The position numbers and the translations under genes are program-made. A model generated the notes under the pieces. The model saw only the letters and a list, made by a program, of their open reading frames with translations. It was not told the DNA's origin and made no database searches. 53,926 nt of DNA from Deltaproteobacteria bacterium (GTDB lineage Bacteria; Desulfobacterota; Dissulfuribacteria; Dissulfuribacterales; UBA3076), in assembly GCA_030262715.1 (NCBI GenBank), contig JAJSZR010000003.1, positions 1 through 53,926 of the forward strand, written 5' to 3'. Below, one piece after another: positions 1 through 53,926 of this stretch (positions are counted from its first letter, which is position 1; each line of letters begins with the position of its first letter).

Positions 1-1
1 T

Positions 2-1093
2 CTTCTCAGCTTAAGCGTAAATGCAGCCGGTGATGTAATATTCGAAGAAGGTCCCGGAAAGTCATGCCTTACTTCGCAGCATATCCTGCCGGTTCCCCGG
101 ATATCCCGGCCCTGTTTCACTGCTTATGCCGTATCATCAAGTAAGTTCAATCAGAAAAATGTTGGGGGCAAATCCATCAACCTGAGGCACCTGCAGGGCA
201 AGTTGCCGGAATGGATATGTATTCCCAATTCAGTGGCCATGCCGTTCGGGGTTTTTGAAAAGGTGCTTGCCGGGAAAAACAACAAGGAAATTGCCGGGCA
301 TTATAATGAACTGATACTGCGAATAGACAAAAAGGCCGAAAAGGTGGATGTAGGGGTACTGAGTGAACTCCATAAGACCATCCTGGGTCTCAAGGCACCG
401 GATGATCTGGTCTCTGGCCTTCATAGGGTGATGGATGAGGCAGGGCTACCGTGGCCCTCAAACTGGGAAGATGCCTGGACATGTATCAAGGGTGTATGGG
501 GCTCCAAATGGAACGAGAGGGCACATCTAAGCCGCAGGACAAGAGGGATCCCCCATGCGGATCTCTTCATGGCGGTGCTCATTCAAGAGGTAGTCGAGGC
601 CGATTACAGTTTTGTGATCCACACTGTTAATCCCTCTACGGGCAACCAGGATGAGATCTATGCCGAGGTGGTCCCGGGCCTTGGGGAGACATTGGTCGGC
701 AATTATCCCGGAAAGGCCTTCAGCTTCACCTGCAGGAAGGGAAAAGATGAACCACAGCTTCTGGCTTTCCCGAGCAAGAGCGTTGCCCTTTTCGGCAGCG
801 GCCTGATCTTCCGTTCGGATTCCAATGGGGAAGACCTGGCTGGTTATGCTGGTGCCGGCCTTTACGACAGCATAATGTTGGAGCCGTCAGTCAAGGTTTC
901 CCTGGATTACACACGCGAATTGCTCGTGTGGAATGAGGATTTTCGAAAGGACTTTTTAGTCACTGTAGCCAATATCGGCACAGTTATTGAGAAAGCCATG
1001 GGCTCTGCCCAGGATATTGAAGGCGCTTACTCGAAAGGTCAATATTACGTTGTACAGACACGCCCGCAGGTAGGGATTGAAGATGGTATTTAA
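2..1093 (+). CDS. alpha-glucan,water dikinase (GWD)-like protein, C-terminal ATP-grasp nucleotide-binding domain; 5'-partial (runs off the left edge)
   Basis: Frame 2 has no stop from nt 2 to the TTG the ORF track used at 203, so the gene is truncated by the window. Upstream translation ends '...YAVSSSKFNQKNVGGKSINLRHLQGKLPEW', the canonical start of the PPDK_N-type ATP-grasp domain. Later blocks are 'WGSKWNERAHLSRR', 'FRSDSNGEDLAGYAGAGLYDS' and 'DIEGAYSKGQYYVVQTRPQV'. The sequence is collinear with the C-terminus of plant GWD as I recall it. Confidence 0.85.
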   Translation, partial: LLSLSVNAAGDVIFEEGPGKSCLTSQHILPVPRISRPCFTAYAVSSSKFNQKNVGGKSINLRHLQGKLPEWICIPNSVAMPFGVFEKVLAGKNNKEIAGHYNELILRIDKKAEKVDVGVLSELHKTILGLKAPDDLVSGLHRVMDEAGLPWPSNWEDAWTCIKGVWGSKWNERAHLSRRTRGIPHADLFMAVLIQEVVEADYSFVIHTVNPSTGNQDEIYAEVVPGLGETLVGNYPGKAFSFTCRKGKDEPQLLAFPSKSVALFGSGLIFRSDSNGEDLAGYAGAGLYDSIMLEPSVKVSLDYTRELLVWNEDFRKDFLVTVANIGTVIEKAMGSAQDIEGAYSKGQYYVVQTRPQVGIEDGI

Positions 1094-1151
1094 TCATGAG
1101 GTGGCCATCCGTTTTTTGAAAAAGAAAAAAGTGTAAACCGATAAATGAAGG

Positions 1152-4100
1152 ATGCCCCAAATGCATATCCGGATCGGCAATCAGAGCGCCTTCTCGGCCT
1201 CAACAGTGATACAACCCTTTGAGTATGCTGTGGCTAACGGTTTTGATGCCTTTGAGTGGTTTCCCGACAAAAAGGAATCAGGGGAAGGCTGGGCAGAAAT
1301 CGATATTGCTGAAGAGCAACGTGCCTTTATTAAGAAAACCGCCCTTGTCCATGACATATGCCTCTCGGTCCATGCCCCCTGGCAGGCAAATCCTTTAAGG
1401 CCGGAAAGTCGTGACATCTTCCTCAAAAATATTGAGTTTGCACAGGATATAGGCGCATCGCTCATCAATATACACCTTTATACTGATGAAGGTATTGCCT
1501 CCTATGTCCAGGCCATTGTTCCCCTGATAAAAGATCTGGCAAAGGCCGGGATTAAGCTTTCTATAGAAAATACACCCATTACCGGACCGCAGGATTTTAA
1601 TGAGTTGTTCAGGCAGCTTCTAGACCTCGACTCAACAGATATCGCTCATGTGGGAATGTGCCTGGACCTGGGACACGCCAACCTGTGCGAGGCAACCCTT
1701 AATGACTACCTCAAATTCATCGACCTGCTCGATTCCAGGGTCCCTATCATCCATATTCACCTGCATGAAAACTATGGAGACTACGACAGCCACCTGCCCC
1801 TGTTCACCGGCCCTGCAGGAAAAAATGACTTAGGCATAAAGGGGTTTATAGAGCGGATGGAAAGGCGCAACTTTTCAGGATGCATTATCTTCGAGCAGTG
1901 GCCGGAACCACCCGGTCTGCTCAATGATGCCCGCAACAGGCTGCTTAAGATGATCGGTATTTCAGAAAGACCCGCTATTGAGCCTAGCATGGCCCCTGGG
2001 AATGACTTTGTTAATATGATTGCCGGGGCGGACCGGAAGTGCCGAAGCTGGAGGGAGAAACTCAGCTGGATTGATCACTTGCTCTCTGATGACACATTTG
2101 AGCTTAACACAGAGCAACTCATTTACATGGCGATCTATCTCCGTTTCATAGGGACAGGTAAAATACCCTGTACTGAGGATGGGCGGCACTTTCGCCCATC
2201 TCATCATGCAAGGATGGCTCATCATATAGAGGACCATCTGTACAAAATTACCACCCCGGAAAATGTATTTATCATCAGGAGAATTTATCCATGGCTTCCA
2301 TCCTTTACCAGCAGCTTTACCAGGAAGGAACCGCTCACACGAATACGGGATATTGCTCACAGAAACGATATCCCCAAGGAGCTCAAGAAGGAGATCAAGA
2401 ATACGCTCCAGAACAAGCTGCACCGGTGCGCCGGCCCTGAGGACCTTGCCACCTCGGCGGCCCTGCTTAAAAGGATAACGGCCCCGGGTGCCGGTTATTC
2501 ACCCGATTTCATAAAGGAGTTCAGGGAGTTCCACAAGGAACTCAAGGAGTTTTTCAATGCCCGCTCTTTAGAGGAACAACTTGAAGCAATGCTCAGGGAG
2601 GGTAGCGCTAATTCCCATACGCTCGAGTTAATTCACAAATTCCTTAAAGCCAAAGAAAAAGCACATACACCCAAGGAGATGGTAACCAGTTTCGAGCTCT
2701 TGACAATGCTTCGCAGTCAATTCAGTGAAAAACTTAAAGAGAAAACCAGTTCCGAAGGACAAAAGCTCCAATTGACCGATATCAAGCTGGAGGACTTTTC
2801 TTTTGTCCTCTTGAGCCAACTGATCAACCTCTTTGATGCCTTGGGGAAAGAAATAAGCTGGTCGCCGGCCCTGCGCTGCCTGGAGCTTGCAATTGAAAAC
2901 TTGCGCCTCAGCGGCTTTGATACCGGAGAATGCCAGGCAATAGAATCCGAACTGGAGGCTTGGAGCAAAGATTTCAAACCTCGAGACCGTGAGCACCTTA
3001 TTCGGCTCAAAGCCACAATTGATCGATGCCGACGGCTGGTAGAAGTCTACTGTAATAGAATCCTATCCCTGTTTCCTGAAAAGGTCGAAAGACTTGGACA
3101 GGCACTGGGTGTGGCAAGACACAAGATAAAGATCTTCTGTGAGGTGGATATTCGAAGCCACCTGGTCTTCCAGCTCTCAAAACTTATTGTTCTGCTTTTA
3201 AAAGGCATCCGGAGGCTCGCTGCCTTGCCCCCATGGGATGTGATCGTACCGGGCAAGACCTCCGGCCGCCTGGTAGAGGCCGCATGCCTTGATGATTTAC
3301 CAAGTCCTTTTGACAAAGCGATCGTAGTTCTTATGGAAAAGGTGGAAGGCGATGAGGAGATCCCTGCAGGGGTGGTCGGCCTGATTGTTGCCCATGGAAC
3401 ACCTCTTCTTTCACACCTTGCGGTTCGGGCCAGACAGGGGGAAATCGTATTTATAGTATGCGAAGATGCAGATCGCTATGCAGAATTAAAAAATTCCCTT
3501 GGAAAGCAGCTCGTCCTGGATGTCTCTGCTGAAGAGGTGAGTCTGGGATTTTTCTCCGGCCCTGAGCAAGAAGCAGTGACTGAGAGAGAAAGGGAGGTCC
3601 GGCGGAAACGGGTTTGGGTACCTGATGTGCTCCTGTCCCCTGATCGCAAATTGTTGCCGTTGGATCAGGTAAGACCTGCAAATGGAGGCAGCAAGGCAGC
3701 AGCAGTAAGGCGGCTTGAAGAACTGTCGCAAATTGAGGAGGCAGGCTTTGTGACACCCCCTGGAGTTGTAGTTCCTTTTGGTGTCATGGAAGAGTCACTA
3801 CATAAGGCATCGGTCCTTGAACAAGAGTACCGGATGTTGGTCAGCCGGTTGAATAAACTGCCACAAAGTGATTTCTTTGAGGCCTTAAGGAAATTACAAG
3901 GTATTATCAGGCAGCTTGACGTACCCGATGAGACCGTCTCGGGAGTGATGGAAAAATTTCCACGAAATGAACGGCTGATGGTACGTTCCAGTGCAAACTG
4001 CGAGGATCTGGAAGGCCTGTCTGGGGCCGGGCTTTACGATTCAATTGCCAATGTGTCGCCACCTGAGGTAGCCCAGGCAGTGAGCAAGGTCTGGTCATCA

Positions 4101-4595
4101 CTGTGGACCAGGCGCGCGGCATTGAGCAGGAGAAAGCTCGGTATCCCTCATGACAGGGCCCACATGGCTGTGCTCATCCAGCAGATGATCGTCCCGGAAA
4201 TTTCATTCGTTATGCATACTCTCAATCCTGTAGCTCAACACCTGGATGAAGTTTATGTGGAACTGGCAGCAGGCCTGGGTGAAGCGTTGACTTCCGGCAG
4301 GACGCCGGGTGTTCCTTATCGAATGGTCTGCAATAAGCATACAGGAAGGGTGCGTATGCTGGCCTTTGCGAGTTTCAGTTATGCAATATGGCCCGGCCCT
4401 TCGGGGAGTCTTATCCAAAAAACAGTGGATTATTCCGGAATAGGGCTGTCAAAAGATAAAGTTTTTAGAAACCGCTTGGGAGGACATTTGGGGGCAATCG
4501 GCCGATTTGTGGAAGATTCAGTGGGAATGCCTCAGGATATTGAGGGACTTGTTCTGGAAGACAAGATCTATCTGGTTCAATCACGTCCGCAGTAA
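1152..4595 (+). CDS. fusion protein: N-terminal xylose-isomerase-like TIM barrel (AP_endonuc_2 type) + GWD-like helical region + phosphohistidine swivel domain + C-terminal ATP-grasp nucleotide-binding domain
   Basis: 1147-aa ORF. aa ~1-270 carry TIM-barrel metal-site blocks ('SVHAPW', 'LSIENTP', 'CLDLGHAN', 'IHIHLHENYGDYDSHLP', 'IIFEQW'). The middle has 'RIRDIAHRNDIPKELKKEIKNTLQNKLHRCAGPEDL...FHKELKEFFNA', which I recognise as a GWD signature. The His domain is 'GLIVAHGTPLLSHLAVRARQGEIVFIVCED'. The C-terminus has 'GGSKAAAVRRLEEL', 'MVRSSANCEDLEGLSGAGLYDS' and 'DIEGLVLEDKIYLVQSRPQ'. The ATG at 1161 has better spacing from the GAAGGA at 1146-1151 and may be the true start. Confidence 0.85.
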   Translation: MPQMHIRIGNQSAFSASTVIQPFEYAVANGFDAFEWFPDKKESGEGWAEIDIAEEQRAFIKKTALVHDICLSVHAPWQANPLRPESRDIFLKNIEFAQDIGASLINIHLYTDEGIASYVQAIVPLIKDLAKAGIKLSIENTPITGPQDFNELFRQLLDLDSTDIAHVGMCLDLGHANLCEATLNDYLKFIDLLDSRVPIIHIHLHENYGDYDSHLPLFTGPAGKNDLGIKGFIERMERRNFSGCIIFEQWPEPPGLLNDARNRLLKMIGISERPAIEPSMAPGNDFVNMIAGADRKCRSWREKLSWIDHLLSDDTFELNTEQLIYMAIYLRFIGTGKIPCTEDGRHFRPSHHARMAHHIEDHLYKITTPENVFIIRRIYPWLPSFTSSFTRKEPLTRIRDIAHRNDIPKELKKEIKNTLQNKLHRCAGPEDLATSAALLKRITAPGAGYSPDFIKEFREFHKELKEFFNARSLEEQLEAMLREGSANSHTLELIHKFLKAKEKAHTPKEMVTSFELLTMLRSQFSEKLKEKTSSEGQKLQLTDIKLEDFSFVLLSQLINLFDALGKEISWSPALRCLELAIENLRLSGFDTGECQAIESELEAWSKDFKPRDREHLIRLKATIDRCRRLVEVYCNRILSLFPEKVERLGQALGVARHKIKIFCEVDIRSHLVFQLSKLIVLLLKGIRRLAALPPWDVIVPGKTSGRLVEAACLDDLPSPFDKAIVVLMEKVEGDEEIPAGVVGLIVAHGTPLLSHLAVRARQGEIVFIVCEDADRYAELKNSLGKQLVLDVSAEEVSLGFFSGPEQEAVTEREREVRRKRVWVPDVLLSPDRKLLPLDQVRPANGGSKAAAVRRLEELSQIEEAGFVTPPGVVVPFGVMEESLHKASVLEQEYRMLVSRLNKLPQSDFFEALRKLQGIIRQLDVPDETVSGVMEKFPRNERLMVRSSANCEDLEGLSGAGLYDSIANVSPPEVAQAVSKVWSSLWTRRAALSRRKLGIPHDRAHMAVLIQQMIVPEISFVMHTLNPVAQHLDEVYVELAAGLGEALTSGRTPGVPYRMVCNKHTGRVRMLAFASFSYAIWPGPSGSLIQKTVDYSGIGLSKDKVFRNRLGGHLGAIGRFVEDSVGMPQDIEGLVLEDKIYLVQSRPQ

Positions 4596-4610
4596 GGAGT
4601 GTTTTAAAAA

Positions 4611-4887
4611 AACCGTTCAGGGGTTCAAAGGGTCAAGTGACAAGAAAAAAATGAACATCGAACATCGAACGTCCAACATCGAATTTTGAATGGGAAAAGA
4701 TGAAGAAACAGACTTATGACCTGGAAGAAAGGCTACTTATTAAAAAATCTGAACTACTAAATGATATTCTAGAGGAAACAGAAATAGCCGTTGAATGTTC
4801 GGTATCGGATATTTGTTTTTCGTTCGATGTTGGACGTTCGATGTTCGATGTTCGACGTTCATCTTTTAATGTAACCTGTGAACGGTT
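4611..4887. mobile_element. intergenic inverted-repeat element (MITE/IVS-like) carrying a remnant of a four-helix-bundle (23S rRNA intervening-sequence protein family) gene
   Basis: Termini are AACCGTTCA (4611-4619) and its complement TGAACGGTT (4879-4887). The left arm 4651-4683 (ATGAACA TCGAACA TCGAACG TCCAACA TCGAA) is complementary to the right arm 4823-4862, which holds one extra TCGAACA heptamer. The interior encodes 'KKQTYDLEERLL...' (ORF 4700..4906), an N-terminal fragment typical of that family. Confidence 0.6.
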
Positions 4888-4902
4888 ACAAAAATATCAG
4901 AC

Positions 4903-5958
4903 ATGAAAAACAATAGTCCTTTCCCGTGCCCGCCGTTGCTTGCACTTTTTCAGAAAAGGATTGATGGCGATGACGCCCTTCTGCATTTGGCCAATTTACG
5001 CTTTAAAGAGGCAGGTCTTGGGACCGAATTTTATGCAACAACACCAGTGGAGCTGGACTGGCTGCTGGAATTCAAGCCCAGGCCTGAAACCCCTGCAGTG
5101 GCTCATTTGCGCAGAGATATAAATCTGTTTGAGGAAGAAGGCCGCAACCTGGTCATGGATTTTGCCACAAAATTCAAAGACCAGATCTTTGGGCTGGTCA
5201 TCCATGATCAAACCGAAATCACAACCCGTCTTGACGATTATTTGGCCGCATTGCAGGAGATAGAGTCAAGATCGAAAAAGGTCCCGGGAAGCCCTTATCT
5301 TTTTGTAGAATATGCCGCAGGCCTGGAACCTGATTTCTTTATTGAAATCTTTAAGGCGGTACGAGATCTTGAACATGTAAGCGCCTGTATTGATATAGGC
5401 CATATCGGCATATGGCAAACAAGATCTGCCTATTCACTCAACCATCCGGGAAAGGAGGTGTGCGCCATCACGCCGAATGATCCTGAACTGCCGGAGGTGA
5501 TCAGAGATGTCCAGAGTGCGGTTGATTCCGGATTAGACGCAGTGCTTCATGTAATTCGGGCCCTTGGCCGCTTAGAAAAACCATTGCATTTTCATTTGCA
5601 TGATGGACATCCGCTTTCCACCTTCAGTCCCTTTGGGATCTCTGACCACCTGAGTTTCCTGGTTGAAATTCCGATACCTTTTGAATACAAAGGCAGAAGA
5701 TCTCTTGATCCGATGTTCGGACCTTCAGGTCTTTCAAGGATAGTCACTGAATCATTGCAACTGCTGGGTCCGGATCGAGTTTCTTTTACACTTGAGATTC
5801 ATCCAACAGAAGGAAGGCTTCCTCTTGCTAATGCTTCTTACCTGTTTAATCACTGGAGAGACAAAACAAATGCGGAAAGGATGAACTATTGGCTGTCGAT
5901 TCTTGCTCAAAATCATAAACTGCTATTTGATATAGCCGTAAAAAGGATAGCGCTGTGA
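4903..5958 (+). CDS. xylose-isomerase-like TIM barrel protein (sugar phosphate isomerase/epimerase / AP_endonuc_2 superfamily), function unknown
   Basis: 351-aa ORF. Blocks 'FGLVIHDQ', 'LFVEYAAG', 'ACIDIGHIGIW' and 'LHFHLHDGHPLS...SDHLSF' parallel the metal-ligand blocks of the TIM-barrel domain in 1152..4595. Its stop overlaps the GTG start of the next gene (GTGA at 5955-5958). Confidence 0.55.
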   Translation: MKNNSPFPCPPLLALFQKRIDGDDALLHLANLRFKEAGLGTEFYATTPVELDWLLEFKPRPETPAVAHLRRDINLFEEEGRNLVMDFATKFKDQIFGLVIHDQTEITTRLDDYLAALQEIESRSKKVPGSPYLFVEYAAGLEPDFFIEIFKAVRDLEHVSACIDIGHIGIWQTRSAYSLNHPGKEVCAITPNDPELPEVIRDVQSAVDSGLDAVLHVIRALGRLEKPLHFHLHDGHPLSTFSPFGISDHLSFLVEIPIPFEYKGRRSLDPMFGPSGLSRIVTESLQLLGPDRVSFTLEIHPTEGRLPLANASYLFNHWRDKTNAERMNYWLSILAQNHKLLFDIAVKRIAL

Positions 5959-7259
5959 AAAAACCTGAAAAGATGATCATCTATAACCTGTTTCCCTTAT
6001 TGGCCGGAAAGTTCACAGACTGGGAAAGGCATTTATTGAGGGCATCTGAAATGGGCTTCAATTGGGTCTTTGTCAATCCCATTCAGCGTCCAGGTGAGTC
6101 GGGCAGCCTTTACTCAATAATGGATTATTATGATTTCAACCCTGTTTTAGTTGACCAAAAAAGTAAAAAAGCACCTCAGGAACAGGCAAAAGAGGCGATC
6201 AAGACCGCAAAAAAACTAGGTCTCAATGCAATGGTTGACCTGGTAATCAACCACTGTTCTGTAGATTCGGACCTGATTAAATCACACCCCGAATGGTTTC
6301 TATGGGAGTCCAGGGGTCACGTGGCCCATCCCTTCTGTGATGAAGACGGAAAAAAGGTGGTCTGGAAAGACCTGGCAAAATTCGATCACAGAGATACAAT
6401 GGATAAAGAGGGACTTTTTCAATACTTTCTCAATATAGTGAAATTCTTGATTGAATTGGGTTTTAGGGGATTTCGCTGTGACGCCGCTTATCAGGTCCCC
6501 AAAAGGCTGTGGGAAAGGCTCATTAAGGAGATAAAAAAGGGTCATCCTGAGATCGTCTTTTTTGCGGAGACACTCGGTTGCCCGTCAGACCAGACCAGAA
6601 GGACCGCCAGCGCCGGTTTTGATTATATATTCAATAGCTCCAAATGGTGGGATTTCAACAGCCCGTGGTTGATGGCACAATATGCCCTTACGCGAGAAGT
6701 TGTCCCTTCTATCAGCTTTCCTGAAAGCCACGATACTGTGAGACTCTGCGAGGAACTTCATGGCAACATCGAAGGGCTTAAACAACGCTATCTGTTTTCA
6801 GCCCTGTTTTCAGCGGGTGTCATGATGCCCATGGGATTTGAATTCGGTTTTTGTAAAAGGTTTCATGTGGTGAAAACCAGACCGGAAGATTGGGAAGAAA
6901 CAGACATTGATCTGGCCGCTTTCATTACTGAGGTCAACAAGTTGAAGTCGAATCAGGCAATCTTTCAGGAAGAGGCCCCTACAGAGATATTGTATGCCGG
7001 CAATCCAAATATCCTGCTCATGTGGAAGGCATCCATCAATGATCAAGAAGAGGCATTGCTGATTCTCAACAAGGACATTTATAACAAACAGCATTTTTAT
7101 GCGGAAAGCCTGCAGGAATTTATCCAGGCAGGAGCCCCGCTCAGTGATCTCTCTCCAGAATACCCAATGGAGTATATCCCGGTGCCATTTTCATACGATC
7201 TCCGGCCGGGACAAGGGATCGTACTGATCACTTCAAGAGATTTGATTCAGGATGATTGA
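5955..7259 (+). CDS. GH13 alpha-amylase-family catalytic-domain protein (GlgE-like sequence blocks)
   Basis: GH13 regions are present: I 'DLVINHCS', II 'GFRGFRCDAAYQVP', III 'VFFAETLG', IV 'SFPESHDT'. The N-terminal 'IYNLFPLLAG...MGFNWVFVNPIQRPGESGSLYS' and 'HPEWF' blocks resemble GlgE-type maltosyltransferases as I recall them. Confidence 0.8.
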   Translation: MKKPEKMIIYNLFPLLAGKFTDWERHLLRASEMGFNWVFVNPIQRPGESGSLYSIMDYYDFNPVLVDQKSKKAPQEQAKEAIKTAKKLGLNAMVDLVINHCSVDSDLIKSHPEWFLWESRGHVAHPFCDEDGKKVVWKDLAKFDHRDTMDKEGLFQYFLNIVKFLIELGFRGFRCDAAYQVPKRLWERLIKEIKKGHPEIVFFAETLGCPSDQTRRTASAGFDYIFNSSKWWDFNSPWLMAQYALTREVVPSISFPESHDTVRLCEELHGNIEGLKQRYLFSALFSAGVMMPMGFEFGFCKRFHVVKTRPEDWEETDIDLAAFITEVNKLKSNQAIFQEEAPTEILYAGNPNILLMWKASINDQEEALLILNKDIYNKQHFYAESLQEFIQAGAPLSDLSPEYPMEYIPVPFSYDLRPGQGIVLITSRDLIQDD

Positions 7260-7393
7260 ATCAATAGTAATTGAGTTTTCCCTGGATTTTTTGTAACCTT
7301 GGCCGGTGTGTCTTTATTCATTATGGTGGTTTTACACCGAGAGCTAAGGAGTTGTCCATATAAGCCAAGCAGTGGCTGGCGAAAGAGGGCGAA

Positions 7394-8122
7394 TTGATAA
7401 AGTCAATAGAAAGCAAAGACATCGAAAGGCCGAAATCCTACAATCCAGGATCTGAGAAACAGGAAAAAGCAAAACAATCAGATTTTGAAGCTTCCCAGGA
7501 TACCCAAGGACTCACCCGGGATTCCATAGATTTTCGCAACCTGTACGAAGAATACTGCGAAAGCCGGGTCGTTTTGCTTCCTGTGGAGCCCTACCTGATC
7601 CATGCCTACTGGGATGTTACCCATAACGACATCGAGAAGGCGAAACAGCGGCTGGGTGATGACTATAGAAAATCACAGGCCATCTTGAGATTCTATGATG
7701 TCACTAACATCATTTATGACGGTACAAATGCCCATGGTTTTTTCGACGTGGATATAGATCTTCAATCCCAAAACTGGTACGTAGATCTCTGGAGCCCGGA
7801 TAAATCATACTTTGTTGATTTAGGATTTAAGACCGGAGATGGTTTCTTCCTCCCGGTAACCCGGTCAAGTGTTGCCAGGACACCTTGTGCCTGGCCTGCC
7901 CCCAAAGCTGACGAACACTACATGTCCGTGGCAGAGGATGAAGAAGGCCTGTCAAAAATCGAAGTTCCTGAAAAACCTTTGCCTCAAAGCATTCAAGCTC
8001 GATATGAAAAACGAGTAGATTTTGATCTCACGGAAATGAGCGAGAAAGCATTCACACTTGGCATATCCTCAGAATTTATCTCGTCGACACAGGGAAAGAA
8101 CGATTCTGCTGACAGGCTTTGA
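7394..8122 (+). CDS. DUF4912 domain protein (usual partner of GH57 branching enzymes)
   Basis: 'VVLLPVEPYLIHAYWDV' is the characteristic DUF4912 opening. Its stop overlaps the start of the GH57 gene (8119-8122). Confidence 0.6.
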   Translation: MIKSIESKDIERPKSYNPGSEKQEKAKQSDFEASQDTQGLTRDSIDFRNLYEEYCESRVVLLPVEPYLIHAYWDVTHNDIEKAKQRLGDDYRKSQAILRFYDVTNIIYDGTNAHGFFDVDIDLQSQNWYVDLWSPDKSYFVDLGFKTGDGFFLPVTRSSVARTPCAWPAPKADEHYMSVAEDEEGLSKIEVPEKPLPQSIQARYEKRVDFDLTEMSEKAFTLGISSEFISSTQGKNDSADRL

Positions 8123-9705
8123 AGATGGAAAAAGGTTATTTAGCGATAGTCCTTCATGCACACCTCCCTTTTGTGAGGCACCCTGAACATGTGGATTCCC
8201 TGGAAGAAAACTGGGTTTTCGAAGCCATTACCGATACGTACATCCCTCTCCTTTCCGTACTGGATGGTCTTGTAGAAGATGGGATTGACTTTCGATTGAC
8301 CTTGTCAATCACACCCACTCTTGCCTCAATGTTCGCCGATCCGTTCTTGCAGTCCCGTTATCTGGACAGACTTGAACGACTGATAGAGCTGGGCAAGAAA
8401 GAAGTCAAACGAACAAGATACCACCACGAGTTTAATATACTGGCTCTGATGTATCACAGACGCCTTTTAAAAGTGCGTAAAGCATTCCTTAACCGTTATA
8501 ATCTGAACCTGGTTCAGGCCTTTAAACGCTTACAGGAGCTTGGGAAGGTAGAAATCATCGCCAGCGCTGCCACTCACGGATACCTTCCACTGCTTTCTGT
8601 TAATACATCGGCTGTTCGAGCACAAATTCGGGTCGGAATCAAAAATTATAAACAGGTATTCGGTCGAAATCCCAAGGGCTTCTGGTTACCCGAATGCGGC
8701 TATTATCCCGGAGTTGACGAGCTTCTCAGGCAAGATGGCATTCGCTACACTATTTTAGAGACTCACGGTATCACTCGTGCTGGACCAAGACCAAAATATG
8801 GTGTGTACGCACCGATCTATTGTCCATCAGGAGTAGCTGCCTTCGGGCGTGATCCTGAATCGTCCAAGCAGGTCTGGAGTTCAATAGAAGGATATCCAGG
8901 AGATTATGATTACCGGGAATTCTATCGTGACATCGCCTACGATCTGGATCTTGATTATATCAAGCCCTATATTCATAGAGACGGCATCCGAGTGGACACC
9001 GGCTTCAAGTACTTCCGCGTCACCGGCAAAAACAATCATAAAGAGGTCTATGTTCCCAAAAGGGCAAAGAGAAAAGCCGAGATCCACGCAGGGGATTTCA
9101 TGTTTAACAGGGAAAAACAGATTGAATATCTGGCTTCGGTCATGAATCGCAAGCCCATAATTGTGGCACCTTACGATGCTGAACTGTTCGGCCATTGGTG
9201 GTTTGAAGGCCCTGACTGGCTTAATCGCCTGATTCGTAAGATCGACTCGGAACAAAAAACGTTCCGGCTTATTACCCTTTCCGAATATCTGGAAGAATAC
9301 CCGATCAGTCAGGTTTCAGCACCTTCCACTTCCAGTTGGGGATACAAGGGCTTTCACGAAACCTGGCTCAATGGGACAAACGACTGGATCTACCGCCAAC
9401 TGCATCAGGGGGCGCAGTTTATGGAGAGGCTGGCAACGAATCATCCCACAGCCGAGGGCCTCACTCTGAGGGCGCTCAATCAAGCGGCAAGAGAGCTGCT
9501 GGTAGCACAGGCGAGTGACTGGGCCTTTATGATCAACTCGGGCGCTATGGCAGAGTATGGGACTCGACGGACAAAGACGCACCTCTTGCGACTGGGCAGG
9601 CTCATGAGAGAAATTGAAGACCGGAAGATAGATGAAGGCTGGCTTTCAATGATTGAGAGCCAGGATAACATTTTTCCACAGATTGATTACCGCTCTTATG
9701 CCTAA
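8119..9705 (+). CDS. GH57-family 1,4-alpha-glucan branching enzyme (GH57 N-domain + DUF1957 C-domain)
   Basis: 'GYLAIVLHAHLPFVRHPE', 'TPTLASM', 'HGYLPLL', 'GFWLPECGY' and 'PYDAELFGHWWFEG' are GH57 branching-enzyme signatures. Confidence 0.85.
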   Translation: MKMEKGYLAIVLHAHLPFVRHPEHVDSLEENWVFEAITDTYIPLLSVLDGLVEDGIDFRLTLSITPTLASMFADPFLQSRYLDRLERLIELGKKEVKRTRYHHEFNILALMYHRRLLKVRKAFLNRYNLNLVQAFKRLQELGKVEIIASAATHGYLPLLSVNTSAVRAQIRVGIKNYKQVFGRNPKGFWLPECGYYPGVDELLRQDGIRYTILETHGITRAGPRPKYGVYAPIYCPSGVAAFGRDPESSKQVWSSIEGYPGDYDYREFYRDIAYDLDLDYIKPYIHRDGIRVDTGFKYFRVTGKNNHKEVYVPKRAKRKAEIHAGDFMFNREKQIEYLASVMNRKPIIVAPYDAELFGHWWFEGPDWLNRLIRKIDSEQKTFRLITLSEYLEEYPISQVSAPSTSSWGYKGFHETWLNGTNDWIYRQLHQGAQFMERLATNHPTAEGLTLRALNQAARELLVAQASDWAFMINSGAMAEYGTRRTKTHLLRLGRLMREIEDRKIDEGWLSMIESQDNIFPQIDYRSYA

Positions 9706-9712
9706 ATTGAGC

Positions 9713-9740
9713 AATTAGCTGTTAGCCATTAGCGTTTAGC
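9713..9740. repeat. 4 x 7-bp periodic tract (AATTAGC TGTTAGC CATTAGC GTTTAGC), solo arm-like sequence
   Basis: Read directly. It lies 8 nt after the GH57 stop, between the GH57 gene and glgA. It has the same 7-bp periodicity as the arms of the two inverted-repeat elements, but no complementary partner lies nearby. Confidence 0.6.
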
Positions 9741-9826
9741 TTTGGAAAGAGGGACTTTCGTTTTATGAAGGATGCCGAATTCATCAATGATCGAGTGGTA
9801 ATATCCGGAAACAGAGGTCTAATGGC

Positions 9827-11293
9827 ATGTATGTCGTGATGATTACTCCAGAGTGCGCTCCGGTTGCGAAAGTTGGGGGTTTGGGCGACGTTGTTCAGGG
9901 TCTTTCCCATGAGCTCGCAATACGGGGGAATACTGTAGAGATTATCCTCCCTAAATACGATTGCATGCGGTACGATCTAATTTTCGGTCTCCATAAGACA
10001 TACTCTGATCTCAGGGTCCCTTACCATGATCAACATTTTTATTGCGATGTATATTTTGGTTTTGTGGATGGGCTAAAATGCTTCTTTATTGAATCCCACT
10101 CTTTTAAGAATTTCTTCAATCGGGGCATATTTTACGGACATCATGATGATCCTGAACGTTTTGCCTTTTTTTGCCGGGCAGCATTGGAGTTTATGCTAAA
10201 GACGAACAAGCATCCTGAAATTATCCATTGCCATGATTGGCAGACCGGACTTGTGCCGGTACTTCTGTTTGATATGTATAAATATTTGGGAATGACCCAC
10301 CCCAGGGTCTGCTATACCTTGCACAATCTTAAACATCAGGGTGTCACAGGGGAACACATACTCAGGCAGGTCGGCCTGAATCCTGCCAAGTATATCACTC
10401 CGGACCGGCTTCAGGATAACTTTAACCACAGTGCTATCAACTTCATGAAGGGAGGAATTGTCTATTCTAACTTTGTGACAACTGTTTCTCCCCGATATGC
10501 CAGGGAGATAAAAAATTCAGACCTTGGCTTTGGGCTCCAGCATACCCTTCATGTGCATAGCATTAAATTTGGAGGGGTCTTGAACGGAATTGATTACAAT
10601 GTATGGAATCCTGAAATCGATCCATATATATCGTGTCGGTATACAATTGATAGCATTAATGATAAATACAAAAATAAAGAGGCCCTCCGTAATAGACTAT
10701 GGCTAAGACACGACTTCAAACCGATTGTCTCTGTGATAGGTCGATTAGATCATCAAAAAGGTGTTGATTTAATACGGCATGGTATTTTTTATTCTTTGGC
10801 AAACGGTTGCCAGTTTGTCCTGTTAGGGTCGAGTCCTGAACCAGCTACCAATAATGATTTTTGGGGGCTAAAGCACTATTTGAATGATAACCCGGACTGC
10901 CACCTTGAAATCTCATACAATGAGGAATTAGCCCATCTGATTTATGCAGGTGCCGACATGATTCTCATACCAAGCGCATTTGAACCGTGCGGCCTGACAC
11001 AGATGATCGCCATGAAATGCGGAACAGTTCCCATTGTTCGAAATACCGGTGGATTGGCAGACACAGTCTTTGACGCAGATTATGCCCAAAAACCATATCA
11101 TGAACGTAATGGCTATGTGTTTAATGATTTTGATAATGAAGGCCTCGAGTCTGCTCTGAAACGGGCTATAGGCCTGTGGTATATCTATCCCAAATATTTT
11201 AGGGAACTGATGATTAATGGGATGCGATATGACTATTCCTGGAACCATCCTGCAGGACATTATCTAAATATTTACAATTATATCAGGGAGTAA
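9827..11293 (+). CDS. glgA: glycogen/starch synthase (GT5)
   Basis: The N-terminal 'ECAPVAKVGGLGDVV' (KxGGL motif), 'HCHDWQTGL' and 'IPSAFEPCGLTQM' are canonical GlgA blocks. Confidence 0.9.
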   Translation: MYVVMITPECAPVAKVGGLGDVVQGLSHELAIRGNTVEIILPKYDCMRYDLIFGLHKTYSDLRVPYHDQHFYCDVYFGFVDGLKCFFIESHSFKNFFNRGIFYGHHDDPERFAFFCRAALEFMLKTNKHPEIIHCHDWQTGLVPVLLFDMYKYLGMTHPRVCYTLHNLKHQGVTGEHILRQVGLNPAKYITPDRLQDNFNHSAINFMKGGIVYSNFVTTVSPRYAREIKNSDLGFGLQHTLHVHSIKFGGVLNGIDYNVWNPEIDPYISCRYTIDSINDKYKNKEALRNRLWLRHDFKPIVSVIGRLDHQKGVDLIRHGIFYSLANGCQFVLLGSSPEPATNNDFWGLKHYLNDNPDCHLEISYNEELAHLIYAGADMILIPSAFEPCGLTQMIAMKCGTVPIVRNTGGLADTVFDADYAQKPYHERNGYVFNDFDNEGLESALKRAIGLWYIYPKYFRELMINGMRYDYSWNHPAGHYLNIYNYIRE

Positions 11294-11302
11294 AAAATAG
11301 GG

Positions 11303-12856
11303 CTATCCCTTCATCATCTCATCCACGGAGGGGAATCTGGTAAGATCGGTATGGGGAAGAAAAAGGGCCCCGGTTAGCTGGTTCATAAAATCTTTGCGCA
11401 CATTCATCTCGAGATAAGTTATCTTGTCGCAGATCTCCTCTACCTCTTTTCTGGCTTTTCTCCACGTAAGGGCCTCAATCGCCCCGGTACCTGCGGCATT
11501 TCTCAGGCCCTCAAAGCGCTCAAGAGGCACATCAGGCAACATCCCAATTATTATGGCCTTTTTGGGATCTATATAATTGCCAAAGGCACCCGCAACATAA
11601 AACCTCTCGATATCCTCAAACCCGATACCAACGCTCTGGATTACCACGTTCAGTATAGTGTGCATGGCCCCTTTTGAACGAATCAGGTTTTTTATATCGC
11701 TCTGACTGATATAGACCGGCTCCCCATGGCCTGTCTCATGAGGACCTGCCACAACATAGACCCATTCCCCACCTATCCGTTGCATCCTGGCACTATCCCG
11801 ATCCACCACAAGCTTTCCGGTTGGGTCCACCAGTCCTGCAACAAACATGGCTGCCAGGAGATCTATTATTCCTGAACCACACAATCCCTCCGGGGCCTTG
11901 CCGTCTATGGTACGATATCTGACTGTCAAAAGAGTTCGGTCTATGTCCAACCGGTCTATGGCCCCTGGCTTTGCCATCATACCACAGGAGGAAATTCCCC
12001 CTTCAAGTGCCGGGCCGGCCGCCCCTGCACAGGCCACGAGCCAGTCCCTGTTTCCCAGCACTACCTCTGCATTGGTGCCAACATCCACGAGCATGGAGAT
12101 CTCCTCCTTGAGGTGCATGCCAGAGGCCAGGATGCCTGCCAGAAGATCACCGCCAAAGTAACTCCCCACGTTTGGAAAACAATAGAGCCATGCCTGAGGA
12201 TGGACATTTATTCCTAATTCCCAGGGCCGGATCAGATCAAAGCGGTTAACCACGGGAATGTATGGTTCCCGGCAGATATGGCCTGGATCAAGACCTAAAA
12301 AGAAGTGGCACATAGTGGTGTTGCCGGCCAATGCAATAAAGGATATATCCTCCGGGCTCATGCCTCCTCCTGCCGTAATCTCCTGTACAGAGGAATTAAA
12401 AAGGCCAACGACCTCAGACTGTAGTGTCTCCAATCCATTGCCTTGCCCAGCAAAGAGGATCCTTTCCAGGATGTCCTCACCGTGGACCCTTTGCGGGTTG
12501 GGTTTTGATAGAGTAGAAACGGTCTCGCCTGAACCAAGGTCTACCAGGTAAAATACCACGGTGGTGCTTCCAAGGTCCACAGCCAGTCCGTAAGGCGACA
12601 GAGATTTGCTTTTAACGCTGACCTGGGCGACCTCCCAGCCGGAAGGTCCATCCAGCACCAATGTTTGCACCTTGTAGTCAGAGGAGGGGAGAATGTCAGG
12701 CAGGCATTTGCAGATCTTTAAAGGGAACAGAGGTGGTTGCCCCAGGATAGGCTCCAAGGCCGCTCTTACACGTGACTCGTGACTGCGGTTGTCGCTAAGA
12801 GACGGGCTGGGGAGATCCAGGCTGATTGCGCGGCATACAGGGTCAAAACGGTCCAT
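11303..12856 (-). CDS. ASKHA-fold ATPase, DUF4445 / RACo-like (corrinoid-protein reductive-activase family) without an obvious N-terminal ferredoxin domain
   Basis: 'LAVDLGSTTVVFYLVDL', 'IALAGNTTMCHFFLGLDP', 'LVDVGTNAEVVLGN' and 'CAGAAGPALEGG' are DUF4445/ASKHA phosphate-binding motifs. Confidence 0.7.
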   Translation of the reverse strand: MDRFDPVCRAISLDLPSPSLSDNRSHESRVRAALEPILGQPPLFPLKICKCLPDILPSSDYKVQTLVLDGPSGWEVAQVSVKSKSLSPYGLAVDLGSTTVVFYLVDLGSGETVSTLSKPNPQRVHGEDILERILFAGQGNGLETLQSEVVGLFNSSVQEITAGGGMSPEDISFIALAGNTTMCHFFLGLDPGHICREPYIPVVNRFDLIRPWELGINVHPQAWLYCFPNVGSYFGGDLLAGILASGMHLKEEISMLVDVGTNAEVVLGNRDWLVACAGAAGPALEGGISSCGMMAKPGAIDRLDIDRTLLTVRYRTIDGKAPEGLCGSGIIDLLAAMFVAGLVDPTGKLVVDRDSARMQRIGGEWVYVVAGPHETGHGEPVYISQSDIKNLIRSKGAMHTILNVVIQSVGIGFEDIERFYVAGAFGNYIDPKKAIIIGMLPDVPLERFEGLRNAAGTGAIEALTWRKARKEVEEICDKITYLEMNVRKDFMNQLTGALFLPHTDLTRFPSVDEMMKG

Positions 12857-12874
12857 TCCAATTTATAAAACGTC

Positions 12875-13174
12875 CTACTGATCTCTTTCCCGTTCGGTCT
12901 GGTCCGGAGTCACATCTATAATAAGTGAGCTTGCGTCCAGATCACTATTGGTATCACTACGCCTGGTACATTCTTTCTCAAACTGCCGCATGACCTTGCG
13001 AACACGCCATGCCATGTAGCTGGCTGCAATAGCAAAGACTACCACAGCGCCCAAAAACAGCGGCAGGGCCAGAAAAAAGGCGGCCACGGCAAGCAGTCCC
13101 AACCCCAATAGGGTCAGTGGAGAGACATTAGTGGATTTGTAGTATATTCTGCGTTGTGTCATTTTAGTCCTCAT
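12875..13174 (-). CDS. small membrane protein (two predicted TM helices)
   Basis: 99-aa ORF with the hydrophobic stretch 'LTLLGLGLLAVAAFFLALPLFLGAVVVFAIAASYMAW'. Its start overlaps the PilZ gene stop by 1 nt (TAATG). Confidence 0.4.
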   Translation of the reverse strand: MRTKMTQRRIYYKSTNVSPLTLLGLGLLAVAAFFLALPLFLGAVVVFAIAASYMAWRVRKVMRQFEKECTRRSDTNSDLDASSLIIDVTPDQTERERDQ

Positions 13175-13503
13175 TAGTTTTCGTTCAGGATATCCTTCAA
13201 TGAAAAAAATGAGTCGAGATCCATCTCCTCAAACCGGATTCCCATCCCGCTGTTATCCGTGCGAATTACACGTCCTTTAAAAAAGAGCACGAGCTTCGAA
13301 TTGGTATGTGTAAGATGTAATTCCATTTCACATGAAGTGCCGACAGAAAGCTTGATATCACTATAACAGTAAATTCCTTTCAAACTAATATCTTTTGTCT
13401 GATCGCAACGTATCTCCTTAGCATCCTGTTTAAGAGACCAAAGGCATGCCACGGCCTTGAAAGGGACCCGAAAATTTTTGCGTTGCTCATTATCTGCTAT
13501 CAT
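13174..13503 (-). CDS. PilZ domain protein (putative c-di-GMP receptor)
   Basis: It has both PilZ signature motifs: RxxxR ('RKNFR') and D/NxSxxG ('DISLKG'). Confidence 0.65.
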   Translation of the reverse strand: MIADNEQRKNFRVPFKAVACLWSLKQDAKEIRCDQTKDISLKGIYCYSDIKLSVGTSCEMELHLTHTNSKLVLFFKGRVIRTDNSGMGIRFEEMDLDSFFSLKDILNEN

Positions 13504-13515
13504 AATACTGTTTCC

Positions 13516-14724
13516 TCAAGATTTTTCCACCATGGACCTGATCTTAAGACGCAGGCCCTGAAGCCTTATGAACCCTTCGGCATCTGCCTGGCTGTAAACA
13601 TCATCCTCCTCGAAGGTAGCAAACTCCGGCCGGTATAAGGATTTTTCCGCTTTTCTTCCCACAACCTGGCAATTTCCTTTATAGATCTTGAGTCGAACCC
13701 TTCCGTTCACATTGACTTGGGATTCGTCTATGAGCTTCTGGATCAGCTCCCGTTCGGGTGAAAACCAGAAACCGTAATATATCAGTTCTGAATAACGTGA
13801 AACCAGGCTATCCCGCAAGTGCATAACCTCCCTGTCCATGGTTATGGACTCAAGGGCCATGTGGGCTGCACGAAGAATAGAACCGCCAGGCGTCTCATAG
13901 ACCCCTCTTGATTTCATCCCGACAAAACGGTTCTCAACCAGATCCACTCGACCGATCCCGTTATGGGCACCTATGAGGTTCAGCCTTGACAAGAATTCTG
14001 CTGCAGAAAGCAGCTCACCGTCAAGGGCCACCGGATCTCCCTGCTCAAAATCGATCTCCACATAAGATGGTTCATCAGGGGCATTTTCAGGACTCCTTGT
14101 CCATATAAACATGTCTTCATCGGGTTCTGCCCACGGGTCTTCCAGAATCCCGCCCTCATAACTTATGTGTAAGAGGTTTGCGTCCATACTGTAAGGTTTT
14201 GCCTTTGTGACCGGTACTGGTATATTATGAATTTTGGCGAAGTCTACGAGCTTCTTCCTGGAATTGAGGTCCCAAATGCGCCAGGGGGCTATGATCTTGA
14301 GGTCAGGACCAAGGGCCATGAAGGAAAGCTCGAAACGGACCTGGTCATTTCCCTTACCAGTGGCCCCGTGGCTGACTGCGCTGGCCCCAACTTCCCTGGC
14401 AACACGTACCTGTTCTCTGGCAATAAGGGGCCTTGCGATGGATGTACCCAGCAGATAAGTACCCTCATAAATGGCATTTGCCCTGAACATGGGAAAGACA
14501 AAGTCCTGAACAAACTCCTCTTTGAGGTCCCTTATCAGCACCTCCGAGGCCCCTGTATCCAGGGCCTTCTGCTTCACAGCTTTCCAGTTTTCTTCCTGAC
14601 CTATATCTGCAGAATAAGCCACTACAGGACAGTGATAGATCTCCTGTAGCCATTTGAGAATGACGGATGTGTCGAGTCCGCCTGAGTAGGCAAGGACTAT
14701 TTTGTTTATTTTTTGTCTCTGCAT
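13516..14724 (-). CDS. argG: argininosuccinate synthase
   Basis: '[14 protein letters not shown]', '[15 protein letters not shown]' and '[15 protein letters not shown]' are canonical ArgG blocks. Confidence 0.95.
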
Positions 14725-14832
14725 ATGGAATTCAATTAATTATTTCAATACATACTCTATCAAAAAATAATACTCTTTACAATGGAGCAGGAATTCTCTA
14801 CATCAGGCGGGGGATTTACAATCTCCCAACCG

Positions 14833-16182
14833 TTAAATATTTTTCCTCCAACGGGGATGTTTGATACCTAGTTTTTTAATCCTATAGTTTATTGTCCTTT
14901 TGCTTATACCAAGTTTTTCTGCTGCATCCTTTTGAATCCATAGACATTTATCTAATGCTTTTATGATAGCTTTTCTCTCAGTATCTGCCAATGACTCGGT
15001 TTTGGGAAGTTCAGTGTGCTCAAATGGAATAATATCGTTTCCCAAGACTATATTATGCTTTTTAATTATTTTATCTTCGCTGAGCAATATGCCTCTTTCG
15101 ATAACATTAGAAAGCTCACGAATGTTACCTGGCCAGTGATAGTGCTTAAACATTTCCAATATATCAGGATGGAATCCCCGGATATCCTTTTTTATATCTC
15201 GACAGTGCCTTTTCAGGAAATAGGATGTCAGTTCTTCTATATCTTCCATCCGTTCTTCTAAAGGAGGCAAAAAGATATTTATTACGTTAATCCTATAGTA
15301 AAGATCTTCTCTAAACCCTCCTGAATGGATCTCTTGTTCTAAATTCTTGTTAGTAGCAGCTATAATTCGAACGTCAGAATTGATAGTTTTACTTCCTCCT
15401 AACCTTTCAAATGTCCTATTTTCCAAAAAGTGTAAAAACTTCGATTGCAAGGCGGGGCTGAGGTCCCCAATTTCATCCAAAAAAACAGTTCCTCCGTTTG
15501 CTTGTTCAAATCTGCCTATCCTGGCTTTCGTAGCTCCGGTGAAAGCCCCTTTTTCATGCCCAAATAATTCACTTTCTAATAAGGTCTCAGGAATATTTGC
15601 ACAGCTTATATGAACAAAAGGTCTTTTTTTACGATGGCTGTTAAAATGGATTGCTCCGGCTAAAAAACTTTTTCCTGTGCCTGTTTCTCCTCCTATTAAA
15701 ATGGTAGAATTCGTTTTACAAACCTTCTTTATCGTATTAATTACCCTTCTTATACTAGGAGCTTTGGCAACAACACTATCAAGGTCATAAATAACATCTT
15801 GTTGTCGTCTCAAATAGTCAATTTCGTATTTTAGGCTTCGACCTTCCAGGGCTTTTTCAACAGTATTTTTTATTTTTTCCTCAGAAACCGGTTTTGCAAT
15901 AAAATCATAAGCTCCCTTTTTAATTGCTTCTACCGCTTGTTCTGTTCGATTGTCGCCGATGGCAAGCACAGGGGTAGTTGGTATAGATTTGGTAGATTCC
16001 AGCAACTCCATTCCATTGGCCAATTCCATATCTATAACAATCAAGTCATAAATTATCTTTTCTAATTTTTGAGAGATGTTGCCTTTATTAGGCCAAAACT
16101 CAAGGGCATACTTCGCTGCCAATGCGTTCTTTGAAAGATTCTTCAAAGCCGATTCCTGTGTAACTATTAAAAATCTAGGCAT
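14833..16182 (-). CDS. sigma-54-dependent transcriptional activator (NtrC family: receiver-like domain + AAA+ + Fis-type HTH)
   Basis: It has Walker A 'GETGTGKS', the sigma-54 contact loop 'EKGAFTGA', and the C-terminal HTH 'AAEKLGISKRTINYRIKKLGI'. The receiver-like N-terminus keeps D ('VIDMEL') and K ('IAKP'), but reads 'LIVTQES' where 'DD' is expected. Confidence 0.9.
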   Translation of the reverse strand: MPRFLIVTQESALKNLSKNALAAKYALEFWPNKGNISQKLEKIIYDLIVIDMELANGMELLESTKSIPTTPVLAIGDNRTEQAVEAIKKGAYDFIAKPVSEEKIKNTVEKALEGRSLKYEIDYLRRQQDVIYDLDSVVAKAPSIRRVINTIKKVCKTNSTILIGGETGTGKSFLAGAIHFNSHRKKRPFVHISCANIPETLLESELFGHEKGAFTGATKARIGRFEQANGGTVFLDEIGDLSPALQSKFLHFLENRTFERLGGSKTINSDVRIIAATNKNLEQEIHSGGFREDLYYRINVINIFLPPLEERMEDIEELTSYFLKRHCRDIKKDIRGFHPDILEMFKHYHWPGNIRELSNVIERGILLSEDKIIKKHNIVLGNDIIPFEHTELPKTESLADTERKAIIKALDKCLWIQKDAAEKLGISKRTINYRIKKLGIKHPRWRKNI

Positions 16183-16307
16183 ATTACATTCCTGAAACTT
16201 GAATTACAATTTAGTTATTATAATACTATAGGTCTTTTTTTCAACTAAATTTTCATGAATTCCTCCCTATTTACCGCAGAAAATCTATTTTCCCATAATG
16301 GTGTAAA

Positions 16308-16323
16308 TGGCATGAACATTGCT
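16308..16323 (+). promoter_or_regulatory. sigma-54 (-24/-12) promoter
   Basis: TGGCAT-GAACA-TTGCT matches the TGGCAC-N5-TTGCW consensus with correct spacing. It is divergent from the sigma-54 activator gene and about 170 nt upstream of the 16493 start. Confidence 0.6.
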
Positions 16324-16344
16324 GTTAGCATAAGTAGCAACGTT

Positions 16345-16432
16345 TGAAAAAGGCAAACCATTCGAAAGAATGGAACGCAAAGGCACCGGCCTAAATCCTT
16401 GGGTTGCAGGATACGGCAGCGGGTCTGCCGGA
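16345..16432 (+). promoter_or_regulatory. c-di-GMP-I (GEMM-I) riboswitch aptamer
   Basis: The sequence is AAAAAGGCAAACC-ATTC-GAAA-GAAT-GGAACGCAAAGGCACCGGCCTAAATCC...GGCAGCGGGTCTGCCG. It contains the conserved GEMM-I blocks: GGCAAACC, a GNRA (GAAA) loop closing CCATTC/GAATGG, ACGCAAAG, CCGGCCTAAA and AGCGGG..GCCG. These are nearly collinear with the V. cholerae Vc2 aptamer as I recall it. Confidence 0.8.
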
Positions 16433-16437
16433 CGAAA

Positions 16438-16489
16438 ACACCTCCTAGATGATCTAGGTGCACTTCGTACCGGGTAACAAGGGAGGTGT
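16438..16489 (+). promoter_or_regulatory. riboswitch expression platform: anti-SD/SD helix
   Basis: ACACCTCC (16438-16445) is the perfect complement of GGAGGTGT (16482-16489). The latter is the Shine-Dalgarno sequence 4 nt upstream of the ATG at 16493. A small palindrome CTAGA-TGA-TCTAG sits inside the loop. No U-tract follows, so translational rather than terminator control is suggested. Confidence 0.5.
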
Positions 16490-16492
16490 GTT

Positions 16493-17704
16493 ATGAAAGA
16501 GCCGCGAATTTCCCATATACTGTCATTTTGTATATTTTTCATTTTTCTTATAATTCCATTTTTAGCTAGTGCGGCTGTGCTTAAGCTGGCCTGGGATCCC
16601 AGTACTGAACAAAATTTGGCAGGGTATAAGATATACTACGGCTATGCCAGTGGAGATTATGATACTTCTATAGATGTAGGCAATACCACAACCTTTCAAA
16701 TTACAGACCTGGAGTATGATCAAACCTATTATTTTGCCACAACTGCCTACGATACTTCAGGTTTAGAAAGCGATTATTCTAATGAGATAAGCTGTACAAT
16801 CCCAAAATCAGATTCAGACAGAGATGATTTAACAGAGGAAGACGAGATCAATATCTATGGGACAGACCCCAACAGCCCTGATACCGATAAAGATGCTATC
16901 AATGATGGGGATGAAGTAGCCTTTTGGGGATATAATTGGGATATGGATTATGATAACGATGGTATTATCAATCTTTTAGATCCAGATTCTGACAATGATG
17001 GTTTTTTAGATGGTCTAGAGACCATTTACGGATTTGATCCCTCTGATCCATACTCCAGACCCCCGTCTCAAAGTGATGGCCTATTCGTTTGTGATGCGGA
17101 AGAAGGTGATAATTCCGATTTTGATGGAACCTTCACACAAGGTTTAAATACATTTACTGCGACTGAAAGCGCAAAAAATAATGGTAATTACGGATATGCC
17201 GCAGGCTTTGACGGTTCAAGTGACGAAGTCTATGCGTATAAGGACTTTTCGGATCAAAGCGATGTCTATGCCAGGTTCTACTTCAAGATCACAAATGATT
17301 TTCACCTGGAAGGTGATTGGGTAAAAATACCGGTATTTCAGTTAATGGATGGGGGCACCTCTTTAGTTATTTTCTATTTATTAGAGGCTAATTCAGGAGA
17401 ATATGGATGGAGTGCTGAATTGTGGAATCCTTATGCGCCCATAGCAGGTGAGTGGCGTGGTCTTAGGGCTAATAGATGGTATATGATCGAAATCAGATGG
17501 AAACAAGATCCCTTGGAGGGTGGAGCTGAAATTTGGATAGACGATGTGCCTATGGGCAGCGTTTATACAGAAGATACATCCATGCAAAATGCCAATAGTA
17601 TCCAAGTTGGAAGAGGCTATTCAGGTGACGGCGATCCGGGTGTTCTTGTAACCTCAGGCGCTATATATTTCGATGATGTAAGGGTTGATACTTCACATAA
17701 GTAG
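16493..17704 (+). CDS. secreted protein: signal peptide + FN3-like domain + thrombospondin-type-3-like Ca-binding repeats + C-terminal LamG/concanavalin-like domain
   Basis: The signal peptide is 'ILSFCIFFIFLIIPFLASAA'. 'LAWDPSTEQNLAGYKIYYG...YYFATTAYDTSGLESDYSNE' is FN3-like. The D-rich repeats are 'GTDPNSPDTDKDAINDGDE' and 'DYDNDGIINLLDPDSDNDGFLDGLE'. The tail '...IWIDDVPMG...IYFDDVRVD' is typical of LamG-like beta-sandwiches. Confidence 0.7.
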   Translation: MKEPRISHILSFCIFFIFLIIPFLASAAVLKLAWDPSTEQNLAGYKIYYGYASGDYDTSIDVGNTTTFQITDLEYDQTYYFATTAYDTSGLESDYSNEISCTIPKSDSDRDDLTEEDEINIYGTDPNSPDTDKDAINDGDEVAFWGYNWDMDYDNDGIINLLDPDSDNDGFLDGLETIYGFDPSDPYSRPPSQSDGLFVCDAEEGDNSDFDGTFTQGLNTFTATESAKNNGNYGYAAGFDGSSDEVYAYKDFSDQSDVYARFYFKITNDFHLEGDWVKIPVFQLMDGGTSLVIFYLLEANSGEYGWSAELWNPYAPIAGEWRGLRANRWYMIEIRWKQDPLEGGAEIWIDDVPMGSVYTEDTSMQNANSIQVGRGYSGDGDPGVLVTSGAIYFDDVRVDTSHK

Positions 17705-17769
17705 GTGAATATTCGATACATAAAAATAAATTAATGAATAACTAATTCTCTGAGCTGAGGAATAAAATA

Positions 17770-19461
17770 ATGAATTTTACTAAATTTATGTATAGGACTC
17801 AAGTGCTAATATTGGCAACTTTGGCCATTTTTGTCATGGCCTCGGCAACTTGGGCAAAGACCTATTATGTAGATGCAACAAGGGGCAATGACAAAAAAAG
17901 CGGACAGTCATTATCGGCTGCCTGGAAAACCATAGCAAAGGTTAATGCCTCAAGTTTTAATCCTGGAGACCAGATTTTATTCAAAAGAGGGGAAATATGG
18001 CGGGAAACACTTATTGCGCCATCATGTGGCTCATCTGGCAATCCGATAACGTTTGGTGCTTATGGTAGTAATAATAATAAACCAATAATTTCAGGAGCAG
18101 ATGACCTTACTATAAGCAGCTATAAATGGGCGCCTTCAATTAAAGGCACTAATGAGTATTATCTTAAAAAGTCTTCCGGAGGTAATCCTGGTATAATCAA
18201 ACCTCTTCTGGTCTGGATGGACCAAGACTGTTTAACCAAAGGCAAAGTAGGTTCTCTTTCCGATCATCAGTGGGCTTGGGGAGACATTGATAGGCTTGGA
18301 TATAATACCGTTTATATCCGTGATGATTCCGGAAATCCTGATATTTCGGGAGTGCTAATCGAGGCGGGCAATAGGGACACCATTTTAGAAATTGGCGATA
18401 GATCTTATCTGAATTTTACGGACTTGGAATTGAGGCAATCAGATGCGATGTGGGGAGGAGTGATTCATATCTATGATAGTTATAATATAAGTTTTGAGAA
18501 TTGCATTATACATGATGGGCATTATGCTGTTTTTTATGCGTACCATAGTGATGCAGATCCTCCCAGCGGAATTACGATTGATTCAAGCATCATATACGGA
18601 TGCAGAAGGACTGATAGTCCTTATGGCGCAATTATTAAGTTAGATGGATGTAATAATACTATCATAAAAAATAGTAAGATTTATGAAAGCAACGATGCCA
18701 CTTTGGCAGATGCCATTTTTATATATAACTCAGATAACAATATAATAGAACATAATCACATATATGGTCCAGCAGGAAACCTTTTATACATAAAGGAAAA
18801 TTCTGATTTTAACATTGTCAGGTATAATAAATTCCATGATGGATACATGGGGATTCAAATAAGGGTTGGTTCGAATGATAATAAAGTTTTTTATAATGTA
18901 ATATATAATATGTATGGAGGACCAGCTATACAATCTGATGGCGATGTACCAATTCATGGGACTAAGATTTACAACAACATTATTTATACAACCGGGAACA
19001 ACCATAATGGGATTTCTATTCACAATACAAATACTAACTGCGAGGTCAAAAACAACTTAGTATATGTAGGAGAGTATTCTTTTGCTTTACATATTCATAA
19101 AAATAGCAGAAATGGGGTAATTAGTGATTATAATTTGCTGAGGAATGTATCTGGTGCCCTCATAACGTGGGCAGGTACCCCCTATACAATGTCTCAATTT
19201 TCGGATTATCAAAATACAGCCGGTCAGGATTCACATTCAAAAACTGATGATCCTAAATTTGTAAATTCTGAAAACCATGATTTTAAACTCCGGTCTACTT
19301 CTCCCTGTATCAATACTGGTACGTATATCGATCTTTCTGAGGATTTTGAAGGAACTTCAGTCCCCCAAGGAGGTAAGGTAGATATGGGGTCATTCGAATT
19401 CAAATATGTAGAAGGAATTATACCACCAAAAAATTTGCGAATTATTATGTCTTCATCATAA
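17770..19461 (+). CDS. secreted right-handed parallel beta-helix repeat protein (pectate-lyase fold; possible EPS lyase/epimerase/hydrolase)
   Basis: It has a signal peptide. 'KTYYVDATRGNDKKSGQSLSAAWKTIAKVN' is the typical beta-helix family opening. Repeated 'NN.I..N.I' coils run through aa 250-450. Confidence 0.75.
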   Translation: MNFTKFMYRTQVLILATLAIFVMASATWAKTYYVDATRGNDKKSGQSLSAAWKTIAKVNASSFNPGDQILFKRGEIWRETLIAPSCGSSGNPITFGAYGSNNNKPIISGADDLTISSYKWAPSIKGTNEYYLKKSSGGNPGIIKPLLVWMDQDCLTKGKVGSLSDHQWAWGDIDRLGYNTVYIRDDSGNPDISGVLIEAGNRDTILEIGDRSYLNFTDLELRQSDAMWGGVIHIYDSYNISFENCIIHDGHYAVFYAYHSDADPPSGITIDSSIIYGCRRTDSPYGAIIKLDGCNNTIIKNSKIYESNDATLADAIFIYNSDNNIIEHNHIYGPAGNLLYIKENSDFNIVRYNKFHDGYMGIQIRVGSNDNKVFYNVIYNMYGGPAIQSDGDVPIHGTKIYNNIIYTTGNNHNGISIHNTNTNCEVKNNLVYVGEYSFALHIHKNSRNGVISDYNLLRNVSGALITWAGTPYTMSQFSDYQNTAGQDSHSKTDDPKFVNSENHDFKLRSTSPCINTGTYIDLSEDFEGTSVPQGGKVDMGSFEFKYVEGIIPPKNLRIIMSSS

Positions 19462-19562
19462 CATCAAGAGGGGAAATACCATAGACAGACTTAAGAAATT
19501 ATCACATGGCCCCGCTTTATTGTCCAGAATCTCTGCATGTTGGAGCAATCATTTGGGTATGG

Positions 19563-20639
19563 CTAAATAGATGCTTGGCGTATTCTGTTGAGCAGGGGTT
19601 TTAATTTTCGGGAAGTCATCATCATCTGGTTGCCAGCCTTAACTAAAAAGGAACTAACCAAACTTTCACATGATTCGAAGCAGCCGAGGTGTTTCACATC
19701 GGCTCCGCCAAGCCCCGCCTTAAAGTGATAGACTCCCGGATTTCCGTCGGGATCAATCCCACCCAAATCGTACCAGCGAGCGCCATGCTCCTTCAGCCAC
19801 TGGATCATTCGCCATTGCAACAAATAAGAACCTTTTAGCTTCAGCCCTTTGTCGCTGGTTGCTCCAAGGAGATATATCCCCCTGTTTCCTATCAATGAGC
19901 CAACCAGGGCAGAGACTGGTTCTTCTTCAAACTCACAAATCATGATCCTCATTTTCAGATCATAAGATAGATCTTTTTGAATTTTTCTAAATTCATTGAT
20001 ATCAACTCCAGGGCTAAATCCTTTGCGGGTAAGCATTTCATTGTACAAGACACTGAATTCTTCATATAATTTATCCTCGGTCCCTTCGATCAATTTCAAT
20101 CCGTTCTTTTCGGCACGGTTCAATTGATTTCGCCACTTTTGACGAAGACCTTTGCGCAAAATCTCTAATGAAGGCTTCAGATCTAGCAGGAAACTTCGAT
20201 AAGAGTCTGATCGCCAGCGGAACCCTTCCATTTCAAAAATAGAACGTATTACATTGTCATCTCCCTCAATTTCATTAGAAAGCACTCTGACAAGAAGGCT
20301 ACGATGGAATACATACTCTTCTAATAAAGCCCTGGTCATCTGGCGTAAATTTTCCAGGTTGGTTTTTTTTCCGCATAACCGCCAAAGAGGTCCCCACCTG
20401 ATATGGGCTATTCCTCGCTTTAGAACGGGCAGCCTTACAATCCGTAACTGAGCTGCCCCTACAATAAAGCCATCTTTTTTGAGTATCACATGGCTTAAAT
20501 TATTCTCACCGCAGCGAATCGATGCATAGGACCAGGTTTGATAAATATTTGCATCGTCGAATAACTGTATTATTTCTGACCACTCGGCTTCCCCAACTTG
20601 GTCGATCTCAGCACTATAACCGGAAGCCAGCATTTTCAT
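19563..20639 (-). CDS. FemAB-family / GNAT-fold (aminoacyl)transferase-like protein
   Basis: 358 aa. The N-terminal 'WSEIIQLFDDANIYQTWSYA' and C-terminal 'GARWYDLGGIDP...GVYHFKAGLGG' resemble the FemAB-related proteins found in EPS loci. Confidence 0.6.
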   Translation of the reverse strand: MKMLASGYSAEIDQVGEAEWSEIIQLFDDANIYQTWSYASIRCGENNLSHVILKKDGFIVGAAQLRIVRLPVLKRGIAHIRWGPLWRLCGKKTNLENLRQMTRALLEEYVFHRSLLVRVLSNEIEGDDNVIRSIFEMEGFRWRSDSYRSFLLDLKPSLEILRKGLRQKWRNQLNRAEKNGLKLIEGTEDKLYEEFSVLYNEMLTRKGFSPGVDINEFRKIQKDLSYDLKMRIMICEFEEEPVSALVGSLIGNRGIYLLGATSDKGLKLKGSYLLQWRMIQWLKEHGARWYDLGGIDPDGNPGVYHFKAGLGGADVKHLGCFESCESLVSSFLVKAGNQMMMTSRKLKPLLNRIRQASI

Positions 20640-20696
20640 TTTCGATTTACTTTCTCTTAATAGATATTTTTCCCGCTCTGGCCAGCAACCAGAGCA

Positions 20697-21524
20697 TCAG
20701 CGCGGCAAGAACTTGCTTATCATAAGACGCATTTTACGCTTAAGGGCAAATGCTAGAGGAAGCCAGCAATAGGCACCAAGCAATTTCAGGCGGAATTCCA
20801 AACGCCAGTCCGTTGGTGTCACCATGATTCTACCAGTAACATACTCTTCTGGTTCCGAAAATGCGAGTATGGGTAAAATTGTAAAAACACGCTTGTAGCC
20901 TGCTTGCCGGGACCATTCTATCAATACCCGGTTATATTCTCCGTAAGGAAAACTAAAAAGTTTGGTGCCGCATCCTAATATAGACTCTAATTCCTGTCGG
21001 GATTCAACGAGTTCCCTTCTAGCCTCTTCTTCTCCAAGGAGAGGAAGTCTATGATGCGTTACCGTATGAGAGCCTATGGAAACCAAATCTGATGGAAGTT
21101 TTCGTAATTGATCGACTGTCATAATCTTTTCATGGCAGTCTTGGGATTCCGGATCGATGTCCCATTCAGCATGCCGGCCAAGATAGCCGGTCGGAATGAA
21201 TATTGTTGAAGGAATCTTCCGCTGGATTAGTTCGGGAAGCGCATTTTCAAGTACGCTTTGAAATCCGTCATCAAAAGTGACAACTGCATGATGGACGCCA
21301 CTCTCCAATGGATTCGTGGTGTCAGCCAGTACAGGTTTTGCCCATCGGATTAGGTCATCCATCTGGCGAGCAAATTTGCTGCGTTGCTTTGAAGTGACTG
21401 CATGGTAGTACAAAACAACGCAAGTACCAGGTAATTTCTTTCTCTTTATTCTACAGTTCCAACTCCAAATACGACAGCCTATATAGAAACCCATGCTTAT
21501 AACTAATTTGAGTATGCGAACCAT
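20697..21524 (-). CDS. polysaccharide deacetylase (NodB/CE4 family)
   Basis: NodB motifs are present: 'VTFDDGFQSV' (TFDD) and 'SHTVTHHRL' (H-x-x-x-H). Confidence 0.8.
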   Translation of the reverse strand: MVRILKLVISMGFYIGCRIWSWNCRIKRKKLPGTCVVLYYHAVTSKQRSKFARQMDDLIRWAKPVLADTTNPLESGVHHAVVTFDDGFQSVLENALPELIQRKIPSTIFIPTGYLGRHAEWDIDPESQDCHEKIMTVDQLRKLPSDLVSIGSHTVTHHRLPLLGEEEARRELVESRQELESILGCGTKLFSFPYGEYNRVLIEWSRQAGYKRVFTILPILAFSEPEEYVTGRIMVTPTDWRLEFRLKLLGAYCWLPLAFALKRKMRLMISKFLPR

Positions 21525-21566
21525 ATTACTAAAGCATCTTTAATTCATACAGTTTTTTGGATCACC

Positions 21567-22451
21567 TCATAACTTTTTCGGTATATAAAAAATACTTTTT
21601 AACCTGTACATCTGCTCCTGTCTGAGATAGTTGACGAATTCATCGGAAACTACTCTTTTTTCTCTTTTATAATATGCCCTGATAAACCCACACATCCTAA
21701 GAAGAGCACCTACCACATAGGGTTTTTCCTTAACTCGGCGGAGACACTTAAAAATCTCAAATAGTGGATGACTACCAAAGGAAAAATCCTTCAGTCCTTC
21801 TCGAAAACATTTCCGAAAGACCCCTCCCTCTGGAGTTCCAGTGTGCCTATGATGAAAAATTCTAATTTCTGGGAATGCCTCAACCTGCCATCCGTTTATC
21901 CGTGCTATCACTTCTGCACACCAATCCTCGCCTCCTATTTCTATTGGAAAATAGCCCTCGATGGCTTCATAGCATTCATAGCGAAAGAGTTGAATAGCAC
22001 CAGCGACCGATCTAGTGGAGTTGCTTGAACGGCTTTTAAATTTTTCATTATACCTCTCAAAGATAAATCCGCCTGCTATTCCCAGCCGGGCATTTCGTTG
22101 AAACTTTTCCAGAATACTCTCATAATAATTGCTATTGAATGAAACATCAGCATCCAGATTACCTATGAACTCATAGTCTATGTGTTTTAACTGCTTATAG
22201 CCTGTATTAATAGCATCCACCTTTGATCGGAAATTCCGTCGGCGCTTTTCGCTAATACGCAAAAGCCGGATGAAATCATGTTTTGCAGCATATTTACTTA
22301 CTATCTGCTCAGTGCGATCAATAGAACCGTCACTAACAATAACCCATTTTCTTGGTAATATAGTCTGCGAAATGACAGATTTTATAGTCTCTTCAATATA
22401 GGCCTCTTCGTTTTTAGCCGGCGTTATTAGTACGTAGGATTTTTTAAACAT
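21567..22451 (-). CDS. family 2 glycosyltransferase
   Basis: 'VLITPAKNEEAYIEETIKSVISQT', 'VSDGSIDRT' and 'LDADV' (DxD) are GT2 blocks. Confidence 0.8.
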   Translation of the reverse strand: MFKKSYVLITPAKNEEAYIEETIKSVISQTILPRKWVIVSDGSIDRTEQIVSKYAAKHDFIRLLRISEKRRRNFRSKVDAINTGYKQLKHIDYEFIGNLDADVSFNSNYYESILEKFQRNARLGIAGGFIFERYNEKFKSRSSNSTRSVAGAIQLFRYECYEAIEGYFPIEIGGEDWCAEVIARINGWQVEAFPEIRIFHHRHTGTPEGGVFRKCFREGLKDFSFGSHPLFEIFKCLRRVKEKPYVVGALLRMCGFIRAYYKREKRVVSDEFVNYLRQEQMYRLKSIFYIPKKL

Positions 22452-22468
22452 ATGAAGAATCCCTTAGG

Positions 22469-23773
22469 CTATGTCCAACCCTGATCAACTATTTTTAAAT
22501 AGTGCCTTCGATCAAGCGCTACGAGATAGAAAAAATATAGAAGCATTACGGGGTCAATTTTACTGGCCAGAGTGATCTCCATAAAAGAATTGAGGAGAAT
22601 CATTGACACAATAGAAACTGCTCGAAGTGTGAATTCAGTTGAAAGATCTTTATGTAGTTGATTAAATTGTGTCAGCCACTTAATACTATAAATAACTAAC
22701 GCCAAAAATGTGACGATACCAAATAACCCAAGAGAAAAAAATATTTCGATAAAGCTGTTGTGGAGATGTGAAATATAGAAATCGGGTCCTCCAGATCCCT
22801 CGTTTAGAACCAACCTGCTAATGCCATAACCATGCCCAAAAAATAAAGAGGCAGGTTCATCAAACACCTTTCTAAAGGCATACGACCAAATTTCAGTACG
22901 TTTTGTTAGAGACATAATAGTATCAATATCCTGACCTCTATTAAAAATGTTAAATGCGGTGGTTGCTCCAGGCAGTTCAAGGGATAACGCTAAAATTGCG
23001 AAAACTACAGCAGCTACTACAAAGCACGGAATCGCTACCCATAGATTTAAATTTTCCCTTTGAATCCCCTGTTGGAACCAAAGCCGGATGACACCCCCAA
23101 AAGCGAAGCATACCATCGAGACACGACTCCCAGAAAGAGCTATAATAAATAGGAACAGAAGCCTGGGTAGCCACAAGAAAAAACTATGTTTTAATTCTTC
23201 TTTCTTAAATGATATCCAAAAAGCAAGGGCCGCCAAGAAACCCATTGTGTTTGCATGCGTAATACCCATGCCAAGTCTAAATGGTCCGCTAATATGATGT
23301 ATCTCTTGTATTTCCGGAAACAATAAAGCGGTTGCCGTATCTTTAAGTAGTAATAGACTAATTGTTAAAAGCCAGACATTTTCAATCTGGCTTAATGCCT
23401 TTTGTGTCTTTACTTGTTGGACAAGACCTATCGTCAACAAGCTAGCTCCAGCTAATAGAATCCAATATCCAAAGACGAGCTTAGTATATGGACTGAAGAC
23501 TGCTGACAGTAGAGATGCAACAACGTATAAAAGAAGTGCTTTTGTCCCAAATCCAAGATCAACATGCCTCCGCATCATTAAAATACCTAATATAGCAGCA
23601 ATGAGACACACAGAAATTTGTGCTGTTATCAACCAATCTACTTCAGGTGCACTCTCCCCAGAACGAATCCGGAAGTAAGTTCCGGTAAGAATCAGTATCC
23701 CAACCCAGGTACCAATCGAGAGTTTGCCAAGCAGACCATACCTGACATCACGATTAGATAATACATGATTCAT
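22469..23773 (-). CDS. O-antigen ligase / Wzy-like polymerase family membrane protein
   Basis: It is a polytopic membrane protein of about 10-12 TM helices. It has 'SGSRVSM' and the large-loop arrangement typical of Wzy_C family proteins. It overlaps the flippase gene stop. Confidence 0.65.
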   Translation of the reverse strand: MNHVLSNRDVRYGLLGKLSIGTWVGILILTGTYFRIRSGESAPEVDWLITAQISVCLIAAILGILMMRRHVDLGFGTKALLLYVVASLLSAVFSPYTKLVFGYWILLAGASLLTIGLVQQVKTQKALSQIENVWLLTISLLLLKDTATALLFPEIQEIHHISGPFRLGMGITHANTMGFLAALAFWISFKKEELKHSFFLWLPRLLFLFIIALSGSRVSMVCFAFGGVIRLWFQQGIQRENLNLWVAIPCFVVAAVVFAILALSLELPGATTAFNIFNRGQDIDTIMSLTKRTEIWSYAFRKVFDEPASLFFGHGYGISRLVLNEGSGGPDFYISHLHNSFIEIFFSLGLFGIVTFLALVIYSIKWLTQFNQLHKDLSTEFTLRAVSIVSMILLNSFMEITLASKIDPVMLLYFFYLVALDRRHYLKIVDQGWT

Positions 23774-25272
23774 GGTCTTACAGGCCCCCTAATTCTGTAT
23801 ATAATTTCTCTGATAGCAAACTTCTCAGTCTTGTCAAAAAAACTACTAAAGTAAAGAAAAACTACACTAAAACATGCAATTAAGGGAATTATACTGTAAA
23901 AAATATGTGCATATGTTTCACGTAAAAGGAAAACTAATAATAGGAATAAAACTAATAATATTCCAGAAATAACTAATCGCTTTCCTTCTAAGGGAATTGG
24001 AAAAGTTTTCATTCCTAGTATCAACAAAAGTACGGCCGTACACATAAGTGTTAAATTAAAAACCACAATTACACCGTACCTCCCATAGAGCGGAATCAGC
24101 AGGTAGTTTAATCCTACGCTTAATATGGTAAAGACAGTAACAATACTTCCCGTAACATACGTTTTCTTCTCAATATAGAGAAGAGACTCTCCAATATAGT
24201 ATATTCCTCTGAAGGCTATTCCAGGAAGTATCAGAAAAATGACTAGATAGGCAGAGAAATATTCCGGTGGCGCAATTATGGAAAGTAATTCCCGGGAAAC
24301 GAAAACAATAATAAGAGCCACAAACGCAAAACCAACCATAAGATAGGTCAATAATTTTGCAATAGTTAAGCGGATGCCCGGCGTATTAATATTAGCATAT
24401 ATAAAGGGCTCATAAGCCAATTGGAAGGGTAATATAAAAGCAACGATGGCTATCTGAGCTATCTTATAGCCAAGTGAGTATATTGCAACGTCCTCAAGGC
24501 TACCAAAATAACTCAAAAGGTACATAGCTGATGCATCTGTAATCAGATCACCTGACATTACAAAAACCAGTGGCAGGCTGAACCGAAGTAGTTTTGATAT
24601 CAACTGTATTGAAATTCCAACACCAATCTTTGAAAAGACATTAAGCGAAACAAGCAGCCATAAGCCACCATAGGTAATAATCTGAGCCATTAATGCACCT
24701 TTAACACCCTGATGGAGTATTAGAAGAAACACTAAGTTCATAAGGATTAAGAGCACCGGAGCTGATCCGCTAGCCAGCATGAACTTAAGGCCTTCATTTT
24801 TTGCTCGGTAATAGGCCAAAATATGAATACACAAGCACTGGCTCATAGCTGCACCACAGGTCAAAATAATATATTCGGAGACATGACCAGAATGCAGAAC
24901 AGCTTGGAAAAAAGGTATAAGAAATAAAATTGATACACCGCTTAATATCAAGCCCCCGACTATGTTTATCAAAACAGAACTGCCCAATAAATGTCCCATT
25001 AGATTCTTGGTCTCATACTCTGCAGCGAAACGCATAAATCCAGTTCGGGTTCCTAAGCCCATAAAAACGATCATGACCTGAATTGTCAGTAGCAATGTGA
25101 TCAGCAATCCATAGTCGCTTATAGAAAGAGAATATGTATAAAGTGGGATAAGCAAGAATGAAGCGGCCCTTAACCCGATACTCCCAATTACATAGATTAC
25201 AGCATTCTTTCCGAAAAGCTTGAGATTCATATAACTATACTGATACCGGGATTCTGCTGGATTGAAGCCCAA
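23770..25272 (-). CDS. oligosaccharide flippase (Wzx, MOP superfamily)
   Basis: It is a protein of about 12-14 TM helices with the typical N-terminus 'LKLFGKNAVIYVIGSIGLRAASFLLIPLYT'. The true start is probably the internal Met ('MNLKLFGKN'). Confidence 0.75.
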   Translation of the reverse strand: MGFNPAESRYQYSYMNLKLFGKNAVIYVIGSIGLRAASFLLIPLYTYSLSISDYGLLITLLLTIQVMIVFMGLGTRTGFMRFAAEYETKNLMGHLLGSSVLINIVGGLILSGVSILFLIPFFQAVLHSGHVSEYIILTCGAAMSQCLCIHILAYYRAKNEGLKFMLASGSAPVLLILMNLVFLLILHQGVKGALMAQIITYGGLWLLVSLNVFSKIGVGISIQLISKLLRFSLPLVFVMSGDLITDASAMYLLSYFGSLEDVAIYSLGYKIAQIAIVAFILPFQLAYEPFIYANINTPGIRLTIAKLLTYLMVGFAFVALIIVFVSRELLSIIAPPEYFSAYLVIFLILPGIAFRGIYYIGESLLYIEKKTYVTGSIVTVFTILSVGLNYLLIPLYGRYGVIVVFNLTLMCTAVLLLILGMKTFPIPLEGKRLVISGILLVLFLLLVFLLRETYAHIFYSIIPLIACFSVVFLYFSSFFDKTEKFAIREIIYRIRGPVRP

Positions 25273-25279
25273 ATTTGGC

Positions 25280-26503
25280 TTATTTCGGTGTAAGGTGACA
25301 TCTCCATTTCTTTTTTATCCACCCTAAAGCTTCAAAACGATTAAGCGCCGTTTTGGCAATTTGAGAAGTAACAACTATTAGGGTTCTTATTGCATTAACT
25401 TGCACGCCTTTGAATGTTGGGGCAAATATATACACGCATGACTCTTGCCAGTTCTGACTGCTATATTGCTTCTTGTATTCTGCATCTCCAAAGCCAAAAT
25501 CTATAGCTTCAATATTTTGTTCATTACAAAACTCTTCAATAATTCTCATAAAAAGAAACATTCCGGGATGATAATACCGATAGTCGAAGTCATATCCTGT
25601 AGTATCAGCAAAAAATGTCCTATTATAGGGATATCCGGTCCAAAACGCACAGGGTTTTTCCTCAAGGTATAATACGTAGACACGATACCGCTGGTGCTCT
25701 GCAGCAAGTATCCATTTACGGCGAGTTTCAGGAGAATTAATAAAACCAACACCAAGGCCGCGCTGGTATGTTTTTGCTGCGATTGTCTCAATATCCCTTA
25801 TGGCCTGGTCGATCGCATCTTTTTCTTGAAAACATCTTATGGAAAGATTCTCTCCATAAGTTTTTTTCATTCGTTTAGCATATTTTCGTATGTTACTTCT
25901 AGAGTTTTTGGACCGTTGTCGATAAAATTCATTAAAACTGTCAGGCAAAGACAATCGCCAGTGCGGGTTTTTGAATGAGGAGTGATCACGGCACAAAAAA
26001 CTCGGCATTTTTTTGGCAACCCGGTATATTGATGAATCACACTTCAGGTGGTTTAAGAAAACAACATCAGCTTCCCCCCGGGCCAGGCAATTCATGAGTT
26101 CTTTAACCAGGGCCATACAATTAGGATAGGAGAGGTCACCCAAAATCCCACCATAAGGAATTTCCAAGGAGCGAGCTGGTGTCTTATACACAATTTTATA
26201 CCCTATTCTCCAATCGAGTGGCACCTCTTGAATTCGCCCGATCATCAGAGCTGATGGTTGCCCGTCCTTGCTGAGCAATATCACATGCGGTCTAGCGAAC
26301 CCCTGATGTGAATCGATGAAGTCAAGATAAAAATCTATATCAGCATCCGGGTGCCATTGCATCTTCTCCCAGAAACCGCGAATCACTTCCAATTCATCAA
26401 TTTTACTAATGACTTTGATTGAGGAATCCTCGGAAAGGTATTTTTCACGGTCTTTTTTCATTATTTGCGCATCTTTAAACTCGGCATTATCTATATACAG
26501 CAC
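25280..26503 (-). CDS. GNAT-fold acyltransferase, CelD/BioF2-like (Acetyltransf_6-type)
   Basis: 'FYRQRSKNSRSNIRK' and 'IEAIDFGFGDAEYKKQY' are typical of CelD-like / FemAB-related GNAT proteins. Confidence 0.55.
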   Translation of the reverse strand: MLYIDNAEFKDAQIMKKDREKYLSEDSSIKVISKIDELEVIRGFWEKMQWHPDADIDFYLDFIDSHQGFARPHVILLSKDGQPSALMIGRIQEVPLDWRIGYKIVYKTPARSLEIPYGGILGDLSYPNCMALVKELMNCLARGEADVVFLNHLKCDSSIYRVAKKMPSFLCRDHSSFKNPHWRLSLPDSFNEFYRQRSKNSRSNIRKYAKRMKKTYGENLSIRCFQEKDAIDQAIRDIETIAAKTYQRGLGVGFINSPETRRKWILAAEHQRYRVYVLYLEEKPCAFWTGYPYNRTFFADTTGYDFDYRYYHPGMFLFMRIIEEFCNEQNIEAIDFGFGDAEYKKQYSSQNWQESCVYIFAPTFKGVQVNAIRTLIVVTSQIAKTALNRFEALGWIKKKWRCHLTPK

Positions 26504-26568
26504 ATTGAGTCCGCTTTTTTCCTCACCTTTGACGTCTCATGCTTAGAATATTTAAAGCATTATGAGCG

Positions 26569-27693
26569 TTATTCTTTAGTTGCAAAAGCATACAATATCC
26601 ACCCTAGATGATAGGGCCGACACTCGAAATTAACGTCTATATCTTTATAGCTGTTTTTTCCCTTAGGAAATCGGAGCAAAAATAATATTTCATCGCAGTA
26701 CATTTTGTATTTCTTGCGATAGAAACTTCTCCAGATTACGTTTTGCGAAGTATCGATCAAATCGCAACCAAGCTCATTGCTTCCGGTAATCCATTCCAGG
26801 CCCTTGTAAATTGGTTCACTGAAGTCTAGCTCGGTAACTTCACCAATTGCTGACAGAGCCATAGGAGCCATGCCATCTTGATGGACGGCATATACGGGAT
26901 ATCGTCCAACCGTCCTTCCAGTCAGAGAGTTGTAATGCCACCACCACTGGCCTAATGGACCCTGGAGACGGCATATCGTCTTTGCACAATCCAAGGCCAT
27001 CTTGAGCGCCTCTTCACTATTATATGCCTGTGCGAACCTTGCCAATGCATAGATAGGATACACCTGGTCAGCAAAGCTACCGATTTGACCTCGTATCATA
27101 CCGGTGAAAGAAGTCCTCTTCAGATGTCTAAAGATTCCTTTACCGCCATAATTATTTTTTAGCAGCCTGTAAGTATTTGCAGTCAAATCTGCTAATCCTA
27201 TAGGTTCATCTTTTTTTAGAACCAATGCAGTGTATGCCAGCCCTGTCAGGAACCAGGACAACTCCACTGTTCTTCCCTGACGGGCATCGCTGTATCGTCT
27301 AAGCGCACTCTTTATGTCTAGCTCAGAATAGATCCGAATAAGCCGCTGGGGCGAAGCCAAGGCGCAAAGCCACAACAACAAACCTATGTCCCCGATATTC
27401 TGGATATTAATGTTATTTTCCAGAAGTTTATCCAGAGCAATTTGAACATTAACAGGAGATTTTATACCTTGAGTTTCAATCCGACGGAGTCCCAGGAGCG
27501 AAATAATCGTATAACGAAAAGAAAATCCTTCTTTCATGACTCCGTAATCGTTTCGTTTTACTCGGAAACAAAAAAGCTGCTTTTCAATATCGAACATTTC
27601 TGCAAGTCCACGGACCGCCAGATTATTGAGCTTCCGCACCATATCCGGATCTACCCGAGATCTTGATGTGAGTTTCAGAACCATGTTATTCAT
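26569..27693 (-). CDS. hypothetical protein (possibly alpha/alpha-toroid fold)
   Basis: It is a 374-aa ORF in operon context. The W/aromatic-rich repeats ('GPLGQWWWHYNSLTG', 'YPVYAVHQDGMAPMAL') are reminiscent of six-hairpin glycosidase/epimerase-like folds. I recognise no family with confidence. Confidence 0.35.
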   Translation of the reverse strand: MNNMVLKLTSRSRVDPDMVRKLNNLAVRGLAEMFDIEKQLFCFRVKRNDYGVMKEGFSFRYTIISLLGLRRIETQGIKSPVNVQIALDKLLENNINIQNIGDIGLLLWLCALASPQRLIRIYSELDIKSALRRYSDARQGRTVELSWFLTGLAYTALVLKKDEPIGLADLTANTYRLLKNNYGGKGIFRHLKRTSFTGMIRGQIGSFADQVYPIYALARFAQAYNSEEALKMALDCAKTICRLQGPLGQWWWHYNSLTGRTVGRYPVYAVHQDGMAPMALSAIGEVTELDFSEPIYKGLEWITGSNELGCDLIDTSQNVIWRSFYRKKYKMYCDEILFLLRFPKGKNSYKDIDVNFECRPYHLGWILYAFATKE

Positions 27694-27726
27694 GATGGAA
27701 TCATAAGGATCTCTGAAGTAAACCGA

Positions 27727-28848
27727 TTAGCCCTCCAGCACTGACACAACCTCATCGATGATTCGTTCCAGAGCGGTACGGTTTGTATGTTCGGGTTTGG
27801 CTGGTCGATGGTATGGAGCTAAGATGATTTTTGTTCGCACATCCTCAACACTCTCTAAAAGGGTGAGCCGGCCGCTATCGGCCAGGTATTTATCAACGGC
27901 CCCGATTTTTCCGCGGAAAATGCTATAGACTGGCACACCCAATGCGGCTGCCTCTCGATTCATGGTGCCACCTCCACTGACTACCAAATCAGAATGCCAT
28001 ATCAGGTTAAGACCATTGACTACCTGTTCAGGAATGATGATTTTGCCGTTATTGCACCACTGGGGCCACATTTGTCTTACCAAAATCATCTGTTTTTCAT
28101 TCCGTGGTAATAAAACCATGTGGAGGTTCGGATTGTGACCCAGAAAATCGATTACTGCCTCAAAGAGTTCTTCGCTCTCAGGATTGTGATAGTGTGCTTC
28201 CGTAGCCGGCGGTCGTATAGTCACCACCAAGGCCTCTCCAGGAATGCCTAGGCCGCTCAGGATACGAGAATCCGGCTTGAAGTTCGGGACATACACGTCT
28301 TCCTTAATTCCCGGATATTTACGGACAAGCCTGCTATGATTCTTCAGGACCGTGTCGGGGATCACCTCAGGCACAATTAACTTGGTCGCACGGATAAACG
28401 GTAGCAACTTGACATGCTCATAGTCGCATATCACTATCCATGGTATGCCCACTACCGAGGCCAATAGCATCTGTGCACGGGAACCGTGAGACAGCGCCAG
28501 GTCTGGCTTTTGTCTCAGCACTATTGGTGCCATTTGTATAGCTCTAATGAACAGCCCAGCAACTTTCAAAGTCTTACTCTTGCCATAGTGACGTCCTATC
28601 CGTTTGTAATGAAGGTTGAAAAGATCGGCCAGTGAGCATACCTGGAAACAGTCACGGGCAGTGAGCATTACTTGATATCCGCGCTTATCGAGTTCTTCGA
28701 TAATTGGTTTGAAGAACATTACATGAGGCGAATTGTCTAGATCGATCCATATCTTTTTTGTGTAAAATAACCCTGAATCATTTCTCATAAATGTTGGAGT
28801 GATTTGAGATCTGGCTTGGTATTTCATAGTGAAAAATTTCCTACCCAC
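27727..28848 (-). CDS. DUF354 family protein (GT-B / UDP-GlcNAc 2-epimerase-like fold)
   Basis: 'IWIDLDNSPHVMFFKPIIEELDKRGYQVMLTARD' is the characteristic DUF354 N-terminus. 'SGGGTMNREAAALGVPV' is a GT-B C-domain motif. Confidence 0.6.
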   Translation of the reverse strand: MGRKFFTMKYQARSQITPTFMRNDSGLFYTKKIWIDLDNSPHVMFFKPIIEELDKRGYQVMLTARDCFQVCSLADLFNLHYKRIGRHYGKSKTLKVAGLFIRAIQMAPIVLRQKPDLALSHGSRAQMLLASVVGIPWIVICDYEHVKLLPFIRATKLIVPEVIPDTVLKNHSRLVRKYPGIKEDVYVPNFKPDSRILSGLGIPGEALVVTIRPPATEAHYHNPESEELFEAVIDFLGHNPNLHMVLLPRNEKQMILVRQMWPQWCNNGKIIIPEQVVNGLNLIWHSDLVVSGGGTMNREAAALGVPVYSIFRGKIGAVDKYLADSGRLTLLESVEDVRTKIILAPYHRPAKPEHTNRTALERIIDEVVSVLEG

Positions 28849-28929
28849 CCCACATTAATTTTTTAAGGGGTAGATGTCTCACTTACATTGATACAGAGGG
28901 TAAGGCGAGACCACTCGGAACATTAAATC

Positions 28930-30036
28930 CTATTGAGCGGTTAAGCTCTTGATTTCTCGAACGACATACTTGGTCTGTTCCTTTGTTAGTTCCGGAAACA
29001 TGGGTAAGGAAATCAATTCTTGTGAATATCTTTCGGCTATCGGGAAACTATTTTTTTCAAGGCCCAAATAACAATAAGCCCCTTGAAGGTGAATAGGTAT
29101 TGGATAGTGAATCCCACATTGAATTCCTTTATCAGCCAGAGCAGTGATAAGTTTATTGCGATTTTGAATGCGAATTGCATATATATGATAAACATGTTTT
29201 GCGTAGTCGGCTTCTTTTGGTGTAACGACACCATCTATGTTGGCAAGCAATTTATCATATACTTTAGCATTATTTCTGCGTGCTTCATTCCATTCTGAAA
29301 GATGCTTTAGTTTTACACTCAAGACCGCTCCCTGTAACCCGTCCATGCGGGCGTTCCAGCCTATCATCATATGCTGATATTTCTCCAGTTGTCCATGGTC
29401 ACGTAATGTTTTAATTTTTTTGGCTAACTCTTGATTATTAGTAACCACGGCCCCGGCCTCTCCATATGCACCCAGATTTTTACCAGGATAAAAACTGAAG
29501 CACACTGCATCTCCTATAGAACCCGCTGGTCTACCTTTGTATTCAGCACCGTGTGCCTGGCAAGAATCCTCAACAACAAATAGCCCATGCGCCTTGGCAA
29601 GTTCCATAATCGGATCCATATCAGCCATTTGGCCAAATAGATGAACGGGAATAATGGCTTTGGTTCTGGGCGTAATATCAGCTTCGAGCAAAACAGGATT
29701 CATAGTGTATGTTTCGTTGTCTATGTCAACAAACACTGGCTTGGCACCACATAAACTAATGGCTTCCGCAGTGGCAATAAAAGTATTAGGCACAGTAATG
29801 ACTTCATCGCCCTTACCGACTCCGAGTGCCAACAGGGTCAACCAGAGTGATTCGGTTCCGCTACCAACTCCGACGGCAAATTGGGATTTACAGAATGAGG
29901 CAAATTCTTTTTCAAACTGAGTAACAAATGGACCTCTCGCAAAGGCACAGCTTTCCAAAACTCGCTGTATTGCAATAGCGATTTCGTCTCGAATGGATTG
30001 ATACTGGGCTCGAAGATCTACAAATGGTACTTTCAT
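28930..30036 (-). CDS. DegT/DnrJ/EryC1/StrS-family PLP-dependent sugar aminotransferase (WbpE-like)
   Basis: 'VPFVDLRAQYQSIRDEI' and 'FSFYPGKNLGAYGEAG' (PLP-Lys) are canonical for the family. Confidence 0.9.
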   Translation of the reverse strand: MKVPFVDLRAQYQSIRDEIAIAIQRVLESCAFARGPFVTQFEKEFASFCKSQFAVGVGSGTESLWLTLLALGVGKGDEVITVPNTFIATAEAISLCGAKPVFVDIDNETYTMNPVLLEADITPRTKAIIPVHLFGQMADMDPIMELAKAHGLFVVEDSCQAHGAEYKGRPAGSIGDAVCFSFYPGKNLGAYGEAGAVVTNNQELAKKIKTLRDHGQLEKYQHMMIGWNARMDGLQGAVLSVKLKHLSEWNEARRNNAKVYDKLLANIDGVVTPKEADYAKHVYHIYAIRIQNRNKLITALADKGIQCGIHYPIPIHLQGAYCYLGLEKNSFPIAERYSQELISLPMFPELTKEQTKYVVREIKSLTAQ

Positions 30037-30066
30037 TGTGTTTTTAAAACTGAGATCCTGATACTT

Positions 30067-30615
30067 CTATTTTTTTATAATTCGCGCAGGATTACCTGCA
30101 ACGATTATGTTTGATGGGACGTCTCTGGTGACCACACTGCCTGCTCCGACAATGGCTTTTTCTCCAATTGTAACGTCGGATAGGATTGTGGAGCCTGACC
30201 CGATGGATGCATCTTTTTTGACTAGTGTTGGCTCTACTTTCCAGTCATCTTCGGTCTGCAGCCGCCCTTTTTCATTTGTTGCCCTTGGATATTTATCGTT
30301 GATAAAGACCACGCCGTGTCCCACGAAAACGTTGTCCTCTACGGTTACACCTTCACATATGAAGGTATGGCTTTGAATCTTGCAGTTTTTTCCTATCTTG
30401 CAGTTTTTTTGGATTTCTACAAAGGTACCAATTTTTGTATTATCGCCTATCTCACACCCATAGAGATTGATGAAATTGGCGATCTTTACATTTTTCCCTA
30501 ATTTGACATCAGGGGCGATCTTTTTGAGGTTATTAGGGTTTATCTTTGGGTTCACTGAGGATGTGAATTCACTGAGCTTGTTGAGCTGGTAAAGTAAAAA
30601 GGGGTGATGAATCAA
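30067..30615 (-). CDS. hexapeptide-repeat (left-handed beta-helix) sugar N-acetyltransferase (WbpD-like)
   Basis: It has repeated [LIV]-G-x-x-x-x hexapeptides ('IGDNTKIGTFVEIQKNCKIGKNCKIQ', 'IGEKAIVGAGSVV'). The ORF-track start overlaps the upstream gene by 47 nt, so the real start may be further in. Confidence 0.8.
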   Translation of the reverse strand: MIHHPFLLYQLNKLSEFTSSVNPKINPNNLKKIAPDVKLGKNVKIANFINLYGCEIGDNTKIGTFVEIQKNCKIGKNCKIQSHTFICEGVTVEDNVFVGHGVVFINDKYPRATNEKGRLQTEDDWKVEPTLVKKDASIGSGSTILSDVTIGEKAIVGAGSVVTRDVPSNIIVAGNPARIIKK

Positions 30616-31657
30616 TAACCATTTTTCTGTACTTAGATATAGGAACTGCCTTACCGCTGTTTTTCAATGATTTATTTGCTGCTTCTAATACAGAGATTAC
30701 CCTTAATCCACTATATCCATCACTTATTGGTTTTTTGTTTTCCCTGATACATTCCAAAAAATGTTTGGCTTCCTTATGCAAAGGCTCATAATCCTCTAAG
30801 CGGGGACTGTAAATATCGCCATATCTGTACGAAAATTGAAATTCACCAAAGGTATTATAGTAGGACGGTGCTTCCACACCTTTATCGTAGATCTTTATTT
30901 TCTCTTGAGGATTCACATCATCATAGACAAGCATCTTTTTGCTTCCCACTATGGTGGTCCTTCTGATTTTGTTGGGATCAAGCCAACTATTATGGATAAA
31001 CGCGATGGTACCGTTGTGGAAATTTAACGTGATGCTTGCCACATCCTCGATTTCAGTTTGATAGTGGGATTTTCCCTGGGCATTCACCGAATTAGGCTCC
31101 ATACCAAGGATATATATGATGATAGAGATGTCGTGAGGGGCCAGGTCCATGACGACATTTATATCCGGTTGAAAGAGCCCTAAGTTTACGCGTGTGCTGG
31201 TTATGTAAAGGATCTCTCCTGTTTCTCCACTTTCTATGATTTCTTTTATTTTGTTCACAGCCGCAGCATATTCAAAAGTATGACCTACCATCAATACTTT
31301 TTGTTGTTCTTCGGATAGGCGTATTAATTCGAGGCATTGTGAAGAGGATGAGACCATAGGTTTTTCCATGAGGACATGTTTTCCATGTAAAATGGATTGC
31401 TTACCTAAATCAAAATGAGTCAAAACTGGAGTGGCTATAGCCACGGCATCGATTTCCGGATCATTGAGGATTTCCATATAATTTTTGGTAGTTCTTATAG
31501 AAGGATATAATTTTCTCATTCGGTCCAATTTACTCTCTATAAGGTCGCAACACATAGACATGCTACAGCTTGAAATTTGATTGAAATTTCTGATTAGATT
31601 GGGCCCCCAATAGCCGCAGCCGATAACCGCAATGTTGATTTTTTCCTTTTGTTTCAT
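30569..31657 (-). CDS. Gfo/Idh/MocA-family NAD-dependent sugar oxidoreductase (WbpB-like)
   Basis: It has the Rossmann motif 'INIAVIGCGYWGPNLIRN' and 'VLMEKP'. It lies directly upstream of the acetyltransferase and aminotransferase genes. Confidence 0.85.
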   Translation of the reverse strand: MKQKEKINIAVIGCGYWGPNLIRNFNQISSCSMSMCCDLIESKLDRMRKLYPSIRTTKNYMEILNDPEIDAVAIATPVLTHFDLGKQSILHGKHVLMEKPMVSSSSQCLELIRLSEEQQKVLMVGHTFEYAAAVNKIKEIIESGETGEILYITSTRVNLGLFQPDINVVMDLAPHDISIIIYILGMEPNSVNAQGKSHYQTEIEDVASITLNFHNGTIAFIHNSWLDPNKIRRTTIVGSKKMLVYDDVNPQEKIKIYDKGVEAPSYYNTFGEFQFSYRYGDIYSPRLEDYEPLHKEAKHFLECIRENKKPISDGYSGLRVISVLEAANKSLKNSGKAVPISKYRKMVIDSSPLFTLPAQQAQ

Positions 31658-31728
31658 ATGAAGTCTCTTATTTTAGGCTCTTCTGTCTCTTCTACTTAAA
31701 ATAGGACCTTTAATGAATGATTAAAGAA

Positions 31729-32933
31729 TCAATATGCTCCTTTGGCTGAAAGGATAGCCAAAATTGTTTTAAAGAGGATTTTAAAGTCCAGCCACAACGA
31801 CCAATTATTGACATATGAGATATCTAAGCGGACCATTTCATTGAAGGTGGTTGAACTTCTTCCCATTACCTGCCACAGACCTGTAATGCCAGGTTTAACT
31901 TCCAGTATCCTTCTTAGATGCCAGTCCTCGTATTGTTTTACTTCATAGGGTATAGGAGGGCGTGGTCCCACTAAACTCATTTCTCCTTTTAATGCATTGA
32001 ACAGTTGAGGTAACTCATCGAGGCTGCTCCTCCTCAGGAATTTTCCAAAGGGAGTTACCCGGGGGTCATCTTTCATTTTATATAAAGGCTTATCCCTTGA
32101 GCTGCAATTAGCTTTATCATTTTTTTTTTGATTAAATCCTTGACATACTCTCTGTGTCTTTTTTCGTCGCAGTTGGCATACATTGAGCGAAACTTCAGGA
32201 AGGTGAATTCCTTGCCCAGAAATCCCATCCTTCTCTGTTTATAGAGAATTGGACCAGGAGAAGTTGATTTTATCAGAATGGCAATGATGAACATAAGGGG
32301 CAAAAAAAGAATAATTCCAATCAGAGAACCGATTATGTCAATGCCCCTTTTTATCGATTTCTGCAATTCATATAAAACGGGCTTCTTCGAAAGATCCAAA
32401 TAAAGTGGGCAAACTAAAGTCATTTGATCATGTGAATTAAATTCCGTGTTCAGAGCCCTTGTATTTTCCCTTTTATTTTCTGGTCTTGTTACTGAATTTC
32501 TAATAATTTCAGGATAGGACGTAATTATTATATTCTTTTTGAGGTCAAAGCTGTTTTTAATGCCAAAAGAGGTCTCTAAAGCATGGCTCACCATTTCCTC
32601 AAGCTTCCCAGCCAGGACATCTGCCCCTGATTTTTCAGTCCCAGGCATGAGAATTTTCAAGGTTTTATGGTCATGCCAGCTTTTGATGTCAATATCACGG
32701 GTACTTTCTCGGACGATGTTAGTTATTACCTTTTTTATTTGATGGATGTTGAACTCTGTCCCATTTTGAAGCGAATCTGTCAAATCCGAAATATCAAGAA
32801 TTAATATTGAAAACGGTGAACCCGACCGTTCGGTTCTATGTCGCTCCTCACATAGACGTATGTCGAAGAATGACGGGCTGTAGAAGCCGGTCTTCATGTC
32901 CACCCTGTAGTTTCTGGATTTAGAGTTTAACAT
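31729..32933 (-). pseudogene. priming polyprenyl-phosphate sugar-phosphate transferase (Bac_transf family) with N-terminal degenerate GGDEF domain; split by a frameshift at an A10 tract
   Basis: ORF 32073..32933 ends inside the catalytic domain ('...FTFLKFRSMYANCDEKRHREYVKDLIKKK'). ORF 31729..32076 carries the rest ('KDDPRVTPFGKFLRRSSLDELPQLFN...LVGPRP'). The downstream frame is open back through the homopolymer and reads 'NDKANCSSRDKPLYKMKDDPRVT'. One extra A in the tract would give a single ORF. Confidence 0.8.
32120..32129. repeat. T10 (A10 on the coding strand) homopolymer at the frameshift site
   Basis: Read directly: 'atcaTTTTTTTTTTgatt'. Confidence 0.9.
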
Positions 32934-32996
32934 TGACTACAAATATTGACTTACCTAAGTTTGTTGGGCCCATTTAGAGTTAATCCATAGTATTTA

Positions 32997-34943
32997 TTAT
33001 TGTATGATTGCATAAACATCATCAAACCAGGCAGTACCCATAGTGTAAGAGAGGAAGCAGTAAGGATGTATCTGTTTTACACCTTTACCAAAGTTGACTT
33101 TACTTTCTATATTTTCCCAATCATGGGTTCCCGGCCTGAACAGAAGATCATCGTAGTACCAGGTTGAATTTCCATCCTCAAACTCTATATAGAAAAGTAT
33201 GGCAAATATGCCGCCTGGAGCTACATCTTCTGTCCTGGCCCAGCCCCCAAGCGTTAAGGTATGAGGATAAGGCTCAGGGAAGGTAACAATCTCCCCATTC
33301 CAGGCGGCATTGTCACCAGTGGTATTTTCAATCTTAATTGAGTAATTCCCACTGTGTGCCACTCCTTTTATCCAACCACTCTCCCGGTCCAAATCATTTC
33401 CATAAGTTTGCCAATACACTGGATAGGTTTCCCCATATTCCATGCCGGGATTATAGATAAGGCTGTCATACATATCTCGAGGTTTGGAATTGGGGTCACC
33501 TGGATCTGTGTGACTATTATATTCTTCGATATTCGTATATCCATCCCCATCCAAATCCTCTACGGCATCATTAACAAGGGGATTCAGGCCATATTTGACC
33601 TCCCATCCATCGGGCATACCATCATAGTCGGTATCAGGGTTATCGGGGTCTGTTCCTATAGCTTGTTCCTCCTCATCATGTAAGCCATCACCATCTCTAT
33701 CACCTTCTAAAGTGGCATAAACATCATCAAACCAGGCAGTACCCATAGTGTAAGAGAGGAAGCAGTAAGGCTGTATCTGTTTCACAGCCTTATCAAAGGT
33801 AACTTTACTTTCCATATTCTCCCAGCCATGGGTTCCCGGCCTGGACAGAAGATCATCGCAGTACCAGGTATGGTTTCCATCCTCAAACTTTACATAGAAG
33901 TCTATGGCAAAGATGCCACCTTCAGCTACATCTTCTGCCTTGGCCCAGCCCCCAAGCGTTAAGGTATAGGGATAAGGCTCAGGGAAGACAACTGTTCCTC
34001 CACACCACTGGGCATCGGTACCAGTGGTATTTTCAATCCTGATTGAATAATTGCCACTGTGTGCCACCCCTTTTATCCAATCAGTTTCTCTATCCAGATC
34101 GGCGCTGTAAGTCCACCAGGACTGTGGATAGGTTTCCCCATATTCCATGCCGGGATTATAGATAAGGCTGTCATACATATCTCGAGGTTTGGAATTGGGG
34201 TCACCTGGATCTGTGTGACTATTATATTCTTCGATATTCGTATATCCATCCCCATCCAAATCCTCTACGGCATCATTAACAAGGGGATTCAGGCCATATT
34301 TGACCTCCCATCCATCGGGCATACCATCATAGTCGGTATCAGGGTTATCGGGGTCTGTTCCTATAGCTTGTTCCTCCTCATCATGTAAGCCATCACCATC
34401 TCTATCACCTTCTAAAGTGGCATAAACATCATCAAACCAGGCAGTACCCATAGTGTAAGAGAGGAAGCAGTAAGGCTGTATCTGTTTCACAGCCTTATCA
34501 AAGGTAACTTTACTTTCCATATTCTCCCAGCCATGGGTTCCCGGCCTGGACAGAAGATCATCGCAGTACCAGGTATGGTTTCCATCCTCAAACTTTACAT
34601 AGAAGTCTATGGCAAAGATGCCACCTTCAGCTACATCTTCTGCCTTGGCCCAGCCCCCAAGCGTTAAGGTATAGGGATAAGGCTCAGGGAAGACAACTGT
34701 TCCTCCACACCACTGGGCATCGGTACCAGTGGTATTTTCAATCCTGATTGAATAATTGCCACTGTGTGCCACCCCTTTTATCCAATCAGTTTCTCTATCC
34801 AGATCGGCGCTGTAAGTCCACCAGGACTGTGGATAGGTTTCCCCATATTCCATGCCGGGATTATAGATAAGGTTATCAGCCCGGCCTGACGATGGAAATG
34901 CAATGAATAAAATAAACAGTATAGTTAGTAACAAATTTGTCAT
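32997..34943 (-). CDS. secreted protein with three CBM-like (CBM4_9-type) beta-sandwich modules joined by thrombospondin-type-3-like Ca-binding linkers
   Basis: It has a signal peptide ('LLLTILFILFIAFPSSGRA'). There are three units that each start 'LIYNPGMEYGETYP...W' and end '...GTAWFDDVYA'. The linkers read 'GDRDGDGLHDEEEQAIGTDPDNPDTDYDGMPDGWEVKYGLNPL...DLDGDGYTNIEEY'. Confidence 0.7.
   Translation of the reverse strand: MTNLLLTILFILFIAFPSSGRADNLIYNPGMEYGETYPQSWWTYSADLDRETDWIKGVAHSGNYSIRIENTTGTDAQWCGGTVVFPEPYPYTLTLGGWAKAEDVAEGGIFAIDFYVKFEDGNHTWYCDDLLSRPGTHGWENMESKVTFDKAVKQIQPYCFLSYTMGTAWFDDVYATLEGDRDGDGLHDEEEQAIGTDPDNPDTDYDGMPDGWEVKYGLNPLVNDAVEDLDGDGYTNIEEYNSHTDPGDPNSKPRDMYDSLIYNPGMEYGETYPQSWWTYSADLDRETDWIKGVAHSGNYSIRIENTTGTDAQWCGGTVVFPEPYPYTLTLGGWAKAEDVAEGGIFAIDFYVKFEDGNHTWYCDDLLSRPGTHGWENMESKVTFDKAVKQIQPYCFLSYTMGTAWFDDVYATLEGDRDGDGLHDEEEQAIGTDPDNPDTDYDGMPDGWEVKYGLNPLVNDAVEDLDGDGYTNIEEYNSHTDPGDPNSKPRDMYDSLIYNPGMEYGETYPVYWQTYGNDLDRESGWIKGVAHSGNYSIKIENTTGDNAAWNGEIVTFPEPYPHTLTLGGWARTEDVAPGGIFAILFYIEFEDGNSTWYYDDLLFRPGTHDWENIESKVNFGKGVKQIHPYCFLSYTMGTAWFDDVYAIIQ
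33421..34872. repeat. tandem direct repeat, 705-bp unit, about 2.06 copies, identical where compared; a third, diverged partial unit lies at 32997-33420
   Basis: 33421-34167 reads the same as 34126-34872 in every stretch I compared. The shadow ORFs 33354..33683 and 34059..34388 are offset by exactly 705 nt. 705 nt = 235 codons, so the reading frame is preserved. Confidence 0.9.
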
Positions 34944-34999
34944 TTTATATTCCCTATTTGATTTGTAAAATGAGGAATTAGTTTTCAGTTTTTTAGTGC

Positions 35000-35779
35000 T
35001 TATAGCCGTTTATAAACAGACTGTGGTATATGGTATTTCCTCTTGTTTAACACACCGCCTAAAATCCTGGCCCCTGCTGCTTTTAGCTTTTCTTTGGCTC
35101 CTTCAGCTACTTCCCATCTTGTCTTCTCTGCCTCCACCACAGAAATCACCCCATCCACCTTAGAACACAGACTTATGGAATCCGAGTATAAGGTAACCGG
35201 AGGGGCGTCTAAGATTACAAAATCAAAACGCTCTTTTAACTGATCAAGGAGTGGCTTCAGCTCCGAGGAATCAAGAATGCTGGCAGAATTGCCATCATTC
35301 TTGCCACCGGTAACCACAAAGAGGTTCTCAATGTCGGTTTTCTTGATAGCTTGTTCTGTGTCACTATCTCCACGTATTATATCTGATAGGCCATTTTTGT
35401 TATCCAGACCAAAAGCTTGATGTAAAGACGAGGATCTTAGATTGCCATCAATCAAAAGTACCTTTATTTTGTCATCACTGGCCAGTGCCCTTGCCAAATT
35501 AACTGCTGTGGTGGTGCAGCCTTCGTTTTCGCTTGAGCTCACAAGCATTATAACTTTATGTTTAAGATCAGGATACCGGTTGAGTAGGCTAGTTTTAAGT
35601 TGCTGATACTGCTCAAAGGATGTAGGCAGAAGGACTTGTTTTTTCTTAGTATCAATTAAGGTTACAGGGTCCTCAGGGTGTGTATCCGTATCCCTTTCTT
35701 TCAATTGAGGTGGAGCCATCGCCTTTTGGGAATCTTTTTCCCTTTTGGCCTGCTCAATGGCTTCAAAGGTCTTTCCCAT
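35000..35779 (-). CDS. BY-kinase-like P-loop protein (CpsD/CapB/EpsG-type) with atypical Walker A
   Basis: It has Walker A' 'KVLLIDGNLR' and Walker B 'FDFVILDAPP'. The Walker A position reads 'SSSENEGCTTTAVNLA', that is G-C-T-T instead of G-K-S/T. Confidence 0.7.
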   Translation of the reverse strand: MGKTFEAIEQAKREKDSQKAMAPPQLKERDTDTHPEDPVTLIDTKKKQVLLPTSFEQYQQLKTSLLNRYPDLKHKVIMLVSSSENEGCTTTAVNLARALASDDKIKVLLIDGNLRSSSLHQAFGLDNKNGLSDIIRGDSDTEQAIKKTDIENLFVVTGGKNDGNSASILDSSELKPLLDQLKERFDFVILDAPPVTLYSDSISLCSKVDGVISVVEAEKTRWEVAEGAKEKLKAAGARILGGVLNKRKYHIPQSVYKRL

Positions 35780-37367
35780 AAAATCCTCCTAATCTTGCTT
35801 CTATTTCCTCTGATGGAGACTGGACAGCAAAATAATCCTCATAAGTATTAAATTCTGACGCAATTTTTATTCCTGTCTCTAATGCCTCCTTTCGCATGGC
35901 ATAAAACCCTACCCTCACCCCATACCAGGTTTCTCCGTCAAGGGTCCCTACAATTAGATATGCTGGAAGGCCTTTATGTTTCAACTGGTCTATGAGGTGC
36001 TTGGCGCATGTAAGGGATCTGATGGAATATACCTGGACCGCCCATGAATGTGAGCTGTCAAGCCCAACACCTCCCTCTCTTAGTTGCTGAATGAGGGACT
36101 CCTCCTTTTTCTCTGCGGGAAGGATTAAAGAGAATTCTTTTGTGTTTTCTTGTGCTTTCTGCTCAATGAGTTTTTTTTCCACCGTTTCCGAAGATTCTTC
36201 TTCTACTGGCGGGACTATGGTAACCTGAATCCTCTTCTTTGATTTCTGGGTAATGGGTTCTTGTTCTTCTGCTTCCAGAGGCCTTTCTTCTCCCGGAATA
36301 ACTGTAGTCTCCCGGGAGTTTTCTCTTACCTTATTTTTAGAAGCTGAAGCCAACATCCCCATCTTAGCTGTGGGTTCCTCAAACCTTGAAAAGTGAGCGC
36401 CAATTCTAGAGTCTCTTTGTATCAAAAAGATCGTAATTGTAAGAAGCATGAGTACACATAATAATATGCCCCCTATCTGTAAGCCTTTTTTCAATGGCCA
36501 AATGTTGGGATAATCAGCAATAGGATGTTCTGCAGCAGGAATCTTTTTTTCAATGGGTTGCTCGATTTTCAGATCAGCCAAGACCTCTTTTATGATTGAT
36601 TCATCAATCTTCCTTTTGTTTAGCCCATAGGCTGTAAGTAAGGAATTATCGCAGAGGATATTGACCATACGTGGAATCCCCTTTGAGTAATGACAGATCA
36701 AATCAAGTGTTCTTTCAGAAAAGAGCTTGAGGTGTCCTTTATATCCCGCCACTTTTAAACGGTGTTCGATATAACTTCGAACCTCCAGGTCACTGAGAGG
36801 TTCAATTTCTCGGCGGATGCTTATGCGCTGCCTGAGTTGCCGTAATTCTGGCCGGTTGAGTTTATTGGATAGCTCCGGCTGCCCTGCAAGGATAATTTGA
36901 AAGAGTTTTTCCTGCGGACTCTCTAAGTTTGAAAGGAGACGCAATTGTTCCAGGACTTCAGGACTCATATTTTGTGCTTCATCAAAAATTAAGGCAACGT
37001 TTCCACCTCTTCGAAATTTATCAATTACAAAGTTGTGAAATTGTAAATATAACTCAAGTTTACTCTTTCCTTCTATATCAATCTCAAATTCCATGAGAAT
37101 ATTTCTAAGCAGATCGGAAAGGGTGCCGCTGGGATAAAAGATGAAAGCAGTTTCAGTTTTGTTATCCAAATTACTGAGAAGTGAATGGATTAAGGTAGTC
37201 TTTCCAGACCCCACCTCTCCCATTATGGCTATAAACCCACGGCGTTGTTCAATGCCATAAGCCATGGATGTCAAGGCCTCCCTATGGCTTTGGCTCAGGT
37301 AAAGAAACTTAGGGTCAGGACTGGGGTTAAATGGAGGCCCTTTAAATCCAAAAAATTTGGTGTACAA
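35763..37367 (-). CDS. ExeA-like AAA ATPase (EPS/PEP-CTERM-locus secretion ATPase type) + TM segment + C-terminal SPOR domain
   Basis: 'FFGFKGPPFNPSPDPKFLYLSQSHREAL...IMGEVGSGKTTL' is the ExeA/GspA-type N-terminus. The TM segment is 'IGGILLCVLMLLTITIFLI'. The C-terminal 'WAVQVYSIRSLTCAKHLIDQLKHKGLPAYLIV...WYGVRVGFY' is SPOR-like. Confidence 0.75.
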   Translation of the reverse strand: MYTKFFGFKGPPFNPSPDPKFLYLSQSHREALTSMAYGIEQRRGFIAIMGEVGSGKTTLIHSLLSNLDNKTETAFIFYPSGTLSDLLRNILMEFEIDIEGKSKLELYLQFHNFVIDKFRRGGNVALIFDEAQNMSPEVLEQLRLLSNLESPQEKLFQIILAGQPELSNKLNRPELRQLRQRISIRREIEPLSDLEVRSYIEHRLKVAGYKGHLKLFSERTLDLICHYSKGIPRMVNILCDNSLLTAYGLNKRKIDESIIKEVLADLKIEQPIEKKIPAAEHPIADYPNIWPLKKGLQIGGILLCVLMLLTITIFLIQRDSRIGAHFSRFEEPTAKMGMLASASKNKVRENSRETTVIPGEERPLEAEEQEPITQKSKKRIQVTIVPPVEEESSETVEKKLIEQKAQENTKEFSLILPAEKKEESLIQQLREGGVGLDSSHSWAVQVYSIRSLTCAKHLIDQLKHKGLPAYLIVGTLDGETWYGVRVGFYAMRKEALETGIKIASEFNTYEDYFAVQSPSEEIEARLGGFYGKDL

Positions 37368-37384
37368 GGGTTTTATAACCTCAT

Positions 37385-38812
37385 TTAGTGCAAAGGTTTG
37401 AATTCCGGTATTGATGCCAGTAGCGGCATATCCAGTTTTTCCTCAAAATCAGTTCCGGTTGTAAAGGAGTGATCCATGAATTCTGAAAAGAAAGCCAGGC
37501 CCAAACTACCTGCTGTACCCAGGATGATAGCTAGGATGATATTCAGCAACTTCTTGGGCTTAACCGGCTTGAGTGGCACCAAGGCTGCCTGGATGACACT
37601 CACATTGGCTATTTTTTCCATATCCATGGTATCTGATATGCGGCTTTCCTCAAGCTTGGTAAGATAAAGCTGATAATTCTTCTCGTCTGTATCGCGCTGG
37701 CGCTTAAAGCGCCTGAGTTGTACCTCAAGGTCATTGAGTTTATTGAGTTCTTTTTGATATCCAGCCAGATGAGTCCTCTGGCTCGCTTCTCTGATCTTTA
37801 GGTCTTTAAGGTCTGCCTGATAGATTTTTAACTCCTCTTTTGCCAAGGTTTTCTTTACCTTGCCAATCTCCATACGCTTATTTTGCACTGTTCGGCTTTG
37901 TTCTCTATATTTGGTGAGGAATTGCTGCTCAGTGCTTTGTAGTTCGATCAGTTTTTCCCTTAAAGAAGCGATGACTTGGGGATTGCGGTCCATTTCCATG
38001 CCAATGGTAATCTCCAGCGGATTTCCAGCAAGCTGTGTTTTGATCTCATTGATTTTGTTTTGAGTTTCATGGATCTGCCTTTGGGTTTTTTCAAGAGCTG
38101 CCTGAAGTTCTGATATTTGCTCCAAGATAAGTGTTTTTTGTTGATCTAAGGAACTAATGCGGTGCTTGTCTTTAAATTTCTCTAGGGCCTTTTCTGAGCT
38201 TTTCAGCTTTTTTTCTGCAAGGGTAACCTGCTCTTTAAAGAACCCATATCCTCCCTGATTCTTGTGAACCTCTAAATGCCGATCTAGATAAAAGTTGACC
38301 AGGGTGTTAACCACATTGGCTGCTATATAAGGGTCATGGTGTTGAAATTTGACATGGATAACATCGGATTTTTTTACTGCTTCAATTTTAAGTTTTTTTT
38401 GGGCCTTAAGCACTGCTTTATCAAAAGGAGTGAGCGTCTCCTTTTTATGACCTGATTTGCTCTTTTTAAACAGCTTTGGATAAATAGTTTTAACTCCCAA
38501 GGCCTTGACAGTTTTTTCAATGAGATTTCGGCTTTTCAAGATCTCGATTTCGGAGTTTATTTCTTCCTGGCGATTGAGGTTCACTATAGGACTGACATGT
38601 TCAGTGGCAGGGATATAGATGTTTTCACGGCCAGACTTGATCAGGATATTGGAGCTTGCTTCATAGGTGGGCTTGATTATAAATGAGGCTACTGTCACTG
38701 TGATCACTGTGCTCAAAAATACAGTAAGGATTTTTGTCTTGTGTTTAAAGACCACGTATAAAAAATCCCTCAGTGATGTGGCTTTATTGCTTTCAGCCAT
38801 AGAGCCCTCCAT
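37385..38812 (-). CDS. polysaccharide chain-length determinant (Wzz/GumC-type polysaccharide co-polymerase)
   Basis: It has an N-terminal TM helix, then 'YEASSNILIK', a long coiled-coil periplasmic region, and a C-terminal TM helix ('LLNIILAIILGTAGSLGLAFF'). Confidence 0.75.
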   Translation of the reverse strand: MEGSMAESNKATSLRDFLYVVFKHKTKILTVFLSTVITVTVASFIIKPTYEASSNILIKSGRENIYIPATEHVSPIVNLNRQEEINSEIEILKSRNLIEKTVKALGVKTIYPKLFKKSKSGHKKETLTPFDKAVLKAQKKLKIEAVKKSDVIHVKFQHHDPYIAANVVNTLVNFYLDRHLEVHKNQGGYGFFKEQVTLAEKKLKSSEKALEKFKDKHRISSLDQQKTLILEQISELQAALEKTQRQIHETQNKINEIKTQLAGNPLEITIGMEMDRNPQVIASLREKLIELQSTEQQFLTKYREQSRTVQNKRMEIGKVKKTLAKEELKIYQADLKDLKIREASQRTHLAGYQKELNKLNDLEVQLRRFKRQRDTDEKNYQLYLTKLEESRISDTMDMEKIANVSVIQAALVPLKPVKPKKLLNIILAIILGTAGSLGLAFFSEFMDHSFTTGTDFEEKLDMPLLASIPEFKPLH

Positions 38813-38824
38813 GGAAATTAAAGA

Positions 38825-39583
38825 TTAATAAGAACCCCAATAATAGCCTACGTTGAAGGGAATAGGAATCATGTTTCGGACATATTTCCTTACCCATTCA
38901 TTGACGTTATCAATTTTAGACTTTGGTATATAAACGATATCAAAGGGCTGAAGACTGATATCCTTCTCCTGGCCTGCCAGCAATCTCTCTAAATTGATTT
39001 TGTATGGAACCGGTTCGTAATCGGACCCTCGATGAATAACTATGATTTCCGTCTTTTTGGCACTTCTTGTTAAACCCCCGGCATCGATTATGGATTGCAT
39101 TACGGTTAGTTCACCTGTTAAAGTGAGGGTCTTTGGAAATTTGACTTCACCTCCCACATAAACTTTTTGTCCACCAAAGGACCGGACAATAACTGCAACC
39201 TCAGGATTTTTTAGCTCTTCTCCATATCTCTCTGTAATTATTTTGTCTAGCTCAGCCGGTGTAAGTCCGGCTATTTTCATTTCCTCCACCAGTTGTAAGG
39301 ATATCTTTCCATCAGGGCGAATGGTCACTGTCTCATTCAGCTCCGGGTCATAAAAGAATTTTATGTCTATTTGATCTCCAGGCTGTAAGTAGTAATTACG
39401 TTCCGGGCTACTTATTATCTGGATCTGTGAAGATTCATCTGGCTTAATGACTGGTGCATTTAAGGCGCAACCCAGTATATTAGCTGCCAACAATGCAAAG
39501 ATTACAAAAATCATAGGAATCTTATTTGCGACAAAAACCTCTTTAAAAGATACCTGAAGCGTCATTATCTCATACCCTTTCAA
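38825..39583 (-). CDS. polysaccharide export lipoprotein (Wza-like: Poly_export + SLBB domains)
   Basis: The lipobox is 'LLAANILGC'. 'YYLQPGDQIDIKFFYDPELNETVTIRPDGKISL' is the Poly_export motif. The ORF-track start at 39583 is a TTG. The ATG at 39565 ('MTLQVSF...') is a more likely start. Confidence 0.8.
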   Translation of the reverse strand: MKGYEIMTLQVSFKEVFVANKIPMIFVIFALLAANILGCALNAPVIKPDESSQIQIISSPERNYYLQPGDQIDIKFFYDPELNETVTIRPDGKISLQLVEEMKIAGLTPAELDKIITERYGEELKNPEVAVIVRSFGGQKVYVGGEVKFPKTLTLTGELTVMQSIIDAGGLTRSAKKTEIIVIHRGSDYEPVPYKINLERLLAGQEKDISLQPFDIVYIPKSKIDNVNEWVRKYVRNMIPIPFNVGYYWGSY

Positions 39584-39584
39584 T

Positions 39585-39645
39585 TTCAGCTTTCAGCTTT
39601 GAGATTATTGAGTTGTTTTGAGCTTTGAACATTGAACTTTCAGCT
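39585..39645. repeat. 7-bp-periodic low-complexity tract (TTTCAGC TTTCAGC TTTGAGA TTATTGA ... TGAACAT TGAACTT TCAGC), solo arm-like
   Basis: Read directly. It sits at the edge of the 331-bp intergenic region where the AT-rich EPS island meets the higher-GC cassette. I found no complementary partner nearby. Confidence 0.55.
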
Positions 39646-39914
39646 AGTCAAATACCACCACAGATGAATCTATCCGAGATTTTCGAATCAGTTACCCCTT
39701 TTTTGCTAATAAGGGAAAAAAATTTGGGATTTGCTACATTATCGGAAAAAACTGAGAAATCCTGAAGTGAATCGGTACTTAAAGCTATGGCCCTCATGCT
39801 TGAAGGGCACGAATCGGAAACTTCCAAGAGTCTATACACAAAGTTCGTCAGCTCCCTGGAATTTCAACCCTGGACCGTTACCCAAAGACCGCAAAAGGAT
39901 TTCTTGCAGTGTAA

Positions 39915-41309
39915 TCATATATGGATTTGAAAAATATTCTTGGAAAACTGATTAGCCTTCACATCCTCAAATCTGTCCAGGTTCCGAAAGAAGCGATTGA
40001 TTCGAGACCTGACTTCATCAACGGATACGCCAGGAAAGCGCTGGCTCAAGTAATCAGGATTGTTGCGGTGTCCGGAGAGCTTTGATTTGATATAGCGTTT
40101 TTTATAACTGCGAATATTCGCCTTGATCCAGCCTTTCAGATATGACCTCAACCCAGGCCATGGCAGCCCGGACAGACTTGCTTCACGCTGTTCAATCACG
40201 TCGATGATCCGATCGCAGGCTAAAGGACCGTCCAGTGCCGATATATAGTAATTGATAAGCTGCCGTCGTTCAACCGTATCGGGAGGGCCGAGTTTGCGGC
40301 TCAGTATCCTTTCGAGGGTTTGACAAAGCTCTTCAAAATCGAAGCATTCATAACTCAGCGAATTGGGCAGGCCTAAATCGTAAATTTTGGCGGTTACCGG
40401 CCGATAAGCAATTGCGGGCAACTTGACAATGAAGGCCTCGATTCCTGTTGTACACCCGTTGTGAATGACCGCCTTGGCCGCTTTCAGCCAGGCGAGAACA
40501 TTGCCCTGGTAGATGACCTTGACGTTGTTGTGCGGCTCGGCAAGCTGATGCCACACATTATGATTTTCCACCGGATGGGGCCGAATTACAATGGTATGGT
40601 CCGGGAAGGCTTTACTCAGTAATGGGATAAGCCGTTTAAAATGCTCGAATATGGCCTGCTTGTGGTTTGCCCAACCCTCCGCAAATTCCGGGGTCAATCC
40701 CCTCGCGGCTGTACCGGCCTGAGTCGGGGCATCGGGCTTGGCTCCCGGGTTGCACAGATTCAGGCTAGGGAGAAAGCCGTTCACCATACTGAAGTTTGTG
40801 TTGATCAAAATGAACTCACCGAACCGTTTGCGAATCGATTCTGCCTCAGGTTCGTAAAAGGGAAGAACTTCAGGGCGCATCATATCTCCACGTGGGTTTC
40901 CGGTGATGTAGATCGGCGTATCTAAATACGCTGGATATTCCTTGAACAGCTCATAGTTTTCTTGACCCCAGGCAAGCAACGCACTCACCTGCTCTAGCGT
41001 CCTGGGATCAAGCCGGCGCCCGTAATACTGTTCCTTGGAATGGTGGACGAGGGCTTCCTCATCCCATACGATAATATCGTGGCCGAGGCTTTTTAAGATG
41101 CCGAACATCTTGATACTTCGCGCCGTCATACTCTTGCCTAAATATATGGATCTGGGAAAAGAGGCAATACGGAGCCCCACTTCTGTTTTCGAACCCAGAA
41201 ATACAGTAAACCCGCGTTCGGCGGCAACACAGGCAAGCAGAAGTTTCGGATCCAGTTCCCTCACCTGGCTTTCCATGGGAATGATCAGCGGTGTTCTTTT
41301 TTCCGTCAT
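39915..41309 (-). CDS. putative surface-carbohydrate biosynthesis protein (candidate nonulosonic-acid transferase), paralogue A
   Basis: 464-aa soluble protein. It is a paralogue of 45507..46874 (46 of the first 86 aligned residues identical by hand count). Shared blocks are 'LIIP.E.QVRE.D.KLLL', 'LGH.I..WDEE', 'ITGNPR.D.MRPE', 'NTNFS.VN', 'RPHP.EN' and 'NGCTT..EA'. It resembles a family I know only by the generic name 'surface carbohydrate biosynthesis protein'. Confidence 0.5.
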   Translation of the reverse strand: MTEKRTPLIIPMESQVRELDPKLLLACVAAERGFTVFLGSKTEVGLRIASFPRSIYLGKSMTARSIKMFGILKSLGHDIIVWDEEALVHHSKEQYYGRRLDPRTLEQVSALLAWGQENYELFKEYPAYLDTPIYITGNPRGDMMRPEVLPFYEPEAESIRKRFGEFILINTNFSMVNGFLPSLNLCNPGAKPDAPTQAGTAARGLTPEFAEGWANHKQAIFEHFKRLIPLLSKAFPDHTIVIRPHPVENHNVWHQLAEPHNNVKVIYQGNVLAWLKAAKAVIHNGCTTGIEAFIVKLPAIAYRPVTAKIYDLGLPNSLSYECFDFEELCQTLERILSRKLGPPDTVERRQLINYYISALDGPLACDRIIDVIEQREASLSGLPWPGLRSYLKGWIKANIRSYKKRYIKSKLSGHRNNPDYLSQRFPGVSVDEVRSRINRFFRNLDRFEDVKANQFSKNIFQIHI

Positions 41310-41406
41310 ATTCTTGATTTGCCTCCGGTCATACCATCAACCTGGCAACCAGGGATGGCCGTGGGTCCAAAAATGGGAGGTCCAAGAGGTCTGATCAAAT
41401 GCACCC

Positions 41407-42138
41407 TTAAACCTTGGATGGTTGCTGACTCGAATTGCCACCCTGCTTAATAACAAATTCAGCCAGTCTTAGATCAAACTCAGTATCAATGTTTGCCATG
41501 ATTTTATTGATTAAAATAAATGATGTCTTATCACCTTTGATGCTTTTTTTATTGATGATACAATCCCGGGTAATGGCGTATGCCACGCCGTTTTTGTGGT
41601 ACACCGGCGTAAGCTGCTGTCTGGCAATTATGTTCGCTCCGGCTGGGTCATAATAATCCAGGTTGTCCTTTCGAATTACAAGCTGTTTCAGGGGATGCGC
41701 CTTGGCGTCTGTCTCGCTGACGGTCCATACGGCATCAAAACCCCCTTTGGTGAGTTTCTCTATGGATGCCGTCACATGGTCTGGTTGACGCAAGGGAGAA
41801 GTCGGCTGCAGCATTACTATGACATCATACTGTCTTCCATCGATTTGTTCGCATTCCAGCAAGGCATGATTGAGCACCTCCCAGTCACCCACAAAATCCC
41901 CAGACAAAGCATTTGGCCGCATAAAGGGCACGTCCAGGCCGTTTTCCTTTGCTATTTGAGCTATTTTTTCATGATCCGTCGAAACGACCGCCCTGTCCAC
42001 ATACGGTAACTGTTTTACCACACGTCCGACAAGGGCAACGAGGGGAACACCGTTCAGTTTGCGGATGTTTTTCAGTTTCATGCCCTTGCTCCCACCGCGT
42101 GCGGGTACTACCACCAGTATGGTCTTGCTTTCAAGCAC
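41407..42138 (-). CDS. neuA: acylneuraminate (nonulosonic acid) cytidylyltransferase, CMP-sugar synthetase
   Basis: 'ILVVVPARGGSKGMKLKNIRKLNGVPLV', 'VSTD' and 'VMLQPTSPLR' are canonical CTP_transf_3 blocks. Confidence 0.85.
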   Translation of the reverse strand: MLESKTILVVVPARGGSKGMKLKNIRKLNGVPLVALVGRVVKQLPYVDRAVVSTDHEKIAQIAKENGLDVPFMRPNALSGDFVGDWEVLNHALLECEQIDGRQYDVIVMLQPTSPLRQPDHVTASIEKLTKGGFDAVWTVSETDAKAHPLKQLVIRKDNLDYYDPAGANIIARQQLTPVYHKNGVAYAITRDCIINKKSIKGDKTSFILINKIMANIDTEFDLRLAEFVIKQGGNSSQQPSKV

Positions 42139-42191
42139 TGATTATCCTTTTGTCTAATTTGATATACTGTGACTGCCAAAGAAACCTGGCC

Positions 42192-42800
42192 TCACAGACC
42201 ATCCATGCCATTCCCGAGATCCTCGAATCGAAACTGTTCGTTAACAAAGAGAAAAGGGCATCCGTTTTTCATCGCTGATTCTCTATCGGATTCCCCATCT
42301 CCCACGACAAGCACCTGAGCGCTTTTCAACCCTTCTAATGCAATGATACGCCGGAGTGTCTCATGCTTTTCATTCGGCCACCCAAACACCCCGCGAAAAT
42401 AATTATCCCACCTTTTGAATCTAATGATCTCTTTCAGACTGGTGTCCGGTGTAGTGGAACTTACGTATAGTCCATATGCCGGCGAAAATTTTCTGAGCGC
42501 CTCTTCCGCTCCTGCCTTCTCCGGGCAGGTTTTTGCCCCTGCCACAACAATTTCGTTGTAAAACCCGGCCAGCTCTTTGACTTTTTCCCTTAAAAGCGCA
42601 TCTTTCCTGTAACCAAGTCTCAGAAGAATCTCTTTCAGGATGACGTAACGACTTTGTTCAAATATTTCAGAAAGGACCACACGAATGATTGTGGCATGGC
42701 GGTCATCTGCGGGGAACAGTTTAAAATAGGCATCGTATTTTAACTGGTTTGAGTCAATAAGTGTTCCGTCAAAGTCAAAGACAATTACTTGTATTCCCAC
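42192..42800 (-). CDS. HAD-superfamily phosphatase
   Basis: HAD motif I is 'VIVFDFDGTLIDS', motif II is 'VSST' and motif IV is 'VGDGESD'. Confidence 0.75.
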   Translation of the reverse strand: MGIQVIVFDFDGTLIDSNQLKYDAYFKLFPADDRHATIIRVVLSEIFEQSRYVILKEILLRLGYRKDALLREKVKELAGFYNEIVVAGAKTCPEKAGAEEALRKFSPAYGLYVSSTTPDTSLKEIIRFKRWDNYFRGVFGWPNEKHETLRRIIALEGLKSAQVLVVGDGESDRESAMKNGCPFLFVNEQFRFEDLGNGMDGL

Positions 42801-42836
42801 ACAACCCTCATTATGAAACGTAGCTAAAAACTCACA

Positions 42837-44405
42837 TCAGGATGCCTGCTTTTCAATTACATTCCAGTTGGAGATGACTGTTTTCCTCGCCTCCCTGGGG
42901 AGTCTTGCTATCCTATCATCCTCATAGAAAGAGTCATTATCAAAGTGGGTTGTGCTCACTTCCTCAAAAATTGCGCCATCAAGGGTATGGAATTTATGCC
43001 ATTCACCAGGTTTTACTAGAATAGTATCCCCTATCTGCGGTTTGATCCTTTTTCCGTCCAGCTCTACCTCCAAATCCCCATATAGCAACTGGAATGTTTC
43101 TTCCTTTTTCTTATGAAAATGATAGGGATGTTTCTGTCTGGGGAGTTGGATGATTAGTTTTTTGCAATACTTGCGGTTGATACAGTTCATGATGACCGCT
43201 CCGAATTCCCTGAACCGCTCAAGACCATAGTGGTGGGACAACTCAATGGAGCTGTCTTTTCCGATATGTATCCTCGCCTTGTGGAGCATCCCTTTTACCT
43301 GAAGCATGATGCGGTAAATTATCTCTTCCGGGGGCAATGCAGTGTTGGCAACAGCCATATTTACAGGCTCGTGCGGAGAATAATCCTTGTCAGCCTCAAT
43401 CCCATCAAACCAGTCGCCACTTGTAAGCTGGCCGTCACTGAGCGGCATTGCAAAATAGACCTTGTCCCTGTTAAGCTTATCACCCTTTTTGATCTCCTTT
43501 TTTGCGAATACCCCCCGCATGAGTGAGCGTAAAGAGGCAATCTCTTCAGGAGAGGCAGGGCTGCGATGCTTTCCGCCACAGGCCGCCACGGCCTGTTTGT
43601 GCGCCTCAATCCATCGCGCGATTTGCTCAGGTCTGGAGGAATATCTGTTTAACTTATGTTCTTCTGTCTCCATTCCTACGTGCCTTTCGAACAGCCTCGC
43701 GCCCTTTCCGTAAGCAATTTGAATGGCCGCATAGTTGTCAGGTTCCTCATGGGTGGAGAACCCTATGGGCACGTCCGGGAATCGCTCTTTCAGCACGTCG
43801 ATCTGATTCAGTCTCAGCTTGTCGTTCGGTGTGGGATAGATGGCCACACAATGCATCAAGGCAAAGTGCATATTTCTTGATTCGAGGAAACTCACCAGCC
43901 TGTCTATCTTGTCCATGCTCAACCCTGCCGTTGAGACAATGACGGGTTTGTTCACCTGGGTAATCCGTTCAATAAGGGGCCTGTCGCTTGCGGAACAACT
44001 GGCCACCTTGATAATTTCAATACCCAGATCAAGGATAACGTCCACGGATTCTTCGTCGAACGGGGTACATATGGTATGCATCCTATTCTTAGTGACGGCC
44101 TTAGTAAGTGTCTCGTATTGCTGTGCGGTCAAGGCCGTTTCCATGAATCTCGGGATATGTTTTACATCCTTTCTCTGTTTGTAATCCAGATGAATAAAGG
44201 TATCCAATTGCCTGAATTGGAACTTGAGAGCGGCACGGACGCCGGCCTTTCTGGTTACATTACCCATTGCATTAATGATGTTGAGGGCATGATTCATATC
44301 GCCCTGGTGGTTGTTGGCAAGATCGAGAATAAACAGATCGTTAAAATCAAAGTTGTGCATAAAATTTACCTCGTTTCCAGACAGGCGCTTATTAGGATAT
44401 CTCAA
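42837..44405 (-). CDS. NeuB-family nonulosonic acid (sialic-acid-type) synthase with SAF domain and an extra C-terminal cupin domain
   Basis: The NeuB TIM-barrel opening is 'LFILDLANNHQGDMNHA'. It also has 'IKVASCSASD' and 'GFSTHE'. The SAF-like segment is 'VFAKKEIKKGDKLNRDKVYF'. The C-terminal cupin is 'HPYHFHKKKEETFQLLYGDLEVELDGK...GDTILVKPGEWHKFHT'. The probable true start is the internal Met at 44360 ('MHNFDFNDLFIL'). Confidence 0.8.
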   Translation of the reverse strand: MRYPNKRLSGNEVNFMHNFDFNDLFILDLANNHQGDMNHALNIINAMGNVTRKAGVRAALKFQFRQLDTFIHLDYKQRKDVKHIPRFMETALTAQQYETLTKAVTKNRMHTICTPFDEESVDVILDLGIEIIKVASCSASDRPLIERITQVNKPVIVSTAGLSMDKIDRLVSFLESRNMHFALMHCVAIYPTPNDKLRLNQIDVLKERFPDVPIGFSTHEEPDNYAAIQIAYGKGARLFERHVGMETEEHKLNRYSSRPEQIARWIEAHKQAVAACGGKHRSPASPEEIASLRSLMRGVFAKKEIKKGDKLNRDKVYFAMPLSDGQLTSGDWFDGIEADKDYSPHEPVNMAVANTALPPEEIIYRIMLQVKGMLHKARIHIGKDSSIELSHHYGLERFREFGAVIMNCINRKYCKKLIIQLPRQKHPYHFHKKKEETFQLLYGDLEVELDGKRIKPQIGDTILVKPGEWHKFHTLDGAIFEEVSTTHFDNDSFYEDDRIARLPREARKTVISNWNVIEKQAS

Positions 44406-45498
44406 AGGCCTCGGGTCCGTATCCCCTATCGTACTTGATCCTCACGGTTCTCTTGTGTCGATGAGAGACATGGGCGGCAGCTATAACCAGCATGGTCTCA
44501 AGCCCTCTCTCAAGCGATATGGGAGCGTCCTCTGGATCCCCCCCGTTCAGGATAGCTTCAATAAAGTCTATCTCTCCTTTGAAGTCGTCGGGACGCGTTT
44601 TTTGAATCGTTTCCTCTATAACCTCTCCTTTTCCATCCCGGTAACACACGGCATCATGTCCGCCATCAAGATTGACAAACCATTCAAGAAAACCGTTGGA
44701 GCCTTGAATTCGCACCTTTTTTTGCGGGGGCTCAGTAACCACATCCTGGGCGATATCTCCCACGAGACCAGCCTGGGTCTTGACATTCAGCAGACAAATC
44801 CGGTCATATTTAACAATACCATCTGTCACCATATCCATTGTGGAGGATACCTCAACGATCCTTCCGGCGTTAACAAGATGGGCAAACCGCTGCCAGATGT
44901 TTATGGCATGAGAATGTTCCCCACTAGCTCCACCTCCACGTTCAGAAAAACCGAGGTAGGTGTCCTTGGGACCGCTCAGCCATGGATGGGCGGTGAAAAT
45001 ACCGCCCCAATGTTCCCTGAAACAGGCGCTGATAGTGATGGGATCGCCAATCGTGTTTTTTGCAAGAATCCGGGCCGCGCGCCTGGAATTCTCGGTCAGG
45101 GTATGGTTATAACCGACTGCAACGAATGTTCCGGTGGCCTTTTTAAGGTCGACAATCCTCTGGACCTCCTCGAGAGAGGGCGTGCACAAAGGCTTCTCAA
45201 TAAGCAATACTTTCGGTGGGTTGTTTTCCAACACCCTGGTTGCCATACTAATATGGGTGTCTGGAGGGGTGCCTATGATGACCATGTCAAAACCCTCATC
45301 TGAGCCAGTATTTGCCCCTGAAAGGCGTATGTCCGGATCCCAGCGTCCGTAGCGGGACGGATATATGTCCTCGCGTGTTCGTTTCAGTGCATCAGGGTCG
45401 ATGTCACATATAAGAACATCCCACCCCTTGGTACGGCAGGCATGTGCCAAATGGTTGCCGATAGAACCGGCGCCGTAGATTTTTACGCTGTACATCAT
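44392..45498 (-). CDS. NAD(P)-binding Rossmann-fold oxidoreductase (Gfo/Idh/MocA-like)
   Basis: It has the N-terminal 'VKIYGAGSIGNHLAHA' dinucleotide-binding motif and 'LLIEKPL'. Confidence 0.65.
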   Translation of the reverse strand: MMYSVKIYGAGSIGNHLAHACRTKGWDVLICDIDPDALKRTREDIYPSRYGRWDPDIRLSGANTGSDEGFDMVIIGTPPDTHISMATRVLENNPPKVLLIEKPLCTPSLEEVQRIVDLKKATGTFVAVGYNHTLTENSRRAARILAKNTIGDPITISACFREHWGGIFTAHPWLSGPKDTYLGFSERGGGASGEHSHAINIWQRFAHLVNAGRIVEVSSTMDMVTDGIVKYDRICLLNVKTQAGLVGDIAQDVVTEPPQKKVRIQGSNGFLEWFVNLDGGHDAVCYRDGKGEVIEETIQKTRPDDFKGEIDFIEAILNGGDPEDAPISLERGLETMLVIAAAHVSHRHKRTVRIKYDRGYGPEAFEIS

Positions 45499-45506
45499 CT
45501 TCTCTC

Positions 45507-46874
45507 CTATCCGCTGATCCTGAATATATGCTTTGATATCTGTGTGACCTTGATGGTCTCGAAACGACTAAGCAGCCTTCCCATGCATTCGATCTTCCTC
45601 ATGATTTCCGGCACAGAAATATCCGGAAAGCGATAGGCATGGTAGGCTAGATTATTTCGATGCCCGGGTCGGTGCATATTGATACGTTTCGATATTGTCC
45701 GCAAGTGGTTTTGGATCCAGCCATGGGCATAAGCGTTCAATGATGTAGCCGGGGGTTGTCTCTTGTTATAGCCTCCGGCCTCCAGGACCTGGACAATCCG
45801 TTCCGCTGCCAAAGGGCCGTCAAGCGCCGCGATGTGCCGGTCCAATATCTTCCTACGCTCAGCATAATCAAGCGGCCCGAGTTTTCCTTTCACGATGGCA
45901 CGGACCGTCGTGCAGAGTTCATCGAGTGAGAAGACACACCGGCTCACCAAACCAGGCAATTCAAAGTCGAACATCTCTGATTGCACTGGCTGGTAATTCA
46001 CAGTCGGCGTGCCGAGCACCGCGGCCTCCACTTGGGTCGTACAGCCATTCGCAATCAATGCCTGTGCTGCCATCAGCCACGGAATGACGCTCCCATCGTT
46101 TGCTATGTGCAGATTGTCACACCGTGCAGCTATGGCATGCCATGGGCCTTGGTTCTCAGCCGGGTGAGGCCGGACGACCACATTAGAGCTGCCCAGCGAC
46201 TCACACAGTGGCGGGAGCATTTCCTGAAAGTGGGTAAAGAGGGCGAGTTTATGCCGGCCCTTACCGATATCAAATTGATTTGCCGCATCGGTGCCCTCTT
46301 TTGCCATTGCCTTCTTAAGTTCACTGAGCTCCGGGTAAAAATGGTTCACCTTGCTAAAGTTTGTGTTGACCAGCACGAAGTCACCGAACCGTTCACGAAT
46401 CGCATCTGCGTCTGACCGGTAAAACTCACGAAGCTCCGGCCGCATCAAGTCGACGCGGGGATTTCCGGTAATATGGATTTCCGCGCCTTGATAGCCGGGA
46501 TATTTGCGGAAGGTGTGCGCGTCATCGGGGCCCCACGCAATCAGGTGGGAGACTTGCCGCATAGTGATAGGTGACAGTCGCCACCGGTAATATTCAGGGT
46601 CTGGTTCACGCAGCAGGCCTTCCTCATCCCACGCAACGATTTCATGGCCAAGCTTGCGCAGGATGTCGAACATACGAATGCTTAACGAACGAATGCTCTT
46701 GGCAAGATAAACGCCCCTTGGAATCGAGTCTACCCGGAAATGGAGAAACGCCCGTGAGCCTATAATGACAGGAAAACCGCTCTCAACCGCAATACAACCC
46801 AAGAGAAGTTTGGCATCCATCTCCCGGACTTGTGTCTCTACCGGAATAATAAGGGTTGAAGGTGAAATGGTCAT
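45507..46874 (-). CDS. putative surface-carbohydrate biosynthesis protein (candidate nonulosonic-acid transferase), paralogue B
   Basis: 455 aa, collinear with 39915..41309 over the full length (see that feature). Confidence 0.5.
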   Translation of the reverse strand: MTISPSTLIIPVETQVREMDAKLLLGCIAVESGFPVIIGSRAFLHFRVDSIPRGVYLAKSIRSLSIRMFDILRKLGHEIVAWDEEGLLREPDPEYYRWRLSPITMRQVSHLIAWGPDDAHTFRKYPGYQGAEIHITGNPRVDLMRPELREFYRSDADAIRERFGDFVLVNTNFSKVNHFYPELSELKKAMAKEGTDAANQFDIGKGRHKLALFTHFQEMLPPLCESLGSSNVVVRPHPAENQGPWHAIAARCDNLHIANDGSVIPWLMAAQALIANGCTTQVEAAVLGTPTVNYQPVQSEMFDFELPGLVSRCVFSLDELCTTVRAIVKGKLGPLDYAERRKILDRHIAALDGPLAAERIVQVLEAGGYNKRQPPATSLNAYAHGWIQNHLRTISKRINMHRPGHRNNLAYHAYRFPDISVPEIMRKIECMGRLLSRFETIKVTQISKHIFRISG

Positions 46875-46885
46875 AACACCTGCTT

Positions 46886-47944
46886 TTAATCCCTGCGAAC
46901 TGCCAAGGCCTCCCAGCGCTTGGCAAACGCATCAAAGAGTTGATCATTGGTGGAAATAGCGCCAATCTCATGATTGAGCCAATAAGATCGGGCTGTCCAG
47001 TTAAAGCTGCCGAACATAACCCAGCGCCGGCCATCCTTCTCCGCAAGCACGAACTTGTTGTGCATCGGGAGGCCCTTAGGATGAATGACGCGCCGGAACA
47101 GAATCCCGGCTTGAATCAGCATCCGCTCTACCTTCACAGGAACCCGCCTCAGGGTTGGTTCAGCCAATATCTTTACTGTTGCGCCACTGTGGACAAGTCG
47201 TATCAAGGCCTTGACGATTGGCGCCCCTTTGATGTGTGACGCAGCAATTCGTATCCGCGCGCCCGCTCCAAGCCGTGAGAGAAACCGTATTACAGGATGC
47301 GGCCGTATCCGCGGCCAGAAATAGATATCGGTGTCCTTCCCTTTCACCGCTTTGTTTGCGGTCAGGGAAAAACGATAGAACATGATACGTTTCGTCTGGT
47401 GGATCCACCGGGCATGTTCAACCAGCCCTTTAACCAGCCTGGGGTCATCAAGCCCAACCAGGACATTGTGACCATGATCTTGGTCACCGATTTCAGATAT
47501 GATAGCCGGGTCATCCCCGGGACTATTTCCAGACGGGTTAAAGGAACCGATAAAGGCAATCGGCCTCGGGTGGGAAAAGCAATAGAGCTTTTCATGCAAA
47601 TGCGGTTTCCAAACTATCCCGGGAGGGGTTGGCACCCGCTGCAGGGACACGGTACGAAACCCTTCGCCTAAACCATTCGAGCCAGACAACATTCCAATTA
47701 CATCCTCATTGGCATGCGCTGTTCGAGGATGACGCTCCAGGGTCACAGTAACCTTGATGCCTTGCCGGTGGGCACGGAGTAATTCCTCGGCCAGCATCCG
47801 GTCACGAAAGTAGTATGTTACCCAATCAATGGTCCCGCCGGGCGGCACCGCAGCGATACGTTCCGCCAGGAGGTCACGCAAGCGGTATGCCGGCATATCA
47901 GGGCCGCCGAAATGGACCTCGCAATTTCCAATGTCCCTTGTCAT
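46886..47944 (-). CDS. phospholipase D-superfamily (two HKD-type motifs) protein
   Basis: Motif 1 is 'HLHEKLYCFS...FIGSFNPS'. Motif 2 is 'MHNKFVLAEKDGRRWVMFGSFNWT'. Confidence 0.7.
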   Translation of the reverse strand: MTRDIGNCEVHFGGPDMPAYRLRDLLAERIAAVPPGGTIDWVTYYFRDRMLAEELLRAHRQGIKVTVTLERHPRTAHANEDVIGMLSGSNGLGEGFRTVSLQRVPTPPGIVWKPHLHEKLYCFSHPRPIAFIGSFNPSGNSPGDDPAIISEIGDQDHGHNVLVGLDDPRLVKGLVEHARWIHQTKRIMFYRFSLTANKAVKGKDTDIYFWPRIRPHPVIRFLSRLGAGARIRIAASHIKGAPIVKALIRLVHSGATVKILAEPTLRRVPVKVERMLIQAGILFRRVIHPKGLPMHNKFVLAEKDGRRWVMFGSFNWTARSYWLNHEIGAISTNDQLFDAFAKRWEALAVRRD

Positions 47945-48290
47945 GAAAGAGCCTTTTCATCCTGCAGGTGGTATGCCCAATCCGCCGCAGTGGTTTTCCC
48001 CGCTCCTGAGTACCTATAATGGCAGTAAAAACCTGTCGGGAACTCAAGAGATGCGTCTTGCAGCACCCACGAGTCTCCATAATTCTCTCGATATCACTTA
48101 ACATTGTTTAGAGTTGAGGTAGGGTACTGTATACTCAAGATTGGACGGTATTACCAGTTCCCTAATACCTCTACAAGCACACTTACCAAAACAGGCATTT
48201 CCAAATATCGGGAGAGATGTGTTTTTGCCTCATGTATATTGACCTTGATCATGTATAATAATTAAGTCGTAAAGTGAACCAGGCCTCGGT

Positions 48291-49565
48291 GTGACTATGC
48301 CTAAAAGAATCGCCTGGCTTGTTCTACTTGCTGCCATTTCGGCCATATGCTGCTGCGGCCCAAGGAAGGACGCGGTTGTCTTCTCCGTGGGTGGCGCGCC
48401 TGCTGAACTGGCCTTCTGGGAAGAGCTCATCCAGGATTTTGAGAAGCAGTCCGGAATTCCGGTCGAGCTATTGCGACAGCCCACTGACACAGACCAGAGG
48501 CGGCAGGGGCTGGTCGTCGCCCTGAGCGCCGGCAAGAGCAACCCTGATGTGTTCCTATTGGACGTGGCATGGCTTGGGTTGTTTACCGCCTCAGAATGGC
48601 TGGAGCCGCTCGGAAGCGATATTGACCAGAGCCCCTTTTTTGCCAGGGTCCTCCAACTGGCCGATATCTACCAGGGAAAGCTCACGGCGCTGCCCGTTTA
48701 CCTGGACGGCGGGCTTTTATACTACCGCAAGGACCTCTTCGAACAGTTCGACCTGCCGGGTCCGCCCAGGACCTGGGAGGAGCTTCTCTCCCATGCCCGA
48801 ACGGTCCAAAGCAAGATGCGCAAAATCAATCCGGACTTTTACGGTTTTGTCTGGCAGGGGGCCCAATATGAAGGGCTTATCTGTAACTTCCTGGAATTCG
48901 CCGGCTCAAACGGCGGGTTCATCAATCAAGAAAATCGGATTTGCCTCAACACCCCTGAAAACCGCAGAGCACTGGCCTTTATGCATGATCTCATCTGGAC
49001 GCACGGCATCTCGCCGCCAAGCACCTACACTGAAATGAAAGAGGAAGAGACCCGCACCTACTTCCAGGCAGGCAACGCCTTGTTCGAGCGCAACTGGCCG
49101 TATGCCTGGGCGCTGCATCAAGGCCCGGAATCAGAGGTCCGGGGCAAGATCGCAGTCGCGCCGCTTCCAGCGCTGCATGATGGTGAGAGTGTCTCCACGC
49201 TGGGTGGTTGGCATATCGGCATCTCAAAATTCTCCGATGTCAGGCCCAAGGCCCTAAAGCTCGTAGAATTCATCACTTCGTACGAAACGCAAAAGAAGCT
49301 TCTTCTGCATCTCGGCTGGAATCCGGGCCGCAAAGACCTTTACTCCGACCCGGAAGTGCTTGAAGTAGCGCCGCACTTAAGGCAGTTGAGAGCTGTTTTT
49401 CAAAACGCCAGGCCAAGACCCATCCTGCCGTACTACACCCAGATCTCGGAGATCGTCCAGCCTCGCATAAACGGCGTACTGGCCGGGAAATATGCGCCTG
49501 AAGAGGCGCTTGCCGCAGCCGAGCAGGAGATTGCAGCCCTCCTGGAGCGCTATGGTACCAGATGA
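48291..49565 (+). CDS. sugar ABC transporter substrate-binding lipoprotein (family 1 solute-binding protein)
   Basis: The lipoprotein signal is 'LVLLAAISAICCCG'. 'YLDGGLLYYRKDLF' and 'GFVWQGAQYEGL' are typical of maltose/trehalose-type binding proteins. The ATG at 48297 is a likely alternative to the GTG at 48291. Confidence 0.85.
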   Translation: MTMPKRIAWLVLLAAISAICCCGPRKDAVVFSVGGAPAELAFWEELIQDFEKQSGIPVELLRQPTDTDQRRQGLVVALSAGKSNPDVFLLDVAWLGLFTASEWLEPLGSDIDQSPFFARVLQLADIYQGKLTALPVYLDGGLLYYRKDLFEQFDLPGPPRTWEELLSHARTVQSKMRKINPDFYGFVWQGAQYEGLICNFLEFAGSNGGFINQENRICLNTPENRRALAFMHDLIWTHGISPPSTYTEMKEEETRTYFQAGNALFERNWPYAWALHQGPESEVRGKIAVAPLPALHDGESVSTLGGWHIGISKFSDVRPKALKLVEFITSYETQKKLLLHLGWNPGRKDLYSDPEVLEVAPHLRQLRAVFQNARPRPILPYYTQISEIVQPRINGVLAGKYAPEEALAAAEQEIAALLERYGTR

Positions 49566-50497
49566 AGACAGAGCGCCTTAAGAAACCCTTATTCCACCTG
49601 CCGGGCAACCTAGCCCGGATGCCTGCACTGGACAGCGAGCGTTGGATTGCCTTTGGGTTCATGGTGCCGCTTCTTCTGTTCGTGGTGTTGTTCATTCTAA
49701 TTCCGGTCCTGGGCACACTGGTGGACAGTTTTTCCCTGGACGTCACCTATCTGCCAAAGAGATTCCTCGGTCTGGAGAATTATGACTGGCTTCTTCGCGA
49801 TCCGGGATTTTGGCAGTCGGTTCGGTTCACATGTCTTTTCGTGGTGGTCTCCGTGCCGCTTGAGATCGCGCTGGGACTCATGATCGCACTTGTGCTCAAT
49901 GAACAGTTACCCATGAGGGGGCTTTTGCGGGCCTGCGTCCTCATACCGTGGGCCATCCCGGCGGCTGTTTCCGGCCGGGTCTTCGAGCTGATTTACAATT
50001 ACAGTTTCGGTGCGGCCAATTATCTGTTCCGCGTGCTGCATCTGACAGATGGGCCGGTCAACTGGCTAGGGAGCGAGGCCGGGGCCTTCCTTGCCCTGGT
50101 GGTGGCAGATAGCTGGAAGACCACGCCGTTTGCGGCCATTATCCTGCTGGCCGGTCTTTCTTCCATCCCGGACGATCTATACCGCCAGGCCAAGGTCGAC
50201 CGGGCCACCTTTATACAAAGGTTCACTAGAATCACTCTGCCCCTACTCAAACCTGTGCTGATCGTGACGTTACTTTTTCGCACCATAGATGCGCTTCGCG
50301 TATTTGACGTGATTTATGTCCTGACAGGCGGCGGTCCGGGTGGAACCACCACATCGCTTTCGCTCTTCGGGTATCATTATTTTTCAGCAGGCGATTTTGG
50401 CTACGGGTCTGCAGCGAGCGTGATATTGTTCCTCCTGGCCTTTGCCTTATCAATAATTTACATCAGGCTGGGGCATTTCGAGCAGGAAGTGGCATGA
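49562..50497 (+). CDS. sugar ABC transporter permease (MalF/ThuF-like)
   Basis: It has six predicted TM segments and the EAA loop 'IPDDLYRQAKVDRATFIQRFTRITLPLLKP'. It overlaps the neighbouring genes (ATGA). Confidence 0.9.
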   Translation: MKTERLKKPLFHLPGNLARMPALDSERWIAFGFMVPLLLFVVLFILIPVLGTLVDSFSLDVTYLPKRFLGLENYDWLLRDPGFWQSVRFTCLFVVVSVPLEIALGLMIALVLNEQLPMRGLLRACVLIPWAIPAAVSGRVFELIYNYSFGAANYLFRVLHLTDGPVNWLGSEAGAFLALVVADSWKTTPFAAIILLAGLSSIPDDLYRQAKVDRATFIQRFTRITLPLLKPVLIVTLLFRTIDALRVFDVIYVLTGGGPGGTTTSLSLFGYHYFSAGDFGYGSAASVILFLLAFALSIIYIRLGHFEQEVA

Positions 50498-51324
50498 AGG
50501 AAGATCGGTTCAAAAAGATATTACTGGCACTCGGCGCCCTGCTGACGGTTCTCTTTTGTCTGTCACCGTTCTTTTACATGGCGCTTACAGGCCTGAGCCT
50601 GCATCCGGACTTTCTTTTGCCTGACAGGCCCTTGTGTATCACCCTTTCACATTTTCACACAGTGGTGGCCTCGGATTCAGTGCATTTTTTAGCGTTCCTG
50701 CGAAACAGTCTGATCATTTCAACAGCAAGCGCGGTCATTTGCGTGTTCATCGCCTCCCTGGCAGCTTACGCCATAACCCGCCTTCCTGTTCCCGGAAAGG
50801 TATTCCTGATGTTCCTGATACTGGCTGTATCCATGTTCCCGCCGGTGAGTCTGGTCAGTTATCTCTTCAAGCTCATGTCTGCGCTCGGCTGGATTAACAC
50901 TTATCAGGGCCTGATCTTCCCTTATGTGGCCTGGACATTGCCCCTTTCGCTGTGGATTCTTATGAGCTATTTTGCACAGGTCCCGAAGGATCTGGACAGG
51001 GCCGGGCTTATCGACGGTTGCTCAAGGCTGCAGATCCTGGTCAAGATCATCTTTCCGGTTGCAGCTCCGGGTATTTTTTCCACAATGCTTTTGGCATTCA
51101 TTTTTGCGTTTAATGAGTTTCTATTTGCCCTGATGCTTACTACGGATCATTCCGCAAGGACGGTTCCGGTGGGTATCGCACTGTTCGAGGGACTGTACGG
51201 TCAGATCCCCTGGGGCGAAATCATGGCAGCAGCAACAATCACCACCATTCCAGTGGTGATCCTGACCCTGATTTTTCAACGCCGCATCATTCAGGGTCTG
51301 ACACGAGGGGCGGTGAAGGGATGA
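50494..51324 (+). CDS. sugar ABC transporter permease (MalG/ThuG-like)
   Basis: The EAA loop is 'VPKDLDRAGLIDGCSRLQILVKIIFPVAAPG'. Confidence 0.9.
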   Translation: MKEDRFKKILLALGALLTVLFCLSPFFYMALTGLSLHPDFLLPDRPLCITLSHFHTVVASDSVHFLAFLRNSLIISTASAVICVFIASLAAYAITRLPVPGKVFLMFLILAVSMFPPVSLVSYLFKLMSALGWINTYQGLIFPYVAWTLPLSLWILMSYFAQVPKDLDRAGLIDGCSRLQILVKIIFPVAAPGIFSTMLLAFIFAFNEFLFALMLTTDHSARTVPVGIALFEGLYGQIPWGEIMAAATITTIPVVILTLIFQRRIIQGLTRGAVKG

Positions 51325-51330
51325 GTAGAG

Positions 51331-51572
51331 CCGTTCACGGCTTGAAACTTGAAATTGGAAAGTAGAAATTTGGGAGAAATGAAACGAGTTTACGAGTTGG
51401 ATGTTTACAAACTGGCAGAAGAGTTATCGGATATGGTCTGGCACGACTTTGATAAGTGGAACAAAAAGGTTCAGAATACCGTGGGCTATCAGATAATACG
51501 ATCATCAACAGTACAAAAGCATGAAGGCCAAATTTCCAATTTCTATTTTCTAATTTCAACGTTCCGTGAACG
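51331..51572. mobile_element. intergenic inverted-repeat element (MITE/IVS-like) carrying a truncated four-helix-bundle (23S rRNA IVS protein family) gene
   Basis: Termini are CCGTTCACGG (51331-51340) and CCGTGAACG (51564-51572). The 7-bp-periodic left arm is CTTGAAA CTTGAAA TTGGAAA GTAGAAA TTTGG (51341-51373). It pairs imperfectly with the right arm 51528-51559: 24 of 32 positions in the ungapped register by hand count. The interior encodes 'MKRVYELDVYKLAEELSDMVWHDFDKWNKKVQNTVGYQIIRSS', about 45 aa of the family N-terminus, then breaks off. Confidence 0.65.
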
Positions 51573-51581
51573 TTTACAGGG

Positions 51582-52688
<1,107 letters not shown>

Positions 52689-52954
52689 TAACGGGGACGA
52701 AAGAAGCATTAGCCCTAAGCCTTGACGCCGAAAGAGAAGCCAAGACACGAGCAAGGCATCCCAAAGGTAGAGATAGGATGCAGGAATCCCTCACCGGGAT
52801 TTTGAAAGCTTGCCTCCTGCGACAGCCCTGGTTTAAATTTAATATTACTAATTAGAAAAATTATAAAAAATCAAAATGGTTTTTCAAAAATGTTTTTAGA
52901 TCTGATATTTAGCCAGAAACTTTAGACTAACTGGCCAGAATTTTAGGAATCGCC

Positions 52955-53557
52955 ATGATAGAAACATCACCAAAACCAATTCGCGGGGAATGGACTTCCG
53001 GGTACGCTTTGGACTTCCATACACTGAGCAGCGAATATATCGGTGATAACGAATATGGCCGCCCCCAGTTCGACACCAAGCATAGTGACATGGGAAAATT
53101 GCTGTATCGACTGAAATATAAATCGGACAAATCAGTTCTTAAAATCATCGTTGACACTGTTACTGAATTCCTCAGCAGCCGCGACTGGCCAGTAGATCTA
53201 ATCATTCCTGTACCCCATCCCGCGTAGGGCGTTCTTTCCAACCTGTGACGGCTGTCGCAAAAGGCATCTCTGGAGTTGTCGGCATACAACTATGTACGGA
53301 CTGCGTTGTTAAGGTCAAGGAAACTACGGAGCTTAAGAACGTGTATGAGTTTGAGAATCGAATGGAGATCCTCAAAGGTGCATACGCTGTTGTTAAGCGC
53401 GAGGTGGCAGGAGGTGGCAGGACGAAACGTCCTTCTTATCGACGACCTCTATCGATCTGGAGCGACTCTTAACGCCGTAACTGTGGCACTGAAAGACAAG
53501 GGAAAAGCAAAAGAAGTATATGTCCTCACACTCACAATGACTCGGAGGAAACGATGA
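52955..53557 (+). pseudogene. ComF-like phosphoribosyltransferase (PRTase), disrupted by two frameshifts
   Basis: Three fragments lie in frames 2/1/2. They read '...DLIIPVPHPA*' (stop at 53225-53227), then 'PSRVGRSFQPVTAVAKGIS...VKREVAGG', then 'GRNVLLIDDLYRSGATLNAV' (PRPP-binding loop). The second shift coincides with a 10-bp tandem duplication. Removing one copy restores 'KREVAGRNVLLIDDLYRSGATLN' in frame. Confidence 0.7.
53401..53420 (+). repeat. 10-bp perfect tandem duplication (GAGGTGGCAG x2) causing a frameshift
   Basis: Read directly at 53401-53410 and 53411-53420. Confidence 0.9.
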
Positions 53558-53926
53558 GCAAGATATTCTGTGGAGGCTCTCGCAAGATAGGACGGTTAAG
53601 CCAAGTGGTAAAAGAACGCACTGACAATATTATTACGAGTGGGTATCTCGTTTTGCTTGGTGATGCGAGCGGCGCTGACAAAGCGATGCAAAGATATCTC
53701 GCCAAGCAAAACTATAGAAAAGTTTTGGTATATTGCATGGGTGAAGCGTGTCGTAATAACATTGGAAAGTGGGAAACACGGAATGTACGTTCGAACAGAA
53801 GCAAGAAGGATTTCAACTATTACAGCACTAAAGATCTCCGTATGAGCGAGGAAGCTGATTATGGATTTATGCTATGGGACGGAAAAAGTAAGGGTACTTT
53901 GAACAATATTTTGAATCTGTGCGAAC
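53554..53926 (+). CDS. SLOG/DprA(Smf)-like Rossmann-fold protein; 3'-partial (runs off the right edge)
   Basis: This ORF is not in the supplied track because it has no stop in the window. The ATG at 53554 overlaps the PRTase stop (ATGA). I translated 124 codons with no stop: 'MSKIFCGGSRKIGRLSQVVKERTDNIITSGYLVLLGDASGADKAMQRYLAKQNYRKVLVYCMG...'. The 'GGSR...(L)LGDASGADKAMQ' pattern is SLOG/DprA-like. Confidence 0.55.
   Translation, partial: MSKIFCGGSRKIGRLSQVVKERTDNIITSGYLVLLGDASGADKAMQRYLAKQNYRKVLVYCMGEACRNNIGKWETRNVRSNRSKKDFNYYSTKDLRMSEEADYGFMLWDGKSKGTLNNILNLCE

Follow-up and report, generated by a model that had tools for sequence, protein, structure and literature searches.

A putative glucan-phosphorylation module with GWD- and PWD-type dikinases in front of bacterial glycogen synthesis genes

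Introduction

Do some bacteria carry the means to phosphorylate their storage glucan as plants phosphorylate starch? [quoted passage not shown] In plants, GWD phosphorylates C6 and PWD then C3, by means of a catalytic histidine, and removal of the C6 and C3 phosphates, alongside the action of both dikinases, lets exo-amylolysis continue (PMC12892837). GWD homologues of bacteria have received a single passing mention, in one phylogeny figure (Cenci 2018, PMC6260743). A 2024 review of prokaryotic alpha-glucan enzymes nowhere mentions a dikinase, and a 2025 paper still asks if bacterial glycogen is phosphorylated (PMC13011383).

The question is raised by the first genes of a stretch of 53,926 nucleotides from a Deltaproteobacteria bacterium (GCA_030262715.1 JAJSZR010000003.1:1-53926), hereafter the window, whose host is a sulfate-reducer-like bacterium. 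A preliminary description of this DNA proposed that two tandem homologues of the plant dikinases head a glycogen operon, and placed covalent phosphorylation of the storage glucan, which they suggest, outside described bacterial glycogen metabolism. No description of the operon, of the barrel fusion reported below or of a function was found in the literature, but the claim is qualified by the bacterial GWD homologues in the figure cited above and by JGI, whose automatic naming calls one family alpha-glucan,water dikinase and the other phosphoglucan,water dikinase. The presence of close relatives of both plant starch-phosphorylating enzymes beside glycogen genes suggests phosphorylation of the storage glucan in some bacteria, and the 5' end of the window is, on balance, probably a glucan-phosphorylation module in front of glycogen synthesis genes, in which dikinases would be combined with phosphatase barrels.

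Layout of the locus

Genes 1-7 are co-directional and closely packed, with spacers of, in order, 58, 307, -4, 134, -4 and 121 bp.

2..1093, + strand: gene 1 (ORF1), C-terminal 363 residues of a GWD1-type alpha-glucan,water dikinase (linker and ATP-grasp nucleotide-binding domain)
1152..4595, + strand: gene 2 (ORF2), complete 1147-aa fusion of a TIM barrel and a PWD-type phosphoglucan,water dikinase core
1152..1991, + strand: xylose-isomerase/endonuclease-IV-like TIM barrel, gene 2 aa 1-280 (Pfam, AlphaFold, Foldseek, profile)
2340..2561, + strand: PWD-signature block in the central helical region of gene 2, RIRDIAHRNDIP...LHRCAGPEDL ... FHKELKEFFNA
3234..3545, + strand: phosphohistidine domain of gene 2 (Pfam GWD1_pHisD, aa 695-798, 3.1e-25)
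3687..4592, + strand: ATP-grasp nucleotide-binding domain of gene 2 (Pfam PPDK_N, aa 846-1147, 5e-37)
4596..4902, no strand: spacer between genes 2 and 3, 307 bp, with a 31-nt perfect inverted repeat (4653-4683 / 4823-4853)
4903..5958, + strand: gene 3, 351-aa protein, predicted second divergent metal-site TIM barrel related to the gene 2 N-domain
5955..7259, + strand: gene 4, GH13 alpha-amylase-family enzyme (Pfam hDGE_amylase 2.5e-24, Alpha-amylase 3.3e-9)
7394..8122, + strand: gene 5, DUF4912 protein (Pfam PF16258, 1e-32)
8119..9705, + strand: gene 6, GH57 1,4-alpha-glucan branching enzyme (Pfam Glyco_hydro_57 2.4e-41, BE_C 3e-33)
9827..11293, + strand: gene 7, glycogen synthase GlgA (NCBIfam NF001905, 890 bits against a cut-off of 560)

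The GH13, DUF4912, GH57 and GlgA genes had been named correctly in the preliminary description, but the gene at 4903-5958 was passed over. The start of gene 4 overlaps the stop of gene 3 by 4 bp; its product carries the region II motif GFRGFRCDAA and finds its best PDB match in the alpha-amylase 4gkl (3.8e-20), followed by GlgE and maltodextrin glycosyltransferase. Gene 6 also matches NCBIfam branching-enzyme models (1e-101) and gene 7 Glyco_transf_5 (Pfam, 3.4e-70). The spacer between genes 2 and 3 is an insertion relative to close relatives, in which gene 3 begins 3 bp after gene 2.

Two dikinases of the GWD and PWD types

Because the window edge cuts gene 1, ORF1 comprises only the last 363 residues of a protein of ~1030 aa, that is, the C-terminal third; the N-terminal two thirds of the protein fall outside the window. 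ORF1 ends with '...GQYYVVQTRPQVGIEDGI*' (stop at 1093), matches PPDK_N (Pfam, 3.8e-28) and is 49% identical to aa 1035-1399 of Arabidopsis GWD1 (E 1e-108), compared with only 26% to a plant PWD. Full-length relatives are 88-92% identical to the fragment; among them, the orthologue on L001 (88% identity over its aa 676-1031) contains Ig_N_CWD1, GWD1_pHisD and PPDK_N domains (Pfam); its 1060-aa alignment with AtGWD1, at 42% identity, takes in both CBM45 repeats of the plant protein. In the gene 1 orthologues the phosphohistidine domain (578-687) is followed by PPDK_N up to the C-terminus, and VSHIAIRARN aligns with LSHVSVRARN of AtGWD1; for ORF1 itself, the catalytic histidine lies beyond the window.

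Judged by sequence, gene 1 is orthologous to plant GWD1 (also SEX1 or R1; EC 2.7.9.4), with which it shares, through its full-length relatives, a CBM45-like Ig domain, a helical core, a phosphohistidine domain with the motif ...SH(I/V)x(I/V)RARN and a C-terminal ATP-grasp domain. The bacterial protein differs in being shorter (~1030 aa against ~1400 in plants), in lacking a transit peptide, in having one CBM45-like domain instead of two (Ig_N_CWD1, PF23166, 2.7e-20 in the L001 orthologue, in the part outside the window for ORF1), in keeping only one Cys of the plant CFATC redox motif (LFATCYD), and in being encoded in an operon beside a PWD-type gene.

The Pfam domain matches of ORF1 and ORF2 are far above chance. 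In ORF2, GWD1_pHisD lies upstream of PPDK_N, after which the protein ends ('IYLVQSRPQ*') without PEP-utilizer domains (Pfam), so the His-then-ATP-grasp order described earlier is confirmed. All peptides quoted in the preliminary description were recovered where it had placed them in ORF1 and ORF2: 'GTPLLSHLAVRARQGEIVF', at aa 749-767, surrounds the catalytic His755 (codon 3414-3416), whereas 'RIRDIAHRNDIPKELKKEIKNTLQNKLHRCAGPEDL' (aa 397-432) and 'FHKELKEFFNA' (aa 460-470) delimit the block at aa 397-470 that had been called GWD-specific. The block is nearly invariant among bacterial homologues, and its alignment with plant PWD runs almost residue for residue. Identity to PWDs is 38% for Cucurbita (941 columns, catalytic His aligned) and 39-44% for algae, together 38-44% over about 860-940 columns, and H755, invariant in 18-26 homologues, aligns with the histidine of LSHLGVRARQ in plant PWD.

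By its core, gene 2 is, as far as its sequence tells, an orthologue of plant PWD. The likeness to plant and algal PWD/GWD3 (EC 2.7.9.5) extends over ORF2 aa 288-1147, which span the whole PWD core with the RIRDIAHRNDIP...LHRxAGPEDL block, the LSHL(A/G)VRARQ catalytic histidine and the ATP-grasp domain. Where the eukaryotic enzyme has an N-terminal CBM20, however, ORF2 has a predicted metal-site TIM barrel, and some bacteria have a second barrel fused at the PWD C-terminus as well. As had been noted earlier, ORF2 contains neither CBM20 nor CBM45, nor another recognised carbohydrate-binding module (Pfam), in contrast to the CBM45-like domain of full-length gene 1 orthologues. CBM_20 was absent from every TIM-type bacterial representative checked and present in the eukaryotic ones; ORF2 is therefore classed as a PWD-core homologue with a different N-domain rather than as a canonical PWD.

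A neighbour-joining (NJ) tree of GWD and PWD, drawn without a PEP synthase (PEPS) outgroup, separates a GWD type (bacterial gene 1 and plant GWD1) from a PWD type (bacterial gene 2 and eukaryotic PWD), a split with bootstrap support of 100%. Bacterial GWDs form a monophyletic group (94% bootstrap); bacterial PWDs are as diverse as eukaryotic PWDs, which form one clan among them, joined by backbone branches only 0.005-0.05 long. Pfam, sequence identity and tree agree with the earlier proposal of two tandem GWD/PWD homologues, so that orthology gives good grounds for a GWD-then-PWD pair.

A TIM barrel in gene 2 and a predicted second one in gene 3

The preliminary description overlooked the N-terminus of ORF2, where AP_endonuc_2 (PF01261) is matched at aa 23-256 (Pfam, 1.4e-24) and the AlphaFold model contains 8 beta/alpha units (pLDDT 87.6). 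With Foldseek, the best match is 3wqo, followed by Endo IV-type and ketose epimerase barrels; sugar epimerases/isomerases are as numerous among these neighbours as enzymes of the Endo IV type, and TM-scores are modest (0.6-0.7). Profile comparison with the PDB gives MJ1311, a protein without known function, as the closest solved relative (3.6e-13), then Endo IV of Mtb (1.7e-5) and of E. coli (2.9e-3); Endo IV-type proteins lie at 1.7e-5 to 3e-3 and sugar epimerases at >0.1. The sole NCBIfam matches to the barrel are the phosphodiesterase CbiR (1.2e-6) and deoxyribonuclease IV (2.4e-4). Invariant residues (H74, H108, E139, D172, H175, H201/203/205, D212, H214 and E248) lie, in the model, at the C-terminal ends of strands 3-8. 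Eight of them (H74, H108, E139, D172, H175, H203, D212 and H214) align on Mtb/E. coli Endo IV positions, at an overall identity of 15-20%, and the counterpart of E248 is the Glu on the last strand of MJ1311. The metal ligands of E. coli Endo IV are H69, H109, E145, D179, H182, H216, D229, H231 and E261; four of these (H109, E145, D179 and H182) appear in the alignment to the gene 2 barrel. The barrel resembles the Endo IV/CbiR/MJ1311 branch of AP_endonuc_2 in fold and in the putative metal-ligand pattern of His/Asp/Glu at strand ends, but is distinguished from it by low identity, by fusion to a glucan dikinase and by a setting without DNA-repair context; epimerase-type barrels are structurally just as close.

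Gene 3 is so divergent that searches of Pfam and of PDB sequences gave no match. Its relationship to the gene 2 TIM family is indicated by one profile-profile match over 130 columns only (hhalign, 96.5% probability, E 8.5e-10). The AlphaFold model is a beta/alpha barrel (pLDDT 78), for which Foldseek finds generic TIM barrels only (TM <= 0.43). The invariant residues, H68, H101, E136, D164, H167, H229/231/233, D248, H249 and E298, appear to follow the same pattern as in the gene 2 barrel.

Conservation across bacteria

Gene neighbourhoods were surveyed at 80 loci (denominators per partner of 62, 68, 55 and 58) from Thermodesulfobacteriota, Nitrospirota, Verrucomicrobiota, Planctomycetota, Chloroflexota, Acidobacteriota and Myxococcota, plus Gammaproteobacteria. 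The order GWD, TIM-PWD, TIM2 (the gene 3 barrel) is kept across at least 8 bacterial phyla. Gene 3 is the most constant partner of gene 2, adjoining it downstream in 64/68 loci; gene 1 lies directly upstream in 52/62, and GH13 follows gene 3 in 33/55. GlgA, GH57 and DUF4912 were found near the dikinases in only 14-18 of 58 related loci. The packed glycogen operon described earlier is thus real in the window as a co-directional array, but its glgA/GH57 part is kept in only about a quarter of related loci. The TIM-PWD architecture is common to all of the 120 best database homologues of ORF2 (120/120), 12 of which are natural fusions with gene 3 (about 1490 aa), and a natural fusion of gene 3 with GH13 (TIM2-GH13, 782 aa) also occurs.

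Proposed function

These data suggest an ATP-driven glucan phosphorylation module in a bacterium, with both dikinases predicted to work like their plant counterparts. ATP would be bound in the C-terminal ATP-grasp domain of each dikinase, and its beta-phosphate transferred via the conserved histidine (His755 in gene 2) to a glucosyl hydroxyl of an alpha-1,4/1,6-glucan, with release of AMP and Pi. By orthology, C6 would be the first site, phosphorylated by the GWD-type enzyme; the pre-phosphorylated glucan would then receive phosphate at C3 from the PWD-type enzyme. Phosphorylation may loosen packed double helices, so that the GH13 enzyme encoded two genes downstream could degrade the polymer. 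Domain content, orthology, conserved synteny and gene fusions are observed directly, whereas the glucan substrate, the C6/C3 order and the role in mobilisation are inferred; phosphate transfer to C6 and C3 is suggested by orthology and by gene adjacency (52/62 loci). More speculatively, and as the most weakly inferred part, the gene 2 and gene 3 barrels may be metal-dependent glucan phosphatases that remove glucan-bound phosphates, filling the role of the plant phosphatases SEX4 and LSF2. The likeness to SEX4/LSF2/laforin, which have a dual-specificity phosphatase fold, would be in this proposed removal of C6/C3 phosphate only; the bacterial candidates are predicted metal-dependent TIM barrels with no sequence or fold relationship to them. 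It counts against the module as a whole that glycogen in bacteria is normally soluble, which makes it hard to see why these uncultured organisms would need to phosphorylate theirs. A futile cycle would also be a danger if kinase and counteracting phosphatase were parts of one protein.

Alternative readings

It has to be asked whether the dikinases are instead of PEP synthase/PPDK or rifampicin-phosphotransferase (Rph) type, acting on a small molecule and next to glycogen genes fortuitously. NCBI labels relatives 'PEP/pyruvate-binding domain-containing protein' or 'phosphoenolpyruvate synthase', a homologous ATP-grasp domain and the phosphohistidine swivel mechanism are shared with these enzymes, and the ATP-grasp domain matches PEPS/Rph NCBIfam models at 1e-26 to 1e-38 and, in ORF2, PDB sequences of PEP synthase/Rph ATP-grasp domains at about 1e-26. 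However, the model matches cover the ATP-grasp part only and fall 6-10 fold below every cut-off (at best 130 bits against 598-1700), the domain order is reversed, PF00391 and PF02896 were not found in the dikinases (Pfam), there being no PEP-utilizer or TIM PEP/pyruvate domain, and likeness to plant GWD1/PWD runs end to end at 38-49% identity, with conserved synteny and fusions with alpha-glucan enzymes. This placement, raised in the preliminary description itself, is contradicted by domain and homology evidence and is very improbable. Still less credible is an origin by eukaryotic contamination, assembly chimera or recent non-functional transfer from an alga, although GWD/PWD had been considered exclusive to starch-accumulating eukaryotes, and lateral transfer has been suggested for the bacterial copies (PMC6260743). 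The chimera, also considered earlier, is contradicted by dozens of bacterial MAGs that share this gene order and in which start and stop codons overlap in bacterial style; the operon occurs on bacterial contigs up to 4.7 Mb and in 272 species-level genomes, and the fusion partners (TIM, gene 3) are bacterial-only. Catalytic residues invariant across 42-90% identity, the monophyly of bacterial GWD and the diversity of bacterial PWD likewise speak against this reading.

Granted that the dikinases phosphorylate alpha-glucan, the barrels might still not be phosphatases: a distinctly less probable, though by no means negligible, reading makes both of them sugar isomerases/epimerases, dehydratases or a substrate-binding platform replacing CBM20. 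Possible targets of such barrels are released sugars or modified glucosyl residues. The AP_endonuc_2 superfamily has a very broad range of functions (PMC7733943). The gene 2 barrel occupies exactly the CBM20 position of eukaryotic PWD, and its Foldseek neighbours include D-psicose/tagatose 3-epimerases, the 3-keto-D-glucoside 4-epimerase YcjR and the C-glycoside deglycosidase DgpB-C, with E-values similar to those of Endo IV. By sequence profile, however, the Endo IV clade outscores the epimerases, and the NCBIfam matches are to phosphodiesterases only, of which CbiR hydrolyses a phosphoester other than DNA (PMC7733943). The invariant set includes at least 7 histidines, as in the trinuclear Endo IV site, whereas ketose epimerases have a four-residue Glu-Asp-His-Glu site; a pure binding role would not need invariant metal ligands. 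It is also conceivable, but improbable, that the module acts in synthesis rather than degradation, with phosphorylation adjusting how the glucan made by GlgA and GH57 is branched, how large its granules are or how soluble it is. Here the dikinases are transcribed in the same direction as GlgA and the branching enzyme, and glucan-bound phosphate lowers branching-enzyme substrate affinity from bacteria to humans (PMC13011383). Across relatives, however, constancy is seen for gene 3 and the GH13 hydrolase/transferase rather than for GlgA or GH57, and gene 3-GH13 fusions point to the degradative side.

Origin and significance

If the phosphatase reading is true, GWD, PWD, the GH13 amylase and the barrels would make up a complete bacterial cycle of reversible glucan phosphorylation, and the module would supply two candidate phosphatases of new fold. 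A conserved GWD/PWD operon would in itself add a step to bacterial storage-glucan metabolism. A bolder proposal, possible but rather doubtful, is that the gene 2 N-domain and gene 3 are founders of a new class of metal-dependent glucan phosphatases and that the eukaryotic GWD/PWD pair came from the bacterial tandem. Such descent is considered because GWD and PWD are adjacent in bacteria of many phyla; the opposite direction, with bacteria receiving GWD/PWD genes from algae, has been suggested (PMC6260743), and the NJ tree gives no support for or against a bacterial-tandem origin. The operon reopens the question of the origin of starch phosphorylation. The bacterial orthologues, being smaller, intron-free and partly thermophile-derived, may be useful for the GWD/PWD structures still missing (PMC12892837). 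The operon also hints at a less soluble glucan in some anaerobes, among them Seep-SRB2-related sulfate reducers, Nitrospirota and anammox bacteria.

Gene layout and the two tandem dikinases

The window opens inside an open reading frame that ends at 1093 and is followed, 58 bp on, by an ORF of 1147 codons and then by five co-directional genes.

2-1093: gene 1 (ORF1), cut by the window edge, GWD1-type dikinase
1152-4595: gene 2 (ORF2), TIM-barrel PWD-type dikinase (TIM-PWD)
4596-4902: spacer of 307 bp, with a 31-nt perfect inverted repeat (4653-4683 / 4823-4853)
4903-5958: gene 3, 351 codons, second TIM barrel
downstream of gene 3: genes for a GH13 enzyme (gene 4), DUF4912, a GH57 branching enzyme and GlgA (Pfam, NCBIfam)

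All peptides quoted in the preliminary description were found, each at its expected position, and the Pfam domains and co-directional neighbours confirm the tandem dikinases in a glucan gene context that it reported. Its gene list omitted gene 3, placed between ORF2 and the GH13 gene. ORF1 was correctly read as a dikinase, but it was overlooked that the window holds just the last third of this protein. Across 1-12000, predicted promoters and terminators were as numerous as in shuffled sequence, and therefore no operon boundary is claimed from them. The inverted repeat consists of GAACATCGAAC-like units, and its arms, 139 nt apart, flank a short ORF-like stretch. This repeat occurs as a single copy within the window and is absent from two close relatives (loci L001 and L002), where gene 3 begins 3 bp past gene 2; a small inserted element or a hairpin is the probable explanation.

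The part of ORF1 in the window matches PPDK_N (Pfam, 3.8e-28). Contigs of three relatives (L001, L002 and L003) keep the gene order of the window, with DNA 90-92% identical over 1-11293, and complete gene 1 proteins of close relatives have 1031-1032 aa and the domains Ig_N_CWD1, GWD1_pHisD and PPDK_N, where Ig_N_CWD1 is GWD1's domain of CBM45 type. With the C-terminal part of the L001 protein, the window fragment shares 88% identity. The L001 protein in turn shares 42% identity with Arabidopsis GWD1 (P0412, whose database name is alpha-glucan, water dikinase) across 1060 residues, in an alignment that starts at the second CBM45 region and reaches the final residue; a second, weaker alignment covers the first CBM45 region. 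The fragment alone shares 49% identity with residues 1035-1399 of Arabidopsis GWD1 (E 1e-108) and only 26% with a plant PWD.

In ORF2, the GWD-specific phosphohistidine domain PF22973 (aa 695-798, 3.1e-25) is followed by PPDK_N (aa 846-1147, 5e-37), and Pfam detected no PEP-utilizer domains. A PEP synthase-type identity was rejected, as PEP synthase and rifampicin phosphotransferase models cover the ATP-grasp domain only, with scores far under their cut-offs. The earlier reading of ORF2 missed an N-terminal AP_endonuc_2/xylose-isomerase-like TIM barrel (aa 23-256, 1.4e-24). Among 1.84 billion cluster representatives, 524 clusters of ORF2 homologues were retrieved at E <= 1e-30. The best 150 of these were labelled according to the domains at their N- and C-termini, which gave three groups: TIM-barrel forms from bacteria, fusions with a C-terminal gene 3 domain, and forms with CBM20. 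The last group is eukaryotic and includes PWDs so named in Porphyridium and Cucurbita as well as Chlorokybus, Mesotaenium and Bryopsis proteins; these are 39-44% identical to ORF2 aa 288-1147. Against the Cucurbita PWD, ORF2 shows 38% identity over 941 columns, with the RIRDIAHRNDIP...LHRxAGPEDL block and the catalytic LSHLxVRARQ histidine (His755) aligned. Bacterial CBM20-type PWDs were also considered, from two metagenomic contigs of 50-57 kb, but their neighbouring genes are eukaryotic (ribosomal S19e, UNC-50, GSH synthase), and the idea was therefore dropped. Contamination as the source of the genes described here was likewise tested and rejected. The two families carry the automatic JGI names alpha-glucan,water dikinase and phosphoglucan,water dikinase, and at NCBI they are named 'TIM barrel protein', 'PEP/pyruvate-binding domain-containing protein' or hypothetical.

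Phylogenetic placement

A neighbour-joining tree of 112 proteins (742 columns, 100 bootstraps) was built without a PEP synthase outgroup and with GWD1 sampled from angiosperms only. GWD-type proteins (the bacterial gene 1 family with plant GWD1) were separated from PWD-type proteins (the bacterial gene 2 family with eukaryotic PWDs) in 100/100 bootstraps. Bacterial GWDs form one clan (94/100), and eukaryotic PWDs form one clan (50/100) placed among the bacterial forms; its backbone branches are so short that the tree does not reveal which way the genes passed between bacteria and eukaryotes. Cluster P0331 (1205-1213 aa, on contigs of up to 600 kb), in which a GWD-type Ig_N_CWD1 N-domain precedes a PWD-like core, groups with the eukaryotic PWDs. 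By orthology, the two predicted dikinases are established as counterparts of GWD1 and PWD, with catalytic histidine and ATP-grasp domains intact, and their proposed identity is supported by gene context as well.

Distribution and conserved gene order

When one genome per GTDB species was scanned, gene 2 relatives were detected in 272 species genomes, nearly all of them metagenome-assembled genomes (MAGs). Carriers include Thermodesulfobacteriota (among them a Seep-SRB2 MAG, 89% identity), Nitrospirota (including magnetotactic forms), Verrucomicrobiota, anammox Planctomycetota, Chloroflexota, Acidobacteriota, Myxococcota and several Gammaproteobacteria. Gene order was counted in 80 fetched loci.

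Gene order around gene 2 (denominator: loci with enough flank)
GWD-type gene immediately upstream of gene 2: 52/62
Gene 3 immediately downstream of gene 2: 64/68
GH13 gene next past gene 3: 33/55
GH57 in neighbourhood: 14/58
DUF4912 in neighbourhood: 14/58
GlgA in neighbourhood: 18/58

From these counts, the conserved core consists of the GWD, TIM-PWD and gene 3, often with GH13, and the full 'glycogen operon' of this window is one variant of a conserved module. Nine of the 62 loci with enough upstream sequence have no GWD-type gene within ~9-10 kb upstream of TIM-PWD (L004, L018, L032, L033, L044, L050, L056, L065 and L074), so the pair is frequent and not obligatory or universal. One of the nine, L004, is the closest named genome (Seep-SRB2 MAG E20, PQXE01000019) and lacks gene 1 in the 10 kb upstream; in locus L024 a GWD-type gene lies elsewhere within the fetched locus.

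Gene fusions join the same partners. Fusion proteins of TIM-PWD and gene 3, of ~1490 aa, account for 12 of the 120 best gene 2 homologues, a PWD core is fused to gene 3 in ~10 representatives among the best 150 clusters, and several Nitrospirota carry gene 3-GH13 fusions of 782 aa.

Fusion loci in Nitrospirota and Thermodesulfovibrionales MAGs, encoding gene 3-GH13 (782 aa) and TIM-PWD-gene 3 (1489 aa)
L078:15059-17404
L036:13450-15795
L014:9983-14449

These natural fusions are Rosetta-stone links between the gene 3 barrel, the dikinase and the amylase. The dikinases are adjacent, and synteny and fusion tie both of them to alpha-glucan enzymes and to two predicted metal-site barrels.

The two barrels

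The N-terminal domain of ORF2 was modelled with good confidence as an eight-stranded beta/alpha barrel (pLDDT 87.6). Foldseek neighbours of this domain come from across the xylose-isomerase-like superfamily, with TM 0.6-0.7, and include MJ1311 (3wqo), the Endo IV enzymes of African swine fever virus (ASFV) and bacteria, ketose 3-epimerases, YcjR and DgpB-C, and Endo IV-type and epimerase-type relatives could not be separated in this way. Since structure leaves the chemistry of the barrel undecided, the preference for a phosphoesterase is drawn only from sequence profiles.

Matches of a sequence profile of 28 ORF2-type barrels to the PDB
MJ1311: E 3.6e-13
M. tuberculosis Endo IV: E 1.7e-5
ASFV AP endonuclease: E 1.6e-3
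E. coli Endo IV: E 2.9e-3
Sugar epimerases: E above 0.1

Invariant residues of the ORF2 barrel (H74, H108, E139, D172, H175, H203, D212 and H214) align on Endo IV positions and lie at the C-terminal ends of strands 3-8 in the predicted model. At aligned positions E. coli Endo IV has H109, E145, D179 and H182 (chain numbering), which are ligands of its trinuclear zinc site. NCBIfam matches to the barrel were limited to cobamide phosphodiesterase CbiR and deoxyribonuclease IV; for CbiR, a member of this superfamily, hydrolysis of a phosphoester other than DNA is documented (PMC7733943). No functional literature on MJ1311 was found among open-access papers.

Gene 3 has no Pfam match and no PDB sequence match, either as a single sequence or as a profile. 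Its family profile matches the ORF2 barrel family (96.5% probability, E 8.5e-10), its model is a beta/alpha barrel (pLDDT 78), and its invariant set (H68, H101, E136, D164, H167, H229/231/233, D248, H249 and E298) parallels that of the ORF2 barrel. Foldseek with this model returned generic TIM barrels only (KDO8P synthase, class II aldolase, GH164; TM <= 0.43), and these matches were given no weight for function.

Proposed role in glucan metabolism

In plants, GWD phosphorylates C6 and PWD then phosphorylates C3 of the pre-phosphorylated glucan, via a phosphohistidine (PMC12892837). By analogy, gene 1 would place phosphate on C6 of the cell's alpha-glucan, gene 2 would then add phosphate at C3, and packed chains might thereby be opened to the GH13 enzyme, for which the alpha-amylase 4gkl is the best solved relative and in which the region II motif is kept. 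More tentatively, the barrels may hydrolyse glucan phosphate esters and let degradation proceed, the phosphate-removing role that SEX4 and LSF2 have in plants. They could instead be isomerases or epimerases, such as occur among the structural neighbours of the ORF2 barrel, or binding platforms; the profile matches to Endo IV, stronger than those to sugar epimerases, make phosphate ester hydrolysis the preferred reading. Alternatively, the module may tune glucan synthesis and not degradation (compare PMC13011383); the amylase-like GH13 enzyme and the gene 3-GH13 fusions of other bacteria are consistent with the degradative role proposed here.

Relation to previous work

The two genes are supported as true orthologues of GWD and PWD within a module conserved among bacteria, and their biochemical role is predicted from sequence. 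A 2024 review of prokaryotic alpha-glucan enzymes nowhere mentions dikinase, GWD or glucan phosphate, and phosphorylation of bacterial glycogen was still described as an open question in 2025 (PMC13011383). The only earlier notice of bacterial GWD found in open-access papers comes from the genome paper on Goniomonas, in the legend to Fig. 9, where some bacterial sequences appear in a GWD tree and acquisition by LGT is suggested, while the text gives GWD as known from starch accumulators only (PMC6260743); subscription journals may hold an earlier description. Nothing relevant was found in the open-access literature on glucan water dikinase with GH57 or in metagenome-assembled genomes. PDB sequence searches found no solved GWD or PWD structure, and a 2026 review states that none exists at high resolution (PMC12892837). 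Relative to the open-access literature, the replacement of CBM20 by a barrel and the second barrel partner are both previously undescribed.

Genes beyond glgA

Past glgA, the window and its closest relatives carry different genes, and synteny therefore breaks exactly at the glgA 3' end.

11303-12856 (-): RACo/AcsV corrinoid reductive activase gene, directly past glgA
L001:19882-23344 and L002:13399-16682: rpoD and dnaG after glgA in the relatives
16343-16433 (+): c-di-GMP-I-GGC riboswitch RF03167 (68.4 bits, E 3.9e-14)
16493-17704: 403-aa ORF with no Pfam match, just downstream of the riboswitch
17770-19461: beta-helix/NosD-like protein
~19500-39600 (-): large exopolysaccharide biosynthesis cluster

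The exopolysaccharide cluster encodes FemAB-like, GNAT, polysaccharide deacetylase, GT2, Wzy, flippase and DUF354 proteins, a DegT aminotransferase, a sugar transferase, a TSP3-repeat protein and Wzz/GNVR with AAA ATPases, and its GC content (38-44%) is lower than that of the glucan locus (46-50%).

Follow-up and report, generated by a model that had tools for sequence, protein, structure and literature searches.

What role could TIM barrels with candidate metal sites play beside, and even within, enzymes that phosphorylate glucans? The question is raised by the first genes of the window (the whole stretch of DNA analysed, 53,926 nucleotides from a Deltaproteobacteria bacterium, GCA_030262715.1 JAJSZR010000003.1:1-53926), all of which lie on the plus strand. 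The frame open from position 2 (2..1093), cut by the window start, encodes the C-terminal part of a GWD1-like alpha-glucan, water dikinase (dikinase 1), ATP-grasp domain included (Pfam PPDK_N, 3.3e-25). The fragment is 92% identical to the end of a 1007-aa dikinase-1 ORF, itself contig-truncated, in a related locus (L011), and full-length orthologues combine two Ig_N_CWD1 stretches (4.8e-48) with GWD1_pHisD and PPDK_N. Dikinase 1 is followed by an ORF of 1147 aa (1152-4595), which joins a TIM barrel of the AP_endonuc_2 type (aa 1-270), a 13-aa linker and a complete GWD/PWD-type dikinase (dikinase 2), and then by the gene of a 351-aa protein (P351, 4903..5958). The next gene (5955..7259) encodes a GH13 alpha-amylase-family enzyme of 434 aa (Pfam hDGE_amylase 2.5e-24, Alpha-amylase 3.3e-9), whose nearest PDB sequences are the small alpha-amylases 4gkl and 3dhu, and then GlgE. 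The P351 stop overlaps its GTG start by 4 nt (GTGA, 5955-5958) and AAGGA lies 8 nt upstream of the GTG, which makes the translational coupling of the two genes, as had been suggested, plausible. Genes for a DUF4912 protein (7394-8122), a GH57 branching enzyme (8119-9705) and the glycogen synthase GlgA (9827-11293), identified by Pfam and NCBIfam, complete the picture, and are found downstream in many related loci as well. Neither DSP nor CBM20/CBM48 domains were detected by Pfam among the operon proteins. The original prediction saw in dikinases and barrels a possible write/erase pair for glucan phosphate.

The start of the fusion ORF is more likely ATG 1161 than 1152, as GAAGGA is found 8 nt before the former. 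Pfam places AP_endonuc_2 at aa 23-256, GWD1_pHisD (PF22973, 3.1e-25) at aa 695-798 and PPDK_N (PF01326, 5e-37) at aa 846-1147. The N-terminal barrel (barrel 1, aa 1-269, 1152..1958) is separated from dikinase 2 by the linker ISERPAIEPSMAP (1959..1997), found where genomes carrying two separate genes have a stop codon and an intergenic spacer. In three of these (L006, L007 and L008), whose comparison defines the linker, the barrel gene ends in ...EIIG* and the dikinase begins with ...GEDFINKI; in the AF2 model of aa 1-283, pLDDT is below 50 from aa 274 on. Dikinase 2 (1998..4595), assigned by Pfam and by 57-59% identity, end to end, with the dikinases of 866-873 aa that stand alone in L007 and L008, includes a central helical region reaching ~aa 690, a phosphohistidine swivel domain and a C-terminal ATP-grasp domain. 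The motif LLSHLAVRAR in the swivel domain contains the histidine that, by comparison with plant GWD, we take to be catalytic. The central regions of the two dikinases share 24-26% identity, and Pfam detected no N-terminal CBM45, Ig-like or CBM20 module in the 1147-aa protein; dikinase 2 is a paralogue of dikinase 1 that lacks the Ig-like N-terminal domains of GWD1. The notion that the barrel sits where plant GWD carries carbohydrate-binding modules holds loosely, but the barrel is rather the product of the gene following dikinase 1, fused onto dikinase 2. Proteins of this make are called either 'phosphoglucan, water dikinase' or 'TIM barrel protein' in databases.

The barrel fold attributed to the first ~270 aa is backed by Pfam (PF01261, 87.6 bits against a gathering cut-off of 31.1), by the AF2 model of aa 1-283 (pLDDT 90.2), which is an eight-stranded alpha/beta barrel, and by Foldseek, which gives as best PDB match MJ1311 (3wqo, TM 0.71-0.74) and a TM of 0.67 to the AP endonuclease of ASFV. 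The motifs IENTP, DLGHAN, HLHEN and FEQW, quoted earlier as intact metal-ligand blocks, are all found in the 1147-aa translation. The alignment goes further, as the candidate ligands H74, H108, E139, D172, H175, H203, D212, H214 and E248 correspond, in this order, to H69, H109, E145, D179, H182, H216, D229, H231 and E261 of E. coli endonuclease IV (Nfo), and all nine positions are invariant in 55/55 homologues. By alignment, barrel 1 has thus counterparts of all the ligands of the three-zinc centre, and not only of the four-residue set of the isomerases. Weak but specific NCBIfam matches are to phosphoesterases, CbiR (1.2e-6, the best match outside dikinases) and deoxyribonuclease IV (2.4e-4). 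Barrel 1 falls outside both equivalogs (28.2 bits against a cut-off of 105, and 20.8 against 244, respectively), and its context is one of alpha-glucan genes.

P351 gave no Pfam or NCBIfam match at E <= 0.01, and no sequence or profile match in the PDB. Its AF2 model is a TIM barrel (pLDDT 90.8), and the top Foldseek matches are xylose-isomerase-like and endonuclease IV barrels, with weak TM values (0.39-0.46). Profile comparison by hhalign of the P351 and barrel-1 families (93.8% probability, E 1.8e-7) pairs H68, H101, E136, D164 and H167 of the former with H74, H108, E139, D172 and H175 of the latter. Model and profile comparison together indicate that P351 is a very divergent barrel of the AP_endonuc_2 superfamily (barrel 2), of the same fold class as the N-terminal barrel, as had been proposed. 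Candidate ligands are H68, H101, E136, D164, H167, H231, D248, H249 and E298, invariant in 80-81 of 81 homologues. As aligned, P351 keeps a ligand set equivalent to that of barrel 1, with weaker alignment evidence at two positions: H101 was placed by hhalign and E298 by inspection of the AF2 strands, both having been misplaced by MAFFT. The family (about 2000 homologues detected, in about 300 species), so far unannotated and named 'hypothetical', can now be assigned a fold, a putative active site and a metabolic setting.

The arrangement is conserved. The core made by barrel, dikinase 2 and P351 is found in 53/57 loci, and a GH13 gene lies <=600 nt downstream of P351 in 46/66. Barrel genes that stand alone are still located directly 3' of dikinase 1. 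Sequence and gene order suggest that the module can be read as two [dikinase][barrel] pairs. Its surroundings are in all cases alpha-glucan genes. Barrel, dikinase and P351 are joined in this order in proteins of about 1500 aa (P0284, P0313), with P351 at the dikinase C-terminus, and P351 is fused to GH13 in another (P0210). One locus (L211) hosts a reduced system, made only of dikinase 1, barrel and GH13, and in a close relative (L001-L004) both dikinases and P351 have been lost, while the barrel ORF is intact.

The trinuclear metal cluster of endonuclease IV hydrolyses sugar-O-phosphate bonds, and the enzyme also takes 3'-phosphate monoesters off deoxyribose, substrates chemically close to glucose phosphorylated at C3 or C6. 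Since the ligand set of such a cluster appears to be there, the barrels are proposed to be metal-dependent phosphoesterases partnering the dikinases, most likely glucan phosphatases analogous to SEX4/LSF2, a proposal to which we give slightly less than even chances. The AP_endonuc_2 superfamily includes a proven phosphodiesterase, CbiR, which acts on substrates other than DNA and whose His/Asp/Glu metal ligands are conserved (PMC7733943). According to this hypothesis, the locus would be an alpha-glucan phosphorylation module made in the order by dikinase 1, barrel 1, dikinase 2, barrel 2 and GH13, the latter a putative glucan hydrolase or transferase. The dikinases would phosphorylate glycogen or a starch-like glucan, loosening the polymer; GH13 would degrade it; and the barrels would clear phosphate esters that otherwise block degradation, a role played in plants and animals by the unrelated SEX4, LSF2 and laforin. 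The write/erase idea agrees with the presence of two barrels for two dikinases, and the barrel-dikinase-barrel and barrel-GH13 fusions of other lineages strengthen the functional link. We infer hydrolase chemistry, a phosphoglucan substrate and a division of labour between the two barrels. In turn, a polypeptide carrying both writer and eraser would waste ATP in a futile cycle if the two did not differ in positional specificity, the fold of the superfamily is also host to isomerases, epimerases, dehydratases and lyases, and the maintenance of the barrel after the loss of dikinases and P351 in L001-L004 speaks against the model.

The barrels might instead be what databases call them, sugar(-phosphate) isomerases, epimerases, dehydratases or lyases, changing the phosphorylated glucosyl unit or freed sugar phosphates, by phosphate elimination or epimerisation, and leaving the ester unhydrolysed. 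PF01261 is dominated by such enzymes, and their E-D-H-E core is present. Structural similarity points the same way, as D-psicose and D-tagatose 3-epimerases match barrel 1 nearly as well as the hits reported above (Foldseek TM 0.62-0.68), and a D-psicose epimerase entry is the best match of P351. Single-metal epimerases and isomerases rely on the core, whereas barrel 1 features in addition all five extra ligands: H74, H108, H175, D212 and H214 are invariant, and their counterparts in endonuclease IV bind two extra metals. In E. coli UlaE, YcjR and Hyi, only the equivalents of E145, D179, H216 (Q in Hyi) and E261 are common to the three; those of H109, D229 and H231 are absent from all, and those of H69 and H182 from some, 3-5 of the nine positions being missing in these E. 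coli isomerases/epimerases of the superfamily. Moreover, no conserved oxidoreductase able to supply a keto-sugar substrate was found in the neighbourhoods of related loci. The notion of barrels modifying the sugar, also contained in the original prediction, is weakened and seems unlikely. Still less probable is that the barrels are phosphoesterases acting on something other than glucan phosphomonoesters, as a phosphodiester (glucan-phosphate-X, or a cyclic phosphate), soluble phospho-oligosaccharides or hexose phosphates only, or the phosphohistidine of the dikinase, in a sort of regulatory reset. GWD-type dikinases make monoesters, hydrolysis of its own phosphohistidine would turn the dikinase into an ATPase, and a polymer target, whole or in fragments, is suggested both by the conserved association with GH13 and by the joining of P351 to this enzyme. 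All proven hydrolases of the superfamily (endonuclease IV, CbiR) are nonetheless diesterases, the nine-ligand site is present, and a regulatory role would be in keeping with the close association with dikinases as well.

Equally improbable, in our opinion, is that barrel 1 is the catalytic domain of dikinase 2 at which phosphohistidine passes its phosphate to the substrate, the acceptor being possibly not an ordinary glucan hydroxyl. In PPDK-type enzymes a metal-containing, non-homologous TIM barrel, which binds PEP/pyruvate, takes the phosphate of phosphohistidine to the substrate. The barrel is covalently joined to the dikinase in most lineages, a metal cluster that readies a nucleophile for attack on phosphorus could support either transfer or hydrolysis, and PPDK and PEP synthase share with the dikinases the mechanism based on ATP-grasp and swivelling phosphohistidine domains and, as an analogous feature, a metal-binding TIM barrel. 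In PPDK, however, the order of domains is reversed, the barrel is of the PEP-utilizers_C type and the acceptor is another one. Besides, the barrel is encoded by a separate gene in many genomes, L211 has it only with dikinase 1, whose complete GWD1 set needs no barrel in plants, dikinase 2 retains a central region of its own, homologous to that of dikinase 1, and the second barrel and the GH13 fusion are left unexplained. Finally, it is hardly credible that faulty assembly or a frameshift produced the fusion, or that the barrel has lost all catalysis and replaces carbohydrate-binding domains as a binding module. A search with the 283-aa domain returned almost only stand-alone proteins of 268-300 aa, but was biased to short proteins, and full-length and unbiased searches indicated that fusion is the majority state. 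The ORF is split in a relative (L005), but the frameshift responsible lies at aa 450, well away from the junction, and the junction itself is read through. The artefact is refuted by the in-frame fusion, uninterrupted by stops in 48 of the 53 related genomes (GTDB loci containing both barrel and dikinase parts, from at least six phyla) and found in 37 of the best 70 representative clusters at 50% identity; a dead module would not require the observed invariance across phyla of all candidate catalytic residues. The fusion is thus real, and the suspicion of a mis-joined ORF can be dismissed. Combinations of AP_endonuc_2 and PPDK_N are abundant in sequence databases, PF01261, PF22973 and PF01326 being present in every one of the best 120 full-length matches, and the architecture is widespread, not unusual, in Thermodesulfobacteriota, Nitrospirota, Planctomycetota (Scalindua), Verrucomicrobiota, Acidobacteriota and Chloroflexota. 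No paper on it was found in the literature searched, within which the remark that the architecture is not known from a characterised enzyme holds. Ligands missing on proper alignment, an artefactual fusion and linkage to unrelated pathways had been indicated as possible objections; none was encountered, the orthologues being found time and again with dikinases and enzymes of alpha-glucan metabolism.

Read as a phosphorylation/dephosphorylation system, the module resembles that acting on plant and algal starch (GWD1, PWD) in having two paralogous dikinases, each with a phosphohistidine domain and a C-terminal ATP-grasp. Dikinase-1 orthologues carry, as plant GWD1, Ig-like N-terminal domains, the genes sit among glucan-degrading and glucan-synthesising enzymes, and two candidate phosphoesterases go with two dikinases, as SEX4 and LSF2 do. 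In contrast to SEX4, LSF2 and laforin, which are cysteine-dependent dual-specificity phosphatases (Cx5R), the proteins proposed as erasers have a metallo-TIM-barrel fold. A single operon encodes the components, often as covalent fusions, and its host is a glycogen-storing anaerobic bacterium. Endonuclease IV shares fold and, in the alignment, invariant counterparts of its nine trinuclear-centre ligands with barrel 1, but identity is about 15%, and the neighbouring genes belong to glucan metabolism rather than to DNA repair. The closest solved structure, MJ1311 of Methanocaldococcus jannaschii (a 'D-tagatose 3-epimerase-like protein', profile E 2.3e-12), has in common with barrel 1 the HxHxH(D/E)N...DxH block, and reportedly kept the nine endonuclease IV ligands while lacking the DNA groove. 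It is however a stand-alone archaeal protein of unknown function, about 19% identical, and we know of no association with dikinases. CbiR differs as it acts on cobamides, and is encoded in cobamide loci.

Plants depend on reversible glucan phosphorylation for breaking down starch, and in humans the process lies at the heart of Lafora disease; it is viewed as a eukaryotic invention, with dual-specificity phosphatases as erasers. The dikinase half of the plant-type system is found in hundreds of bacterial species, accompanied by two conserved putative metalloenzymes of another fold, to which it is often fused. It is possible, though the odds are somewhat against it, that the barrels make up a new, non-DSP class of glucan phosphatases, and that a complete plant-like phosphorylation/dephosphorylation cycle operates on the storage polysaccharide of many anaerobic bacteria, among which Desulfobacterota, Nitrospirota, anammox Planctomycetota, Verrucomicrobiota and others. 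Two writer/eraser pairs would be the genetic basis of the cycle, in many cases merged within one protein of 1150-1500 aa. Should the barrels be erasers, carbohydrate dephosphorylation would gain a new class of enzymes, the glycogen of bacteria would be regulated by phosphate, and compact, single-polypeptide 'write/erase' enzymes would become available for starch engineering. Acceptor domains or sugar-modifying enzymes would also imply new chemistry on a GWD-type dikinase. With the phosphatase reading, GWD1-type dikinases with Ig-like N-terminal domains would also be firmly placed in bacteria, a point of interest for how the starch-mobilisation machinery of plants arose.

One element lies inside the operon but outside the enzyme system. 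Dikinase 2 and the P351 gene are separated by an insertion of 292 nt (4606..4897, no strand assigned), specific to the window and absent from close relatives (L005, L011, L013). It has inverted arms of 31 nt that match perfectly (4653-4683 and 4823-4853), and the RNA would fold at -96.7 kcal/mol (z = -8). The 31-mer is found in at least 120 metagenome contigs, and full copies of the cassette encode a 121-aa PF05635 protein. The insertion is a hairpin-forming, decayed cassette of a gene for a 23S rRNA-intervening-sequence protein.

The plus strand, from the window start to 11.3 kb, carries a single operon-like gene row. The C-terminal part of a GWD1-like dikinase (dikinase 1; 2-1093, in a frame open from position 2) precedes an ORF of 1147 aa (1152-4595), in which Pfam detects an AP_endonuc_2 domain (barrel 1; aa 23-256, scoring 87.6 bits for a cut-off of 31.1), the phosphohistidine domain of alpha-glucan water dikinases (aa 695-798) and a PPDK_N ATP-grasp domain (aa 846-1147). 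The dikinase portion of this protein is referred to as dikinase 2. A 351-aa ORF (P351, 4903-5958) and genes encoding a GH13 enzyme (5955-7259), a DUF4912 protein (7394-8122), a GH57 branching enzyme (8119-9705) and GlgA (9827-11293) complete the row. In dikinase 1 orthologues the 'alpha-glucan water dikinase 1 Ig-like N-terminal domain' occurs twice; dikinase 2 has no copy of it, and the central regions of the two dikinases are 24-26% identical. Dikinase 2 has no sequence match to any solved plant GWD, and its best structural entries are the 'phosphoenolpyruvate synthase' ones 5hv6 and 8a8e. The first ATG of the fusion ORF (1152) directly adjoins a GAAGGA sequence (1147-1152), which lies 8 nt ahead of a second ATG (1161). 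Given this spacing the latter is the better start, and the protein probably begins at 1161 (MHIRIGNQ...), three residues downstream of the ORF call. The start of the GH13 gene shares GTGA with the P351 stop codon, and AAGGA is found 8 nt upstream. Translational coupling of the two genes, as originally stated, is made plausible by the AAGGA sequence.

The joining of barrel 1 to dikinase 2 is common, and the notion that it is rare or lineage-specific was rejected on the basis of a genome scan, a full-length search and a representative search. In the scan, carried out with the P351 family on one genome per GTDB species, the family was found in 294 species. Eighty loci were kept, 57 of which had enough upstream sequence; barrel and dikinase 2 are both present in 53 of these 57, and are in frame, with no intervening stop, in 48 of the 53. 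The fusion ORFs checked, in one genome each of Desulfobacterales, 'Deltaproteobacteria' and Verrucomicrobiae, encode 1174, 1223 and 1169 aa, respectively. The association of AP_endonuc_2 and dikinase domains is confirmed by the 120 best full-length matches (1130-1530 aa), all of which share PF01261, PF22973 and PF01326. The best 70 barrel clusters in an unbiased library of 50%-identity representatives include 37 fusions, all of which contain the C-terminal part of the dikinase, 7 probably truncated fusions, 23 proteins of stand-alone size and 3 fragments. When the 283-aa barrel domain was used as query, nearly all matches were stand-alone proteins of 268-300 aa. The word-index homology search listed nothing above 464 aa, despite the existence of hundreds of fusions of about 1150 aa, in which the barrel domain exhibits equal or higher identity. 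The apparent rarity of the fusion arises because a short query favours short proteins, and domain-sized queries can hence hide multidomain architectures.

At the junction, the window features a 13-aa linker, ISERPAIEPSMAP, in place of the stop codon and the spacer of about 40 nt found in unfused genomes. The junction is read through without interruption in independent assemblies, namely those of five related loci (L001-L005) and of 48 GTDB genomes, and an assembly or frameshift artefact was therefore rejected. In L005 (Nitrospiraceae GCA_011682485) the fusion ORF is split at about 1800-1900 into 453 aa and 671 aa. The split is a frameshift located where the sequence GYSPDFIKEF lies, around aa 450, at a distance from the junction; it reflects a sequencing error or, alternatively, a pseudogene state, and accounts for an unusual NCBI entry, a 'TIM barrel protein' of 453 aa. 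In the representative library, a protein of 5557 aa (P0436) hosts two copies of the barrel 1 subfamily (aa 3128-3333 and 3768-3981, 31-36% identity).

Separate genes are found in three long Nitrospirota contigs, in the order dikinase 1, barrel, dikinase 2, protein of about 350 aa, GH13. The stand-alone barrel gene still lies directly 3' of dikinase 1, with an 8-nt overlap in two loci (L211 and L212). In unfused Nitrospirota loci, selfish genes (GIY-YIG, a PIN/VapB toxin-antitoxin pair, an IS21-type transposase with IstB) often occupy the gap between barrel and dikinase 2, or the region just past the barrel (L006 11132-11392, L007 10907-11514, L213 8647-13193), a hint that some of the 'unfused' arrangements arose secondarily, by disruption. 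Triple fusions joining barrel, dikinase 2 and P351 (about 1490-1530 aa, as in P0284 and P0313) make up about a dozen clusters, from Thermodesulfovibrionales; P0210 is a fusion of P351 to GH13, and verrucomicrobial loci contain GlgA, barrel-dikinase 2 and P351. Cultured carriers include 'Desulfobacterota bacterium M19' (L070); in Luteolibacter marinus NBU1238 (L080) P351 adjoins a dikinase C-terminus, on a contig that stops short of the place where a barrel would lie. A reduced system resides in L211 (GCA_034189385, Thermodesulfobacteriota; 3403-13561), which includes only dikinase 1 (1201 aa), a barrel protein (271 aa), GH13, DUF4912, GH57 and GlgA. Neither dikinase 2 nor P351 is found in this locus, and the presence of dikinase 1 and barrel alone suggests that one dikinase and one barrel form the basic unit. 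The simplest description of the module is two tandem pairs, each made of a dikinase and a barrel-type protein, followed by the GH13 enzyme, where the eraser-like partner of the first pair is usually fused to the writer of the second. Every locus sits among alpha-glucan genes, and the consistent linkage to unrelated pathways envisaged as a counter-indication in the original prediction was not observed.

The structure of barrel 1 (aa 1-283) was predicted by AlphaFold2 as a regular (beta/alpha)8 barrel with a pLDDT of 90.2; the linker, from aa 274 onward, is the sole stretch in which confidence collapses. Foldseek identified MJ1311 (3wqo) as the best PDB neighbour (TM 0.71-0.74); values of 0.67 and 0.62-0.68 were obtained for the AP endonuclease of ASFV, a member of the endonuclease IV family, and for ketose 3-epimerases, respectively. 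P351 has no match in Pfam, NCBIfam or PDB as a single sequence, nor in PDB as a 40-sequence profile, and its homologues, about 2000, are all annotated as 'hypothetical'. Its kinship was resolved only by structure prediction and profile-profile comparison. The AlphaFold2 model (pLDDT 90.8) shows a TIM barrel to which a long helical insertion and a C-terminal helix are added. Foldseek returns weak matches (TM 0.39-0.46), led by members of the superfamily of barrel 1: D-psicose epimerase, DgpB-DgpC, and the endonucleases IV of ASFV, M. tuberculosis and T. maritima. The P351 and barrel 1 families match each other over 167 columns (93.8% probability, E 1.8e-7), and the first five ligand positions are aligned. 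The model, the superfamily top matches and the profile match show that the assignment of P351 to the fold class of barrel 1 was right, though Pfam fails to see it.

The three zinc ions of E. coli endonuclease IV are coordinated by H69, H109, E145, D179, H182, H216, D229, H231 and E261, and these identities were confirmed in the nfo sequence. The counterparts in barrel 1 are H74, H108, E139, D172, H175, H203, D212, H214 and E248, as mapped by comparing a HMMER family profile with the E. coli and M. tuberculosis enzymes, by MAFFT alignment with Nfo, and by a mixed-family alignment. All nine are located in the model at the C-terminal ends of predicted beta-strands or in the following loops. The four metal-ligand motifs originally quoted for barrel 1 are all found in the 1147-aa protein, and the impression that they are intact holds, since the full endonuclease IV set, along with H201, H205 and E206, shows no variation in any of the 55 barrels compared, which come from several phyla (51-92% identity). 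The corresponding residues of the P351 family, H68, H101, E136, D164, H167, H231, D248, H249 and E298, are conserved in 80-81 of 81 sequences, the adjacent D248-H249 pair standing where endonuclease IV has D-x-H. In the MAFFT L-INS-i mixed-family alignment H101 and E298 of P351 fell out of place, as did H69 and E261 of Nfo in an earlier run; these positions rest on hhalign, on the alignment with M. tuberculosis endonuclease IV and on strand positions in the models. In contrast to the barrels, UlaE, YcjR and Hyi, isomerases and epimerases of E. coli, retain in the mixed-family alignment only the core E145, D179, H216 (Q in Hyi) and E261, and lack equivalents of H109, D229 and H231. Judging from sequence conservation, the barrels do carry a putative phosphoester-hydrolysing site of the endonuclease IV type. 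To our knowledge, all members of this superfamily in which such a site has been characterised use it to hydrolyse a phosphoester. Non-dikinase NCBIfam matches are limited to CbiR phosphodiesterase (1.2e-6) and deoxyribonuclease IV (2.4e-4), both so far below the cut-offs that the barrels are not members of either family. CbiR provides an experimental precedent for a phosphodiesterase of this superfamily outside DNA repair (PMC7733943).

Two GWD-type dikinases, two conserved metallo-barrels and a GH13 enzyme, tightly linked and in part fused, are directly established. By analogy, the barrels may be phosphoesterases acting on the glucan phosphate esters made by the dikinases, a tentative reading to which we give somewhat less than an even chance. 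The dikinases would phosphorylate storage alpha-glucan, like plant GWD and PWD, and the barrels would hydrolyse the esters on the polymer, or on released oligosaccharides, enabling GH13 and the other glucan enzymes to get past the dephosphorylated positions; the two barrels might differ in positional or substrate preference. Endonuclease IV also acts as a 3'-phosphatase, cleaving a sugar-O-PO3 monoester while its metals stabilise the sugar alkoxide, and the chemistry proposed for the barrels would be close to this activity. The system would resemble the reversible phosphorylation of plant starch. Yet, the proteins proposed as erasers are not related to SEX4, LSF2 or laforin, and Pfam finds no DSP domain in the operon proteins. 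A writer and an eraser in one chain would set up a futile cycle unless their specificities differ, which is a weakness of the model. Another comes from four contigs (L001-L004), each from a different sample, which align to window 1-8997 with 91-97% DNA identity over the main blocks. Three clean deletions (window 110-703, 2055-2783 and 2854-5939) have removed most of both dikinases and the entire P351 gene, and left the barrel ORF (308 aa) intact, immediately upstream of GH13. Either the phosphorylation module is decaying in these loci, or their barrel serves an independent purpose.

That the barrels, whose structural neighbours include epimerases, modify sugars as isomerases, epimerases or lyases is unlikely, in view of the five extra invariant ligands and of the lack of a conserved oxidoreductase partner in the neighbourhood. 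Barrel 1 could also be the phosphoryl-acceptor domain of dikinase 2, as the analogy with the TIM barrel of PPDK may suggest, but genomes with an unfused barrel, the location of the barrel beside dikinase 1 alone in L211, and the complete plant GWD1 domain set of dikinase 1 make this quite improbable. Phosphoesterases devoted to another substrate, or a regulatory role, deserve similarly little credit. A dead binding module, or an artefact, is hardly credible for barrels with invariant ligands and an uninterrupted junction. Literature searches returned nothing relevant on TIM-barrel/dikinase fusions, bacterial glucan phosphatases, or bacterial GWD-type systems like this one, and within their reach the initial remark that the architecture was not known from any characterised enzyme stands. 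The sequences are plentiful in databases, under the names 'phosphoglucan, water dikinase' or 'TIM barrel protein', and from this abundance the window is one more member of a widespread, uncharacterised architecture.

The genomes nearest to the window are Thermodesulfobacteriota MAGs, including a Seep-SRB2 bin, with about 90% amino-acid identity. Close relatives lack a 292-nt insertion (4606-4897) found between dikinase 2 and the P351 gene. Its arms are perfect 31-nt inverted copies (GAACATCGAACATCGAACGTCCAACATCGAA) made of 7-nt repeats, and the predicted RNA fold, a highly stable hairpin, has an energy of -96.7 kcal/mol (z = -8); Rfam gave for the insertion a chance-level match only. At least 120 metagenome contigs contain the exact 31-mer, in most cases as two inverted copies separated by 50-530 nt, and full-length versions of the insertion elsewhere enclose a gene encoding a 121-aa 23S rRNA-intervening-sequence protein (PF05635). 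The window copy is an internally deleted remnant, in which only the 13 initial codons of this gene and a portion of its C-terminal end persist, and the insertion looks like a small mobile cassette.

Follow-up and report, generated by a model that had tools for sequence, protein, structure and literature searches.

Stacking of a putative sigma-54 promoter and a c-di-GMP-I riboswitch, predicted to act as a translational OFF switch, ahead of a two-gene operon for secreted proteins in an uncultured Thermodesulfobacteriota lineage

The window, i.e. the whole stretch of DNA that was analysed (53,926 nucleotides), contains a 310-nt intergenic control region ahead of a two-gene operon (16493-19461). 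A c-di-GMP-I riboswitch, a sigma-54 promoter motif and a helix that sequesters the Shine-Dalgarno (SD) sequence were all found in this region at the coordinates given below, each of them beyond what chance would produce. Computed results cover the identity of the aptamer, how the promoter motif is conserved, and the three helices considered here with their mutual exclusivity. Taking the evidence together, we regard it as rather probable that the operon is under two-layer control, with transcription depending on the sigma-54 promoter and translation on the riboswitch, which would act as an OFF switch. The features of the locus are as follows.

14833..16182, minus strand: divergent gene of an NtrC-family sigma-54 enhancer-binding protein, recognized by Pfam and translation
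16217..16244, minus strand: sigma-70-like promoter TTGAAA-16-TATAAT, a consensus match only (11 of 12 positions)
16263..16298, plus strand: conserved 36-nt block CTCCCTATTTACCGCAGAAAATCTATTTTCCCATAA, directly 5' of the -24 element
16308..16323, plus strand: sigma-54 -24/-12 promoter TGGCAT-GAACA-TTGCT, by direct reading and conservation
~16333-16335, plus strand: predicted transcription start, placed from the -24/-12 element
16341..16434, plus strand: c-di-GMP-I (GEMM-I) aptamer, by Rfam and paired helices
16341-46 with 16429-34, plus strand: aptamer helix P1
16353-16378, plus strand: aptamer helix P1a, with the GAAA loop at 16364-67
16381-16426, plus strand: aptamer helix P1b, with the receptor halves CCUAAA (16390-95) and UACGG (16412-16)
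G16352 (G20), A16379 (A47) and C16428 (C92), plus strand: predicted ligand contacts, mapped via the RF01051 structure line
C16376 and G16419, plus strand: interhelix C/G, at the consensus GAC and AG positions
16428..16442, plus strand: 5' arm of the alternative (anti-sequestor) helix, comprising C92, the P1 3' strand, the linker and the first anti-SD bases
16438..16446, plus strand: anti-SD ACACCUCCU, paired with 16481-16489 in the minimum-energy fold
16452..16475, plus strand: switch segment, an inner hairpin in the predicted OFF state, of which 16457-16473 is the alternative-helix arm in the predicted ON state
16457-16473, plus strand: 3' arm of the alternative helix, 15 pairs with 16428-16442
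16481-89, plus strand: Shine-Dalgarno region GGGAGGUGU, read directly
16493-95, plus strand: start codon ATG of gene 1, read directly
16493..17704, plus strand: gene 1, secreted fn3/TSP3 protein, by translation, Pfam and homologues
17770..19461, plus strand: gene 2, secreted right-handed beta-helix protein, by Pfam and AlphaFold model

A single Rfam match was obtained in the whole window, at 16343-16433 of the plus strand (E 3.9e-14), and it belongs to the c-di-GMP-I clan, in agreement with the initial annotation, which had placed GEMM-I blocks at 16345-16432. In the full-length scan, where an overlapping lower-ranked match of the same clan is suppressed, the top label was the GGC variant RF03167 (68.4 bits, cutoff 59). 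When the P1 flanks were trimmed, RF01051 matched 16347-16429 (a truncated match, model positions 6-84 of 87) with 65.5 bits; the gathering cutoff is 35, and a score below it had been set beforehand as refuting the assignment. Orthologous, near-identical aptamers were recognized by RF01051 with 69.3-84.6 bits. The aptamer carries the equivalents of G20, A47 and C92 (Vc2 numbering), whose roles as ligand-contact residues are taken from PMC4744006, together with the GAAA loop, its receptor and the interhelix C/G. Over seven leaders P1, P1a and P1b were 95-100% paired, and 32-43% when the partners were slid; the P1 pair 16346:16429 was seen as GC, AU and GU.

The RF03167 label raises the question of whether the aptamer is a true RF03167 variant, or one of c-AMP-GMP type, sensing something other than c-di-GMP. 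The name GGC reportedly denotes an altered ligand-contact base. The difference from RF01051, a G replacing the A at position A47, rests on the two Rfam consensus lines: the window and 10/10 relatives have ACGC-A-AAG, whereas the RF03167 consensus is ACGC-G-AAG. In addition, the tetraloop-receptor extension of the window aptamer is an insertion relative to the RF03167 model, whose consensus omits it. The same label was also given to 3/18 unrelated A47 aptamers and is therefore not diagnostic; both the near-identical aptamers and the trimmed window sequence switch to RF01051, and the label was put down to a near-tie of E-values. c-AMP-GMP (GEMM-Ib) switches reportedly carry an A at the G20 position (Kellenberger 2015, Nelson 2015), whereas position 16352 of the window is G. 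These differences make a variant specificity very improbable. Since the ligand-contact bases (G16352, A16379, C16428) are canonical, an ordinary c-di-GMP-I aptamer is indicated, and judged by its RF01051 score, contacts and helices the element classifies as a canonical c-di-GMP-I riboswitch that would be expected to bind c-di-GMP.

The near-consensus -24/-12 element described earlier at 16308-16323, facing away from the activator gene, could be read directly and is conserved in seven leaders. TGGCAT-GAACA-TTGCT agrees with TGGCAC-N5-TTGCW at 10 of the 11 specified positions, and GG at 16309-10 and GC at 16321-22 have the canonical GG-N10-GC spacing. The pattern TGGCAYN5TTGCW matched once in the 53.9 kb, both strands included (0.24 expected; at least one match in 23/100 shuffles of the window), and this sole match falls in the intergenic region adjoining the sigma-54 activator gene. 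The seven related leaders retain GG and TTGC; their spacer reads AAAAA in place of GAACA, indels flank the element on either side, and the distance from TTGC to P1 is 14-18 nt in every one. Transcription from this promoter would start at about 16334. The aptamer was originally thought to begin about 20 nt after the predicted start, a distance that had to be revised: P1 follows after about 7 nt and the first conserved block after about 10 nt.

The 36-nt block upstream of the -24 element is near-invariant in 8/8 family members, and it also admits a reading as a sigma-70-type promoter, TTTACC-18-CATAAT (16270-16299), with 9/12 consensus bases matched and, in the orthologues, the -10 hexamer immediately next to the -24 element. 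Such a promoter might drive the leader, alone or jointly, the -24/-12 element being unused or secondary. We consider this unlikely. A 9/12 match is weak, six such sites being found by the scan in 500 nt of this AT-rich region, and in the window a 9-nt duplication parts the block from TGGCAT while the -24/-12 spacing is intact. Moreover, similar aptamers elsewhere show a strong, strand-specific enrichment of upstream sigma-54 sites whose flanks are unrelated (see below). The block could equally be a binding site for an activator or for IHF, or a weak sigma-70 promoter. A search for upstream activator sites yielded weak AT-rich inverted repeats only.

If the leader is transcribed from the sigma-54 promoter, as we prefer to assume, an activated enhancer-binding protein would be needed for its transcription. 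The candidate is the divergently encoded NtrC-type regulator adjoining the operon. Its Pfam matches (Sigma54_activat, 1.4e-69; Response_reg; HTH_8) correspond to a receiver, an AAA+ sigma-54 interaction domain and a Fis-type HTH, and the translation contains a Walker A motif (GETGTGKS), the GAFTGA loop and the receiver Asp. In the receiver the N-terminal acidic pair is replaced (LIVTQE). No NCBIfam equivalog, the PEP-CTERM regulator PrsR included, matched the protein at cutoff. The minus-strand sigma-70-like promoter at 16217..16244 probably serves the activator gene. A divergent activator gene is also the neighbour in the related loci L083, L087 and L001. Outside the window family an activator gene was adjacent in 5/26 loci combining a sigma-54 site with an aptamer; since activators seldom adjoin such loci elsewhere, the link to the regulator next door rests on adjacency in this lineage. 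From this adjacency only, we infer that it is most likely the protein acting at the promoter. The rpoN gene is absent from the window.

Downstream of the aptamer, ACACCTCC (16438-16445) and GGAGGTGT (16482-16489) were read directly from the DNA, and the SD-sequestering helix that had been proposed between them is present in the minimum-energy fold, where it extends to 16438-16446 paired with 16481-16489. Its nine pairs were kept to 95% across orthologues; L085 has a double compensatory change (CG to UA), and one end pair varies among GU, AU and GC. In the window the leader 3' of the aptamer had a folding z of -2.9, the complementarity of the SD to the upstream leader was above that in 300/300 shuffles, and the SD was unpaired with a probability of 0.001 in the full-length ensemble. 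With 91% sequence identity the close family offers little covariation, and the observed measures were reached by 50-140 of 500 shuffles. In 28 divergent leaders SD complementarity beat the shuffles (p <= 0.05) in 23 cases, with a median z of -3.5. Another helix, between the 5' leader and the coding region (GUAGC with GCUGC), appeared in several orthologue folds; it was discarded, since the window has not retained it.

According to the initial annotation, the ON/OFF sense could not be read from the sequence alone. A conserved alternative helix, however, allows an OFF switch to be predicted. In this helix 16428-16442, which includes the P1 3' strand, pairs with 16457-16473, and the pairing was kept to 94% (25-41% with the partners slid); the pair 16429:16472 was seen as CG, UA and UG. 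In 7/9 leaders, including L002, whose sequence is different at this site, the transcript preceding the SD has this helix as its minimum-energy fold. Until the SD exists, the alternative helix is favoured over the P1 state by 1.6-8.6 kcal/mol, and at full length the difference lies within -2.9 to +7.3 kcal/mol. It was computed to exclude both P1 and the anti-SD:SD helix. Its centre is weaker in the window than in the relatives, with A·C mismatches at 16437:16463 and 16438:16461. Among the 28 divergent leaders 19 hairpins preceding the SD beat the shuffles (binomial 8.5e-19), and of the first 8 nt (G, C92 and the P1 3' strand) 6.5/8 were in the closing stem compared with 3.4/8 in shuffles.

In equilibrium folding the SD is predicted to be masked in most leaders, with the P1 3' strand available or not, and to free it costs 2.5-10.6 kcal/mol across leaders (10.1 in the window); an ON state would therefore be kinetic or co-transcriptional. 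Because equilibrium accessibility fails to separate the two states in most leaders, the prediction of an OFF switch rests on the intermediate formed before the SD and on mutual exclusivity. The masking of the SD at equilibrium even without P1 means that the ligand-free state is not clearly ON, which leaves room for the opposite sense: c-di-GMP would turn translation ON, for example through the folded aptamer stacking on the nearby anti-SD helix or hindering it sterically, or through the apo aptamer supplying a stronger sequestering partner. Matrix components are usually induced at high c-di-GMP, and secreted fn3, lectin and calcium-repeat proteins adjoining an EPS locus resemble such components. 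Also, c-di-GMP-I switches of both senses exist, Vc1 being a positive regulator (PMC4744006). Nevertheless, no helix was found that frees the SD upon P1 formation, and when P1 was enforced the SD was fully paired in 7/7 close leaders. The anti-SD has a single conserved competitor, which is built with the P1 3' strand and C92 and would therefore be lost, not gained, on ligand binding. We therefore judge the ON sense rather unlikely.

For the preferred OFF sense the following course of events can be envisaged. The transcript would open almost directly with the c-di-GMP-I aptamer. Without ligand P1 would be weak, and during synthesis 16428-16442 would pair with 16457-16473, occupying the anti-SD before the SD is transcribed, so that the ribosome-binding site would emerge free and the switch would be ON. 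With c-di-GMP bound, P1 would be locked, 16452-16475 would fold on itself and ACACCUCCU (16438-46) would pair with GGGAGGUGU (16481-89); this fold would mask the SD, and the switch would thus be OFF. On this folding model, high c-di-GMP probably blocks translation of the two secreted-protein genes, and expression of the operon would call for the activator signal together with low c-di-GMP.

Polar effects are a common consequence of SD masking. The main output might accordingly be transcriptional, if masking of the SD uncouples translation and leads to Rho-dependent termination or mRNA decay within gene 1. A scan of the leader for a plus-strand terminator found none, and a leader lacking an intrinsic terminator, like every structure found here, is compatible with such an output. 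We think it improbable as the main output, and it would add to the translational explanation more than compete with it.

The initial annotation also had the control region standing in front of matrix/EPS genes. It does head an operon, 16493-19461, but one of two genes only; the EPS cluster lies on the minus strand and runs convergently towards them. The product of gene 1 has a signal peptide, an fn3 domain (Pfam), TSP3-type calcium-binding repeats and a C-terminal domain of unknown fold, which was covered by one homologue only; the homologues carry TSP3_bac, H_lectin or LamG domains. No exact match to the fn3 protein was found on public contigs. A metagenome scan with the N-terminal half of gene 1 returned mostly unrelated TSP3-repeat proteins, and a related leader was present in L002 and L003 only. 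Gene 2, the probable operon partner, matched Beta_helix and NosD in Pfam. Its AlphaFold model (pLDDT 93) had GH136 lacto-N-biosidases and GH120 XylC among the nearest solved folds, along with PL9 and PL6 lyases and capsule depolymerases, and the modelled product thus appears to resemble glycan-cleaving enzymes. A beta-helix gene also lies 3' of the fn3-type gene in L001, L082, L084 and L086; in L088 the gene at this position has no recorded Pfam match. A search for a terminator 3' of gene 2 found nothing convincing.

The combination of promoter and aptamer was surveyed in other genomes with a sample of 121 similar aptamers, a strong sigma-54 site being defined as one agreeing at 10 or more of 11 positions, on the same strand and at most 200 nt upstream. 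Such a site was present upstream of 26/118 aptamers (22%), compared with 0/118 on the opposite strand and 1/117 farther upstream. In Desulfobacterota-type genomes (delta-, Desulfo- or Syntropho-named) the count was 20/39, and an fn3 protein gene was found 3' of 18/30 sigma-54-associated aptamers. The pairing is thus not accidental to the window, as it recurs in the survey in a strand- and position-specific manner. We put it at slightly better than even that the window is one instance of a widespread conserved two-input module in Desulfobacterota-type bacteria. In such a module a sigma-54 promoter would be joined to an OFF switch of the c-di-GMP-I class, whose platform is stereotyped and some 65 nt long, mostly before fn3-headed modular secreted proteins, and the C-terminal modules would be exchanged by recombination at the fn3 end while the control region and the fn3 head are kept.

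If the module is real, its logic would be 'activator signal AND NOT c-di-GMP', applied to cell-surface or matrix-remodelling proteins, without basal transcription. The survey suggests that many sulfate-reducer-type bacteria gate such proteins by two independent inputs, transcription answering to an enhancer-binding protein and translation to c-di-GMP. Dual gating might restrict low-c-di-GMP (dispersal-type) functions to particular conditions. Should the survey result extend to whole genomes, c-di-GMP-I riboswitches in Desulfobacterota would be served preferentially by sigma-54 promoters. For the individual locus, the sense of the switch is predictable from the conserved three-way helix competition, and the 160-nt leader may serve as a compact model, easy to test, of how c-di-GMP could switch translation OFF in an uncultured lineage. 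Each part of the locus (riboswitch, sigma-54 promoter and masking of the ribosome-binding site) is textbook knowledge, so that the locus taken alone is a sound annotation rather than a discovery. The types of component are known, and full-text literature searches found no description of a recurrent pairing of a sigma-54 promoter with a c-di-GMP-I riboswitch.

Among known systems, Vc2 of Vibrio cholerae (RF01051) has in common with the window the three-helix aptamer, the GAAA tetraloop/receptor and the G20/A47/C92 contacts. Translational repression by masking of the ribosome-binding site is reported for Vc2 (Inuzuka et al. 2018, cited in PMC11705072), a precedent for the mechanism predicted here. 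On that report, both systems have a translational platform in which the ligand-stabilised P1 leads to masking of a distant ribosome-binding site, which is a prediction in the case of the window. Unlike Vc2, the window has a promoter predicted to be sigma-54-dependent, with the start about 7 nt before P1, a compact platform of about 65 nt with a three-way competition of P1, the alternative helix and the anti-SD:SD helix, and a host from an uncultured Thermodesulfobacteriota lineage. The RF03167 GGC variant resembles the window in its P1 stem and in the core sequence of P1a, but the window has A, not G, at the distinguishing position and possesses the receptor extension.

A comparable arrangement is known from the Geobacteraceae. 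In the Geobacter bemidjiensis genome paper (PMC2996986) fn3 protein genes of this family were described as GEMM riboswitch-regulated, the gene being ancestral and duplication-prone. As in the window, a GEMM-I aptamer lies directly 5' of the gene of a probable surface or secreted fn3 protein; in contrast to the present analysis, PMC2996986 links the fn3 genes to no sigma-54 promoter, expression platform or sense.

A regulated promoter stacked with a c-di-GMP-I riboswitch, as in the window, is also found at tfoY (Vc2) and gbpA (Vc1) of Vibrio cholerae. The Vibrio promoters, with CRP or VpsR input, are of the sigma-70 type, whereas the sigma-54 class predicted for the window is strictly activator-dependent. 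For gbpA, the promoter input is cAMP-CRP (PMC4545359, PMC4744006).

Three elements had been proposed ahead of the gene starting at 16493: a sigma-54 promoter, a c-di-GMP-I (GEMM-I) aptamer and a helix sequestering the Shine-Dalgarno (SD) sequence. All three were confirmed, and the interpretation built on them is supported, with corrections to the Rfam label, to the set of genes under control and to the sense of the switch, which turned out to be predictable. The features concerned are:

14833-16182, minus strand: divergent gene for an NtrC-type enhancer-binding protein (activator); domains: receiver, sigma-54 interaction, HTH_8; motifs: Walker A, GAFTGA
16308-16323, plus strand: sigma-54 -24/-12 element TGGCAT-GAACA-TTGCT, GG occupying 16309-10 and GC 16321-22 (sequence reading)
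16364-67, plus strand: GAAA loop, aptamer hallmark
16376 and 16419, plus strand: interhelix C16376 and G16419, aptamer hallmark
16390-95 and 16412-16, plus strand: receptor halves CCUAAA and UACGG, aptamer hallmark
16438-16445, plus strand: anti-SD ACACCTCC, perfect complement of the SD
16482-16489, plus strand: SD GGAGGTGT (sequence reading)
16493-17704, plus strand: gene 1, secreted protein with signal peptide, fn3 domain and TSP3-type calcium-binding repeats; ATG at 16493
17770-19461, plus strand: gene 2, secreted right-handed beta-helix protein (Pfam)
19563 onward, minus strand: Wzx/Wzy-type EPS cluster (Wzy_C, flippase, priming sugar transferase, Wzz/GNVR, Poly_export, NeuB, aminotransferase, acetyltransferases)

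Scanning the window with Rfam at the gathering threshold gave one match, 16343-16433 on the plus strand (E 3.9e-14), labeled RF03167 (c-di-GMP-I-GGC; 68.4 bits, cutoff 59), with one overlapping match of the same clan suppressed. When the P1 flanks were trimmed (16347-16429), RF01051 (c-di-GMP-I) came out on top with 65.5 bits, well over its cutoff of 35, in agreement with the initial annotation. The RF03167 label does not imply a variant ligand pocket, as indicated by this trimmed match and by several further observations. Where the RF03167 consensus reads ACGC-G-AAG, the window has ACGC-A-AAG, and all ten related aptamers carry A at this position. According to the RF01051 structure line G16352, A16379 and C16428 correspond to G20, A47 and C92 of Vc2, whose roles as ligand contacts are known (PMC4744006), and the tetraloop-receptor extension of the window aptamer is an insertion under the RF03167 model. 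Some of the ten relatives are labeled RF01051 (69-85 bits; cutoff 35) and others RF03167 (61-73 bits), even where they differ by just a few bases; the latter label fell on the window aptamer and five of the ten, all with the canonical A47, and also on 3 of 18 unrelated aptamers with A47 among the survey loci checked. Judged by its sequence, the window aptamer is thus a canonical c-di-GMP-I aptamer, and automatic annotation can be expected to over-call the GGC variant in these lineages as a result of Rfam clan competition.

Homologues of the fn3 protein led to seven contigs with the same leader (L001, L082, L083, L084, L085, L086 and L088); the leader of L087 is identical to that of L001, and two distant examples, L002 and L003, were found by a metagenome scan. 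L088 holds a decayed copy (541-614), in which the aptamer is intact through the 5' strand of P1b and is followed by unrelated sequence; the called gene has no signal peptide and the upstream sigma-54 element is still intact. In L003, the riboswitch copy is preceded, at a distance of about 400 nt, by group II intron domains (1090-1311, minus strand; RF02005, 161 bits).

The sigma-54 element was found where it had been proposed. TGGCAYN5TTGCW matches once in 53.9 kb on both strands (expected 0.24; at least one match in 23 of 100 shuffles), a uniqueness that taken alone is only suggestive; the weight of the match comes from its position, intergenic, beside a sigma-54 activator gene and 18 nt ahead of the riboswitch stem. 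The element is kept in the seven related leaders as (T/C)GG(C/T)AT-AAAAA-TTGC, and in L003 TGGCAT-CTCTT-TTGCT precedes the aptamer by about 130 nt. Variable between window and relatives are the spacer, a 9-nt duplication present in the window and the TTGC-to-P1 gap of 14-18 nt, which always places the predicted start site 2-7 nt ahead of P1. The duplication, found in the window only, is a tandem repeat of the -24 region (ATGGTGTAA ATGGCATGAA, 16300-16313), and only its second copy has the correct spacing to TTGC. Just 5' of the -24 element, a 36-nt block (16263-16298) is near-invariant in 8 of 8 family members and is a candidate activator site, IHF site or weak sigma-70 promoter.

The proposed anti-SD:SD pairing also held. 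RNAfold paired 16438-16446 with 16481-16489 around an inner hairpin (16452-16475), and in the ensemble of the full-length window leader the probability that the SD is unpaired was 0.001. Over seven close leaders the complete OFF-state structure was 96.6% paired, compared with 32-43% with slid partners, and the anti-SD helix 95%, with a CG to UA change in L085 and GU, AU or GC as end pair; these leaders are 91% identical, which makes the shuffle control weak, and in 50-90 of 500 shuffles the values are as high as those observed. Stronger support for sequestration came from many genomes, in 28 non-identical leaders that share this layout: complementarity of the SD region to the upstream leader exceeded that of dinucleotide shuffles in 23 (p <= 0.05, median z -3.5).

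A third helix can be formed between 16428-16442 (C92, the P1 3' strand, the linker and the first anti-SD bases) and 16457-16473, and it is mutually exclusive with P1, with the inner hairpin and with the full anti-SD:SD helix. Over the close family it was 94% paired, compared with 25-41% when slid, the pair 16429:16472 occurring as CG, UA and UG. In the transcript ending before the SD it was the minimum-energy fold of 7 of 9 leaders, including L002, which differs in sequence there. With structures enforced, the alternative state was favored over the P1 state by 1.6-8.6 kcal/mol as long as the SD had yet to be made (7/7 close leaders), and at full length the difference between the two ranged from -2.9 to +7.3 kcal/mol. 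The same hairpin recurred across the 28 leaders and was more stable than shuffles in 19 (binomial 8.5e-19); its first eight bases (G, C92 and the P1 3' strand) took 6.5 of 8 closing-stem positions, compared with 3.4 of 8 in shuffles, and the 10-nt 3' strand alone beat shuffles in 9 leaders (binomial 5.6e-6).

In the model suggested by these folds, the anti-SD would be captured by the alternative helix when ligand is absent, and the SD would emerge free; c-di-GMP would lock P1, free the anti-SD and mask the SD. The natural reading is that the window riboswitch would be an OFF switch, and its sense, which had been held unreadable from sequence alone, can be predicted from the conserved alternative helix. 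At equilibrium a masked SD was favored in most leaders regardless of the availability of the P1 3' strand, freeing it costs 2.5-10.6 kcal/mol, and reaching the ON state probably requires folding during transcription.

The switch had been described as heading the matrix/EPS island. Only two plus-strand genes lie downstream of it, and the EPS genes are on the minus strand, convergent with them; this gene order places the switch at the head of a probable two-gene operon on the island's edge. The AlphaFold model of gene 2 (pLDDT 93) has as nearest folds GH136 lacto-N-biosidases, GH120 XylC, PL9 and PL6 lyases and capsule depolymerases, and with TM-scores of 0.4-0.63 the predicted likeness to glycan-cleaving enzymes is at fold level only. 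Matrix remodelling at low c-di-GMP would be consistent with an OFF switch that controls a glycanase-like enzyme next to an EPS locus; the same gene content is also compatible with a role in matrix building, which would suggest an ON switch.

An NCBIfam search with the activator gave no equivalog at cutoff. Its receiver, which may be atypical, retains phospho-acceptor Asp and conserved Lys residues and lacks the N-terminal acidic pair (LIVTQE, usually DD). Two genes past the activator, a gene at 13174-13503 (minus strand), flanked by argG and a small unannotated ORF, encodes a stand-alone PilZ-domain protein of small size that is a possible c-di-GMP receptor. The EPS cluster contains a second TSP3-repeat protein (648 aa; 32997-34943, minus strand) and a priming sugar transferase (Bac_transf; 31729-32933, minus strand) whose profile match is divided between two overlapping ORFs (positions 1-67 in one, 70-178 in the other); a frameshift, a pseudogene or misassembly would account for this. 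Alpha-glucan/glycogen genes occupy 203-11293 on the plus strand (glucan-water-dikinase-like proteins, an amylase-type enzyme, a GH57 branching enzyme, a starch-synthase-type glycosyltransferase), followed by a RACo-type corrinoid activase (11303-12856). ArgG of the window is 92-97% identical to proteins of MAGs labeled Deltaproteobacteria or Thermodesulfobacteriota, which places the source among the uncultured members of that phylum.

The activator is the divergent neighbor in every contig long enough (L083, L087 and L001), and in L001, L082, L084 and L086 the fn3-type gene is followed by a beta-helix gene; the gene at this place in L088 has no Pfam match on record. L001 (1-964) and L087 (1252-2215) are 99.9% identical across the activator 5' end, leader, signal peptide and fn3 domain; beyond about codon 103 the similarity is lost abruptly, leaving unrelated C-terminal domains. 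Between L083 and the window ArgG is 97% and the activator 98% identical, the leader and 5' gene part 88% only, and the 3' part of the L083 gene encodes an H-type lectin. Compared at sequence level, these loci (window 16493-17050, L001/L087, L083) indicate that C-terminal modules are swapped downstream of a control region that stays constant.

Similar aptamers were sought by pattern in species-representative genomes; this yielded at least 120 loci with at least 121 aptamers, and 18 of 18 loci checked with Rfam were confirmed (67-89 bits). Aptamers with a sigma-54 site (at least 10 of 11 positions matched) numbered, among the matches listed:

same strand, within 200 nt upstream: 26 of 118
opposite strand of that stretch: 0 of 118
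more distant upstream DNA: 1 of 117
downstream: 1 of 118

Fisher tests on the upstream counts gave 6e-9 and 1e-7, in statistics that ignore phylogeny and on a sample shaped by the search pattern. Among the same listed matches, 8 of the 11 perfect sites in the whole 1.96 Mb fall within the 200-nt upstream stretches; flanks and spacers of the sites are unrelated, and 17 cluster 54-72 nt ahead of AAAGGC. A site was present in 20 of 39 loci with delta-, Desulfo- or Syntropho- names (grouped by record title) and in 6 of 82 aptamers elsewhere (Fisher 1e-7), and the first downstream gene carried fn3 in 18 of 30 sigma-54-associated cases compared with 7 of 63 others (Fisher 2e-6), again among the matches listed; there an activator gene adjoins 5 of 26 sigma-54-plus-aptamer loci, so this arrangement is not general. 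GEMM-regulated fn3 genes have already been noted in Geobacter (PMC2996986). In a full-text literature search, no account of a c-di-GMP riboswitch combined with a sigma-54 promoter came up, which is no proof of novelty.

The locus is moderately interesting in that this combination is recurrent and associated with fn3-headed, module-swapping secreted proteins. It joins known parts: a canonical c-di-GMP-I aptamer, a platform of the same type as that by which Vc2 reportedly masks its RBS (Inuzuka 2018) and a predicted sigma-54 promoter.

Follow-up and report, generated by a model that had tools for sequence, protein, structure and literature searches.

The window, as we call the whole stretch of 53,926 nucleotides analysed here, carries on its minus strand a gene whose first part (aa 10-143) encodes a genuine but catalytically dead GGDEF domain and whose second part encodes a small monotopic PGT, the priming sugar transferase of a Wzx/Wzy exopolysaccharide cluster. 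The domain has kept its I-site residues, and the transferase part is split by a -1 frameshift at a run of ten adenines (A10) that is conserved among relatives. With moderate confidence we propose that the N-terminal domain is an I-site c-di-GMP sensor acting on the priming PGT, and that the A10 frameshift is fixed and is decoded by slippage.

ORF1 (32933..32073, minus strand, frame 0) encodes 286 aa; the region 32400-32933, to which the earlier note referred, corresponds to aa 1-178. In order, the ORF1 product consists of the degenerate GGDEF domain, a disordered linker, a membrane helix, the first third of a Bac_transf domain and a C-terminal tail of 15 out-of-frame residues, MIKLIAAQGISLYIK, which ends at the stop codon.

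The degenerate GGDEF domain and its I-site residues

The earlier note had aligned the N-terminal ~130 aa with a GGDEF domain, and both peptides that it quoted were located, at aa 12-51 (DMKTGFYSPSFF...ILDISDL) and aa 79-99 (RDIDIKSWHDHKTLKILMPGT). Profile searches and structure prediction, which it had suggested as checks, bore out the assignment. The domain (32505..32906, minus strand, aa 10-143) matched PF00990 over profile positions 3-133 of 161 with an E value of 9e-5; for the single sequence the score of 22.7 bits was just below the gathering score of 23.8, and several homologues scored above this threshold. Single-sequence matches in the PDB were WspR and other GGDEF chains (E 1.5e-3 to 6e-2). 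With profiles the PDB matches improved to 1.5e-8 (A1) and 3.9e-15 (A3), and those at E <= 0.05 were GGDEF domains exclusively. The AF2 model showed a GGDEF fold with block-mean pLDDT values mostly of 84-95 across aa 11-140, dipping to 64 at aa 51-60 and to 73 at aa 121-130, and the best 50 Foldseek matches to this model in the PDB were GGDEF domains throughout. The topology reaches beta4; the canonical last helix and strand (~28 positions, PF00990 134-161) are absent, which leaves the domain truncated C-terminally. It is most closely related to cyclases that carry an I-site, of the WspR/GcbC/DgcR type. Profile A1 gave 13,805 matches at E <= 0.001 among 1.8e9 representative proteins. No paralogue and no active GGDEF cyclase was found elsewhere within the 54-kb window.

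The active site has been lost. The GG(D/E)EF motif of active diguanylate cyclases is replaced by DHKTL (32658..32672, minus strand, read from the sequence and the alignment), and LDISDLTDSLQNG...NIHQIKK stands in place of the substrate and metal ligands DIDxFKxxND...GHxxGD. The sole survivor of the ligand region is its first Asp, D47, which is present in 86% of the fused homologues. DHKTL begins five residues after an RxxD motif (R79 D80 I81 D82, 32688..32699, minus strand, codons CGT GAT ATT GAC), and both the spacing and the replaced motif are as the earlier note had described them.

The point that needs explanation is the retention of the I-site residues after loss of the active site. When the domain was aligned with WspR, R79 corresponded to R242, D82 to D245 and R36 to R198. 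In WspR, R198 is supplied by the neighbouring GGDEF domain to the c-di-GMP dimer bound at the I-site, and the R242A and R198A mutants are essentially free of c-di-GMP on purification (PMC2270323). R36 is part of R33-T-E-R36 in helix alpha1 (32826..32837, minus strand), which was identified by the WspR alignment and by family conservation. A further residue, K110 in helix alpha3 (32604..32606, minus strand), falls in the alignment at the Lys/Arg position beside the I-site (AEKVR in WspR, R390 in PleD); across the family this column holds K in 73%, N in 21% and R in 5%.

In alignment A3, which comprises 19 sequences with 27-84% identity to the window (27-53% when its own clade and the stand-alone subgroup are set aside), E30, R79, D82 and K84 are the only invariant columns, and R33, R36 and W86 are near-invariant. 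Among 108 further fused homologues R79 and D82 were found in 107/107 of those aligned, and 100-101 of these had R33/R36. The G-G was lost, and variability was high in all five columns of the motif. The RxxD motif is the most conserved feature of the family, which strengthens the earlier view that the I-site was kept. Canonical cyclases retrieved by the profile carry RxxD, R33 and R36 in more than 90% of cases, so the I-site residues are ancestral. A DgcR RxxD mutant scores 12 bits less than the wild type against the family profile. An RxxD five residues before a degenerate motif, conserved among orthologues, is a property of degenerate-GGDEF I-site receptors (PelD, PssE, YdaK and PopA), and we read the whole conservation pattern as the signature of a predicted I-site c-di-GMP receptor. 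Counting against the sensor reading are the Pfam score below the gathering threshold, the missing C-terminal elements of the fold and the presence of Lys/Asn rather than Arg in alpha3.

The GGDEF and Bac_transf combination defines a large family: a survey of architectures, also suggested by the earlier note, recovered more than 100 intact homologues of 395-430 aa in which the same degenerate domain is fused to a small monotopic PGT. The signature R..D[ILV]K.[WH] occurred in two forms only, PGT-fused (18) or small stand-alone (46). The A1 search of the genome collection found a single stand-alone member, at one locus of a MAG from an uncultured Syntrophobacterales, so that in the collections searched the family is essentially metagenomic. 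JGI automatic annotation lists more than 100 sequence clusters as 'glycosyltransferase/GGDEF domain-containing protein'. In the incomplete literature searched we found no description of a GGDEF-PGT fusion, which amounts to no more than an absence of evidence.

The same conservation can be given another meaning. The N-domain might be a relic GGDEF fold that no longer binds c-di-GMP and instead helps the PGT to dimerise or to dock with other proteins, in a role like that of the extra domains of large monotopic PGTs or of the partner protein EpsW; the conserved R, D, K and W would then form a protein-protein or intramolecular interface. EpsW-EpsZ is a precedent for the regulation of a PGT through contact with another protein (PMC12802240). 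The truncated C-terminus agrees with such a relic, as do the family-specific residues K84 and W86, which have no counterpart in cyclases (0% of canonical matches), and at locus L008 the neighbours of the stand-alone relatives are not c-di-GMP genes but genes for a Ser/Thr kinase and for an FHA protein. However, the invariant residues are exactly the c-di-GMP contacts (R79, D82, R36), whereas the surroundings of the former active site have drifted. The RxxD motif is not needed for the GGDEF fold, as many active cyclases are without it. Moreover, another stand-alone member is co-operonic with an active GGDEF cyclase; its gene is found 8 nt upstream of that for the cyclase, which is intact. We regard the relic fold as rather unlikely and prefer a c-di-GMP sensor.

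The divided transferase and the A10 run

Between the sensor domain and the membrane helix lies a low-complexity linker of variable length that is predicted to be disordered (32364..32504, minus strand, aa 144-190). It is followed by the hydrophobic helix GIDIIGSLIGIILFLPLMFIIAILIK (32268..32345, minus strand, aa 197-222), the N-terminal membrane-associated helix by which a monotopic PGT is recognised; in the model of the homologue P0201 this segment is one long helix with a pLDDT of ~90. The earlier note had described a fusion to the priming transferase. Bac_transf (PF02397) does follow the GGDEF domain, but ORF1 stops at profile position 67 and the remainder, positions 70-178, is found in ORF2 (E 1.7e-45). 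ORF2 (32076..31729, minus strand, 115 aa) is in the -1 frame with respect to ORF1 and starts with ATG (MKDDPRVT). The frameshift that splits the gene was absent from the earlier note.

No single uninterrupted PGT frame exists: frame 0 is closed by a stop at 32073-32075, and a -1 shift is needed at the A10 run (32120..32129, minus strand, T10 on the plus strand), a candidate recoding site that reads ATC AAA AAA AAA A followed by TG. The -1 frame extends over 31729..32121 (minus strand) with its stop at 31729-31731. A -1 slip, or one additional A in the mRNA, yields ...DLIKKKNDKANCSSRDKPLYKM..., which is colinear with the intact homologues. The resulting protein of 401 aa scored 303.8 bits against TIGR03025 (EPS_sugtrans, cut-off 295.55), and it is the only product with a complete catalytic domain above the family cut-off that includes the Asp-Glu of SLDELPQ (D306-E307 of the recoded product, 32014..32019, minus strand, -1 frame only). 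The Asp-Glu pair is invariant in alignment A4; in PglC-type monotopic PGTs it is the catalytic dyad. Since a conserved -1 frameshift divides the transferase gene, a contiguous sensor-enzyme exists only after recoding.

The A10 run is the only A/T homopolymer of at least 9 bases in the window. A scan of metagenomes for relatives, in which run lengths of 7-13 bases were allowed, found exactly A10 in 12/12 contigs (the window and 11 distinct relatives), representing four sequence variants with 92-94% nucleotide identity; these counts refer to the assembly consensus, in which a minority of A11 genomes would not show. The contigs derive from about ten sequencing samples of different studies and from JGI, MEGAHIT k141 and Logan assemblies. 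Homopolymers are error-prone, and the relatives L019 and L022-L024, from contig_N records, do show multiple spurious frameshifts, so it might be thought that the true gene has A11 and that A10 is an artefact of sequencing or assembly. The recurrence of A10 in 12 contigs of different origin and in all four variants makes this extremely unlikely, as does the fact that the window contains no other disrupted gene nearby.

L019, L022, L023 and L024 were considered as further cases of recoding and were rejected as assembly artefacts. Their gene calls are broken or fragmented, the contig_N records were taken to be long-read-style assemblies, and L019, the one of the four that was inspected as DNA, contains two frame changes within ~100 nt.

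The reading frame downstream of the run is under purifying selection. In the ORF2 frame 18 synonymous and 7 non-synonymous changes were counted (dN/dS 0.09, binomial p 1e-7), and over the comparisons dN/dS ranged from 0.09 to 0.15, which indicates purifying selection after the frameshift arose. The -1 product is residue-for-residue colinear with the intact orthologues P0025 and P0201, whose DNA at this site reads ATC AAC AAC AAA AAT; the ancestral in-frame state is equivalent to A11. These data bear on the idea that the gene is simply broken, being either a pseudogene or a pair of ORFs that are translated separately, with the two products joining to form a split enzyme. Gene callers do annotate two ORFs, of 292 and 115 aa, and ORF2 opens with an ATG. 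A decaying pseudogene is excluded by the dN/dS of ORF2. As to a split enzyme, the Met that the ATG encodes is internal and ancestral, as part of YKM in the intact homologues, no Shine-Dalgarno-like sequence is found at the normal distance before it, and the division falls inside the catalytic domain. A broken gene in either sense is therefore very unlikely.

A more serious alternative is that A10 is a DNA phase-variation switch, operated by slipped-strand mispairing with A10 as OFF and A11 as ON, rather than a site of recoding by RNA polymerase or the ribosome. Most of the cells sampled would then be EPS-OFF, and an ON minority would keep the downstream frame under selection. Capsule and LPS genes with homopolymer tracts are well-known contingency loci, and the equivalence of the ancestral state to A11 fits such a switch. 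Long A/T runs are hypermutable in replication as well (PMC1088944). Nevertheless, A10 was found in every contig, and A11 or A8 in none, and the supposed OFF length is common to all four diverged variants. The strong purifying selection on ORF2 would also be hard to sustain if the gene were nearly always off. We consider phase variation unlikely, to about the same degree as the relic fold.

The A10 run is instead best read as a site at which transcriptional slippage or -1 ribosomal frameshifting would give rise to both a truncated sensor-anchor isoform and the full enzyme. It has the properties of a slippery homopolymer, which are a conserved run of at least 9 A/T or an A_AAA_AAA at the frame junction, and the purifying selection and colinearity downstream are those of programmed slippage. 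A/T runs of at least 9 are known to be prone to slippage (PMC1088944). In tssM1 an A11 run causes ~20% transcriptional frameshifting, and both isoforms are required (PMC4256274). No stimulatory RNA structure was detected in the 80 nt downstream of the run in three lineages (z +0.43, -0.69 and -0.49), which did not share a helix. Such a structure is needed for efficient ribosomal -1 frameshifting and not for transcriptional slippage. By our estimate, the maintenance of three AAA codons at this level of divergence is not significant when taken alone. The A10 site falls in a low-pLDDT loop immediately after a helix.

Four substitutions that are synonymous in frame 0 raised the possibility that the shift takes place downstream of the A run. 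This was rejected, as the -1 frame matches the intact homologues right after KKK (NDKANCSSR in the window and NETPHSSSR in the homologues, of equal length), and no slippery heptamer was found further downstream of the run.

A frameshift of the same kind occurs in an independent lineage, L021, which has a -1 frameshift at an A9 run (L021:7440-7448) within the linker between sensor and PGT. The -1 product of L021 is colinear with the in-frame homologue P0193.

Genomic setting, proposed mechanism and known systems

The gene is located in a Wzx/Wzy exopolysaccharide cluster, and the gene order Wza-Wzz-ATPase-...-[sensor/PGT]-WbpB/D/E-like is conserved among relatives. The WbpB/D/E-like neighbours point to UDP-2,3-diacetamido sugars as candidate substrates of the PGT. 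For a neighbouring repeat protein Tandem Repeats Finder returned no rows because the period exceeds its 500-base limit. The earlier note had placed a riboswitch and a nearby PilZ gene together with the sensor as several levels of c-di-GMP input in one locus. Both elements are real: a c-di-GMP-I riboswitch (16343..16433, plus strand, 68.4 bits) and a stand-alone PilZ-domain gene (13174..13503, minus strand, E 1e-11, RKNFR ... DISLKG). They lie 16-19 kb from the sensor/PGT gene, however, and the riboswitch does not precede the EPS operon but two genes for secreted proteins, an fn3-like protein and a beta-helix protein, both of which adjoin the end of the EPS cluster.

We suggest the following mechanism. 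The gene product is a small monotopic PGT that primes Wzx/Wzy exopolysaccharide synthesis and whose cytoplasmic N-terminus is a dead, truncated GGDEF domain. In this domain R79xxD82, R33/R36 (alpha1) and K110 (alpha3) are the retained I-site residues, and the N-domain may act as a c-di-GMP receptor; binding and gating are suggested by conservation and context. If PleD and WspR are taken as the pattern, RxxD would bind an intercalated dimer of c-di-GMP, and R33/R36 of a second copy would complete the site. Two sensor domains would be paired in this way and the attached PGT switched by the pairing, probably to its active state, because matrix production is normally favoured by high c-di-GMP. The frameshift fixed in this clade lies in a surface loop of the PGT domain that is disordered. 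Without a shift, decoding gives an isoform of 286 aa, which consists of the sensor and membrane anchor and has no catalytic Asp-Glu. The active enzyme of 401 aa would arise by slippage of RNA polymerase, with A11 in the mRNA instead of A10, by a ribosomal -1 slip on A_AAA_AAA, or by both.

A bolder version joins these ideas in one reading, which we put forward tentatively and consider doubtful as a whole. It would be the first case of c-di-GMP acting directly on a Wzx/Wzy priming PGT, with a fused, I-site-only GGDEF domain dimerising the enzyme on an intercalated c-di-GMP dimer. At least two lineages (A10, and A9 in L021) would use programmed slippage to make a major sensor-only isoform, anchored or free, and a minor fusion isoform, and the sensor-only form would set the c-di-GMP threshold or pair with the full enzyme.

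The earlier note drew a parallel with PelD of the Pel system of Pseudomonas aeruginosa. The parallel holds in that PelD likewise has a degenerate, cyclase-inactive GGDEF domain whose retained RxxD I-site senses c-di-GMP and turns on polysaccharide production post-translationally. It does not extend to family membership: the PelD profile PF16963 gave an E value of 0.25 (11.7 bits against a cut-off of 27), and PelD chains were absent from the profile-PDB matches. PelD also differs in belonging to a synthase-dependent system and in being a separate membrane protein with a GAF domain that is not fused to the catalytic enzyme. YdaK (Bacillus subtilis) and PssE (Listeria monocytogenes) are likewise degenerate-GGDEF I-site receptors; they are encoded within EPS operons and activate polysaccharide synthesis. 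They too are separate proteins, and they act on processive glycosyltransferases, whereas here the domain is fused to a polyprenyl-phosphate priming PGT. In our assessment the logic of PelD, YdaK and PssE may have been applied to the priming enzyme of a Wzx/Wzy system.

Closest in sequence and structure are WspR, PleD, DgcR and GcbC, which have RxxD, the alpha1 arginines and the alpha3 Lys/Arg in common with the domain. Through these residues two GGDEF domains are cross-linked around an intercalated dimer of c-di-GMP (PMC2270323). Those proteins are active enzymes in which the I-site serves product inhibition, while the domain described here has lost the active-site motif and the C-terminal part of the fold and has a transferase as its output. 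In EpsW-EpsZ (Myxococcus xanthus) and CapB1-CapM (Staphylococcus aureus) the initiating PGT of a Wzx/Wzy pathway is itself the target of post-translational control, and EpsW has been proposed to promote an active dimer (PMC12802240). These systems differ in that the input is phosphorylation in trans, by a response regulator or a tyrosine kinase, with no fused second-messenger sensor. For the frameshift the nearest parallel is tssM1 (Citrobacter rodentium), in which a poly-A run also interrupts a membrane-protein gene and RNA polymerase slippage provides truncated and full-length isoforms, both of which matter, as does their ratio (PMC4256274). tssM1 encodes a different protein, of a T6SS, and here a need for slippage is suggested by comparative data.

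Post-translational control by c-di-GMP is well documented in synthase-dependent systems such as cellulose, alginate and Pel. In Wzx/Wzy systems post-translational mechanisms are incompletely understood, and control of the priming PGT has been described recently, via phosphorylation-dependent partners (PMC12802240). There is a lesson for annotation, as the two halves of the gene are now named 'diguanylate cyclase' and 'sugar transferase', both of which are misleading. Candidates for recoding are rare among biosynthetic genes that are cellular and non-mobile; the conserved A10 run is one of them, and L021 would be a second independent case in the family. With this large uncharacterised family of fusions it can be tested directly whether a second messenger gates the first committed step of exopolysaccharide synthesis, which consumes undecaprenyl phosphate.

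The N-terminal domain and its retained I-site

The 286-aa ORF1 (32933..32073, minus strand; start MLNSKSRNYRVDMKTGFYSPSFF...) contains both peptides quoted in the earlier note, which had read its N-terminal part as a GGDEF domain. Several independent lines of evidence agree that this is a genuine GGDEF domain. The Pfam GGDEF profile matched aa 11-141 with its positions 3-133 of 161 (E 9e-5), the score of 22.7 bits being slightly under the gathering score of 23.8. A single-sequence search of the PDB returned only GGDEF chains, as weak matches (E 1.5e-3 and above). A profile built from 21 close relatives (A1) gave E 1.5e-8, and one built from 19 diverse relatives (A3) gave E 3.9e-15 to GcbC, DgcR, WspR and PleD; all chains at E <= 0.05 in the A3 search were GGDEF. 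Among 1.84 billion representative proteins A1 had 13,805 matches at E <= 0.001. The best 150 of these were mostly multi-domain proteins, with a canonical GG[DE]EF in about 100 of the matched stretches. In the AF2 model the block-mean pLDDT of aa 11-140 was mostly 84-95, and the best 50 Foldseek matches of the model in the PDB were all GGDEF domains. The domain ends after beta4, without the helix and the strand that complete the canonical fold, and is followed by a disordered linker of about 45 residues.

As the earlier note had proposed, an RxxD motif (R79-D-I-D82; 32688-32699, minus strand) is located five residues upstream of DHKTL (32658-32672, minus strand), which replaces GG(D/E)EF. According to the alignment the substrate ligands FKxxND and GHxxGD are gone. 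R242xxD245 of WspR aligns with R79-D82, and R198 of WspR with R36. In WspR, R198 is supplied by a second GGDEF domain to the c-di-GMP dimer bound at the I-site, and the mutants R242A and R198A were essentially nucleotide-free on purification (PMC2270323). Within A3, whose members are 27-84% identical to the window domain (27-53% once the clade of the window and the stand-alone subgroup are left aside), only E30, R79, D82 and K84 were invariant; F23, R33, R36, W86 and T99 were nearly so. Among 108 further homologues (43-65% identity) R79 and D82 were the most conserved positions, being present in all 107 that aligned, while the five motif columns were highly variable and position 110 was K, N or R.

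More than 90% of the canonical cyclases among the profile matches likewise possess the I-site residues, which are therefore ancestral, derived from an I-site-type cyclase. What calls for an explanation is that they stayed strictly conserved once the active site had decayed. I-site receptors of the PelD type bear this signature, which suggests a putative c-di-GMP binding site. That the domain is instead a docking or dimerisation module which binds no ligand seems to us rather improbable.

An interrupted fusion and its poly-A run

The proposed fusion of this domain to the priming transferase holds in part. Domain and transferase are both real, but the fusion is interrupted, since the Bac_transf domain is split over two frames: aa 195-261 of ORF1 match the first 67 positions of the Pfam profile, and the 115-aa ORF2 (32076..31729), in a different frame, matches positions 70-178 (E 1.7e-45). 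At the junction the coding strand reads ATC AAA AAA AAA ATG ATA ... TGA, and it is the -1 frame, open from gene position 696 onwards, that encodes the continuation. A one-base backward slip within the A10 run (32120-32129) or a single added A in the mRNA yields DLIKKKNDKANCSSRDKPLYKMKDDPRVT, which is colinear with and of the same length as the homologous segment DFINNKNETPHSSSRNGQLYKMQDDSRIT of P0025, the closest intact orthologue; the same is true for the intact homologue P0201. Because the DNA of the intact orthologue reads ATC AAC AAC AAA AAT GAA, the clade of the window has converted this site to a run of A that lacks one base. The predicted model of P0201 places the junction in a low-confidence loop directly after a helix.

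A sequencing artefact might be suspected. However, the split and the A10 run were common to all 11 distinct related contigs recovered (JGI, MEGAHIT and Logan assemblies; four sequence variants of 92-94% nucleotide identity), although the metagenome scan tolerated run lengths of 7-13 bases. A split enzyme or a decaying pseudogene would be another explanation. In the ORF2 frame, though, the comparison with the lineage of the related locus L001 gave 18 synonymous and 7 non-synonymous differences (dN/dS 0.09; binomial p 1e-7), and the other two frames of the same DNA gave ratios above 1. Frame-specific purifying selection and the presence of A10 across contigs thus argue against assembly error, which we consider extremely unlikely, and against decay; a split enzyme or pseudogene is very unlikely. 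Phase variation at the DNA level, rather than recoding by RNA polymerase or ribosome, is an unlikely but somewhat more serious contender.

A10 is the sole A/T homopolymer of at least 9 bases within the 54-kb window, and none of the 26 long ORFs sampled contained an all-AAA Lys triplet elsewhere. A/T runs of at least 9 are prone to slippage, and coding DNA is under selection against them (PMC1088944). The precedent that fits best is tssM1, in which an A11 run causes about 20% transcriptional frameshifting and both isoforms are required (PMC4256274). A search for RNA structure downstream of A10 found none. This fits transcriptional slippage better than structure-stimulated ribosomal frameshifting, because the former requires no RNA structure; A_AAA_AAA is itself a shifty heptamer, which is a point in favour of the ribosomal route.

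In the first 27 nt past A10 (32093-32119, minus strand) each of the four substitutions relative to the L001 lineage changes the amino acid in the -1 frame, whereas none does so in frame 0 (chance about 0.01). In the truncated isoform the frame-0 tail, MIKLIAAQG, may thus itself be constrained by selection. A Shine-Dalgarno-like AAGGA precedes the A run by 7 nt (32134-32139, minus strand, AAGGAT). It was kept in 4/4 frameshifted variants and is missing from the intact orthologue (ACT GAT). Its spacing resembles that of the internal SD stimulating -1 frameshifting in dnaX, but it may be merely Lys-Asp coding sequence.

A second, independent lineage, represented by the related locus L021, shows the syntenic order Wza, Wzz, ATPase, weak AAA_31-like protein, sensor ORF, 203-aa PGT, oxidoreductase and acetyltransferases; its sensor domain is about 30% identical to that of the window. 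An A9 run (L021:7440-7448, within the sensor-PGT region 7001-8142) lies in the linker between the GGDEF-like and PGT domains. From this run an open -1 frame links the seemingly stand-alone sensor ORF to the PGT ORF, giving a 381-aa product that is colinear with P0193, a homologue fused in frame. Four contigs from three sources carried exactly the 162-aa product of frame 0. Judged from sequence, poly-A recoding therefore appears twice in one protein family, at different positions. Recoding in L021 would set the sensor free or tether it to the enzyme. Four further loci (L019, L022, L023 and L024) were discounted as recoding cases; their gene calls were broken or fragmented, their records are named contig_N (ENA ERZ250395xx), and they were taken as long-read indel errors. 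L019, the only one inspected at the DNA level, changed frame twice in a stretch of about 100 nt.

Relatives and genomic context

With the recoded full-length protein as query, a search recovered intact fusions of 395-430 aa in more than 100 clusters, many of them labelled 'glycosyltransferase/GGDEF domain-containing protein' by the JGI pipeline. The recoded protein scored 303.8 bits against TIGR03025 (cut-off 295.55). As only the C-terminal 200 positions of this model were matched, it is a small monotopic PGT with the sensor domain as N-terminal extension. In the model of P0201 the sensor domain leads through a disordered linker into a long membrane helix, and the PGT domain comes last. Proteins bearing the extended signature R..D[ILV]K.[WH] were of two architectures only in the sample: 18 N-terminal PGT fusions and 46 small stand-alone proteins.

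One stand-alone family of about 186 aa (L007:8001-8549, L008:1224-1772, L012:501-950) is 57-67% identical to the window domain. Its members keep RxxD and a near-canonical DMKTGFYNRRFF start, with HDDTTL at the motif position and a basic tail (KPMASSPVRWANKKINRSNKK...) at the end. The genes in L007 and L008 follow a 23S_rRNA_IVP gene, and in L008 a Ser/Thr kinase and an FHA protein come next. One member, P0017, is filed under 'Candidatus Aenigmarchaeota', where we suspect a binning error. Another stand-alone protein, P0180 (L020:7001-8423; 182-kb contig of a Chitinivibrionales MAG), is encoded 8 nt upstream of a 313-aa protein whose cyclase domain is intact (motifs DIDNFKEIND, RYGGDEF and REPD); the two genes may form a cyclase-receptor operon.

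The window locus is a Wzx/Wzy cluster. Wza (38825-39583) and Wzz (37385-38812) are followed by an ExeA-like ATPase with a SPOR domain, a BY-kinase-like ATPase, a TSP3-repeat protein, the PGT, an oxidoreductase, an acetyltransferase, an aminotransferase, Wzx (23770-25272), Wzy (22469-23773), a GT2 glycosyltransferase and a polysaccharide deacetylase. The neighbourhood of P0025 is likewise WbpB/WbpD/WbpE-like. The TSP3-repeat protein directly upstream of the PGT (32997-34943, minus strand; 648 aa) has three repeats of about 235 aa with bacterial TSP3 calcium-binding repeats in between; the first and second of the 235-aa copies have the same protein sequence throughout. Since the orthologue in L001 and L006 has 412 aa, repeat copy number varies by lineage. 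Upstream of the export genes, 41407-45498 (minus strand) encodes a NeuB-like synthase-cupin fusion, a HAD phosphatase, a CMP-sugar cytidylyltransferase and a GFO/IDH/MocA oxidoreductase, which suggests a nonulosonic-acid or related CMP-sugar branch supplying the same polymer.

The earlier note had also seen c-di-GMP input at several levels. Its elements are real, but neither acts on the PGT gene itself. A bona fide, full-length c-di-GMP-I riboswitch (16343-16433, plus strand; 68.4 bits) precedes a weakly fn3-like ORF (16493-17704) and a right-handed beta-helix protein (17770-19461). Both genes abut the EPS cluster, run convergently towards its end and possibly encode matrix or glycan-processing proteins. 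A stand-alone PilZ gene of 109 aa (13174-13503, minus strand; PF07238, E 1e-11; motifs RKNFR and DISLKG) adjoins a small membrane-protein ORF (12875-13174). Riboswitch, PilZ gene and the P0180-cyclase pair are consistent with a c-di-GMP-controlled matrix regulon.

Proposed control of the priming step

The comparison with PelD drawn in the earlier note applies to the functional logic, a degenerate GGDEF domain keeping its I-site; by sequence the domain falls outside the PelD family. Like PelD, YdaK and PssE it would be a degenerate I-site receptor switching on exopolysaccharide, but its putative target differs. A literature search turned up no account of a GGDEF-PGT fusion, although automatic annotations do show the architecture, and control of priming PGTs of the Wzx/Wzy class has been described only as phosphorylation-based (EpsW-EpsZ, CapB1-CapM; PMC12802240).

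We propose that c-di-GMP would bind as an intercalated dimer at R79/D82 with K110 alongside, and that R33/R36 from a second sensor domain would fill the remainder of the site, the arrangement seen in WspR and PleD. This would pair two PGT molecules, or release an autoinhibitory contact, at the cytoplasmic face of the membrane, and priming would thereby switch on. Slippage on A10, an additional candidate recoding event, would fix the ratio of the sensor-anchor isoform to the full enzyme. The target of such a receptor, the priming PGT of a Wzx/Wzy pathway, would be new.
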